Below are positions 1 to 41,549 of a stretch of 41,549 bases of DNA, piece after piece; the first letter of the stretch is position 1; each line of letters starts with the position of its first letter. The stretch comes from a bacterium (GTDB lineage Bacteria; Krumholzibacteriota; Krumholzibacteriia; G020349025), in NCBI GenBank assembly GCA_031362565.1, contig JANLSU010000019.1, positions 1 to 41,549 of the forward strand, read 5' to 3'. The notes under the pieces were generated by a model. It saw nothing but the letters and a program-made list of their open reading frames with translations, had not been told where the DNA came from and searched no databases. The translations under genes and the position numbers were made by a program.

Positions 1-140
1 GCCCCGACCACTTCGTGCAACGTGATCGAACCCGGATCGCCCAGCACCTCACACGCAGACTCCGCGATCTCGGCTACGAAGTCACGATCCAGGAGGCCGC
101 TTGAAAGAACCCCACCCCGCGGGGGGAGTTTCTAGGTAGC
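1..140 (+). mobile_element. 3' end of an IS110-family insertion sequence (right boundary approximate)
   Basis: Frame 3..104 reads PDHFVQRDRTRIAQHLTRRLRDLGYEVTIQEAA*, resembling the C-terminal tail (..RRLxxLGYxVT..AA) of a common IS110 transposase subgroup. A short non-coding end follows. Confidence 0.65.
3..104 (+). CDS. IS110-family transposase, C-terminal fragment (truncated by the window edge)
   Basis: Translated by hand (not in the ORF track); stop TGA at 102-104; LGYEVT motif. Confidence 0.65.
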   Translation, partial: PDHFVQRDRTRIAQHLTRRLRDLGYEVTIQEAA

Positions 141-144
141 AGGC

Positions 145-171
145 GGGGGTCGCACACCTCCGAAGACCCCC
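145..171. repeat. Inverted repeat GGGGGTC-N13-GACCCCC (REP-like hairpin or terminator)
   Basis: Perfect 7-bp arms at 145-151 and 165-171, between the IS end and the stop of the convergent ABM gene. Confidence 0.5.
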
Positions 172-180
172 ACGACCCAG

Positions 181-516
181 CTACGCCCCCGGAAAACCGT
201 AGGCGCGTTCGACTTTGCAAATGTGCAGTTGGAAGTTCGCGTACCAGCGGGCGCGCCCTTGCGCCTGCGCGACACGGTGCTCGGCGTTGTGGTGCCAGGC
301 GCGAATGTCGTCTTCCGTCCGCCAGTACGACACGGTGATTCCGAAGCCGTCCGGTCCGCGGACCGTGTCGATTCCCAAGTACCCGGGTTGTTCGGCAGCG
401 AGTTCCGCCATGCGATCGGCCATGGCACCGTAACCGGCGTCATCGACGGGAGTGCGGCGGTTTGCGAAGACCACCGCGTAGTACGGTGGCTCTGGAAGAC
501 ACGCGGCATCGGTCAT
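181..516 (-). CDS. Antibiotic biosynthesis monooxygenase (ABM) family protein
   Basis: MTDAACLPEPPYYAVVF..YGAMADRMAELAAEQPGYLG..GITVSYW..HRVAQAQGRARWY; GGAGG RBS upstream of ATG 516. Confidence 0.85.
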   Translation of the reverse strand: MTDAACLPEPPYYAVVFANRRTPVDDAGYGAMADRMAELAAEQPGYLGIDTVRGPDGFGITVSYWRTEDDIRAWHHNAEHRVAQAQGRARWYANFQLHICKVERAYGFPGA

Positions 517-544
517 ACTAGCCTCCGTCGCTGGGCATGGAGTT

Positions 545-1690
545 TTACGCCGGGCCTGGCGTGTCGCGATCTTGCGGGTAGGTTCCCAGTACTCGCAGTT
601 CGGAAACATGCGTTCGGACCTCGTCCAACGCGGCGACGACCGGCGCCGAGTGGGCGTGGCCTTCGACGTCCAGGTAGAATCGGTACTCCCACGCATGGCC
701 CAAAATCGGCCGCGATTCGATCTTGGTGAGGTTGACCTGGCGCGCCCCGAACGCATGCAACACATGGCCGAGCGCCCCCGGCTGGTGGCCGAGCCGCAGC
801 ACAATCGAGGTCTTGCACGGGGCGCCCGCCGGGCACGGCACCGCTTCGCGCGCGACTTCGACGAAGCGCGTGTAGTTGCCGGCCTGGGTCTGAATGCCAC
901 GCGCCAGAATATCGAGCCCGTACACCGTCGCGGCGGATTCACTGGCGATTGCGGCCGCCGTCTTGTCGTGTCCCTCTTTCACCTTGCGGGCGGCGCCCGC
1001 GGTATCGAACTCGGCCACCGGCTTCAACCACGGGTGCTGCTGCAAGAAGTCTTCGCACTGCAAGAGTCCTTGCGGATGCGACATGACGCTCCGCAACTCC
1101 TCCAGCTTGGTGCCCGGCAGTGCCAACAAACAATGCTCGATGTGGCTGATGACTTCGGCGGTGATCGTCAGGCCGCCCTCGGACAGGAGATCGTACGTTT
1201 CGTTGATGCTCCCCGCCGTCGTGTTCTCGATCGGCAGGAGTGCCAAGTCGGCCGAGCCGCTCCGTACGGTTGCGACCGCAGCACCGAACGTCGCATGGCC
1301 GGTGAGCAGCACCCCGCCTTCGCGGCCGGCGTAGCGCCGTTGTGCGGCGAGATGGCTGTTGGATCCCTCGACGCCCTGATAGGCAACGCGCAACGGTGCA
1401 GTGGTACGGCTCCGCACGTGGTCTTGCTGGCGCGCGATCGACATCTCCATGATGTCGCGGTACAACTTCTCGACAGAATGTGGGTCCAACCCGCCTTCGG
1501 CGGCGAGGCGGCGGACCCGGTCGAGCACCTGTTGCTCGCGCGCCTGGTCGCGAAACGGCGCCGCCGATTCGAGCTTGGCGGCGGCGATCTCCGCCGCGAG
1601 GTCCATGCGCTTACGCAGTTGCGCAAGGATTTCCCGGTCCACAGCCTCGATGGCCTCGCGGATCCGCTGCATGTCGATTGGCGTCTCCAT
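545..1690 (-). CDS. pheA: Bifunctional chorismate mutase / prephenate dehydratase (P-protein)
   Basis: N-terminal CM_2 (IREAIEAVDREIL..K..D..RE), PDT (VAYQGVEGS, LPIENTTAGSI, SHPQGLLQC, NYTRF) and ACT domain (VNLTKIESRP, FYLDVEG). Start placed at METPIDMQ. Confidence 0.92.
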   Translation of the reverse strand: METPIDMQRIREAIEAVDREILAQLRKRMDLAAEIAAAKLESAAPFRDQAREQQVLDRVRRLAAEGGLDPHSVEKLYRDIMEMSIARQQDHVRSRTTAPLRVAYQGVEGSNSHLAAQRRYAGREGGVLLTGHATFGAAVATVRSGSADLALLPIENTTAGSINETYDLLSEGGLTITAEVISHIEHCLLALPGTKLEELRSVMSHPQGLLQCEDFLQQHPWLKPVAEFDTAGAARKVKEGHDKTAAAIASESAATVYGLDILARGIQTQAGNYTRFVEVAREAVPCPAGAPCKTSIVLRLGHQPGALGHVLHAFGARQVNLTKIESRPILGHAWEYRFYLDVEGHAHSAPVVAALDEVRTHVSELRVLGTYPQDRDTPGPA

Positions 1691-1896
1691 CGGCGATGGC
1701 TCCCCGGCGCTTGGCGCCGCGATCCAAGCATACGCGACGCCGCGGCGATCGTGTAATTTCCGACCTTCGAGCGCGCCCAGGAGTGGTGGGCCTCGGAGCC
1801 GCCATCCTAGCGGACCGTTGTCCGGCGGCAAACCCTTCGGGTATGCTGGCGCGCCAGGATCTTCCATGCAACCTTGGCCCCCGGGGGAAACGCGCG

Positions 1897-3117
1897 ATGC
1901 CGTTTTTCATCCAAGATCAAAAGCTCGCGCTCGACCGTTTGCACGCCAACGACCCACAGCACGACGATGTCGTGGGATTTCTCTCCGGCCCTTTCGATCG
2001 ATTCCTGACCGAACGCATCGCACCCGACGCGGCGCGCCAGGACAACGAAGAGTGGTTCGACGAAGCGGCATTCCGGGCCTTGGGTGACACCGGCTTCATG
2101 GCGCTGGCGTTCGGCGAAGACGTCGGCGGACTCGGCGCGCCGTTCAGCTATGCAATCGCCGGGCTCGAATCGCTTGCCAAGGCGAACGCCGGATTCGCCC
2201 TCGGCGCCGCCATCCACGGCACGTGCAGTGACGGCATCTACCGCTTCGGGAGCCCGGAGCTGGTGCAAAAATACGTCCCGGCATTGGTGACCGGCCGCAA
2301 GATCGGTTGCTTCGGCCTCACCGAGCCGGACAGCGGCAGCGATGCCAAAGCCATGCGCACCTCGTTTCGCGAGGAGCACGACGCCTACGTGTTGAACGGC
2401 AGCAAATACTGGATCACAAATGCGCCGTCGGCCGATGTGTTCTTCATCATGGCGCGGGACGTGAACGCTCCAGATCAAATTTCGGCGTTCGCGATCGAGC
2501 GCGAATGGCCGGGCAACTTCGAAGTCGCGCTCATCAAGGACAAGATGGGGGTGCGGGCCTCGAATACGGCGATGCTCGTCTTCGAGGAATACCGCGTCCC
2601 CAAGAACCAACTCGTCGGCGAACGTGGCCGTGGCTTCACGTATGCCATGCACATGCTGAACGGCGGGCGCATCACCATCGGCGCTTGGGCGACGGGCGTC
2701 GCGCAATCCGCTTACGAGAAGCTGTTGAAGTACGCGCACGAGCGCAAGCTGTTCGGCAAACGCCTCGTGGACCTGGACAACACCAAGCGCGAACTGTCCG
2801 AAATGCTCATTGGCATTCATGCCGGACGCGCCCTCACCTACGGTGCGGCGCTCGACAAGTCGCGCGGGCGCGAAGTGGCGCGCGAAGCCGCCATCGCCAA
2901 GGTCGCGGCCAGCGAGCACGCGGTGTTCTGCGGCGAGCGGGCGATCGAAATCTCCGGTGGCTACGGCTACGCGCGCGAATCGCGGATCGAGCGCCATTTG
3001 CGCGATGCGCTGTTGGCACGCATCGGCGAGGGTGCCAACGAACTCCTCAAGATCATGGTCATCCCGCGGGCTATCGAGCAGATGTTCGAGCTGGAAGGCA
3101 CCCCCGACCTCTGGTAG
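1897..3117 (+). CDS. Acyl-CoA dehydrogenase
   Basis: GCFGLTEPDSGSDA, LNGSKYWITN, KMGVRAS, LNGGRI, GGYGY..IERHLRD, IGEGANE motifs. Confidence 0.93.
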   Translation: MPFFIQDQKLALDRLHANDPQHDDVVGFLSGPFDRFLTERIAPDAARQDNEEWFDEAAFRALGDTGFMALAFGEDVGGLGAPFSYAIAGLESLAKANAGFALGAAIHGTCSDGIYRFGSPELVQKYVPALVTGRKIGCFGLTEPDSGSDAKAMRTSFREEHDAYVLNGSKYWITNAPSADVFFIMARDVNAPDQISAFAIEREWPGNFEVALIKDKMGVRASNTAMLVFEEYRVPKNQLVGERGRGFTYAMHMLNGGRITIGAWATGVAQSAYEKLLKYAHERKLFGKRLVDLDNTKRELSEMLIGIHAGRALTYGAALDKSRGREVAREAAIAKVAASEHAVFCGERAIEISGGYGYARESRIERHLRDALLARIGEGANELLKIMVIPRAIEQMFELEGTPDLW

Positions 3118-3284
3118 GCCACTCCCTCCCTTTCCCCGTTTATGGCCGCGGTGTCGCTCGTTCGATACACCGCCAGGCACCAAACGCGCCGCGATCCGGC
3201 GCCGGGAGAGCCACCCGGAACCGCCGTTTGATCCTGCAATGTCTACGGTTACACAGCCGGGGCCGGGCGACACCCAAAACCGGC

Positions 3285-4085
3285 ATGGAAGCTGCCATCG
3301 AGTGCATTGGACGGCAAACGGAGGCACCGGTGTTTCAACGTTTCCCCAGCCTCGCCAACCGGTGCGCCGCCCAAGCCCTAGGGTTCTGCGCCCTGGTCGT
3401 GGTTCTCCCCAGTGGAGGCACGGCCCAGACCCTGGGGCTTGGGATGCCGCGTCATCCGGCATTCCCGATCCCGAGCGCTGCTGAGTTCTGCAGCCGGCGC
3501 AATCTCGAGTTTGCGACCATCGGCACGGCCGCGACCCTGCTCGCCTTCCAGCACGACAATCCGGATCGCATGGAAACGGCTCTCGAACGCGCCCCCGGGG
3601 AAGCCGGCAGCGATTGGGGCAATCTCTACGGCAACGGATTGTTTCTCGGCGCGAGCACGGCCGCTTTGTGGACGGCCGGACGCTGGACGGGCAACGCCAA
3701 CACGATGGGTGCGGCGCAGGACCTCGGAACCGCTCTCGCCCTGAATGGTGCCGTCGTGTTGGCGCTCAAGGCGAGCATCCGCCGCACGCGTCCGAATGGC
3801 GGCTCGTATTCGTTCCCTTCGGGCCACACGTCATCCGCATTCACGGTCGCGCCGATTCTCACCAAGCGTTTCGGCTGGAAGGTGGGCGCACCGGCCTACG
3901 CTTTTGCCGTAATGACGGGCATGGGACGCATGGAAGATCGCCAGCACTTCGCATCCGACGTGCTGGCCGGAGCGACACTCGGCCTCGTCGTCGGCGAGAC
4001 CTTCGCGCACCGCGGCGGCAACTCACGCCTACCCCAGCATTTCTACATGGGCAAACGCGGCCTGGGCCTGCGCTTCGGTTTCTGA
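3285..4085 (+). CDS. PAP2-family phosphatase (start uncertain)
   Basis: Three PAP2 motifs: KASIRRTRP, SFPSGH, RMEDRQHFASDVLAG. Confidence 0.85.
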   Translation: MEAAIECIGRQTEAPVFQRFPSLANRCAAQALGFCALVVVLPSGGTAQTLGLGMPRHPAFPIPSAAEFCSRRNLEFATIGTAATLLAFQHDNPDRMETALERAPGEAGSDWGNLYGNGLFLGASTAALWTAGRWTGNANTMGAAQDLGTALALNGAVVLALKASIRRTRPNGGSYSFPSGHTSSAFTVAPILTKRFGWKVGAPAYAFAVMTGMGRMEDRQHFASDVLAGATLGLVVGETFAHRGGNSRLPQHFYMGKRGLGLRFGF

Positions 4086-4086
4086 T

Positions 4087-4812
4087 TCAGGCACTACGCT
4101 TCAAACGTTTGCCGCGCTGTTCACTGCGATGGCCGCGGCGGTCTTCACGCCGGAAACGCTTCTTCTTGGTAGCCGAACCGAAGATTTCGCTCCACTTGCC
4201 GTTCTTCCAAACGATCTGGTAGCCGCCGGCGAGAATTTGGAACGGCCGCTTGACCTTGCCAAGTTGGTCGAACTTGACGGAATTGGGTTTGCGAAAGCCC
4301 TCGAAGTACGACGGGTAGACGAAGTCGCTCATCGGAATCCCGTTGACGTTGAAGCTGAGAGCCTCGACGGGATCGGCGCTTTCGTACGCATACACCGTCT
4401 TCGGGTCCGGGCCGGTGGTCATCATGTTGATGGCCGGATCGACCAGCATTTCGACCAGCTCGTGGGATGCCGAGACGCTCACCTTGTCGCCATTCTCGAT
4501 CGTCGTGCGCACGAACACCTTCGAAAGCGGCAACCCGGACGGCGTGAGATCGTGATAGGCGAGGGCATTCGCCTCATCCGAGTCGTCCAGGAACGCGACG
4601 GCCCAGGCGCCCGCCACGAAATCCTTCGACTTGACGAGTTTGGCGGGGGTGCCCCACACCGGCGCGACGTACTGGTCGACATACGCCTGCAGGGCAGCAA
4701 TCAGCTTGTTGAAGTCGACACCGAGCGGCGTTGTGGCTTGATTGAAGCACGCGATCGTCGGCGTCCCGCCCTGGTTGAACGCTGCACGAACATGTACGTT
4801 TCGTTTCTTCAC
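4087..4812 (-). CDS. Conserved hypothetical protein with zincin-like YH / HELVE..DP / E..D motif set
   Basis: Codon usage like neighbouring genes; GGAGGGG RBS before GTG; ALAYHD, SASHELVEMLVDP, YESADPVE; basic C-terminus. Confidence 0.75.
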   Translation of the reverse strand: MKKRNVHVRAAFNQGGTPTIACFNQATTPLGVDFNKLIAALQAYVDQYVAPVWGTPAKLVKSKDFVAGAWAVAFLDDSDEANALAYHDLTPSGLPLSKVFVRTTIENGDKVSVSASHELVEMLVDPAINMMTTGPDPKTVYAYESADPVEALSFNVNGIPMSDFVYPSYFEGFRKPNSVKFDQLGKVKRPFQILAGGYQIVWKNGKWSEIFGSATKKKRFRREDRRGHRSEQRGKRLKRSA

Positions 4813-4831
4813 AACGTCCCCTCCACCGCAA

Positions 4832-6517
4832 TCATCTCGCGCCCAGGTGCGAACCGACGGCCGCCAGCGCGGCCTTGCGCGCCGCCTCGAATTCGTCGCC
4901 CGGGTTCCATTGCGGCAACGCAGTCGTCTGCGCGACCGACAGGCCGCACATGAATCCGACCCGCGAATCCTCGACCGCGCCTTCCAGGTTCCAGGTCGCG
5001 GTCATTTGATCGCTCGGTTGGTGGTAGCTGACGGCTTCCCACTTTTCCTGCTGCTCCTTACCCCAACCGGCGGGCTTGCCCAGCACTTCGACTCCGGTGT
5101 CGAAGTACAACGCCGGCACACCGATGCGCGCAAAATTGAATTGATCCGAGCGATAGAAGTGGCCGCGGTCGGGAAACTGGTCCGGCACTACGACACGGCC
5201 TTGCGTCGCGGCCGCCGCATCGGCCACCGCATCGAGCGACGATTTCCCTTTGCCGATCAGCACCAGATCGTGGGTGCGGCCCCAGATGCTGGCGCCGTCG
5301 TAGTTGATGTTGGCGGCGATCCGTCCCGGCTCGAAGGTCGGATGCTTCGAATAGAACTCCGAACCCAAGAGGCCCGACTCTTCAGTGCCGACTGCCGCGA
5401 ACAGAATCGAGCGCCGCGGCGGTTGCGGCAGCGCCTTGAAGGCGCGCGCGATGGCCAGCATTTGTGCCACGCCCGAGGCATTGTCGAGCGCGCCATTGTA
5501 GATCTTGTCGCCGGTCGAATCGGGCTCGCCCACACCCAGGTGATCGTGGTGCGCGGTGTAAACCACAACTTCGTTGGTGAGCTGCGGATCGCTGCCGCGG
5601 AGCAGGCCCAGCACATTGGCCGTAGCGCGCCGGCTGATGGTGTTCGGAAATTCGAACGTCGTCTGCACGCCAAGCGCCACCGGCTTGAAGGCCTTCGACT
5701 TGGCACTCTCCACCAGTTTGGCGAGATCGGCGCCGCCGAGATGCGCCAGCTTGCGTGCCGCTTCCTCGGTGATCCAGCCCTTCACCTGCATGCGCGGCTC
5801 GGGACCCGCCGGCAATTCGAACTGCTCGCCGGTCCACGAGCTCTGCACGACTTGCCACGGATAGCCCGCCGACGGCGTCGTGTGAATGACGATGGCTCCC
5901 ACCGCACCGTGCCGTGCCGCGTTCTCGTACTTGTAATCCCAGCGCCCGTAGTAGAGGCGCATGGTGCCCGCGAAGAGTTTGGGATCCCAGTCGGGGTCGT
6001 TGTTGACAAGCACGACGACCTTGCCCCGCACGTCCGTCTTGTAGTCGTCCCAACCGTATTCGGGTGCGGTCATACCGTAGCCGACGAAAACCACCTCGGC
6101 GTCGCGCAACGCAATGTGTTCTTTCTGCTCGGCGCCGACCGCAATGAACTCGTTCCAATAGGCCAGGTCGAGTCCGCCACTCTTGCCTTTGAAAGCCCAA
6201 GTCTTGGGCACTTGCGACGTAATGCCCACGATGTCGAACGGCTGCTGCCACTGGCCGCCGGGGGCGCCTGGCTCGAGGCCGAGTTGCTCCATGCAGCTCG
6301 CAATATAGGCGCGCGCCAATTCGTCGCCGCGCGTCGCCGCACCGCGCCCCTCGAGCAGGTCACTGGACAGGAAGCGCACCGTGCCGGCAATCGCACCGGT
6401 GGTGATTTGCTGGGCGGCAGGGTCCGCGCCGGCTGGAAGAGCGAGCGGTTGTGCGAGCGCGGCGGATGCAATGCACGCCGCGCCGGCAGCAATGACGATT
6501 CCTCGAGTGACCCACAT
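4832..6517 (-). CDS. Secreted M28-family aminopeptidase with PA domain
   Basis: Signal peptide (MWVTRG..SAALA); LSSDLLEGRG, YTAHHDHLG, NGALDNASG, EESGLLGS, RSDQFNF, YHQPSD. Confidence 0.92.
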   Translation of the reverse strand: MWVTRGIVIAAGAACIASAALAQPLALPAGADPAAQQITTGAIAGTVRFLSSDLLEGRGAATRGDELARAYIASCMEQLGLEPGAPGGQWQQPFDIVGITSQVPKTWAFKGKSGGLDLAYWNEFIAVGAEQKEHIALRDAEVVFVGYGMTAPEYGWDDYKTDVRGKVVVLVNNDPDWDPKLFAGTMRLYYGRWDYKYENAARHGAVGAIVIHTTPSAGYPWQVVQSSWTGEQFELPAGPEPRMQVKGWITEEAARKLAHLGGADLAKLVESAKSKAFKPVALGVQTTFEFPNTISRRATANVLGLLRGSDPQLTNEVVVYTAHHDHLGVGEPDSTGDKIYNGALDNASGVAQMLAIARAFKALPQPPRRSILFAAVGTEESGLLGSEFYSKHPTFEPGRIAANINYDGASIWGRTHDLVLIGKGKSSLDAVADAAAATQGRVVVPDQFPDRGHFYRSDQFNFARIGVPALYFDTGVEVLGKPAGWGKEQQEKWEAVSYHQPSDQMTATWNLEGAVEDSRVGFMCGLSVAQTTALPQWNPGDEFEAARKAALAAVGSHLGAR

Positions 6518-6646
6518 CGATTCGATTCCTTGGTGGCTTGAAGGTGATTCGTGGAAACCGGCCAAAAAAACTGTTGGCGCCGGGCACGAGCCCTTGGGGC
6601 GCCGGCGCAGTATAGTGGAGCCGCGATCACCGTGCATGCGTCGCGA

Positions 6647-8965
6647 TCACGCGCCCCGGGCGGGTTTGCGGCCTTGACCTGGGGCGGGGTCGCGGTACGG
6701 GGCGAGAAATAATGCGCCGAGCGGCGGCAGCGTCAACTCGATCGACTGCGCATGACCTTGGGCCGCAACCGGTGTCGAAGGAATGGTGCGGCGCTGGACC
6801 GTGCCGCTCCCCCCGTACTTCACGGCGTCGCTGTCCAGGAGCACGCGGTACGAACCGGCCTCCGGCACCCCCATGCGATACGCTTCCCATGGCACCGGCG
6901 TCCAGTTGATGGCGACGACCGCCAAGTCGCGGGGATCGATGCCGCGACGCAGAAAACACACCACACTGCGTGATTCATCCCGCGCCTCGATCCACTCGAA
7001 GCCGGCGGGTGCGAAATCCACCTCGTGAAGTGCCGGGGTGCGCTTGTACAACCGGTTCAGGTCGCGCGCGAAGGCCTGCAGCGCCGCGTGCCCCGGGTCC
7101 TGCAGCAACTCCCAATCGAGTTGCCGTTCGTGACTCCACTCGCGCTTCTGGCCGATCTCGCCGCCCATGAACAAGAGCTTTTTGCCGGGATGGGCGAACA
7201 TGTAACCGAGCAGCGCCCGCAACGTCGCGCGCTTCTTCCATTCGTCACCCGGCATCTTGCCCCACAGGGAGCGCTTGCCGTGCACTACTTCGTCGTGTGA
7301 CAGCGGCAAGATGAAATTCTCGCTGAAGGCGTACATGATCGAGAACGTGAGCTTGTTGTGGTGGTGCTTGCGCGCCAGCGGGTCTTCCTTGACATACTGC
7401 AGCGTGTCGTTCATCCAGCCCATGTTCCACTTGAGGTCGAACCCCAGGCCGCCTTTTGCCACCGGGCGCGACACGCCCGGCCAGGTCGTCGACTCTTCGG
7501 CGAACGTCAGTACGCCGGGCACTTGCTGGTGCACGAGTTCGTTGAAGCGGCGCACGAAAGCCACCGCCTCGAGATTCTCCGGGCCGCCGAGTACGTTCGG
7601 TTCCCACTCGCCGTCCTTGCGCGAGTAGTTGAGATAGAGCATCGACGCCACCGCGTCGACACGCATTCCGTCCAGGTGCATTTCCTCGAGCCAATAGAGG
7701 GCGCTCGAGAGCAGAAACTCGACCACTTGCTTGCAGCCGTAGTCGTAGATGAGCGTGCCCCAGTCCTGGTGCTCTCCTTTGCGCGGGTCGGCGTATTCGT
7801 AGAGATGGGTGCCGTCGAAGAATCCGAGGCCATGGCCATCGCGCGGGAAATGCGCCGGCACCCAGTCCAGGATGACGCCCAGGCCGGCGCGATGCGCCGC
7901 GTCCACGAAGAACTTGAAGTCTTCGGGCGTACCAAAGCGCGATGTCGGCGCGAAATAGCCGACGGTTTGATAGCCCCAGGAGCCATCGAGCGGGTGCTCG
8001 GTGATGGGCAGCAACTCGAGGTGCGTGTAGCCCATTCGCTTCGCGTAGGGCACCAGGGTCCGCGCCAGTTCGCGGTACGTCAACCAGCGCCCGGCGTCGG
8101 TGCGGCCGGTCTCGCGGCCGGCGGCTGCCCGGGCGCGCGCCGGCTTGCGAGTGGACGCCGCACTCTCCGCGTCCGGTGCGCGCATCCACGATCCGAGATG
8201 CACTTCGTAGATCGAAATCGGCGCGCTGGGGGCTTGGCGCGCGGTGCGCTCGCGCCGCCATTTGTCGTCATGCCAGCGGAATGGCCGGCGCCGGTCCCAA
8301 ACGATCGACGCGGTGTTCGGCCGCTGTTCCATGTAAAAACCGACCGGATCGGTGCGCACGCTGTTGGCGTTCTGGAGCCGGGTCTTGATGTGATACTTGT
8401 AGAGTTCACCGGACTCGAGGCCGGGAACGAACAACTCCCAGATGCCGCTCGTGCCGCGCAGGCGCATGGGATGCGCGCGCTCGTCCCAGCGGTTGAACCC
8501 ACCGATCACGCTGACACGTTTGGCGTTCGGCGCCCAGACCGCGAACGACACGCCGCGATGGCCCACATGCTTGATGACTTGCGCGCCGATCCGAGCGTGC
8601 AATTGATAGTGCGTGCCTTCCTGGAACAAGTGCAGGTCGAGATCACCCAGCACGGGCGGCAAGGCGTAGGGATCCTCGAAATGCTGCGCCGCGCCGTCCG
8701 CATACTTCGCCACCAGTGTGTACTCGAACGCGGTGTCGACGCCTGGGAAAACGACCTCGAAGAAACCCGCCGGGTGGACGCGTTTCATTGCATCTTCGGT
8801 GCGCCCACGCACGACGGACAACGAGCGGGCCCGCGGCACGAAGGCGCGAATAACCAGCACCGGCTGGCCCTCGACGCGCAGCACATGCGGACCCAAGACC
8901 TCGAAAGGCTGCCCGTGTTCGCCGGCAACGATCAGATCGACATCGAGCGATGCCGCCACATTCAC
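6647..8965 (-). CDS. glgB: 1,4-alpha-glucan (glycogen) branching enzyme, GH13
   Basis: FAVWAPNA, IYEVHLGSW, SWGYQ, LDWVPAHF, DGMRVDAVASM, AEESTTW, KWNMGWMND, LSHDEVVHGK. GTG start overlaps the upstream stop (GTGA). Confidence 0.95.
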   Translation of the reverse strand: MNVAASLDVDLIVAGEHGQPFEVLGPHVLRVEGQPVLVIRAFVPRARSLSVVRGRTEDAMKRVHPAGFFEVVFPGVDTAFEYTLVAKYADGAAQHFEDPYALPPVLGDLDLHLFQEGTHYQLHARIGAQVIKHVGHRGVSFAVWAPNAKRVSVIGGFNRWDERAHPMRLRGTSGIWELFVPGLESGELYKYHIKTRLQNANSVRTDPVGFYMEQRPNTASIVWDRRRPFRWHDDKWRRERTARQAPSAPISIYEVHLGSWMRAPDAESAASTRKPARARAAAGRETGRTDAGRWLTYRELARTLVPYAKRMGYTHLELLPITEHPLDGSWGYQTVGYFAPTSRFGTPEDFKFFVDAAHRAGLGVILDWVPAHFPRDGHGLGFFDGTHLYEYADPRKGEHQDWGTLIYDYGCKQVVEFLLSSALYWLEEMHLDGMRVDAVASMLYLNYSRKDGEWEPNVLGGPENLEAVAFVRRFNELVHQQVPGVLTFAEESTTWPGVSRPVAKGGLGFDLKWNMGWMNDTLQYVKEDPLARKHHHNKLTFSIMYAFSENFILPLSHDEVVHGKRSLWGKMPGDEWKKRATLRALLGYMFAHPGKKLLFMGGEIGQKREWSHERQLDWELLQDPGHAALQAFARDLNRLYKRTPALHEVDFAPAGFEWIEARDESRSVVCFLRRGIDPRDLAVVAINWTPVPWEAYRMGVPEAGSYRVLLDSDAVKYGGSGTVQRRTIPSTPVAAQGHAQSIELTLPPLGALFLAPYRDPAPGQGRKPARGA

Positions 8966-10179
8966 CCCGCGTACAACTGCAGGTCGGTACCGAAGCGATT
9001 GGCCATTTCGACCAAGGTATCCAGATCCGGGTGGCGCAGAACGAGCATGCCGTCGGAAATGAGCGTCGCCTTCCAGTCGCGGCGCTGGGCGCCGAGCGGC
9101 AACAGGTCCACGACACAGACGTGCTCGCCATACTCGGCCATGAGCTGTCCCAGTCCCTCGATCCGCTTGATCCGGCCCTGGCCCTGGGCGCGTTTGAAGA
9201 TCGAACAACAGTTGTATTTGCGTTCGACGCGCTGCGACAGCGTGCCGTGGCAGACGGCCTCGGCCCAGCCCTTGAACAAATCGATATCGCTCGCGAAGTT
9301 CATGATGTCGACGGTGCGCGCCCCGGGCGGCCGGGCGCCGATTTCGCCGAAGACAACTTCGCCATCGGCCTTGCGGTACCACTCCATATGTGTGAACCCG
9401 TCGCGGAAATTCATGGCGCGTAGCACGGCTTCGCCCATGGCACGGCCACCTGCCAGATCGGCGGCGTCGGGATTGCGCAACGCCACCGTGGTCGGACTGA
9501 TCCACTCGAGCGACTTCGACACCAGCGGCCGTGGCCGGTACCAACAGATGTTGTAGAAGAGCATCTTGCCGTTGGCGCACACCGTATCGAACGTGAACTC
9601 TTCCCCGTCGACGAATTCCTCGACACTGACATTGTCCACGTGGCGCAGGCGCGGCATCACCGCGTCGAATTCCTGTTGATTCTGCAATCGGTAGGTGTCC
9701 GCGGAGCCGGCGCCGTCGATCGGTTTGACGATGACGGGAAAGCCGATGCGCTCGGCCGCCACCCGGCACTCGTCGATGCTCGTGCACTTGTAGTGCTTGG
9801 GGGTCCGAATGCCGGCTGCGTCCAGCACCTGTTTCATGATTTCCTTGTCGCGAAACGGAATGGTTTCGGCGACGGTCATCCCGGGCAGGCCCAGCGTCTC
9901 GCGCAGCTTGGCCGCCAGCACCATCATCGGTTCCCACAGGCATTCGACGCGGTCGATGCGAATGCGTTTCGCGAGATCACGGACTTGCGCGATGATGGCG
10001 TCCTCGTCGCTGAAGGACCGGACCTGCAGGTAGTACGCGAGACTGTCGCGCACCTGTGGCGCGAGGCCGCTCTCCGGTTGGTCGCCGACGCCTATGACCC
10101 GCACATCGACGGCAGCCAGACCGCGGGTGAAAAGCGGCATTTCCGGCGGATATCCCGGGGAAATCATCAGAACGTGCAT
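8962..10179 (-). CDS. ATP-grasp ligase (L-amino-acid-ligase-like), paralog A
   Basis: FRDKEIMK, GFPVIVKPIDGAGS, EEFVDGEE, THMEW, FGEIGARPPG. Confidence 0.9.
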   Translation of the reverse strand: MHVLMISPGYPPEMPLFTRGLAAVDVRVIGVGDQPESGLAPQVRDSLAYYLQVRSFSDEDAIIAQVRDLAKRIRIDRVECLWEPMMVLAAKLRETLGLPGMTVAETIPFRDKEIMKQVLDAAGIRTPKHYKCTSIDECRVAAERIGFPVIVKPIDGAGSADTYRLQNQQEFDAVMPRLRHVDNVSVEEFVDGEEFTFDTVCANGKMLFYNICWYRPRPLVSKSLEWISPTTVALRNPDAADLAGGRAMGEAVLRAMNFRDGFTHMEWYRKADGEVVFGEIGARPPGARTVDIMNFASDIDLFKGWAEAVCHGTLSQRVERKYNCCSIFKRAQGQGRIKRIEGLGQLMAEYGEHVCVVDLLPLGAQRRDWKATLISDGMLVLRHPDLDTLVEMANRFGTDLQLYAG

Positions 10180-10207
10180 CGCGTCTCCAATGCGTCGCGG
10201 GCCTGGG

Positions 10208-11428
10208 TCAGGCCAGTTCGACTCGAATGATGCTCACGATCCGCTTCAATGCGTCTTCGACGACTTGCGTGTCGGGATGGCGCACGATCACATAACCATC
10301 GCCATCGTACGTCCCCGATGGCGTTTGACCGGCACGCGGCAGCTTCGCCTCGACGACGAGCGGCGCGACTTCGCGCTGCGCCCGGTCGAGGCCGGTGATG
10401 CCAACGACGCGGCCCTGGCCTTGGCCGCGTAGGAATGCGGCGCCGGCCGCGTAACGCCGCTCGGGCGGCCGGAATTCGTCGTGCACCATGAGATGCGCCC
10501 ACGCTTTGTACATGTCGATGTCGTGGGCGTACGACATGAGCGTCGTGAACTGCGCCCCCGGGGGCCGCGCCCCGACTTCGGAAATCGCCACACTGCCGTC
10601 ACGGCGGCGAAACCATTCCATGTGGCTCAAGCCGGTGCGCATGCCGAGCACCTGCAAGGCATGCGTCGCAGCATGCCGAATGGGCTCGAACTCGGGGCCG
10701 TCGATCTCGCGCGGCAGGACTACGACCCACTGGATCCACGGATTTTCCAAGACCTCGAGCGGGGTCGGGAAGTAGCGCGAGATGGAATGCCACACCATGC
10801 GCCCATCGACGAAGACGCTGTCGAAGGAGTGTTCTTGGCCGCGGATGAACTCTTCCAGGAGCACTGGGCTGTGCGGCGAGGGCGGCAGCGTCGAGAGCCC
10901 CTGGCTGAGCGCCGTGTAGTCGTCGACGCGAAACGTATTGCGCGATCCGGCGCCGTCCGGCGGCTTGATCACCAGCGGATAGCCGATCTCGGCGGCGAAG
11001 GCGAAGGCCTCCGGTACGGTGGCGACCAGGCGGTGCCGTGCGCAGGGGACATCGTGGCTCCGAAGCACGTTCTTCATGCGAGCTTTGTCACGGAAGTTCT
11101 GCGCTGCTTCGACGCCGAGGCCGTCGATTCCAAGTGCCTCACGCACCTGCGCCAGCGGCACCTGCAGTTGTTCGAGTGTTCCAAGCAGGCGATGCACCGG
11201 GCCGAGACGCGCCGCAAGGGTGCGCACCGCAGCCGCGATCTGCGCCGGGTCGAGACCATCCGCGACGCGCTCGTGCGCCACCAGCTTGGCCCGCAGGCCC
11301 GCCGGCAATTTCGAATCGGGATCTTGGCTGACGAGCGCCAGCCGCGTATCCACGACATCGGCGGCCGCTTCCACGAATCGCAAGGTCGCGTCCATGAAAA
11401 ACGGGGCGACGAAGACGACGTTTGGCAT
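10208..11428 (-). CDS. ATP-grasp ligase, paralog B
   Basis: FRDKARMK, GYPLVIKPPDGAGS, EEFIRGQE, SHMEW, SEVGARPPG; start MPNVVFVAPFF. Confidence 0.9.
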   Translation of the reverse strand: MPNVVFVAPFFMDATLRFVEAAADVVDTRLALVSQDPDSKLPAGLRAKLVAHERVADGLDPAQIAAAVRTLAARLGPVHRLLGTLEQLQVPLAQVREALGIDGLGVEAAQNFRDKARMKNVLRSHDVPCARHRLVATVPEAFAFAAEIGYPLVIKPPDGAGSRNTFRVDDYTALSQGLSTLPPSPHSPVLLEEFIRGQEHSFDSVFVDGRMVWHSISRYFPTPLEVLENPWIQWVVVLPREIDGPEFEPIRHAATHALQVLGMRTGLSHMEWFRRRDGSVAISEVGARPPGAQFTTLMSYAHDIDMYKAWAHLMVHDEFRPPERRYAAGAAFLRGQGQGRVVGITGLDRAQREVAPLVVEAKLPRAGQTPSGTYDGDGYVIVRHPDTQVVEDALKRIVSIIRVELA

Positions 11429-11538
11429 GGTGTCGAGTCTAGCCGCGCCCGCCGACCGATGACAAGGCACCCCAGGGGACACGCCGGCAAAGTCGTGGTA
11501 AAGTCGGCGTGTTCTCCTCTCCCACATGGAGACTCGCC
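11429..11538. promoter_or_regulatory. Divergent promoter region of the ATP-grasp cluster
   Basis: Minus strand: TTGTCA(11465-11460)-N18-TAGACT(11441-11436), 7 nt before ATG 11428. Plus strand: TGGTAAAGT extended -10-like (11496-11504), flanked by the 8-bp inverted repeat ACACGCCG(11479-11486)/CGGCGTGT(11505-11512); GGAGA RBS before ATG 11539. Confidence 0.55.
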
Positions 11539-12762
11539 ATGAACATCATTCTCATCGAGCCCTGTTTTCCGGCCAACCAGCGGCAGTTCGCACGCGGCCT
11601 GGCGGAAGCCGGCGCCACGGTCATCGGCATCGGGGAGTCCTCGAAGGCGGCCCTCGGCAACGATTTGAGCCGTTGGCTGACGCACTACGAACAAATCGGC
11701 TCGGTGTGCGACGAGGCGGCGCTGCTCGAGAAGGTGCGCTGGATTCAGGGGCAAACCCGGGTCGATCGTCTGGAGTCGACGATCGAAGCCCATCAGATGC
11801 CGGCAGCGCGCGTGCGCGAGGCGTGCGACATTCCAGGCACTTCGGTCAAGACAACCTTTCTCTGCCGCGACAAACCGGCGATGAAGGAGGCGCTGCGAGC
11901 TGCCGGTGTTCCCTGCGCCCAGTCCACCGGAGCTGCGAGCGGCGACGAGGTGCGCGCCTTCGTGAAGCAGGCCGGCTACCCGGTCATCTTAAAACCACGC
12001 GATGGGGCCGGCGCTTCCGGCACGGTGCGCGCCGATGATGCGGCACAGTTGGAGCAGGCGATCGAAGCAACGCATGTCGACCGTGGCGCGTCCATCGCCG
12101 TCGAGGAGTTCATCGAAGGGCACGAGGGCTTCTACGACACCCTGACCATCGGCGGCGAGGTCGCGATGGAGTTCGCGACGCACTACTATCCCAACGTTCT
12201 CGAAGCGATGCGCACGCGCTGGATCTCGCCGCAGTTCATCAGCACCAATCGCATCGACGATGCGCCGGCCTACGCCGAGGTCAAGGCCATGGGGCGCAAG
12301 GTCATCGAGGCGCTCGGCATCGACACCTCCGCGACCCATATGGAATGGTTCTTCGGTCCCAAGGGACTCAAGTTTTCCGAAATCGGCTGCCGGCCGCCCG
12401 GAGTGCGCGCCTGGGACCTGTACAACGCCGGCAACGACATCGATCTGTACCGCGAGTGGGCGAATGCGGTCGCGTACGGGCGCGTCGAACACCGCCCGTC
12501 GCGGCGTTTTTCCGCCGGCATCATCGCGTTACGGCCGGATCGTGACGGCCGCATCGCGCGCTACGAAGGTGTCGACGTCATCGAGAGCCGCTTCGGCCAG
12601 TGGATCATCGACGCGCACCTGCCCGATGCCGGCACGCCGACCCAAGGCGTCGAAGCCGGATACATGGCGAACGCCTGGGTCCGCATGCGCCATCCCGACT
12701 ACGACGAACTGCAATCCATGCTCGACACCGTCGGCCGCACGGTGAAAGTGCGGGCGGAATGA
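11539..12762 (+). CDS. ATP-grasp ligase, paralog C
   Basis: CRDKPAMK, GYPVILKPRDGAGA, EEFIEGHE, THMEW, FSEIGCRPPG. Confidence 0.9.
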   Translation: MNIILIEPCFPANQRQFARGLAEAGATVIGIGESSKAALGNDLSRWLTHYEQIGSVCDEAALLEKVRWIQGQTRVDRLESTIEAHQMPAARVREACDIPGTSVKTTFLCRDKPAMKEALRAAGVPCAQSTGAASGDEVRAFVKQAGYPVILKPRDGAGASGTVRADDAAQLEQAIEATHVDRGASIAVEEFIEGHEGFYDTLTIGGEVAMEFATHYYPNVLEAMRTRWISPQFISTNRIDDAPAYAEVKAMGRKVIEALGIDTSATHMEWFFGPKGLKFSEIGCRPPGVRAWDLYNAGNDIDLYREWANAVAYGRVEHRPSRRFSAGIIALRPDRDGRIARYEGVDVIESRFGQWIIDAHLPDAGTPTQGVEAGYMANAWVRMRHPDYDELQSMLDTVGRTVKVRAE

Positions 12763-13778
12763 CGGCAGAGTCGCAGCGTTCCGGCCGCAGCGCACCGCGC
12801 GGCGGCCGTTCGAGCCCCAAGTCGAGCCCCGGCCACGGCACGGTGGCTGCGACGCGCGTTACCTTGCTCGGGCCGCAGCGCCTGCAGCCGACGCTGCGCC
12901 CGGCGCTCGACGCCATGGGCGCCCAGGGACCCGTCGCGACGATTACGGCAGGCTGGCAAGAGCGCGAGTCCGACGATCACGAACTGCACGAGCATCTCGA
13001 ACGCCGCTCGATCAACTTGGCGCTGTACCTGCGCGCCGAACGGGCGTTTTCGCGCGACCCGGAATTGACCAAAGCGCACAGCTTGCGCCAGTCGCGGCTG
13101 CGTGAATCGCAGGACCTCTACAACGTCCGGCTCGACCACGCCATGGCCACGGCCTACGAATTGCTGCGCCGCCCCGGCGACTCCGACTTGCTGCGGGAGG
13201 CGCGTGCTGCTGCCATCGATACGATTCGTGACATCGATGCGCGGCATCTGCAGCGGGTCGCCGCCATCCACACCGAGTTTGAAGAACAGTGGCACCCCGC
13301 GGAGCGCGATTCCATCGGCCGTGAACGGCGCGAGATCGAATCCATCTTGCGTGACACGGCCGCGGTGGCGATTGCCGGTGGCCATGTGGCCATTCTGCTC
13401 AACCGGCTGCGGTTGTTCGGATTTGGAGCCTTGTTGCAAGACCGCACCGTCGCCGCATGGTCGGCAGGCGCCATGGCAATCGCCGATCGGGTCGTCGTCT
13501 TTCACGACCAGCCGGCACATGGCATGGGCAATGCCGAGGTGCTCGAAGTCGGGCTCGGGCTCGCACCCGGCATCGTGCCGTTGCCGCATGCGCGGCATCG
13601 CCTGAACCTGGAGGATCAAGCGCGAGTCGGGTTGTTTGCGGCGCGTTTCGCGCCCGCCGTCTGCGTGCCCATGAACGAGGGGGCGCGCGTCGGCGTTGGC
13701 GGCACGGGCTGGCTGGGTGCGCCCGACATGCAACGCCTGCTGCCGGATGGGCGCGTCGGCGAGTTGGAGAGTGCATGA
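12759..13778 (+). CDS. Peptidase S51-like (cyanophycinase/PepE, class I GATase-like fold) protein
   Basis: ITAGW, AIAGGH, nucleophile elbow AWSAGAM, GLGL..LPHA, downstream MNEG; ATGA overlap with the upstream gene. Confidence 0.72.
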   Translation: MTAESQRSGRSAPRGGRSSPKSSPGHGTVAATRVTLLGPQRLQPTLRPALDAMGAQGPVATITAGWQERESDDHELHEHLERRSINLALYLRAERAFSRDPELTKAHSLRQSRLRESQDLYNVRLDHAMATAYELLRRPGDSDLLREARAAAIDTIRDIDARHLQRVAAIHTEFEEQWHPAERDSIGRERREIESILRDTAAVAIAGGHVAILLNRLRLFGFGALLQDRTVAAWSAGAMAIADRVVVFHDQPAHGMGNAEVLEVGLGLAPGIVPLPHARHRLNLEDQARVGLFAARFAPAVCVPMNEGARVGVGGTGWLGAPDMQRLLPDGRVGELESA

Positions 13779-14938
13779 GATCCCACGTGCAAGATCTTCA
13801 CGCCGGCCTCGCCATTGCGACGCTCTTGCAGCAGCAACCGCCGGATCCGGCGGCTCTCGACGCGTTCGTCAGCAGCCATTCCTTCCCGCTCGTCGAAGGC
13901 ACGCGCGTCACGTTCGTTTTTCGCGGCCAGGCCGACACCGTGCAACTGCGCCATTTCATCTTCGGATTGCCGTCCATCCAAGCCTTCACGCGCGTCGGCA
14001 GCACCGATTTTTGGTACTTGGTGCTGGAGATCCCGGCCAACTCGCGCTTCGAGTACAAGATCGAAGTGGTGCGCGACGGCACCGGTCATTGGATCGAAGA
14101 TCCGCTCAATCCCAACAAGACGGCTGACCCGTTCGGCAACAACTCGGTGTGCCGCACGAGCGGCTACGTACTGCCGGACTGGACGCAGCCCGATCCCGAA
14201 GCCCGCGCCGGCACCCTCGACGAACTGCGCCTTGCGAGTCGCTCGTTGCACCGCGAGACGCGCGTCACGATGTATCTGCCGGCGCGCTTCCGGCGCACCC
14301 GGCGTTATCCGCTCTTGCTCGTGCACGACGGCGCCGACTATCTGAATTACGCCGGCATGAAGACGGTGCTCGACAACCTCATTCACCGGCTCGATGTCTC
14401 GGAGCTGGTTGCGGCGTTCTTGCACCCGCACGACCGGCTCGGCGAATACGCCAACAGCGCCGACCACGCGCGCTTCCTGACCCACGAACTCGTGCCGGAG
14501 CTCGAGAAGCGTTTGCCGTTGCTCGGCGCGCCCGAGGGACGCTGCATGATGGGCGCGAGTTTTGGTGCCGTGGCGTCGCTTGCGGCGGCGTATCAAGACC
14601 CGGGGTTCTATGGCCGTCTGCTCTTGCAGAGCGGCTCGTTCGCCTTCACCGATATCGGCCCGCAGAAGCGCGGCCCGGTGTTCGAGCCGGTGGTGGAATT
14701 CGTCAATGCCTTCCGCGCCCAGCCGCTCAAGGTGTCGGAACGCGTCTTTTTGAGTTGCGGCACGTACGAGTCGCTCATCTATGAGAACCGTTCGCTGGTT
14801 CCGCTCCTGCAATCGACCGGAATGGAAGTGCGCTACGTCGAAAGCCGCGACGGACACAACTGGGAGAACTGGCGGGACCGCCTCCGGGACGGCCTGTCGT
14901 GGCTCCTTCCGGGACCGCTCTGGATGGTGTATGAATAG
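13775..14938 (+). CDS. Fes-like alpha/beta-hydrolase esterase with N-terminal E-set/CBM48-like domain
   Basis: N-terminal VTFVFRG..W..RFEYKIEV..WIEDPLNP; catalytic MYLP..YPLLLVHDG, GASFG, GHNWENW; ATGA overlap. Confidence 0.85.
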   Translation: MRSHVQDLHAGLAIATLLQQQPPDPAALDAFVSSHSFPLVEGTRVTFVFRGQADTVQLRHFIFGLPSIQAFTRVGSTDFWYLVLEIPANSRFEYKIEVVRDGTGHWIEDPLNPNKTADPFGNNSVCRTSGYVLPDWTQPDPEARAGTLDELRLASRSLHRETRVTMYLPARFRRTRRYPLLLVHDGADYLNYAGMKTVLDNLIHRLDVSELVAAFLHPHDRLGEYANSADHARFLTHELVPELEKRLPLLGAPEGRCMMGASFGAVASLAAAYQDPGFYGRLLLQSGSFAFTDIGPQKRGPVFEPVVEFVNAFRAQPLKVSERVFLSCGTYESLIYENRSLVPLLQSTGMEVRYVESRDGHNWENWRDRLRDGLSWLLPGPLWMVYE

Positions 14939-15022
14939 AGGGTCCCAGCCATTCCCGACACCTTGGCCCGTGGCCCCCTGCCAGTGGACCATCGGCAGAT
15001 TTTCGAAAGGAACCGCGACCCC

Positions 15023-16468
15023 ATGGCGAATGTCACTCGCAGGATCGGCCTCTCGTTAGGCGCCGACATCTGCTGGCCCATCTGTTACGAGGAGATCCTG
15101 AAGCGGCTCGACCTGGCGATTCCCGCCGGCCGCGACACCGTGCGCTTCGAGATGGATCGCATCACGATCGAGCCCTTCGACCTGCGCCAGCCCTGCAAGT
15201 ACGACGTCGTCCTCGACCGGTTGACGCATTGGTATCACACGAGCCGCGAGTGGATCAAAAAGGCCGTCATCATGGATGGCCTGTACGTGCTCAACAATCC
15301 GTGGTCGGTGCAATCCATGGAGAAGCACACGTCCTATTGCGCCATGATGCACTTGGGGATGCCGATCCCGGCAACCTGGATGCTGCCGCCCAAACGTTAC
15401 GAGCAACTGCCCGATCTGCAGGTGACGCTCGACCGCTACGCCCAACTCTTCGATTTGAAGGCGATCGGTGACACCGTCGGCTACCCGCAGTTCATGAAAC
15501 CGTACGACGGCGGCGCCTGGGCCGGGGTCACGAAGATCGACAATGAATGGGCCTTGAAGGGCGCCTACGACCAGAGCGGCACGCGCGTCATGCACTTGCA
15601 GAAGGCCGTCGACCCCTACGATCTCTTCGTGCGCTGCATCGGGCTCGGACCGCAGACGTATTGCGTCAAATACGACCCGTCGGCGCCGCTCCACAGCCGC
15701 TACACCATGGACCGCGGGTTCTTGTCGGCCGCCGACGAGAAGTTGATGCGCGATATGACGCTGGTCATCAACACGTTCTTCGGCTGGGACTTCAATTCGT
15801 GTGAGGCGCTGCGCCAAGGCGATACCTGGGTGCCGATCGACTTCGCGAATCCGTGCCCGGATTCGCAGGTGACGTCGCTGCACTACCACTTCCCGTGGCT
15901 CGTCAAGGCGAACCTGCGCTGGTCGCTCTTCTGCGCCGCGACCAAGCGCCCGATGCGCATGAATCTCGACTGGGCGCCATACTACGAGATCGCCGCGAAG
16001 GACTGGGCCTATCCGGAGAAGCTCGCGGCGTATGCCAAGATCGCCCATGAGCGCCTGGATACCGAGCGCTTCGAAGAGTTCTGCGCCAAGCACCTTGGCC
16101 ATCTGGACGAGGTGACGTGGGAGTTCTTCGCCAGCGACCGCGCTATCGACGCGGTGCGCCAGAAGGTGACGGCGCTCTATCCGGCGCACGAGGTCGAGTC
16201 GTTCACGACGTTGTTCTGGAACCGCATCCAACACTGGCGCGAACGCGAAGCGCCCGCCGGCAAGGTGGCGCCAAAGACCGCGGATCCGGCACCCGCACCG
16301 GTGGCCGTTGCGCCGGCACTGAAGCCGGTCGAAGCCAAGCTCGCGCCGTCCAAGCCGGCGAAGGCAACGGCCGCACCGAAGCCCAGCGTCGCTGCGACAC
16401 GTCCCGCCGCTCAAAAGACCAAACCCAAGTCCACGAAGCCCGCTGCGGGCGACCGGGCGCAGGGGTGA
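15023..16468 (+). CDS. Divergent RimK/glutathione-synthetase-like ATP-grasp protein with Pro/Ala/Lys-rich tail
   Basis: VLNNPW..EK, GMPIPATWMLP, GYPQFMKPYDGGAWAGV, IDFANPCPD; low-complexity C-terminal tail. Confidence 0.78.
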   Translation: MANVTRRIGLSLGADICWPICYEEILKRLDLAIPAGRDTVRFEMDRITIEPFDLRQPCKYDVVLDRLTHWYHTSREWIKKAVIMDGLYVLNNPWSVQSMEKHTSYCAMMHLGMPIPATWMLPPKRYEQLPDLQVTLDRYAQLFDLKAIGDTVGYPQFMKPYDGGAWAGVTKIDNEWALKGAYDQSGTRVMHLQKAVDPYDLFVRCIGLGPQTYCVKYDPSAPLHSRYTMDRGFLSAADEKLMRDMTLVINTFFGWDFNSCEALRQGDTWVPIDFANPCPDSQVTSLHYHFPWLVKANLRWSLFCAATKRPMRMNLDWAPYYEIAAKDWAYPEKLAAYAKIAHERLDTERFEEFCAKHLGHLDEVTWEFFASDRAIDAVRQKVTALYPAHEVESFTTLFWNRIQHWREREAPAGKVAPKTADPAPAPVAVAPALKPVEAKLAPSKPAKATAAPKPSVAATRPAAQKTKPKSTKPAAGDRAQG

Positions 16469-16475
16469 CGCGGGC

Positions 16476-17219
16476 ATGTCCAAGATCACCACGAAATGGT
16501 ATTCGGAGCGTTTGAAGCAAGAAGTGCAGGTCGTGCGCTGGGGCGACGTGGGAACACCCTTGCTGTTGTTTCCAACCGCCGGCGGCGACGCCGAGGAAAT
16601 CGAACGCTTTCTGATGATCGATGCACTGGCGCCCCTGCTCGAAGCGCAACGCATCAAAGTCTATTCGTGTGACAGCATCGCCGGCAAGGCGTGGATCCAG
16701 AGCGAAGGCGATGACCGCCATCGCGGCCGCATGCAGAATCAGTTTCATGAATTCGTGTATCGCGAAATCGCGCCGGCAATTCGCATGGACTGCAAGAATC
16801 CCGGGATCGAGGTCATCGCGGCTGGTGCATCGATCGGCGCCTACAACGCGCTCGCTGTCACCTGCCGCTATCCGGATGTGTTTCGCGCCGCCATTTGCAT
16901 GTCCGGGACGTACAACCTCGAGCGCTTCATCGACGCCGAGAAGACGATGGATTTCTACTATGCGTCGCCGCTGCACTTCCTGGGTGATCTGCAGGGGACG
17001 CAGTTGGAGGCGCTCCAGAAGCGCTACATCCTATTGGCGTCGGGCCAGGGCCGCGCCGAGGATATCGACGAATCCTGGCGGATCGCTCATCTGCTAGGCT
17101 TGAAGGGTGTCCCCAACCGGGTCGACCCGTGGAGCGCCGAATGGCACCACGATTGGCCGACGTGGCGCCGCATGCTGCCACAGTACGTGGATGAGCTGGC
17201 GCCCAAGGCGGATGCATAG
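16476..17219 (+). CDS. Esterase-family alpha/beta-hydrolase
   Basis: GTPLLLFPTAGG, GASIGAY nucleophile elbow, MSGTY, HDWPTWRRML. Confidence 0.87.
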   Translation: MSKITTKWYSERLKQEVQVVRWGDVGTPLLLFPTAGGDAEEIERFLMIDALAPLLEAQRIKVYSCDSIAGKAWIQSEGDDRHRGRMQNQFHEFVYREIAPAIRMDCKNPGIEVIAAGASIGAYNALAVTCRYPDVFRAAICMSGTYNLERFIDAEKTMDFYYASPLHFLGDLQGTQLEALQKRYILLASGQGRAEDIDESWRIAHLLGLKGVPNRVDPWSAEWHHDWPTWRRMLPQYVDELAPKADA

Positions 17220-17270
17220 CCGGCGACGTGTGAGACCACCAAGAGCGAGCGGGCTCGAAGGAAGGCGCGC

Positions 17271-19193
17271 ATGAAAACCGACGCCATCGACGGTGAGTTC
17301 AGCGGCCAAGAACGCCGGTCGTTCATGCGCTACTTGCTGCGCGATCTGCGGGCCCTCGAGCGCATGCTCGGCAACAACATGCTCGAAGAGGGTGTGCGAC
17401 GCATCGGCGCCGAGCAGGAACTCTTCCTGATCGACCGCGCCTGCCATCCGGCACCGGTGGCCCACGAAATGCTGCAGGCGCTCGGCGATCCGCACTTCAC
17501 CACCGAGCTCGGGCGTTTCAATCTCGAAATGAACCTCGACCCGCTGGCCTACGGCGGCAGTTGCCTGCGCCAGATGGAAACCCAGCTCGACACGCTCGTC
17601 GACAAACTGTGCCGCACCGCGGACAGCATGGGTTATGGCGCCGTTCTGACCGGGATCTTGCCGACCATTCGCAAGTCCGATCTCAAGATCGAGAACATGA
17701 CGCAGAGTCCGCGCTATGCGGCACTGAATGCCGCCATGACCCAGTTGCGCGGCGGCGCCTATGATTTTTACATCAAGGGTATCGACGAGCTGTCGCTGCG
17801 GCATGATTCCGTCATGGCAGAAGCTTGCAATGCGAGCTTCCAAGTCCATTTTCAGGTCGGCGCGGGCGAATTCGCGACGCTCTACAACATGGCGCAGGCG
17901 GTCGCGGGGCCGGTCTTGGCGGCGGCCACCAATTCGCCGCTGCTTTTCGGGCGGCGCTTGTGGGCCGAGACGCGCATCGCGCTCTTCCAGCAGGCCGTCG
18001 ATACACGCAAACCACACGAGTACCAACGCCAGTCCAACCCGCGCGTCTTCTTCGGCAATGGTTGGGTCAAGAACTCGGTCCTCGAACTCTACAAAGAGGA
18101 CGTGACGCGGTTTCGCACGCTGGTCGGCATTCCGGCCGACGAAGACCCGATGGCCAAGCTGGATGCGGGCGAAGTGCCGCAGCTCAAGGCGCTCCGCCTG
18201 CACAACGGCACGGTGTATCGCTGGAATCGCGCCTGCTACGGCATCACCGACGGGAAGCCGCACTTGCGGATCGAATGCCGCGTGCTGCCTTCCGGCCCGA
18301 GCGTGCTCGACGAGGTCGCGAACGCCGCCTTCTGGTTCGGGCTCATGGGGATTTTGGCGCGCAAGTACGACGACATTACCGAGGTCATGGAGTTCAAGGA
18401 CGCGGAGAACAATGTGCTGCAGGCCGCGCGGCTCGGATTGAGCGCCAACATGGTGTGGCTGGAAGGCGAGGAAATGTCGGCGCAAAAGCTCATTTTGGAG
18501 CGCCTGCTGCCGATGGCTGACGAGGGCCTTTCGATCCGGGGCATCGACGATGCGGATCGCAAGCGCTATCTGGGCATCATCGCCGAGCGCGTGAAAACCA
18601 ACAAAACCGGCTCGCGCTGGCTGTTGAATTCGCTGCATGGCATGAAGGACCACGGCACGGCCGGCGAACGCTTCACGGCGCTCACCGCCGCCACCATCCT
18701 GCGGCAGAAGAGCGGCAAGCCGGTGCACGAGTGGGACCTGGCCCAGATCGAGGAATCCGGCGGCTGGCTGCAGAACTACATCAAGGTCGAGCAGTACATG
18801 GATACCGACGTGCACACCGTGTACCCGGATGAATCCGTCGACCTCGTTGCAAACTTGATGGAGTGGGAGCACATCCGTTACGTTCCGGTCGAAGACATGG
18901 ACCGCAAGCTGGTCGGCCTCGTGTCGCAGCGCGGCTTGCTGCGTCTTTTGGCGCAAGGCAAGATCGGCCAGGACACCTCGATCGCGGATGTCATGCGGAA
19001 GATGACGGATTTGATCACGATCAACCCGGAAACGACCACGCTCGCCGCCATCGGCCTCATGCGCCAGCGCAAAATCGGCTGCTTGCCGGTCGTGCACGAG
19101 GGCCGTCTCATCGGCGTCGTGACCGAGCGCGACTTCATGGATATCGCCTACGAACTGCTCGAGCAAAAACTGCAAGGAAAACCCACTACATGA
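17271..19193 (+). CDS. Glutamate-cysteine ligase family 2 (GCS2-like carboxylate-amine ligase) with C-terminal CBS pair
   Basis: IGAEQELFL, TTELGRFNLE, SFQVHFQV, NSPLLFG..ETRI, HNGTVYRWNR, HLRIECRVLP; CBS motifs IRYVPVED..LVGLVS and IGCLPVV..LIGVVTERDF. Confidence 0.85.
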   Translation: MKTDAIDGEFSGQERRSFMRYLLRDLRALERMLGNNMLEEGVRRIGAEQELFLIDRACHPAPVAHEMLQALGDPHFTTELGRFNLEMNLDPLAYGGSCLRQMETQLDTLVDKLCRTADSMGYGAVLTGILPTIRKSDLKIENMTQSPRYAALNAAMTQLRGGAYDFYIKGIDELSLRHDSVMAEACNASFQVHFQVGAGEFATLYNMAQAVAGPVLAAATNSPLLFGRRLWAETRIALFQQAVDTRKPHEYQRQSNPRVFFGNGWVKNSVLELYKEDVTRFRTLVGIPADEDPMAKLDAGEVPQLKALRLHNGTVYRWNRACYGITDGKPHLRIECRVLPSGPSVLDEVANAAFWFGLMGILARKYDDITEVMEFKDAENNVLQAARLGLSANMVWLEGEEMSAQKLILERLLPMADEGLSIRGIDDADRKRYLGIIAERVKTNKTGSRWLLNSLHGMKDHGTAGERFTALTAATILRQKSGKPVHEWDLAQIEESGGWLQNYIKVEQYMDTDVHTVYPDESVDLVANLMEWEHIRYVPVEDMDRKLVGLVSQRGLLRLLAQGKIGQDTSIADVMRKMTDLITINPETTTLAAIGLMRQRKIGCLPVVHEGRLIGVVTERDFMDIAYELLEQKLQGKPTT

Positions 19194-20164
19194 GCCGGCT
19201 GCGGGAACGCATGCTGGCCGAGGGGCCGCTGGAGCGCGTCATCGGGGCGTTCCGCGGCGCCGAGCCTGGCCCGTCGCTGCTCGTCGTCGCCGGCATTCAC
19301 GGCAACGAACCGGCAGGCGTGATCGCCGCGCGGCGCGTCGTTGCGACTCTCGAACGCGAACGGCTACCGCTGCGCGGTGACTTCGCCATTTTCACCGGCA
19401 ACATCGGCGCCCTGCGCGACGGCGTACGTGGCCTGCGGCGCGATCTGAATCGCGGCTGGACGCGCCAGAATCTGCTGGCGCTTTCCCCCAACGGTTCGGC
19501 GGCGCCCGAGGATCACGAGCAGCGCGAACTCTTCGACGCCATCGAAGCGGCGCGCCACCGGGCCCGCGGTCCGGTTACATTCCTCGATCTGCACTCGACA
19601 TCGGCGCCCGGCACACCGTTCGTCATGGTGCGCGATATCCCCGAGCTACGGGCCTTCGCGCTACTCTTCCACATTCCGGTCATCATGGGACTCCTGGAGC
19701 TCATCGATCACACCTTGCTCGAGTTCCTGCAGAGCGAGGGCTGCACGACACTCGGCATCGAGGGAGGGCATAACGACGCCGATTCGACCATCGACCACCA
19801 TGAGGAGGCCTTGTGGATCGCGCTCGTCGGTGCGGGCCTGCTCGATGCCACGAACTTGCCAGGGTTGGAGCGCTCGAAGCAGCTCCTGGCCGCCGCGCGC
19901 GGCAGCCGCCCGCACATGACGCGCATCGAACGCCGGCACTCGATCAAGCCCGAAGATCGTTTCCGGATGATCGACGGCTTCGACAACATTCAACGCGTCG
20001 ACTCCGGCCAATTGCTTGCCCACGATCGCAACGGCGAGATTCGCGCCCCGCATCCATGCATCCTGCTGATGCCGCTTTACCAAGAGCAAGGCGACGACGG
20101 GTTTTTCCTCGGGCATGAAGTGGTTGCGCCGCACCCACCCACGGCCCACAGGCGCGCCGGCTGA
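19190..20164 (+). CDS. Succinylglutamate desuccinylase/aspartoacylase (AstE/AspA, M14-like) family protein
   Basis: GIHGNE, DLNRGW, LDLHS, GIEGG; ATGA overlap with the GCS2 gene. Confidence 0.87.
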   Translation: MSRLRERMLAEGPLERVIGAFRGAEPGPSLLVVAGIHGNEPAGVIAARRVVATLERERLPLRGDFAIFTGNIGALRDGVRGLRRDLNRGWTRQNLLALSPNGSAAPEDHEQRELFDAIEAARHRARGPVTFLDLHSTSAPGTPFVMVRDIPELRAFALLFHIPVIMGLLELIDHTLLEFLQSEGCTTLGIEGGHNDADSTIDHHEEALWIALVGAGLLDATNLPGLERSKQLLAAARGSRPHMTRIERRHSIKPEDRFRMIDGFDNIQRVDSGQLLAHDRNGEIRAPHPCILLMPLYQEQGDDGFFLGHEVVAPHPPTAHRRAG

Positions 20165-20287
20165 CCGCCCGCATCGAGCCTCCGCCCGCCGTTCGTGGCG
20201 TGCAATCTCTGTAGTCGACACTCGCGTTGGACGGGCGTACCTTCCGGCCGGATGCCCTGTCATGGATTCGAGGGCTGAGGGAACACC

Positions 20288-23143
20288 GTGCATCGACTCT
20301 TGGGCGCGATTGGCGTTGGCGCCGTGATTTCTGCTCTAATCGTCGGCTCGTTTGTGCAAGCCGTGCCCCTCGATCTTTCTTTGCCGCGCCATGTCGACTG
20401 CCTACCGAATGCCGACATCGATGGCGACGGACACCTTGATTGCGTTCAGGTCACTCATCCGTCGTTTGGTGGCGCTTTTCAGCTCGAGATGCGGCGGGGT
20501 CTCGGCGGCGGACAATTCGCCGCCGCAGAGATTTTCAACGTGGCAACGGTGGTGGGCGACGAGCAGCCCACGCTCGACCTGCAGGACTTCGACGGGGATG
20601 GATTGCCGGATCCCTGTATTTCCTTTCACTGTCCAGGATGCGTTTGTGCGCAGGGCTCGCAGGTGCTCTTTCATCTGCGTCATACCATCTTTTCGCAATT
20701 GTTCGACACGGCGCCCGCTGTCGTGCGCATCCCCTTCGACCTGGACGGCGATGGCGATCTGGACCTGGTGAGTTCGGGCGCCGTGCCAGCCAGCGGCACG
20801 TGCACCGGTGCGATCAAAGTCTTCGTGAATGACGGCTCCGGGCACTACGCGCCGGGCGTCGAGTACCCCGGAGGTACCGTGCCGGGCGCGATCGCCGTCG
20901 CCGATTTCACCGGTGAACATCGTCCCGACATCGCGATCTCTTCGTTGCAGGTGTACCTGCCGGGTGCCGGCGGTGGGATCTTCGGCCTCCCCGTGCCTTT
21001 CCTGCAGGGCACCGTCGATCCGGCATTTCATCTGGCGCGCGCCCGGGATCTGGATGGCAACGGAACCATCGACTTGATCTTCGCCAATCAGACGCAGTTC
21101 CACGTTCTTCTCGGCGACACCCAAGGCGCCTTCGACGACAGCGTGTATGCCACCAGCAGCACTGGGTCAGCGGCCCTGGATCTCGATGCCAATGGCGACG
21201 AGGACTACGTGCTCGACACCCCCAACGCCTGGACGCTGATGCGGCATACGGCCGGGAACCGCTTCAGTGCGATGTCGCTTGGGCCGCGCCTTCCCGGGTC
21301 ATCGGGCATCGTGAGCGCGGACTTCAACGGCGATGGCCGGCCCGACTTCGTCGACGCCGGCGCTTCGGACTTCCGGCTGTTTCTGAGTGGCGCGCCTTTC
21401 GCGTGGGCGCCCGGGCGATCGTACGCCGCGCGCCTCGCGAACCCGACCGCGGTCGACTACGACGAAGACGGATCGCCGGATTTATTGGTGCCGGTTGCCG
21501 CAGGCGGCTACGACCTCTTTGCGGGCCAGCCGGGTGGCGAGTTCTTTGCCCCGTTGCGTTTCGGCCCGACGGGTGATGGACGCTCGCTCGCATTGGGTGA
21601 CATCGACGGCGATGGCAAAGCCGATGCGATCGTGTCACGTTCCGATGGATTCGCTTGGAGCGCCGGCCTCGGCACCGGCGACTTCGGTCCGCCGCATCTT
21701 TACACCTGGGCCGATGCGTTGCTTCAGACACGCGCTCTCGTCCTTGCCGACTTGGATGCGGATGGACACTTGGACATCGTCGTGGCGCGACAGGGTCTGG
21801 GCGCCGGCGGCGACGTTGCAATCGTCATGAATGCCGGCGGTGGTAGTCTCGCGACAGAAGTCCCGTTCGCAGCAGGAATCCGTCCGACCTCCGTCGTCGT
21901 ACGGGACTTCGACCGCGACGGGCATCTGGATGTCTTGGTGAACGACACGGCGACCTCCGTGGATCTCCTGTTCGGTTTGGGAGGCGGCGCGCTGGCCTTG
22001 CCCGTTGCGGTTGACGCCGGCGGCGCAGGGACACTCGCAGCGGGCGACTTCGACGGTAACGGGCGGCTCGACTTCGCAGCCCACGTCTTCGAAGGCACCA
22101 ACATCGTGCTTAATCTCGGCAGCCGCACATTCGCGGCGCCGAGTCTCATTGCGACTGGCGCGGGGGCGCGATTCGCCCCGGTTCTTGTTGCCGATATCGA
22201 TCGCAATGGCCGGTCGGATCTGGCCGTGGTGGGTCCTTCGAATATGCAGCTCGCACGGAGTCTGCCCGATGGACATTTCACTCCCCCACAGCCGTTGCCG
22301 GGAATCTCAACGGCGCCGGTCGGCGCCACGTTCACGGATTTCGATCTGGACGGGAATCCCGATCTTGCGATCGTGTTTCCGGATGGCGCGTCACCTGCAA
22401 CAGTCTTTCGCGCCTATCGCGGCACGGGCGGCGGCACGTTCGAGGTGCAGGCCGAGCTGCACGGCACAGGATCCCTTTGCGCCGCCGGCCAGGTCACCGG
22501 AGATGCAAAACCCGAGGTTGTTCTTGCGTCCGCTCTGCTGGTGAACCGCACCGGGGGCACGACGCCGGTCACGATCCAACACTTGACGGCGACGATCGTC
22601 GGCGACCATGTCGTCCTCGGCTGGTCGATCGCCGCGCCATCGTGGCGCGAACTCGCAAGTGTGAGCGTCGAACGCGCCGGCGACGCCGCCGGTCCTTTTG
22701 TGACGCTGACCCCGCGAGGCCTCGCGGTGACGGCGTCCATGACCTTCGAGGACCCGGTGCCGCCCAGCGGCACCACCTGGTATCGCCTCGGACTCGTGCA
22801 CCTGGATGGCAGCCGCGAGACGAGTACCGGGGTCGACGTGTGGCCACGGGCGCTGCCGGCGCGGACCGTGCTCCAGTCCGTCCGGCCCGGCAAGGCACCG
22901 GGTAGCGCCGAGATTCGGTATTTCGTCGGGCCGCGCGGTTCGAACATCGAACTGGCGGTCTATGACGTACGCGGACGGATCGTAACGACGCTGGCGTCGG
23001 GCCGGGTCGCGGCCGGGGCGCACGTCCAGACCTGGGATGGCTCGACCGCGACTGGCGCGCACGCCGCCCGCGGCGTGTATCTCATTTCGCTCGCCGCCGA
23101 TGGCCGGCGGGATGTTCGGAAGTTCCTGACTCGAACGCGGTAG
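20288..23143 (+). CDS. Secreted FG-GAP/VCBS repeat protein with C-terminal FlgD-Ig/T9SS-like sorting domain
   Basis: Signal peptide; many DxDGDGxxD repeats; C-terminus LAVYDVRGRIVTTL..TWDG..ARGVYLISL. Confidence 0.85.
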   Translation: MHRLLGAIGVGAVISALIVGSFVQAVPLDLSLPRHVDCLPNADIDGDGHLDCVQVTHPSFGGAFQLEMRRGLGGGQFAAAEIFNVATVVGDEQPTLDLQDFDGDGLPDPCISFHCPGCVCAQGSQVLFHLRHTIFSQLFDTAPAVVRIPFDLDGDGDLDLVSSGAVPASGTCTGAIKVFVNDGSGHYAPGVEYPGGTVPGAIAVADFTGEHRPDIAISSLQVYLPGAGGGIFGLPVPFLQGTVDPAFHLARARDLDGNGTIDLIFANQTQFHVLLGDTQGAFDDSVYATSSTGSAALDLDANGDEDYVLDTPNAWTLMRHTAGNRFSAMSLGPRLPGSSGIVSADFNGDGRPDFVDAGASDFRLFLSGAPFAWAPGRSYAARLANPTAVDYDEDGSPDLLVPVAAGGYDLFAGQPGGEFFAPLRFGPTGDGRSLALGDIDGDGKADAIVSRSDGFAWSAGLGTGDFGPPHLYTWADALLQTRALVLADLDADGHLDIVVARQGLGAGGDVAIVMNAGGGSLATEVPFAAGIRPTSVVVRDFDRDGHLDVLVNDTATSVDLLFGLGGGALALPVAVDAGGAGTLAAGDFDGNGRLDFAAHVFEGTNIVLNLGSRTFAAPSLIATGAGARFAPVLVADIDRNGRSDLAVVGPSNMQLARSLPDGHFTPPQPLPGISTAPVGATFTDFDLDGNPDLAIVFPDGASPATVFRAYRGTGGGTFEVQAELHGTGSLCAAGQVTGDAKPEVVLASALLVNRTGGTTPVTIQHLTATIVGDHVVLGWSIAAPSWRELASVSVERAGDAAGPFVTLTPRGLAVTASMTFEDPVPPSGTTWYRLGLVHLDGSRETSTGVDVWPRALPARTVLQSVRPGKAPGSAEIRYFVGPRGSNIELAVYDVRGRIVTTLASGRVAAGAHVQTWDGSTATGAHAARGVYLISLAADGRRDVRKFLTRTR

Positions 23144-23148
23144 GGACG

Positions 23149-26040
23149 ATGCGAATCACTCGCGCAGATTACGGTCCGCGGCTCGCGGCCGGCTGGGTCG
23201 CGTCTCTGCTCCTGGTATTGGCGCCCGTGCAGCTTGCATCGGCGCCAATCGACTTGTCATTTCCAACTCCGGGGGCCGCGAGTGGAGATGTCGATCTCGA
23301 TGCCGATGGCGTCGGTGACTTGCTGAATCTGACGTACGAGTATGGGGCTTCGTCGTTCACACTTTCCTGGCGGCGCGGTATCGTTGGTGGCGGGTTCGAG
23401 GCTCCACAGGAGATGATTCTTCCGGTTGCCCAGTACTCATACGAGAACCTGACGGTCAAGAGCGTCGTTGATCTGAATGGTGACCATCTCCCTGAAGTTC
23501 TGATCGCTTATTCGTGCACCTCCTGTAACTGCGCGCACGGCGCGTTGCTGATTTTCGTGAATCACGGTCCGCCGCATCTCTCCCGCATTACTACTTTGAA
23601 CGTAGGTGAGAACTTGCGCATCCGCAGCGCGGATGTCGATGGCGACGGAGACGTGGACTTGCTGCTCGACGAAACCGACGGCGACTGCGATTCGCGGTAT
23701 CCAGGGTTCCGGTTGCTCGTGAACAACGGCTTGGGCACGGCCTTCCGGAACCTCGTTGTCATCGAGCCGCCACCGATCGCGGCCGGCGATTTCAACAACG
23801 ACGGCCACCCGGACATCCTCGCGGCACGCAGTGGACTCTTCTATCCGAGCCTGGGGGATGGTTCGCTTGGAACCGCCGTGCCGATCTCGGCCTCACTGCC
23901 GGCGGGCCCGGCGCAATTCGCGTTGAGTCGCGACCTCGACCACAACGCCACACTGGACGCCATCGTGGGGACGCCGACTCGGGTGCACGTGCTGCTCGGC
24001 GACGGCCACGGAGTTTTCAGTGATGATTCGTACGCGGTCGGCACTTTGACGCCGGCGGCGGCTGTCGACCTCGACGGCGACAACGACTCTGACTATGCGT
24101 TCGGTTCGGGCTCCGATCTGGTTCTGTTTCACCATCGGACTGGCAGCCGGTTCGACTGGGCGGCCGTGCCGTTCAACAATCCCGTGATCGACGTTGTGGC
24201 CGGCGACTTCAACTTGGACGGTTTGCCGGATTTTCTGGACGGCGACGGCAATTCGTTCCAGCCGGTTCTGAGCGCCGGGATTGGCGCGTACAATCATGGC
24301 CGGCGCTACGAGGGAAGCATCGCGGGGCCGCATCTGCTCGACGCCGATCGCGATGGGAGGCTCGATCTTCACACGACCGGACTCTGTGGGGAACTGTTCT
24401 ACGCGGGGCTCGACCACGGCGAGTTCAAGGCGCCGTTGCAACATCAGGACCTTGGTGACGGCTTCCATGCGTTCCTCTTGGCGGATGTGGACGGCGACAC
24501 GATTCCGGACGCGATCGTGTCGCAGGGCTATGGCTACAACGGGTTCCGATGGTTTCACGGCTTGGGCAACGGCGACTTTGTGCAATCCGGCGCGTATGAG
24601 TGGCCGGGCAGTAGCCTAGGGTTGAAGGCCGCTGCCGTGGCCGATCTCGATGGCGACGGCGATCAGGACATCGTGGCAGCGCGCGACGATAACGCAGGCC
24701 ATGGGGACATCGCCGTCATCCTGAATCGCGGCGGTGGGGTTTTCGATCCCGCGATCGGTTATGCGCTGGGAATTCGGCCGACCACATTGGTCGTCGGCGA
24801 CTTCGACCAAGATCGAGTCGCGGACATCGTCACGAATGGTTGGGTGAGCTTCGCCGTCGTCTTGCACGGTCGCGGCGACGGGGCGTTCGATTCACCCAGG
24901 TATGTCGAAGCGGGTACTCCGGGCGCACTCGCCGCCGCCGATTTCGACAACGACGGCAAGCTCGACCTCGCGGCGCATGTCGCCACCGGGGTCCAGATTC
25001 GGCGGAACGTGGGCGGTGGAACCTTCACGCCGACGACATTCTTGCCGACGCTCACAAACACCGCTCTGACACCGATTCTCGTCACGGATTCCAACCACGA
25101 TGGGCGGTCTGACTTGCTCGTCGTGGGTCCTCAGGTGCAGCTCGTTCGCGCTCACGCCGGCGGTGGATTTGATCCACCGGTCACACTGCCTGATCAAGGC
25201 ACGCCCACTACTGCCGGCGCCGCGGATTTTGATGGCGACGGCAATGACGAGGTTGTCGTCTCCTTCGCGGGCGGGACCCCCCCGTTCAACACCCAGGTGC
25301 AGGTCTATCGCGAAGAGGCGCCCGGCACTTTCGTAAACGCGGGGGGCGGTTGCTCTCACGGGAGGAATTTTGTCACCGGCGATTTCTCGGGCGATGGGCG
25401 ACCCGACGTCCTGACCACAACCGCACTCTTCGTCAACCGCACCGCGACGGTCACGCCGGTCGCCCTCTCGGATTTCGTCGTCGACGCGAACGGACGGCAA
25501 ACAACGCTCCGCTGGACGCTCTCGGAGCCGGATCGTCTTGCGGCCGTCGACGTCGAACGTGGCCAAACCGCCACGGGGCCCTTCGTCATCGTGACGTCAA
25601 AGCCGCTCGCGCCGCGCTCTTCGATGACTTTCGACGACGTCGTGGATGGCGAGACTTCGACCGCGTGGTACCGCATCGTCCTCATTCAGAGCGATGGCGT
25701 CCGGGTGGCGAGTACCGCGGTCGGTGTGCAATTGGGCACCAACCGAATGCGGACGGAGTTGAGTTCGGTCGTCCCAAACGCCGCCGGTGATGTCGCCATC
25801 TGCTACCAGGTCGGTGCCTCCGAAACCCGGCTCGACCTCGGGGTTTATGACATCCGCGGCCGGCGCGTCGCGACCGTGGTTTCAGGCGTCGAGCCGGCCG
25901 GCACACATGTGCGCACGTGGTCGGTACGCGGGCCAGGCGGCGGCCCGCTCGCGCGCGGCGTCTACTGGCTGCGCCTCAAAGCCGGCAGCCACGAGTCTAC
26001 CCGTTCGTTCGTGCACCTGCACGCGGCGCCTGCCAGATAG
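23149..26040 (+). CDS. Secreted FG-GAP/VCBS repeat protein with C-terminal FlgD-Ig/T9SS-like domain (paralog of the preceding gene)
   Basis: Signal peptide; DxDGDG repeats; LGVYDIRGRRVATV..ARGVYWLRL; collinear similarity to 20288..23143. Confidence 0.85.
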   Translation: MRITRADYGPRLAAGWVASLLLVLAPVQLASAPIDLSFPTPGAASGDVDLDADGVGDLLNLTYEYGASSFTLSWRRGIVGGGFEAPQEMILPVAQYSYENLTVKSVVDLNGDHLPEVLIAYSCTSCNCAHGALLIFVNHGPPHLSRITTLNVGENLRIRSADVDGDGDVDLLLDETDGDCDSRYPGFRLLVNNGLGTAFRNLVVIEPPPIAAGDFNNDGHPDILAARSGLFYPSLGDGSLGTAVPISASLPAGPAQFALSRDLDHNATLDAIVGTPTRVHVLLGDGHGVFSDDSYAVGTLTPAAAVDLDGDNDSDYAFGSGSDLVLFHHRTGSRFDWAAVPFNNPVIDVVAGDFNLDGLPDFLDGDGNSFQPVLSAGIGAYNHGRRYEGSIAGPHLLDADRDGRLDLHTTGLCGELFYAGLDHGEFKAPLQHQDLGDGFHAFLLADVDGDTIPDAIVSQGYGYNGFRWFHGLGNGDFVQSGAYEWPGSSLGLKAAAVADLDGDGDQDIVAARDDNAGHGDIAVILNRGGGVFDPAIGYALGIRPTTLVVGDFDQDRVADIVTNGWVSFAVVLHGRGDGAFDSPRYVEAGTPGALAAADFDNDGKLDLAAHVATGVQIRRNVGGGTFTPTTFLPTLTNTALTPILVTDSNHDGRSDLLVVGPQVQLVRAHAGGGFDPPVTLPDQGTPTTAGAADFDGDGNDEVVVSFAGGTPPFNTQVQVYREEAPGTFVNAGGGCSHGRNFVTGDFSGDGRPDVLTTTALFVNRTATVTPVALSDFVVDANGRQTTLRWTLSEPDRLAAVDVERGQTATGPFVIVTSKPLAPRSSMTFDDVVDGETSTAWYRIVLIQSDGVRVASTAVGVQLGTNRMRTELSSVVPNAAGDVAICYQVGASETRLDLGVYDIRGRRVATVVSGVEPAGTHVRTWSVRGPGGGPLARGVYWLRLKAGSHESTRSFVHLHAAPAR

Positions 26041-26256
26041 CACGGCAACAGGACCAACACTTCACGCCGCCCCTACGCCGTCGCGGTTCAGCGCCCAGCG
26101 TCGCGATAGTAAGTCTTCACCGCGCCCCAGGTCGCACCCTGAACGCCGACCGGCGGCAACGGACACTTGCCGGCTGATCCCGCCTGGTAGATCGCAAAAA
26201 TCTCGTTGTCAGAAAACGTCGGCGGCGTTCAGCACCCGCGCGTGAACACCAAGTCG

Positions 26257-29200
26257 TCACCGCGACTTGAGAATCACCATCTTGCGTTCCTGCGTGACGT
26301 CTCCGACTTGCAACCGGTAGAGGTACATCCCGGCAGCGATGTCATGGTTGTCCAGCGTCACGACGTAGCGCCCGGCGCCCTTTTGTTCGTTCAGCATGGT
26401 ACGCACCACGCGGCCGCGGACGTCGAACAGCTTGAGCACGACCTTCTGCGCCTTTGGGATCGCGAACATGAAGCTCGTCGAACCGCGCGCCGGGTTCGGG
26501 TAGTTCTGTGACAACAACACCCGCGTCTCCGGCACACTTCCGGTGACGTCGGTCACGATGATCGGATCCGTGCCGCCGAACTGGTAGTACCGCGCGGTGA
26601 ACTCCTGCAAGTACTGGTTGGCGATATCCGGGTCGTGAACGATCAGGGTGTTTTCGTTGTTCGACGTCTCCGCCGAAGCCGACCAGTTGTGTGATCCCGT
26701 CAGCACCCGGCCGTCATAGAGGGGACTGTCGGTGTCGGTGATCATGTACTTGTGATGCAGCAGGCCGCTAACGCCCGTTTTCAGCCGCACATCGACCCCG
26801 CCCGTGACCAGTGTCCCGTATTCGGATCCGGTGTCCGTACTGCTGTCGAGGTCGCCACGCACCTTGAGACCGGCATTGTGTTTCGCAATCAGCGCACTCG
26901 AGATATCCGCCCGCGTCAGCGTCAACAATTCGAAGCCGATCGAATGTTGCGCCGCGTCGATCGTCTGCAGGATGTGCAAGGTCGGGTCGTCGGACGGGCT
27001 GAAATAGCATTCGACGCTCCGCCCGCCGATCGCGAACTTGTGCGGTGTGTCGTTCAACTTCCGCGCCCCGAAGCGCGAGACGGAAGCGTTCGGCGTGTCG
27101 GTGCTGCTGCCCCACATCTCGTTGAATTCGAGCGTGTAGGCCTTGGCCAGCGCCTGGTCCTGAACTTCGATCGCGTTCTGGAAGTCGTCGTTGGTACCGG
27201 GATTCGTCGGATTCCACGAACCGGTCCACACCCAGGTACTCTCGGGGGCGCCACTTCGGCCGTCGACTACGAAGAACTTGTTGTGCATCAACCCGGCGCC
27301 GTTGTTGATCGGATCGAACCGGTCGTTGATGAGCGCCACGCCTCCGGCGGCGAGCGTCGTGAACCCAGACCCGCCGGCGTTGTCGAATTCACAGATCACA
27401 CGCACTTTGACGCCGCGGTTCTTGGCGGCAATGAGCGCGGTGGCGAGCGTCGACCCCGGCGTTCCAGTCAGACTGTAGAGCGTCGCATCAATGGAGCGCC
27501 GGGCGTTGTTGAGACGTGGAACGAGCAACGCCGGCAAATCCTGGTTGGCGTGCGCGGCATGCAACCACGCAACCGTTGTATTGACGCTCTTGTTGAAGTA
27601 GGCGTTCATCTCACCGGTCGAGGCCGGCGGCGATGCGGTGCTGAACAAGCTCGTCGACGAGTAGTTGGTCCCGGCGCCGTCGGTGGAGCCGGCGCTGTAG
27701 TGGTACACCGTCGCGGGCGTGAGCCCCGGAATCGTGAGGGTGTGCGCGGTGACCGGCGTGCCATCGGTCACGCTATCCCCCAGCGCTGCGGTCAACCCAT
27801 AACGCACCGTGCTGGTGGACGCGACATCCGTCGTCCAATGAATCTGAACCGACGTCGGCAGGATATTGTCCTCGTACGGCGTCGTCAGAATGATCGGACC
27901 CGGGTGCGGGATAATGTCTTCCGGGGCGCGCGGCGCCAACTCGTAGTCCGCGGTGTAGGGCGGCCCGGGCGCCGGTGTGCCCGGCTTGAACTGCTTGAGG
28001 ATCCCAATCGCATCGAAAACGCTCGGCGTCGGCGGGAACGTATTCGGGATGAAGATGTTCGTCGTACCACTGGCATCGGTGATCGTCGACGTCACCGAGT
28101 TGTACGTCGCGCCGTTGATGCGGATGAGCCGGCTCTCGTTGGGCTCGGTAAAGTCGACATGGAATGTGGCGTTGAGATCGGCGCACGTGATCACCAGTGG
28201 CGCCGGAACCGGAAGCCCGGTCGCGTGGCGCGTCAACAAGGCGAAGTCCGGCTGCAGCTCGGTCAGGCCGCGGAACTGCAGAACGCTGCCGGTGACGGTG
28301 ATGCTGTCACCCGGCGCGAGCGTCAACGGCCCGAGCGCCGCGTTGAACAAATCGATGCCGCCGGTGCCATCCTGCACGTAGACGTCGGTGCGCGTGCTGC
28401 TCAGGTTCGCGGTGACGATGCCGCTCACCGTCGCCTCGGCGCCAACGGTGTATGGCGCGACGGGAACGCCGCTCGCATCGTTGACGTGAATCGTCACGAT
28501 CGGCACGATTTGCAGCACGCGGACGGACGGCTGCGGCGCGATCGGTGTCAATGTTCCGGCGGCGACCGCGGTGCGCACGTTGAAGAAGGAATTGCCCTTC
28601 ACCGGCGGCGAGGTCAGATTCGAGATCGTGACGCTGCCGCTATCGGCCGCGCTGAGCGCGGCCGACGCGACGAACAACGTGTCGCCGACGATCGACGTCG
28701 TGGCAGTGGCGAACGCCGTTCCCGCGAGTCCAACCGAGCCGGTGGAGTGAGACCATGTCCATTCGCCCGGCACGAGGATGGCGATTTGGGTCAACGTGTA
28801 AGCCGCGCTCTGGCGGAACGACAGTGTGAGCGCGCCGACACTGCGATTCGCGAACACCACGGATGGCTGGATGCTGGCCGTGCCAGTGCCGCTGCCGTTG
28901 TTGGCGAAGGACGGTTCGGGCGCCGTCAGGCTATTTTGCGGATTGCGGCCGTGCGTCTGCGCCACGTAATCGCTGCCGTTAACGTCGGTGTCCTGGCCGT
29001 TCCCGAGCAGAGCGTGCGCGCCGCCCGCTCCGAGCGAATCTGCCGTCGATGTAGCAAGCGCTTTGCGTTCGACGCTGTTGTTATTCGCGCTCGTGCCATG
29101 GTTGGGTGCCGCGGAACCTCCCTCGGGGTCGATTGCCGTCCCCCAGCCCACTTTGTCGACTTCGACGGCCGAGGCGTCGAGCATGCGCTCGTGCCCGCTG

Positions 29201-29568
29201 TCCGCCATGCCGGATCCCGAGTTCCAGAGCCCGGAGCTGAAGTCCGGCGTCACGGCGCCGATATACGACTGGTTGGCGAGCAGATAGAAACCGTGCGCCG
29301 GAATGAAAGCGTTGGCCGGCAGGATCGCCCGGTCGTTCCAGAGAGTGCCGCTCGCCGACTTGTATTGAAGCTTCCAACCGGCCAGGTTGATGGCATTGGC
29401 GGTCGGGTTATACAGCTCCACAAACTCGTCGGTGGCTGCGGACGGCCCGCGCGAAGCGAACTCACTGATGACGACGTGATTGGCGGCCGCGAATACCGCG
29501 GGAGCGACGGCCGGCTCCAGCGCGCAAACGGCCAGCAGGGCGATCAGAATTCGATGGGTCGAACGCAT
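26257..29568 (-). CDS. Secreted PLD-superfamily nuclease/phospholipase: lamin-tail domain, OB-fold, FN3-like, two HKD domains, T9SS-like CTD
   Basis: Signal peptide; VVISEF..EFVELYNPT (LTD); YVQDGTGGI..GDSITVTG..FRGLTEL (OB); WTTD..VRYG..GLTPATVYHY (FN3); HNKFFVVD and HHKYMITD with TGSxN; LSQNYPNP..GMYLYRL. Confidence 0.85.
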   Translation of the reverse strand: MRSTHRILIALLAVCALEPAVAPAVFAAANHVVISEFASRGPSAATDEFVELYNPTANAINLAGWKLQYKSASGTLWNDRAILPANAFIPAHGFYLLANQSYIGAVTPDFSSGLWNSGSGMADSGHERMLDASAVEVDKVGWGTAIDPEGGSAAPNHGTSANNNSVERKALATSTADSLGAGGAHALLGNGQDTDVNGSDYVAQTHGRNPQNSLTAPEPSFANNGSGTGTASIQPSVVFANRSVGALTLSFRQSAAYTLTQIAILVPGEWTWSHSTGSVGLAGTAFATATTSIVGDTLFVASAALSAADSGSVTISNLTSPPVKGNSFFNVRTAVAAGTLTPIAPQPSVRVLQIVPIVTIHVNDASGVPVAPYTVGAEATVSGIVTANLSSTRTDVYVQDGTGGIDLFNAALGPLTLAPGDSITVTGSVLQFRGLTELQPDFALLTRHATGLPVPAPLVITCADLNATFHVDFTEPNESRLIRINGATYNSVTSTITDASGTTNIFIPNTFPPTPSVFDAIGILKQFKPGTPAPGPPYTADYELAPRAPEDIIPHPGPIILTTPYEDNILPTSVQIHWTTDVASTSTVRYGLTAALGDSVTDGTPVTAHTLTIPGLTPATVYHYSAGSTDGAGTNYSSTSLFSTASPPASTGEMNAYFNKSVNTTVAWLHAAHANQDLPALLVPRLNNARRSIDATLYSLTGTPGSTLATALIAAKNRGVKVRVICEFDNAGGSGFTTLAAGGVALINDRFDPINNGAGLMHNKFFVVDGRSGAPESTWVWTGSWNPTNPGTNDDFQNAIEVQDQALAKAYTLEFNEMWGSSTDTPNASVSRFGARKLNDTPHKFAIGGRSVECYFSPSDDPTLHILQTIDAAQHSIGFELLTLTRADISSALIAKHNAGLKVRGDLDSSTDTGSEYGTLVTGGVDVRLKTGVSGLLHHKYMITDTDSPLYDGRVLTGSHNWSASAETSNNENTLIVHDPDIANQYLQEFTARYYQFGGTDPIIVTDVTGSVPETRVLLSQNYPNPARGSTSFMFAIPKAQKVVLKLFDVRGRVVRTMLNEQKGAGRYVVTLDNHDIAAGMYLYRLQVGDVTQERKMVILKSR

Positions 29569-29735
29569 GCGGGCTCCACGGGGTGTGGGACATCGGGATG
29601 TTCCTTATAAGGGTACCACATTTTGTGGGGCGCCGCCCCACGCGCCCTCGCGGGCAGGCTTCCGCCGGCGCTCCGGGCGCCGCCGGGACGCGTCCATTGC
29701 GGCCTCCGGCGGGCGCCGATTCGACCCGCTCGGGT

Positions 29736-30650
29736 TCACTGACCTTCGCCTTCGCCCCACAACCATGCCGCACCGCGCACTCCGGAACTGTCGCCGTGTT
29801 GCGGCGGCACGATGCGGGTCGTGACTCGATCCGAAAAGATGAATGGCGACCACCGGTCCGGAATCGCCGTGTAGAGATGCTGCAAGTGCGACACGCCGCC
29901 GCCCAACACAATGACGTCGGGGTCGAGCACGTTGATGATCGATGCGAGGGCGCGTGCGAAGCGGTGTGTGTGGCGGGTGAGTGAATCGCTGCATGCGGCA
30001 TCGCCATCTGCGGCGCGGGCTGCAATGGTCTCGGCAGCCAGTTGCTCGCCCGTGTGGCGCGCATGATCGGCGGTGATGCCTGGGCCTGAGAGATAGGTCT
30101 CGATGCAACCCGACCGGCCGCAATAGCAGGGCGGCTCGGGCCGGTCGTCCGCTTCGGCCCACGGCAACGGATTGTGGCCCCATTCGCCGGCGATCGAATT
30201 GCGCCCGGTGATCAAACGGCGGTGGACGACCAAGCCGCCCCCCGTACCCGTGCCGACGATGACACCGAACACGACGGCCGCCCCGGCGCCCGCGCCATCG
30301 ACGGCTTCCGAAAGCACGAAACAATTGGCGTCGTTGTCGACCCGCACCGGCCGTCCGAGTGCCGCCGCCACGTCGCGATCGAACGGCCGGCCGTTCAACC
30401 AGGTCGAGTTGGCGTTTTTGACAAGGCCCGTGGCCGGCGAGACGATGCCCGGCATGCCGATCCCGACGCTTGCGGCGGCGGGCGACGGGGCGACCGATTC
30501 GATCCCGGTCACGAGATCGCGAACGGCGCGCACCGTGCCGTCATAGTCGCCGCGCGGTGTCGGGATGCGCTGGCGCGCAACTTCCACTCCGCCGGCATCG
30601 AGCGCGATGGCTTCGATTTTCGTGCCGCCCAAGTCGATGCCGATTCGCAA
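29736..30650 (-). CDS. ROK-family sugar kinase (fructokinase Mak-like)
   Basis: IGIDLGGTKIE, KNANSTWLNG, NDANCF..EA.DGAG, GEWGHNPLP, CYCGRSGCIE, HGDSSGVRGAAWLW; TTG start with AGGAG RBS. Confidence 0.92.
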   Translation of the reverse strand: MRIGIDLGGTKIEAIALDAGGVEVARQRIPTPRGDYDGTVRAVRDLVTGIESVAPSPAAASVGIGMPGIVSPATGLVKNANSTWLNGRPFDRDVAAALGRPVRVDNDANCFVLSEAVDGAGAGAAVVFGVIVGTGTGGGLVVHRRLITGRNSIAGEWGHNPLPWAEADDRPEPPCYCGRSGCIETYLSGPGITADHARHTGEQLAAETIAARAADGDAACSDSLTRHTHRFARALASIINVLDPDVIVLGGGVSHLQHLYTAIPDRWSPFIFSDRVTTRIVPPQHGDSSGVRGAAWLWGEGEGQ

Positions 30651-30764
30651 TGCTTCGACTCCTCGGATGGGTGCGGTGCGAATCTACACGAAACCCAGGT
30701 GGCGGCGGACGCGTAGACTGGGGCTGCGCCGCGTCGGGGACCCCGAAGGTCTCGGAGATGGAGG

Positions 30765-32084
30765 ATGCCCGTGAGGCTCTTGATCGCGATCCTATCCGCC
30801 GCTTTCGTTTCGGGCTCCGCACCGCGGGCCGGCGCCGAACCGCAAATGGCCGGGAACATCGATTTGACCAAGGCCGCCCGGTGGTTCACCGAGTTCGACA
30901 GTCTGTGCGCCAGTGATGCCGGCAAGCTTTGGGGCGTGCCGTTCTGCGGCCCGATCCTGTTGGTGGACCCGCAAACTCGCAAAGTGGCCGCAAATCGGGC
31001 CGATGCGGCGCACGCGCTGGCACCGAACACCGGAGTGTTCGTGGGTGATCTCGCGGCCGACCTACCGATCGCCAACACTGCAGTCGAATGGCAAGGAAGC
31101 CGCTGGACGATGATCATGTGGGGATCCTTGAGCGAGAAACAACGACCGCGCTTGCGCCTCATGGGACATGAATCCTTCCATCGCTTGCAGCCGCAGTTGA
31201 AGCTCGAGTCGCCGGGCGAACTGTGTGATCACCTCGACAGCGCCGATGGCCGTTTTTGGATGCAGGTCGAGTGGAACGCACTGCAGGCCGCATTGCTCGC
31301 TGCCCCAGGTGCGGTGCGCAATGCAGCGGTCGCGGATGCGCTGGCGTTTCGCGCCAGCCGGCGGACCCATTTTCCGAAGGCCGCCCGGCGCGAAGCGGCC
31401 TTGGAAATTCATGAGGGCCTGGCCGAATACTCCGGCGCCCGCTTGGTGGGTTACTCGGACGCCGACGTCGTCAAGTTGGCCGCCGCCAAACGCCAGGACG
31501 ACTCCGGATTCGTGCGTTCGTTCGCATATATCAGCGGCCTCCTCTATGGGTTTCTTCTCGACGATGCGAGCGGCGACTGGCGACAGCATCTGACGCCGCA
31601 GTCGGATCTGGGTTCCCTGCTCGCGGTTGCGATGCACGTGCCGCCCTCGACGATGGCGGCGGCAGCGGCGGAAAAGCGCGCCGCCGCGTACGGTGGTGTC
31701 GCATTGCGGGCCACCGAAAACGACCGCGAAGCGAAGCGGCAAATGCAACTCGCAACCTGGCGCGCGACGCTCGTCGACGGCCCGGTGCTCGTCGTCGATC
31801 TGCAAGTCGTCCAGTCGGGGAGCTTCGATCCCGGCAAGGTATTCCCGATGGCCGAAAAGCAAACCGTCTACACGACGCGCGAGCTGCAAGCGGCGTGGGG
31901 TGTGCTGACGATCACCGACGGCGCGATCCTGGAGGATCAAAGCAACAACCAGGGCCGCGTGTCGCTCGCGGGCGCCGACGCGGACTATTCGAGCGGCACG
32001 GGATGGACGCTGAAGACTGCGCCGGGCTGGCGGGTCGTGGCGGCGGAGCGAGCCGGCGATTTCCGGCTCGTGAAGCAGAAGTAG
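30765..32084 (+). CDS. Secreted hypothetical protein, putative gluzincin-type metallopeptidase
   Basis: Signal peptide; HESFH (HExxH) and downstream HEGLAEY. Confidence 0.72.
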   Translation: MPVRLLIAILSAAFVSGSAPRAGAEPQMAGNIDLTKAARWFTEFDSLCASDAGKLWGVPFCGPILLVDPQTRKVAANRADAAHALAPNTGVFVGDLAADLPIANTAVEWQGSRWTMIMWGSLSEKQRPRLRLMGHESFHRLQPQLKLESPGELCDHLDSADGRFWMQVEWNALQAALLAAPGAVRNAAVADALAFRASRRTHFPKAARREAALEIHEGLAEYSGARLVGYSDADVVKLAAAKRQDDSGFVRSFAYISGLLYGFLLDDASGDWRQHLTPQSDLGSLLAVAMHVPPSTMAAAAAEKRAAAYGGVALRATENDREAKRQMQLATWRATLVDGPVLVVDLQVVQSGSFDPGKVFPMAEKQTVYTTRELQAAWGVLTITDGAILEDQSNNQGRVSLAGADADYSSGTGWTLKTAPGWRVVAAERAGDFRLVKQK

Positions 32085-32109
32085 GGATGGCCGGAAGCGC
32101 GACGGACTC

Positions 32110-32469
32110 CTACGATGGGCGCGCGACCCACGTGCGCCAGACGTCTTCTGCAAGCCCCACCGTCAGCTGAGTACCGTGGCGCACGAGCGGGGTGCGGAGC
32201 AAGAGCGGCTCGAGTGCGAGCTTCTCGACCCAGCGGTCATCCGAGAGATGTGCGACGTGCAGTCCCAGCTCCCGGAAGCGTGGCGCTTCGCGGTCGAGGA
32301 TCGCGTCGACCCCAAACTTCTGCGTGAACCGGCGCAATTCGCCGAGCGACATTGGGCGCTCCTTGAGATCGACGAAATGGACCGCGATGCGCCGTTCCGA
32401 GAAGAACCGCTGCGCCTTGCGCGTGTCGGAGCAATTCTTCGACCCGAAAATTTGTATGGTTGCCTGCAC
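32110..32469 (-). CDS. ArsC/Spx/YffB-family thioredoxin-fold protein
   Basis: IQIFGSKNCSDTRKAQRFF..VDLKERPMS.GEL..PLLLRTPLV..TVG; GTG start 2 bp after the upstream stop. Confidence 0.87.
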   Translation of the reverse strand: MQATIQIFGSKNCSDTRKAQRFFSERRIAVHFVDLKERPMSLGELRRFTQKFGVDAILDREAPRFRELGLHVAHLSDDRWVEKLALEPLLLRTPLVRHGTQLTVGLAEDVWRTWVARPS

Positions 32470-32471
32470 GT

Positions 32472-33392
32472 CTATTGCTTTCGCTCGTAAGTGAAGTCGT
32501 AGTCCGTCGTCCACGTCTTGCCGGCATCCACCGAACGCTCTTTCCATTGCCGCACGCGGTCCGGGGCGAGATTGTAGAAGGAGAGGCGCCCCAAGAGGTC
32601 GCTCCCATCGGGAGCTTTGCTGTGGGTCAGAAACCGCAGCGCACCATCCTTGTAAACACCGTCCGTGAACTCCGTGACGGTGCCGCGATCATCGACCCAG
32701 AATTGCCGCCACGTGCCGCTTGCGGTGTCATACGAATTGAAACTCTTCCCCGAACCGCCCTGCATCCCGGTCCAGTTTTCCAGGATCACGCACTGGTTCA
32801 GGATTTGTTCGATGTGGCTGTGCCCAGCCAGTTGTCCTTGTGGTGTTTTCACGTCCCAGTCACCGATCCAGAAATCGAACTGATGCGACTCGGGGCGCGA
32901 CTCGCATGGTGCGGTTGCGGCGTGCACTTGTGCCACAAGCGGCGCAAAGCGCGAGTCGGCTCGCAGACTCGCGAGATCCGTGTCGTTCTGCAGTTGGGCT
33001 TCTTGCTGGAATCCTGCCGCCACCGCCTTACCGAGCCATTCGAAGGCGTGATCCTTGTCGTTCAAGAGCGCATACCCGACACCCAAGTTGTACATGACGA
33101 CGGGATTGTGACCGATGGCCTCGGCGCGCGTCCAAGCGGCGACGGCCTCTGGGTAGCGCTTCATGCCGTACTGGGCAGCGCCGAGCCGGTACCAGTACCG
33201 GCCGTTCGCCGGCTCGCTGCGCGTCAATGCGCCGTAGGCGCGCAGGGCGGCCCGCCAGTTTTGGTGCTGGAACAGGGAATCCGCGAATTGCGGCGTGGCC
33301 GGCGGGGAGTCACGCGACCCGGCGAGCGCGCCACCCGTTGCGATCGGCGAACTGCAACAAGCGAAGAGAGCAACCCAGAGTCGTAGACGCAT
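32472..33392 (-). CDS. Secreted TPR protein with C-terminal DUF1579-like beta domain
   Basis: Signal peptide; TPR helices (WYRLGAAQY..YNLGVGYALL..AFEWL.KAV..GF..DTDLASLR.D.RF); C-terminal QFDFWIGDW..GKSFNSYD..WRQFWVD..S.DAGKTW. Confidence 0.78.
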   Translation of the reverse strand: MRLRLWVALFACCSSPIATGGALAGSRDSPPATPQFADSLFQHQNWRAALRAYGALTRSEPANGRYWYRLGAAQYGMKRYPEAVAAWTRAEAIGHNPVVMYNLGVGYALLNDKDHAFEWLGKAVAAGFQQEAQLQNDTDLASLRADSRFAPLVAQVHAATAPCESRPESHQFDFWIGDWDVKTPQGQLAGHSHIEQILNQCVILENWTGMQGGSGKSFNSYDTASGTWRQFWVDDRGTVTEFTDGVYKDGALRFLTHSKAPDGSDLLGRLSFYNLAPDRVRQWKERSVDAGKTWTTDYDFTYERKQ

Positions 33393-33623
33393 CGTGGAGA
33401 CCATCCGATCGCGGTCGGGTGAGCAGTGCCCAACGACCGTGAGCGAGACGGCCCGTGCCGGGAAATCTAATCGGCGGCTGGACGCAATGCAATCGGCCTC
33501 CGGCCCGCTGTCTCGGCCCTGGGGCCTCCTCCCCATGGACCGAAGGGCCGGACGGCCACTATTCTTCTTCGTTCGCGCGTCTGCAATCTGCCGCGCCGCA
33601 GCACCCCGAACGAGGCGAGGACC

Positions 33624-36191
33624 ATGGCCACCGTTTTTGCATCTCGGGCATTGCGCGTGCTGACGATGGCGCTCGCGATCAGCGCACTCGGCTCGCCGTC
33701 CTACGCAGCAAAAACGGCGAAGGCGGCTGCCACGCCCGCCGCCAATGCGTTCGACACCGCAACCAAGACGCTCCTGCGGCGCGACGGCTTGCTGGTCACG
33801 TACCTCGACCGTAAGGCCGGCAAACTCTTGGTCGAACTGCCGAAACCGTCGGGCTCGCGCAACGAATGCGGCCAGTTCCTCTATCTCGAGGGGATTCGCA
33901 CCGGACTCGGATCCAACCCCGTCGGACTCGACCGCGGCCAAGCAGGTGACACGCGCATCGTGGCGTTCCGGCGCCTCGGCGGACGCGTGTTGATCGAGGA
34001 ACCGAACCTCCGCTACCGCGCCGTGTCGCGCGACACCAACGAAGTGCGCGCCGTGCGCGAATCCTTCGCGTCGTCGGTGCTGTGGAGCAGCGACATCGCC
34101 GCCGAAGCTGCCGACGGCCGCCTGCTGGTCGACTTGACGTCCTTCGTGGTGCGCGACGCGCATCGCGCCGCCGCCACACTCAAGACCAACGGGCAAGGGA
34201 CGTTCGCGCTCGACAAGGACCGCAGCACGCTCGACCCCGACAACTGCCCGAGCTTCCCCGACAACCTCGAATTCGAGGCGCTGCTGACGTTCTCGAGCGA
34301 TGAACCGGGTCCCGAAGTCCGTGCCACGGCACCGACGCCGCAAGCGGTGACGTTGGTGCAGCACCACTCGCTCGTGCGCCTGCCGGATGACGACTACCAG
34401 CCGCGCGTTTGGGACCCGCGCTCGGGTTCGTTCGAGGTCTTGTTCGCCGACTACGCGCAACCGATTGCGGCCGACATCGATATTCGCTGGCTCGTACGGC
34501 ATCGTTTGGAGAAGGTCGACCCAACGGCCGCACGCTCGCGCGTCAGAAAACCGATCGTCTATTACGTCGATTCGGGCGCCCCGGAACCGATTCGCAGTGC
34601 GCTCGTAGAAGGCGCCTCGTGGTGGGCGCGCGCTTTCGAAGCGGCTGGTTTCATCGATGCGTTCGAAGTGAAGCTGCTGCAGCCTGGCATGCATCCGTTG
34701 GATGTGCGCTACAACGTGATCCAGTGGGTGCACCGCGCCACGCGCGGCTGGTCGTACGGCGGCGGCATTACCGACCCGCGTACCGGCGAAATGCTGAAAG
34801 GCCAGGTCACGCTGGGTTCGCTACGGATCCGCCAGGACCGGCTGATCTTCGAGGGCCTCGCGGGCACCGACAAGACGGGCACCGGTGCCGCGGATGATCC
34901 GGTGCAATTGAGCTTGGCGCGCATCCGGCAATTGGCGGCGCACGAAGTCGGGCACACGCTCGGCTTCAATCATAACTTCGCCGCCAGCACCTATGCGGGT
35001 CGCGCCTCGGTCATGGACTATCCGGCGCCGCTCATTCGGATCGGACCCGAGAGCACCCTCGACTTCTCCGCCGCCTACGCGACCGACATCGGCGCTTGGG
35101 ATGTGCAGATGCTGCGCTACGCTTACACGCAATTCGCAACCGACACGCAGGAGAAAGCGGGACTGCAGGCAATCCTGCGCGAGAATCGCGACAAGGGCTA
35201 CATCTACCTCTCGGACGCCGACGCGCGGCCGGCGGGCGCGGCGCATCCGCTGGCGGCAATGTGGGACAACGGTGCCGATCCGGTCGCGGAGTTGGCGCAC
35301 GAACTCGAGGTGCGCCGCATCGCCTTGGCGCATTTCGGCACGCGCAACATTGCGCCCGGCACTGCACAAAGCACTCTCGCCGAGGTGTTGGTGCCGCTCT
35401 ATTTCCATCACCGCTACCAGCTCGAAGCCGCGGCCAAGACCATCGCTGGGCTCGTCTACTCGTACGCCGTGCGTGACGATGGCGCGCCGCCGACGCGGCC
35501 CGTGCCGGCCGGGCAGCAGCGAGCGGCGATGGCTGCCGTGCTCGGCACCCTCGAACCGGGCGTGCTCGACTTGCCGGAGCCGCTCCTCGAGATGCTGCCG
35601 CCGCCTTCGGTCAGCTACCCACCGCACCGCGAGTTCTTCGACACGAGCACGAGCCCGGCGTTCGATGCCCTCGGTGCCGCTGCGACCGCGGCAGACATGA
35701 CGCTCGCGACACTTCTGCCACCGGAACGCTTGGCGCGTTTGGTGGATTTCCATCGCCGCGATCCCGGCTCGCCGGGTGTGGAGGAGTTGTTCGACGGGCT
35801 CCTGCGTCGTGTGTTCGGTGATCCGGAGCCGCGCGCGCCGCGCTTACGCGAGATCCGCCGCACGGTGCAAGGCGCAACGGTGCGGAGATTGCTCGCAGCC
35901 GCCGCGTTGCCGGCGCAAACGACCGCGGTGCGCGCGGCACTCGAGACGGCGTTGCGAAAACTGGGCAGTGATCTTGCGCACGATTCACACGCCGGCGATG
36001 CCGCCGATCAAGCTTTGCGCGCTACACTCGCCGGCGACATCGAGCGTTTTCTCTCGCGCCCGGCGGCCGCACCGGTCGCGGGCGCACCGGCGCCCGGCGC
36101 TCCGCCCGACTTGCCGCCCGGCCCGCCCATCGGCGACTGGAACGCTGCGGACGAATGTGAATGGGGCGTAAACGTTTCGGCCGGCCGGTAA
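33624..36191 (+). CDS. Secreted zinc-dependent metalloprotease (EcxA / DUF5117-DUF4953 metzincin type)
   Basis: Signal peptide; KPIVYYVD, DVRYNVIQW, DPRTGE, HEVGHTLGFNHNF, Met-turn ASVMDY. Confidence 0.9.
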   Translation: MATVFASRALRVLTMALAISALGSPSYAAKTAKAAATPAANAFDTATKTLLRRDGLLVTYLDRKAGKLLVELPKPSGSRNECGQFLYLEGIRTGLGSNPVGLDRGQAGDTRIVAFRRLGGRVLIEEPNLRYRAVSRDTNEVRAVRESFASSVLWSSDIAAEAADGRLLVDLTSFVVRDAHRAAATLKTNGQGTFALDKDRSTLDPDNCPSFPDNLEFEALLTFSSDEPGPEVRATAPTPQAVTLVQHHSLVRLPDDDYQPRVWDPRSGSFEVLFADYAQPIAADIDIRWLVRHRLEKVDPTAARSRVRKPIVYYVDSGAPEPIRSALVEGASWWARAFEAAGFIDAFEVKLLQPGMHPLDVRYNVIQWVHRATRGWSYGGGITDPRTGEMLKGQVTLGSLRIRQDRLIFEGLAGTDKTGTGAADDPVQLSLARIRQLAAHEVGHTLGFNHNFAASTYAGRASVMDYPAPLIRIGPESTLDFSAAYATDIGAWDVQMLRYAYTQFATDTQEKAGLQAILRENRDKGYIYLSDADARPAGAAHPLAAMWDNGADPVAELAHELEVRRIALAHFGTRNIAPGTAQSTLAEVLVPLYFHHRYQLEAAAKTIAGLVYSYAVRDDGAPPTRPVPAGQQRAAMAAVLGTLEPGVLDLPEPLLEMLPPPSVSYPPHREFFDTSTSPAFDALGAAATAADMTLATLLPPERLARLVDFHRRDPGSPGVEELFDGLLRRVFGDPEPRAPRLREIRRTVQGATVRRLLAAAALPAQTTAVRAALETALRKLGSDLAHDSHAGDAADQALRATLAGDIERFLSRPAAAPVAGAPAPGAPPDLPPGPPIGDWNAADECEWGVNVSAGR

Positions 36192-36256
36192 CGACCTGGA
36201 TTGAAACCCCGAGCCCAGGGCACCCTTCCAATTCAACAGACGGATTTGGCCCGGCC

Positions 36257-36408
36257 TCAACTTGCCTTGCGAAGCCGGCGGACAGATCGAGCCGGCCGAC
36301 ACTGAACGAGGTCGTACATCGCCTGGAGATTCAGCCAAAACTGCGGCGTGGTATCGAACGCTTGAGCGAGCAACCAGGCGGTCGCGGGGCGCGATGAGTT
36401 GGGATCAT
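36257..36408 (-). pseudogene. higA: HigA-family antitoxin pseudogene (internal deletion and frameshift)
   Basis: AGGAG RBS then MIPTHRAP, joined out of frame to PATAWLLAQAFDTTPQFWLNLQAMYDL...RKAS*. These are the typical HigA N- and C-termini with the central HTH missing. Confidence 0.75.
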
Positions 36409-36556
36409 GCCTGCTCCTGCCTAGTCCACTTTCGATCTCGTGAGACCCTCCGAGATGTCGAGGTTACATCGACCTACCCCTGTCCCCGCAAGAGCCTGGA
36501 TTCCATGTTCGCGGTGGCCTGGACACCCGCTGCCGCGCTGCATTACGCTTGAGCAC

Positions 36557-37771
36557 ATGAAAAATAAACTTCCCGTTCAGGGTACAGTCGTCGAGATCCA
36601 GGGCGACGAGATGACGCGAATCATCTGGGATTGGATCAAGGAAAAGCTGCTCGAACCGCATCTCAGCCTCAAGCTCGAGACCTACGACCTGGCGATCGAG
36701 AATCGCGACCGGACCGACGACCAGGTGACGGTCGACGCAGCTCATGCCATCCAGAAGCATTCGGTGGGCGTCAAGTGCGCCACCATCACTCCCGACGAAG
36801 CCCGCGTCGCGGAATTCAAGCTCAAGAAGATGTGGCCGTCGCCGAACGGCACGATTCGCAATATTCTGGGCGGCACGATCTTCCGCGAGCCCATCATCAT
36901 CAAGAACGTGCCGCGGCTCGTGACCACCTGGAACAAGCCGATCATCGTGGCGCGCCATGCACATGCCGACCAGTACAAGGCGCAGAACGTCAAGATTCCG
37001 GGACCGGGCACTTTGAAGCTGGTCTATCAGCCGACCGGCGGCGCGCCGCAAGAGTGGCTCGTGAACGAGTTCCGCGGCCCGGGCGTCGGCATGGGAATGT
37101 TCAACACCGACGAGTCGATCGTCGACTTCGCGCGGGCTTGCTTCGAGTACGCGCTGGCGCGCACCCTCCCGCTCTATCTCTCGACCAAGAACACGATCCT
37201 GAAGGCGTACGACGGACGTTTCAAGGACATCTTTCAGGAGATGTACGATCGCGACTACGCGGCGCGTTTCAAGGGTGCCGGTTTGTGGTACGAGCACCGC
37301 CTCATCGACGACCAAGTCGCGCAGGCCATGAAGAGCGAAGGCGGCTTCATCTGGGCGTGCAAGAACTACGACGGCGACGTCCAGAGCGATTCCGTGGCGC
37401 AGGGCTTTGGCTCGCTGGGACTGATGACGAGCGTGCTCTTCTGTCCGGATGGCAAGACCATCGAGGCGGAAGCAGCCCACGGCACGGTGACCAAGCACTA
37501 CCGCGAGTACCAAAAGGGCAACAAGACGTCCACGAATCCTATCGCCAGCATCTTCGCCTGGACGCGCGGCTTGAAGCATCGTGCGACGCTCGACAAATCA
37601 CCCGATGTGGCGGCGTTCGCAGAACATCTGGAGCGCGCCTGTATCGCGACGGTCGAAAGCGGCAAGATGACCAAGGATCTTGCTCTCGTCGCCAAAAGTG
37701 ACAAGTACCTGGACAGCGAAGGCTTCATCGACGCCATCGCCGGCACGCTGGACCGCCTGCGTTCGTCCTGA
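36557..37771 (+). CDS. icd: NADP-dependent isocitrate dehydrogenase (homodimeric, eukaryote-like type)
   Basis: [68 protein letters not shown]. Confidence 0.96.
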
Positions 37772-37799
37772 AGTGCCAACAGTGCCGCGTGGAGGCTCA

Positions 37800-39653
37800 A
37801 TGAGCTCGTTCCGGCGTCCGCGGACGGCGGTGCTGCGCATCGCGAGTTGCGTCGTCGCATTGTTCTGCGGCGCATTGCTGCAAGTTCGCCCCGCCGCCGG
37901 CCAGCCGGTGTGGGGTGACTACGGCGGCAATGCCCAGCACACGGCACTCTCGAGCTATGCCTCGCAATCGTTGCACCAGATCCTCTGGCAAACGCCGGTC
38001 GACCTGCACCCGCAGTACAGTGGCACGACCCTGCTCATCCACTATGGCTGTCCGCTCGTCAGCCAGGCCAACACGATCGTCGTGCCGGTGAAGACCGGCG
38101 TCAGTGACGGCTTCCGCGTTGAGACGCACCGCAATGACACCGGCGCTTTGGTCTGGCAGTTCGATACCGACTACAGTGTGCCGCCGCACAACTGGGTCCC
38201 CAGCTTCAGCCCGGCGCTGACGCCGAATGGGCGCCTCTATATGCCCGCCGCGGGCGGGACACTCCTGTACACCGATGACGTGGACGCTGCCGGTGCACCG
38301 GTGTTCACCCGCGTCGCGTTCTATGGCATCGCCAATTACAACAGCAACCCGGCAGCTTTCGCCGCCGACATCAAGATCTGCACGCCGTTGACCTCCGACG
38401 CTGAAGGCAACGTGTACTTCGGCTACCGCGCCCTGGGCTCGAACCCGCTGGCACTCCTGAGCGGCCTGGCCCGCATTGACCCGAGTGGGGCCGGCACCTT
38501 CGTGTCGGCGGTGACGGCCACCGGCAACCTCGCGCAGCAAGTGCTCATGAACTGTGCACCCGCCATCAGCAACAACGGCCAGACGGTCTATGTTGCGATG
38601 CGGCGGACGGCGAACTCGACAGGCTATTTGCTCGCGCTCGATGCGACGACTCTGAGCACGACCCACCAGACGCTGCTCGTCGATCCCAAGTCGGGATCGA
38701 ATGCACGTTTGGCGAGCGATGGTACGGCTTCGCCCATGGTGGCGCCCGACGATCGTATCTATTTTGGCGTTCTCGAATCCCCGCCGGGGTCGAATTCGGA
38801 CCGTGGCTGGCTGCTGCAGTTCGATGCGGCGCTGACGGTGTCCGGCGCCCCGGGTGCTTTCGGCTGGGATGACACGCCGTCGCTCGTGCCGGCCAGCATG
38901 GTGCAGTCGTACGTCACGGCGTCGCCTTACTTGCTCATGACGAAATACAACTTCTATGCGGGGCGTGGTGGGGATGGTGTGAACAAGCTGGCGATCGTCG
39001 ACCCCAACAGCACACAGATCGATACCTACACCGGTGCGACGGTCATGAAGGAGACCTTCACCATCGCCGGCGTCACCCCCGACCAGGACTTCTTGCCGTT
39101 CTACCCGAACGCAGTCCGGGAGTGGTGTATCAATACCGCGGTCGCCGATCCATTCCGGCGTAGCATCCTCGCCGGGAGCGAGGATGGCATTCTCTATCGC
39201 TGGGACTTGACCACCAATTCGTTCACTGAGGCGGTGACGCTGACGCCGGGCATCGGGGAGGCGTATACACCGACGCTTATCGCGCGCGATGGCACGGTGT
39301 ACGCGATCAACAATGCGACGCTCTTCGCGGTTGGGACGACGCCGACCGCCGCCCTGGAACCCGAGACCACGGGTTCAGCGCTGGCATTGGTTCTCGTACA
39401 GCCCAACCCGTTCACCGGCACGACCACCATGCGTTTCTCGCTGCGGCACGCCGAGCGCGGGCGGCTCGAGATCGTGGACGCCGGTGGACGGCGTGTCGTA
39501 GCTCTCTTGGCTGGCGATATTTCGGCTGGTGAGCACACCGTCCACTGGGCGGGGCGCGATGCGCGCGGCGGCCGCTGTGCCGCCGGCGTCTACTTCGCTC
39601 GCCTTACGGCCGGAGCGCGCACTGCAACGCGAAGAGTGGTCCTGCTGCGCTAG
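37800..39653 (+). CDS. Secreted hypothetical protein (probable beta-propeller) with FlgD-Ig/T9SS-like CTD
   Basis: GGAGG RBS; signal peptide; PQQ-like start WGDYGGNAQHT and end AYTPTLIARDGTVYAIN; CTD PNPF..IVDAGGRRV..W.GRD..G..AGVYFARL. Confidence 0.8.
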   Translation: MSSFRRPRTAVLRIASCVVALFCGALLQVRPAAGQPVWGDYGGNAQHTALSSYASQSLHQILWQTPVDLHPQYSGTTLLIHYGCPLVSQANTIVVPVKTGVSDGFRVETHRNDTGALVWQFDTDYSVPPHNWVPSFSPALTPNGRLYMPAAGGTLLYTDDVDAAGAPVFTRVAFYGIANYNSNPAAFAADIKICTPLTSDAEGNVYFGYRALGSNPLALLSGLARIDPSGAGTFVSAVTATGNLAQQVLMNCAPAISNNGQTVYVAMRRTANSTGYLLALDATTLSTTHQTLLVDPKSGSNARLASDGTASPMVAPDDRIYFGVLESPPGSNSDRGWLLQFDAALTVSGAPGAFGWDDTPSLVPASMVQSYVTASPYLLMTKYNFYAGRGGDGVNKLAIVDPNSTQIDTYTGATVMKETFTIAGVTPDQDFLPFYPNAVREWCINTAVADPFRRSILAGSEDGILYRWDLTTNSFTEAVTLTPGIGEAYTPTLIARDGTVYAINNATLFAVGTTPTAALEPETTGSALALVLVQPNPFTGTTTMRFSLRHAERGRLEIVDAGGRRVVALLAGDISAGEHTVHWAGRDARGGRCAAGVYFARLTAGARTATRRVVLLR

Positions 39654-39825
39654 AACTAGACCTGATCGACTTTATCTCAGCCGCTCAAACCTGCGCACGA
39701 TTGCAGGGGAGTTTCACCCTGCGCGCCACGAACACGCGGCACTCGGATTGGCACGCGCTGGCCCCCCAACGCCAACCTCAAGCTAGAGGTATGCCAGATT
39801 GGTCTTGATGTTCGGGGGCGACGAT

Positions 39826-40120
39826 ATGCGCGCGGCCTGAATTCTCTTCTCGGCTCTCGGTTGGATCCCGAGTCTCGCTTCGGGTGAGACGGGTGCCATC
39901 CGCCTTGTCCGAATGATATATCCCGAGCCCGGGCGTGGTAACGCCTTCGCGTCGGCAGTAGAAACAAGTTCTTTGCGCGTTGACCCCCGGGTTAGCTCCG
40001 GGCCGGATTCGTTTCAGGCCATAACGCAAACCCTGGCGTTTCTCGCAACGCCAGTATTTGGCGATGCGAATCAAAATGGGATTCCTGAGCTGAGCGGACC
40101 TCTCAGCGTGATGAAGGCGC
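39826..40120 (+). pseudogene. Possible remnant of a secreted FG-GAP-like protein (early nonsense codon, truncated)
   Basis: ATG 39826 frame reads MRAA*ILFSALGWIPSLASG.. (signal-peptide-like) then NAFASAV and GDANQNGIPEL (DxNxNG FG-GAP-like). Confidence 0.4.
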
Positions 40121-40428
40121 TTGGCATACGTAATGGCCGTGACTCGATGGCACGTCGAGGCAATCGCCATTGCCGAGTCGACATTGAAAAGTACGAGGTT
40201 CTTTCCACCCGCCACAGCGCTTGGAAATATTACGCCAGCAACTTCTCGACGAAAAAGGTCGCATGCGATTTGGGTGGGTCGGTACAAGGCGTCAGTATCA
40301 CCGGGAGCCACAGGTCGAGACATTTCCGATGCGAGATGCTCCAAGAGCGCCCCGATGTCGATCTTCCATCCGATCAGCTCGTCGAAGAATGGCGTGGCGG
40401 GGTAGCGATACCTACGCGTGAGATCTAG
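40120..40428 (-). pseudogene. RES-domain protein, C-terminal fragment cut by an IS insertion
   Basis: LDLT..MSRPV..YRPTQ..GVIFPSAV.GGKNLVLF matches RES-family motifs. The frame has no valid start and runs into IS end sequence; the 3' limit is approximate. Confidence 0.65.
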
Positions 40429-41060
40429 GTTTCTGCGCAGCAGAAACCAAGAGACAAGATCGTACCCGCGAGAGAGTTAGGTTTGACGGCTGATGGCCTA
40501 CTCTTCTGCCTGATTAAGCTGTTTTCCAAACCATCTGTGTGTTCAATCTCCTGAGATTTACTGCCAAACAAGCCAGGAAGGACTCACCAGTAACGCTTTT
40601 CAAGGTCCGTACGCTGAACTTTCTGAACCCTATCACAGCCTTTAACCAGGCGAACGGGGCTTCAGCAATGGCTTTTCGTTGTTTGTAGAGGCATTTTCCC
40701 TTTTTGGTCTTGAGCCTTCGGTTCATTTCATAGGTTAGTTTAAGATCTGGGTCCGAAATCTTGGGTTTTATTTTGCCCTCCCGCCCGAGTGAAACGAGGG
40801 CAAAGATCTCCCTGTCCGCGAGCCCCTTAAAGTTTTCTTCTGAGCGATAACCAGCGTCAGCCAGGATCTTACCTGGCTTCTGACCAGTGTTCTTCTCCAC
40901 CAAGTCCACCATCGGCAGCAAGGCATTATGATCACAGGAACTCTGCGTGACTGCTGCCGCAATAATAATATGTGCTTCCTGATCAACTGCAATTTGTTGG
41001 TTGTAGCACTGGTCGAAGCCGTCCTTGGTCTTCATGATCCGGCTTTCCGAATCGGTAAAG
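40425..41060 (-). mobile_element. IS1182-family element, 3' part
   Basis: Transposase C-terminus; visibly more AT-rich than the host; end marked by hairpin GTTTCTG-CGCAG-CAGAAAC (40429-40447) next to CTAG (40425-40428). Confidence 0.72.
40514..41059 (-). pseudogene. IS1182-family DDE transposase, C-terminal fragment interrupted by an IS3 element
   Basis: FTDSESRIMK..GF.QCYN.QIAVD, ILADAGY.SEEN, YKQRK..AEAPF..LK...GFRKF..R.L..V..E..L.CLA.NLRRL. Confidence 0.82.
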
Positions 41061-41549
41061 CGGAACGTGTCAACGAAAATGAGACAGTCTTTTTCGAATT
41101 TACAGTGCAAGCTCAGCCGGTTGTTCGTTGCCGAGTTGCACGAGCCGAGGCTTGTTGATCCACACCTCCTTCGGGGGCTGCGCGACCTTGGGTGCGCCGC
41201 GTAGGAATCGCTCCGGATGCGCCGCATGAGCTCTGTGCATCGTCAACTGGCGCGCGGCGATCTTGGCATCCGCGAGCCCGTAGTGGACGTCGTGCGGCGT
41301 CAAGAAGCCCAGCCCCGCGTGATGATGGTCGTTGTTGTACCACTGCAGCAGATCGCCGCAGGCGCTGACCGCGTGATCAAGGCTCGAGCATCGATCCGGA
41401 AATTCGGGCCGATACTTCAGCGTCTTGAATTGCGCCTCCGAGTACGGGTTGTCATTCGAGACGTACGGCCGCGAGTGCGATTCCACGACGCCCATGTCGG
41501 CCAGAAACTGCACGAAGAGCTTCGCACGCATCGGCGAGCCGTTGTCCAT
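41061..41549 (-). mobile_element. IS3-family element, 3' part (runs off the window)
   Basis: Integrase-core transposase followed by the terminal sequence TGTCTCATTTTCGTTGACACGTTCCG; exact end lies between 41061 and 41068. Confidence 0.8.
41100..41549 (-). CDS. IS3-family transposase, C-terminal part (5' truncated by the window)
   Basis: DNGSPM..SHSRPYVSNDNPYSEAQFKTLKY..WYN..H.H.GLG..TP (rve-type DDE core). Confidence 0.9.
   Translation of the reverse strand: MDNGSPMRAKLFVQFLADMGVVESHSRPYVSNDNPYSEAQFKTLKYRPEFPDRCSSLDHAVSACGDLLQWYNNDHHHAGLGFLTPHDVHYGLADAKIAARQLTMHRAHAAHPERFLRGAPKVAQPPKEVWINKPRLVQLGNEQPAELAL

Follow-up and report, generated by a model that had tools for sequence, protein, structure and literature searches.

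What would a set of ATP-dependent ligases and hydrolases do when it is encoded together with a glycogen branching enzyme? The question is raised by positions 6647–20164 of a 41,549-nt stretch of DNA (the window), for which a sequence-only reading had described a divergent cluster of such genes and proposed a link to glycogen. We examined the gene content of this cluster, its occurrence and surroundings in other genomes, and the functions that its proteins may have.

Gene content of the cluster

The genes were assigned by Pfam, NCBIfam and inspection of start codons (Table 1), which confirmed the divergent content described earlier: two divergent operons encode four ATP-grasp enzymes, a GCS2 ligase, four hydrolases and GlgB. 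The region between grB and grC is presumed to be a shared promoter region. All of the four-nucleotide overlaps noted from the sequence are present, the GTG start of glgB overlapping the grA stop as GTGA and, from the coordinates, ATGA overlaps lying at 12759–12762, 13775–13778 and 19190–19193, with the S51-like gene overlapped at both ends. glgB is translationally coupled to grA here and, overlaps aside, intergenic gaps in the cluster are at most 110 nt. The M28 gene beyond glgB is possibly the last member of the left operon; no M28 homolog was found among 82 related loci, making it specific to this window. The proteins had been thought to lack signal peptides, and the maximal 12-residue hydropathy is indeed ≤1.9 in every cluster protein, compared with 2.66 in a neighbouring FG-GAP protein.

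Table 1. Features of the cluster and the gene adjoining it, in window coordinates
Feature	Position	Strand	Basis
M28 (PA-domain) metallopeptidase	4832..6637	-	Pfam Peptidase_M28 7e-41; 9 nt downstream of glgB, same strand
glgB, 1,4-alpha-glucan branching enzyme	6647..8965	-	NCBIfam PRK05402 equivalog and Pfam domains
grA, L-amino-acid-ligase-type ATP-grasp enzyme	8962..10179	-	Pfam ATP-grasp_4 7e-10, ATPgrasp_N
grB, L-amino-acid-ligase-type ATP-grasp paralog	10208..11428	-	Pfam ATP-grasp_4 1.6e-8, LAL_C2 8.4e-4
grB-grC divergent intergenic region, 110 bp	11429..11538	.	Coordinates only
grC, third L-amino-acid-ligase-type ATP-grasp paralog	11539..12762	+	Pfam ATP-grasp 4.4e-9, CPSase_L_D2
S51-like serine peptidase (cyanophycinase / dipeptidase-E type)	12759..13778	+	Sub-cut-off Pfam S51, conserved motifs
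Fes-like serine esterase (PF00756), N-terminal E-set-like domain	13775..14938	+	Pfam Esterase 72.8 bits, 4.9e-20
Codons for Fes-like esterase C-terminal tail PGPLWMVYE	14909..14935	+	Tail conserved in homologs
Fourth ATP-grasp enzyme ('unk'), 481 aa	15023..16468	+	Fold match; no Pfam family
Small alpha/beta-hydrolase esterase ('est2')	16476..17219	+	Pfam Esterase 1.3e-7
GCS2-type carboxylate-amine ligase fused to CBS-domain pair	17271..19193	+	Pfam GCS2, CBS
AstE/AspA-family zinc deacylase	19190..20164	+	Pfam AstE_AspA_cat 3.4e-15

The identity of GlgB is clear, with a score of 981.5 bits against the PRK05402 equivalog cut-off of 741 (NCBIfam) and with the GlgB_N, CBM_48, GH13 Alpha-amylase and C-terminal domains all present (Pfam). 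A single tblastn match showed that it is the sole glgB in this genome. Among solved proteins, the sequences nearest to grA are RizA (4wd3, 9e-17) and BL00235 (3vot, 1.1e-14). grB is 34% identical to grA, its start at 11428 fits full-length coverage by orthologs, and it alone matches LAL_C2 (20 bits against a Pfam cut-off of 29.4). For grA, grB and grC the BacD and DdaF equivalog scores are far below the NCBIfam cut-offs, and all three weakly match the ATP-grasp part of cyanophycin synthetase (about 1e-10 to 1e-11).

The 481-aa fourth ATP-grasp enzyme has no Pfam or NCBIfam match at E 0.01, and up to E 10 only Dala_Dala_lig_C appears, at 0.11. Membership in the RimK/LysX/ArgX families was tried by sequence (NCBIfam rimK_fam and LysX_arch, Pfam) and gave no match. 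The earlier label 'RimK-like' is nevertheless backed by predicted structure, although the protein is invisible to Pfam. An AlphaFold2 model (pLDDT 88.3, 50-sequence alignment) found its best Foldseek matches in VanA, ArgX, Ddl, LysX and RimK, and VIA-align ranked RimK at Z 20.2 (rmsd 3.0, 265 aligned), ArgX at 19.5 and LysX/ArgX at 18.5, with synapsin, PurK, ITPK1 and VanA within about 2 Z of the top match. The predicted fold is accordingly RimK/ArgX/LysX-like with an added helical C-terminal domain, residues 411–481 being disordered in the model. The ATP-grasp metal-binding and lysine positions K159, E261, D273 and N276 are conserved, and homologs, which are 58–88% identical across phyla, belong to a family of thousands of unnamed proteins.

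The S51-like protein scores 20.1 bits against Peptidase_S51 (PF03575), under the gathering cut-off of 23.9, so the family score does not itself place it there, and it has an extra N-terminal helical half. PF03575 is carried by 27 of the 30 clusters nearest to it in an Atlas search. A putative nucleophile Ser in a GxSAG-type motif and a His can both be recognised: GGH 207–209, WSAGA 234–238 and H277, which by analogy we take to be the catalytic residues, are conserved in ≥90% of 50 homologs.

In the Fes-like esterase, the nucleophile motif GASFG (S262, an intact GxSxG) and H361 are invariant across 29 sequences. In the PDB it matches 2b20 (4.7e-10), several ferulic acid esterases and an entry deposited under the molecule name 'Isoamylase protein' (6ne9); Enterochelin_N (9.4e-4) and CBM_20 (0.1) fall under their Pfam cut-offs. 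It is not enterochelin esterase (Fes) itself, with 95.3 bits against the NCBIfam PRK10439 cut-off of 222. The label CBM48-like for its N-terminal domain reflects only a weak E-set resemblance: comparison with the GlgB CBM48 gave an hhalign probability of 8.2% over 87 columns, using a template of only four GlgB sequences.

A C-terminal YE is present in 55 of 69 Fes-like homologs; at 49 of those 55 loci the S51-like gene is found as well, and 12 of the 14 tail-less esterases have no S51-like gene at their locus. Only YE-ending sequences were taken into alignment A2, a choice that itself makes Y386 and E387 invariant in it.

Among the remaining proteins, est2 has weak additional matches to Peptidase_S9 and PHB-depolymerase. 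The GCS2 domain scores 26.7 bits against a Pfam cut-off of 21 and its fused CBS pair matches Pfam CBS at 3.5e-25, and the AstE/AspA protein matches the succinylglutamate desuccinylase 1yw6 in the PDB (2.3e-6).

Spread of the module and its glycogen neighbours

Relatives of the fourth ligase are present in 358 species genomes, and the core shared by the 82 fetched loci is (S51-like)-esterase-ligase-esterase. Gene order is kept in dozens of loci from many phyla, and this recurrence of identical genes in the same order places the arrangement far beyond chance. The phyla and classes with relatives include Acidobacteriota, Planctomycetota, Gemmatimonadota, Gamma-, Alpha- and Deltaproteobacteria, Acidimicrobiia and Eisenbacteria. 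Ortholog identities across loci are 55–66% for grA, 58–70% for grC and 48–70% for est2.

The cluster had been summarised as five ligases and four hydrolases coupled to glgB. This is true here and describes a local variant: GCS2-CBS orthologs occur in 7 of the 82 loci and AstE orthologs in 2 (L005, L007), with both also found in the relative G036. Nor is glgB the usual partner, glgA with or without glgC being the commoner glucan neighbour (33 loci). Other additions vary. In Alphaproteobacteria loci the core is preceded by a GCS2 gene standing alone, L081 has a gamma-glutamyltranspeptidase after est2, and some loci contain or adjoin AstE-like, M28, M14 and M32 peptidases. No conserved transporter, regulator or further tailoring enzyme was found among the module's neighbours across loci. 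Inside the module no recurring small-ORF family was found across loci; the sets of 90–230-aa ORFs that do recur are antisense to an esterase gene.

The sequence-only reading had named one finding that would speak against it, namely that orthologous clusters are rarely close to alpha-glucan genes, and this is not what was observed. Of the 47 full-context loci, 27 have such genes no more than about 10 kb away (37 of 82 over all fetched loci), compared with 2.0% of equal-sized control windows of this genome, and the genes comprise seven families: glgA, glgC, glgB, GH77, glgP, glgX-like and GH57. The ligase genes are often interleaved with them. In the same-class relatives G021 and G036 glgA lies between grC and grB, and G021 also has glgB beside grA. 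Three genomes with glgA in the cluster were tested, and none has a second GT5 glgA.

The glucan link tracks grA/grB and not the esterase-ligase-esterase core. Of the 25 full-context loci that have grA/grB, 24 contain glucan genes, as do 3 of the 22 that lack grA/grB, and grB-grA adjoin glgC-glgA even when far from the core, on the same contig in G044 and on another contig in G047. In the Alphaproteobacteria and Acidimicrobiia loci examined the core stands alone, with no nearby glucan gene in any, showing that the core does not need linked glycogen genes. In G046 and G049, grA/grB/grC are near the core and the stretches fetched hold no glucan gene. The earlier reading had asked for its novelty to be checked, and no characterised pathway or description of the module was found in the literature searches. 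Together with the flanking of so many loci by glucan genes, this supports a real and undescribed connection of the module to glycogen metabolism.

Possible functions of the module

Our preferred reading, held tentatively and at less than even confidence, takes the region to be the local form of a conserved 'write and erase' module in the cytoplasm, one that acts together with the glycogen machinery and reversibly anchors an amino-acid or peptide unit in the glycogen granule. The ligases would activate amino-acid carboxylates, probably of the Asp/Glu type, as acyl-phosphates and so build this short unit. It would be held through an ester or isopeptide bond on a granule anchor, which may be either hydroxyls of the branched alpha-glucan or the C-terminal glutamate of the E-set-bearing Fes-like esterase. 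Removal and recycling of the unit would fall to the hydrolases (both serine esterases, the S51-like peptidase, the AstE-like deacylase), and the CBS pair on the GCS2 ligase may tie the process to adenylate (energy) status. This reading is favoured by the linkage of grA/grB to glucan genes, by the conserved active-site positions of the fourth ligase, the Fes-like esterase and the S51-like protein, and by the YE tail. The fold neighbours, which include the protein-tail ligases RimK, ArgX and LysX as well as the ester-forming VanA, are consistent with an anchored unit. Against it, linkage to the sole glycogen genes could be co-regulation only, and those L-amino-acid ligases that have been characterised take free amino acids as substrates. 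The solitary core of two classes, the tail-less loci that keep the fourth ligase, the two genomes G046 and G049 and the weak CBM48 likeness of the esterase N-domain also count against it. Amino-acylated glycogen in the strict sense, in which amino acids or short peptides are reversibly and covalently ester-bonded to the glucan, written by the ATP-grasp and GCS2 ligases and erased by the two esterases (one with the E-set domain) and the S51-like and AstE-like enzymes, we consider rather unlikely.

A free oligopeptide or companion reserve, analogous to cyanophycin, unattached to glucan, co-regulated as a second store and mobilised by the hydrolases, which the sequence-only reading had offered as its second option, is also unlikely, though less so than acylation of the glucan itself. 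It would suit the proximity of grA/grB/grC to ligases that join free amino acids (RizA, BL00235), their weak matches to cyanophycin synthetase, the conserved Ser and His of the S51-like protein and the AstE-like, M28, M14 and M32 peptidases at some loci. However, no cluster protein has a CphA-type architecture or a Mur-ligase-like domain, a pure polyamide leaves no role for two conserved serine esterases, and across phyla the module is interleaved with the sole glgA or glgB more tightly than co-regulation would call for. The module might instead modify only a protein tail, a RimK/LysX-type cycle adding residues to the Fes-like esterase at its C-terminal Glu so that the tail serves as a regulatory tag or as a carrier like LysW, with the S51-like and AstE-like enzymes as erasers and the glycogen genes as regulatory neighbours. 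The gene just upstream of the fourth ligase does encode the conserved ...WMVYE-COOH tail, the fold matches closest to that ligase (RimK, ArgX, LysX/ArgX) act on protein C-terminal Glu, the tail co-occurs with the S51-like gene, and AstE/AspA enzymes are textbook hydrolases of N-acyl-Asp/Glu bonds. Yet Alphaproteobacteria and Acidimicrobiia loci without the YE tail keep the fourth ligase at 61–67% identity, which argues against the tail as its universal substrate. The missing RimK/LysX family match, the closeness of synapsin, PurK, ITPK1 and VanA to the top of the fold ranking and the built-in invariance of Y386/E387 weigh in the same direction, and we regard this reading as improbable.

We give a similarly low probability to a small-molecule pathway (a glutathione-like thiol, dipeptide osmolyte or other amide metabolite) linked to glycogen indirectly through carbon supply or a stress regulon. 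The 24-of-25 linkage of grA/grB to glucan genes would be left unexplained by it, and no conserved transporter, regulator or further tailoring enzyme accompanies the module, despite a GCS2 and ATP-grasp pairing that parallels the textbook GshA plus GshB, the textbook inclusion of S-formylglutathione hydrolases in PF00756, the stand-alone GCS2 of Alphaproteobacteria loci, the gamma-glutamyltranspeptidase of L081 and the solitary minimal core in two classes. It is very improbable that the fourth ATP-grasp enzyme, instead of being a ligase, works as a kinase that phosphorylates glucan or a sugar at a hydroxyl. Two inositol-phosphate kinases do come within about 2 Z of the top fold match (ITPK1 at Z 18.3, PPIP5K2 at Z 17.8), but ligases hold the top rows, and the hydrolases encoded with the enzyme are serine carboxyl-esterases or peptidases, with no phosphatase among them.

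Bacterial glycogen is treated as a plain glucose polymer with a textbook enzyme set. Because a conserved set of ligases and hydrolases is wired into glycogen genes in many phyla, an amino-acid-based component may be part of bacterial glycogen or be produced alongside it. The set, with its four or five ATP-dependent ligases and three or four hydrolases, is carried by hundreds of species and in bacteria of many phyla is tied to the sole genes for glycogen synthesis or branching. Its product, whatever its nature, would be an undescribed piece of storage metabolism, which could be a glucan bearing decorations, a peptide anchored in the granule or a reserve kept beside glycogen. If amino-acylated glycogen were true, one granule would store both carbon and nitrogen, or its charge or accessibility would be tunable. 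The family of the fourth ligase, which has no Pfam model, is an obvious target for enzyme discovery.

Comparison with known systems

The cyanophycin system (CphA and the S51 enzyme CphB) shares with the module an ATP-grasp ligase, an S51-type peptidase, a cytoplasmic location and the logic of a reserve material, whereas the module has four separate ligases plus GCS2, two serine esterases and a glycogen-gene setting. CphA joins an ATP-grasp domain and a Mur-ligase-like domain in a single chain of about 900 aa. None of the ligases here is CphA, the best score being about 42 bits against a cut-off of 850 in proteins of 405–481 aa without a Mur-ligase domain. The L-amino-acid ligases RizA, BL00235, BacD/YwfE and DdaF are nearest in sequence to grA/grB/grC, with equal length and ATP-grasp layout; the known ones sit in antibiotic or dipeptide clusters, not glycogen operons. 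In structure the fourth ligase comes closest to RimK, LysX and ArgX, whose acceptors are S6 or LysW, and a conserved Glu tail is found here on the neighbouring product. The module differs in lacking both membership of these families and a small LysW-like carrier, and the tail is absent from some ligase-bearing loci. A graspetide or omega-ester peptide RiPP was rejected, as there is no precursor-peptide gene, no recurring small ORF inside the module and no gap above 110 nt.

The Fes-like protein resembles Fes/IroE and the CE1 feruloyl esterases, whose N-domain is annotated as E-set/CBM48, in its PF00756 catalytic domain and in having a beta-domain at the N-terminus, but it has no siderophore genes, ends in the ...WMVYE tail and is set among glycogen genes. 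The mycobacterial methylglucose lipopolysaccharide (MGLP) locus pairs glycogen-type enzymes with tailoring enzymes that acylate an alpha-glucan in the cytoplasm, and it uses acyl-CoA acyltransferases and methyltransferases. An MGLP-type locus was rejected here, no methyltransferase or acyl-CoA acyltransferase domain being found in the cluster or in the Pfam-searched neighbours. MGLP is a precedent for a cytoplasmic alpha-1,4-glucan that is esterified and encoded beside glucan-building genes (PMC4555173). In the module, by contrast, the activating enzymes are ATP-grasp and GCS2 ligases.

Gene content of the cluster

Genes in the window, which is the complete 41.5-kb contig C50 of a 5.4-Mb genome assembly (GC 65%), were called by Pfam and NCBIfam scans of long ORFs and by inspection of start codons. 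The cluster consists of two divergent operons 110 bp apart (11429-11538). Three of its genes, grA, grB and grC, encode paralogous ATP-grasp enzymes of the L-amino-acid-ligase type, the closest solved relatives of grA being the L-amino-acid ligases RizA and BL00235. The rightward operon contains three ATGA overlaps, and the GTG start of glgB overlaps the grA stop (GTGA). No cluster protein was found to have a signal-peptide-like N-terminus. The sequence-only reading had described the genes, their overlaps and the lack of signal peptides correctly, as the domain scans, start codons and N-termini all agree. Since an M28 gene follows glgB, the left operon may run grB-grA-glgB-M28; no homolog of this peptidase was found among 82 related loci.

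Positions of the genes discussed, in window coordinates
Feature	Position	Strand	Remarks
M28/PA-domain peptidase gene	4832-6637	-	begins 9 nt past glgB
glgB	6647-8965	-	leftward operon; GlgB equivalog model 981.5 bits, cut-off 741
grA	8962-10179	-	leftward operon
grB	10208-11428	-	leftward operon
grC	11539-12762	+	rightward operon
S51-like gene	12759-13778	+	rightward operon
Fes-like esterase	13775-14938	+	rightward operon
Fourth ligase	15023-16468	+	rightward operon; 481 aa; outside Pfam and NCBIfam families
est2 (small esterase)	16476-17219	+	rightward operon
GCS2-CBS ligase	17271-19193	+	rightward operon
AstE/AspA-like deacylase	19190-20164	+	rightward operon
FG-GAP repeat protein	20288-23143	+	C-terminal FlgD_ig
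FG-GAP repeat protein	23182-26013	+	C-terminal FlgD_ig
PLD-like/LTD protein	26257-29604	-	Por_Secre_tail
ROK-family kinase	29736-30683	-	possible glucokinase
FlgD_ig protein	37671-39653	+	terminal FlgD_ig
Integrase core domain (rve_3)	41100-41549	-	fragment

Several proteins that are probably secreted or surface-located follow directly on the cluster: the two FG-GAP repeat proteins are paralogs (37% identical), and the PLD-like/LTD protein ends in a type IX secretion sorting domain. The ROK kinase, about 10 kb from the cluster, was rejected as a member of the module, being too distant and too poorly conserved across other loci. The rve_3 fragment continues past the contig end; a mobile element may be the reason for the contig stopping at this point.

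The fourth ligase and the hydrolases

AlphaFold2 gave a pLDDT of 34.9 for the fourth ligase from its single sequence. The model used was instead built on an alignment (A1) of 50 sequences, close as well as distant homologs, and reached a pLDDT of 88.3 and a pTM of 0.84 for residues 1-410, the last 70 residues being disordered. The top PDB matches of this model in Foldseek were VanA, ArgX, Ddl, LysX and RimK (E about 1e-10). VIA-align against 48,161 chains ranked RimK (Z 20.2), ArgX (19.5), synapsin (18.9) and LysX/ArgX (18.5) highest, with PurK (18.4), ITPK1 (18.3) and VanA (17.9) in the next rows. K101, K159, E261, D273 and N276 are among the near-invariant residues in A1, in keeping with an active ATP-grasp site; by analogy they would be ATP and Mg ligands. 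On the strength of the model, the unnamed 481-aa protein is judged to be an ATP-grasp enzyme. Complex prediction for the fourth ligase (residues 1-415) together with ATP, Mg and the Fes-like esterase scored 0.00, which counts neither for nor against such a complex.

The family is large, with 5,878 proteins at E ≤0.001 among 8,000 candidates scored, and 1,294 relatives at the same threshold among 50%-identity representatives. The best 120 homologs (64-88% identity) are all unnamed or 'hypothetical protein', and only one carries a precomputed Pfam domain (PF07478). Pfam found no fused domain in the longer homologs P0180, P0143, P0126, P0155, P0232, P0170, P0149 and P0147. P0219, a further homolog, has an esterase fragment ahead of its ligase part; this resembles a read-through in gene calling more than a fusion.

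The Fes-like esterase, encoded directly upstream, keeps the GASFG nucleophile motif (S262) and has an invariant H361 across 29 aligned homologs; hhalign gave its N-terminal domain a probability of 8% against the CBM48 of GlgB. The S51-like protein scored 20 bits, below the Pfam cut-off of 23.9, and had no phmmer match to PDB sequences at E ≤1. Even so, 90% or more of 50 homologs share its GGH (207-209), WSAGA (234-238) and H277, and PF03575 is found on 27 of its 30 nearest Atlas clusters.

The esterase in the window ends in PGPLWMVYE, and a YE ending was found in 55 of 69 homologs; this is the unbiased figure, as alignment A2 contains YE-ending sequences only and the invariance of Y386 and E387 there is by construction. 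The YE tail and the S51-like gene co-occur. The gene was detected in the locus for 49 of the 55 tailed esterases, the remaining six loci being cut near the gene, and 12 of the 14 tail-less esterases have a locus without it. One of the two tail-less exceptions, L032, has a divergent and apparently frameshifted 405-aa end; the other, L077, terminates in VYD. No conserved C-terminal tail was found on GlgA, GlgC or the products of grA, grB, grC and est2.

Distribution of the module and linkage to glycogen genes

With each species represented by a single genome, a scan for relatives of the fourth ligase identified 358 stretches that encode one. The set of 82 loci comprises the best 80 of these, with flanks reaching at most 10 kb in either direction, and two loci from the window's own class. 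The 80 are labelled as Acidobacteriota, Planctomycetota, Gemmatimonadota, Gamma-, Alpha- and Deltaproteobacteria, Acidimicrobiia, Eisenbacteria and others. Within the window's phylum, the window protein as query detected the family in 3 of 41 relatives, and a distant homolog (E ≤1e-20) detected it in 3 of 208 genomes, each count including the window's own genome. This scarcity, together with about 60-70% identity between phyla, suggests that the family has spread horizontally.

Layouts were taken from tblastn maps with the window proteins, as ORF clustering over all loci ran the ATP-grasp and esterase families together by way of spurious ORFs that overlap. The constant core is the Fes-like esterase, the fourth ligase and est2; the S51-like gene and grC usually precede it, and grB-grA lies a few kb off. 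Of the 82 loci, 7 gave a match to GCS2-CBS and 2 to AstE. In the same-class relative G021, est2, ligase, esterase, S51-like gene, grC and glgA lie on one strand, with grB-grA divergent and glgB convergent past grA. The other, G036, has the order AstE, GCS2-CBS, est2, ligase, esterase, S51-like gene, grC, glgA, with grB-grA about 6 kb beyond. These layouts likely represent the older arrangement, and by comparison the window is a variant from which glgA has departed and in which glgB is now translationally coupled to grA. Alphaproteobacterial loci hold a stand-alone GCS2, esterase, fourth ligase, small esterase and grC; those of Acidimicrobiia hold only esterase, fourth ligase and small esterase. 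L074, the locus of a Rhodobacteraceae isolate, has the minimal core. The ligase is found without any usual partner in L018 (10 kb upstream and 3.7 kb downstream searched) and L043 (10 kb both ways), at 68-69% identity, so it is able to exist apart from the esterases.

Several loci carry additional genes. In the acidobacterial L010 a sensor kinase (about 1,025 aa; Reg_prop/Y_Y_Y/HATPase; 6875-9955) lies between Fes-like esterase and ligase, and a sulfotransferase and four GT4 glycosyltransferases lie past grC; L020, also acidobacterial, has the same kinase insertion (6864-9941), equated by position and length alone. A HAMP hybrid histidine kinase and TPR protein pair downstream of grA in L085 (3186-6792) and L086 (7152-10909), whose genomes have no glucan gene after grA, is a possible lineage-specific module regulator. 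Some versions are adjoined by additional peptide-bond hydrolases: a gamma-glutamyltranspeptidase after est2 in L081 (12022-13854, -), an M14 carboxypeptidase after GH77 in L006 (19080-20165, +), and an M32 carboxypeptidase in gammaproteobacterial loci (L040, 444-2021, -).

A recurrent ORF of about 490 aa encodes GlgA (Pfam Glyco_transf_5 and GT1); its place is between grA and grC or else between est2 and grB-grA. By Pfam, GlgC adjoins it, and various loci also encode GH77 4-alpha-glucanotransferase, alpha-glucan phosphorylase, GlgX-like GH13 with CBM48, or GH57. A tblastn census with nine query proteins, covering these families and the window's GlgB, showed that 37 of the 82 loci hold one alpha-glucan gene or more. 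Where at least 8 kb was available on each side the figure was 27 of 47, divided into 24 of 25 loci holding grA or grB and 3 of 22 holding neither; the loci are related by descent and are not independent trials. As a control, the same panel was run on the genome that the window comes from, where it matched 2.0% of 21.2-kb windows. The cluster is real and strongly non-random, and the alpha-glucan link proposed in the sequence-only reading is supported by this comparison. The partner differs among lineages (GH77 in gammaproteobacterial and some acidobacterial loci, GlgB and GlgP in Gemmatimonadota, GlgA/GlgC widespread), which speaks for a repeated or maintained association.

Five genomes lacking grA/grB within 10 kb of the core were checked. 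In G044, glgC-glgA is flanked by grB and grC, with grA 6.5 kb from glgA; these genes share a contig with the core but lie about 1.27 Mb from it by contig coordinates. The grB and grC matches there (L087, G044:C3, 7226-9529 and 16163-17386) are in several fragments beside an intact glgC-glgA, which points to assembly-error frameshifts or decaying genes. In G047, grB-grA is directly adjoined by glgA-glgC on a different contig from the core. G046 and G049 have grA/grB/grC just beyond the core flank, with no glucan gene within the stretches fetched, and G048 has no close grA (best match 31% identity). The cluster glgA is the only PF08323 match genome-wide in all three genomes tested (G041, G042, G043). 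The window's genome has no glgB besides that of the cluster, and its glgA, glgC (two copies), glgP and GH57 are spread over four other contigs.

Neighbours of the alphaproteobacterial and Acidimicrobiia loci are outside glucan metabolism and differ from locus to locus, so the three-gene core can do without glycogen genes linked to it. The glucan linkage is a property of the extended form with the S51-like gene, grA and grB.

Proposed function and relation to known systems

Enzymes of the ATP-grasp and GCS2 families activate carboxylates as acyl-phosphates, and the module ligases would do the same. We tentatively favour a scheme in which the glycogen granule carries a short amino-acid or peptide unit, anchored reversibly either to glucan hydroxyls or to the C-terminal Glu of the esterase. 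Going by the specificities known for S51 and AstE/AspA enzymes, the unit would contain Asp/Glu-type residues. The two conserved PF00756 serine esterases, and VanA among the fold neighbours, suggest that one or more bonds in the product may be an ester, and the CBS pair might sense adenylates. The translational coupling of grA is to the sole glgB of the genome.

The product may instead be a free companion polymer or oligopeptide, which we consider somewhat less likely. Modification of a protein tail, with the glycogen linkage merely regulatory, is attractive in that the nearest folds of the fourth ligase, of the RimK/ArgX/LysX type, act on C-terminal glutamates of proteins. However, tail-less loci retain a fourth ligase at 61-67% identity, so the esterase tail cannot be its universal substrate, and we regard this explanation as unlikely. 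A small-molecule pathway seems similarly improbable, and a sugar-kinase role for the fourth enzyme very improbable indeed.

A full-text literature search found no description of ATP-grasp ligases within glycogen operons and no paper bringing glgA, glgC and ATP-grasp together; Iyer et al. 2009, reportedly a survey of amidoligase neighbourhoods, may hold such a description or cover related neighbourhoods. A siderophore system was discounted for the lack of NRPS, transporter or receptor genes. A graspetide system was ruled out by the lack of a precursor peptide, and a cyanophycin system by the lack of CphA architecture and the S51 match under the cut-off. Nor is the module an MGLP-type locus, having neither methyltransferases nor acyltransferases. 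Its fourth ligase falls outside the RimK and LysX sequence families and its esterase is not a Fes equivalog; the module is apparently undescribed.
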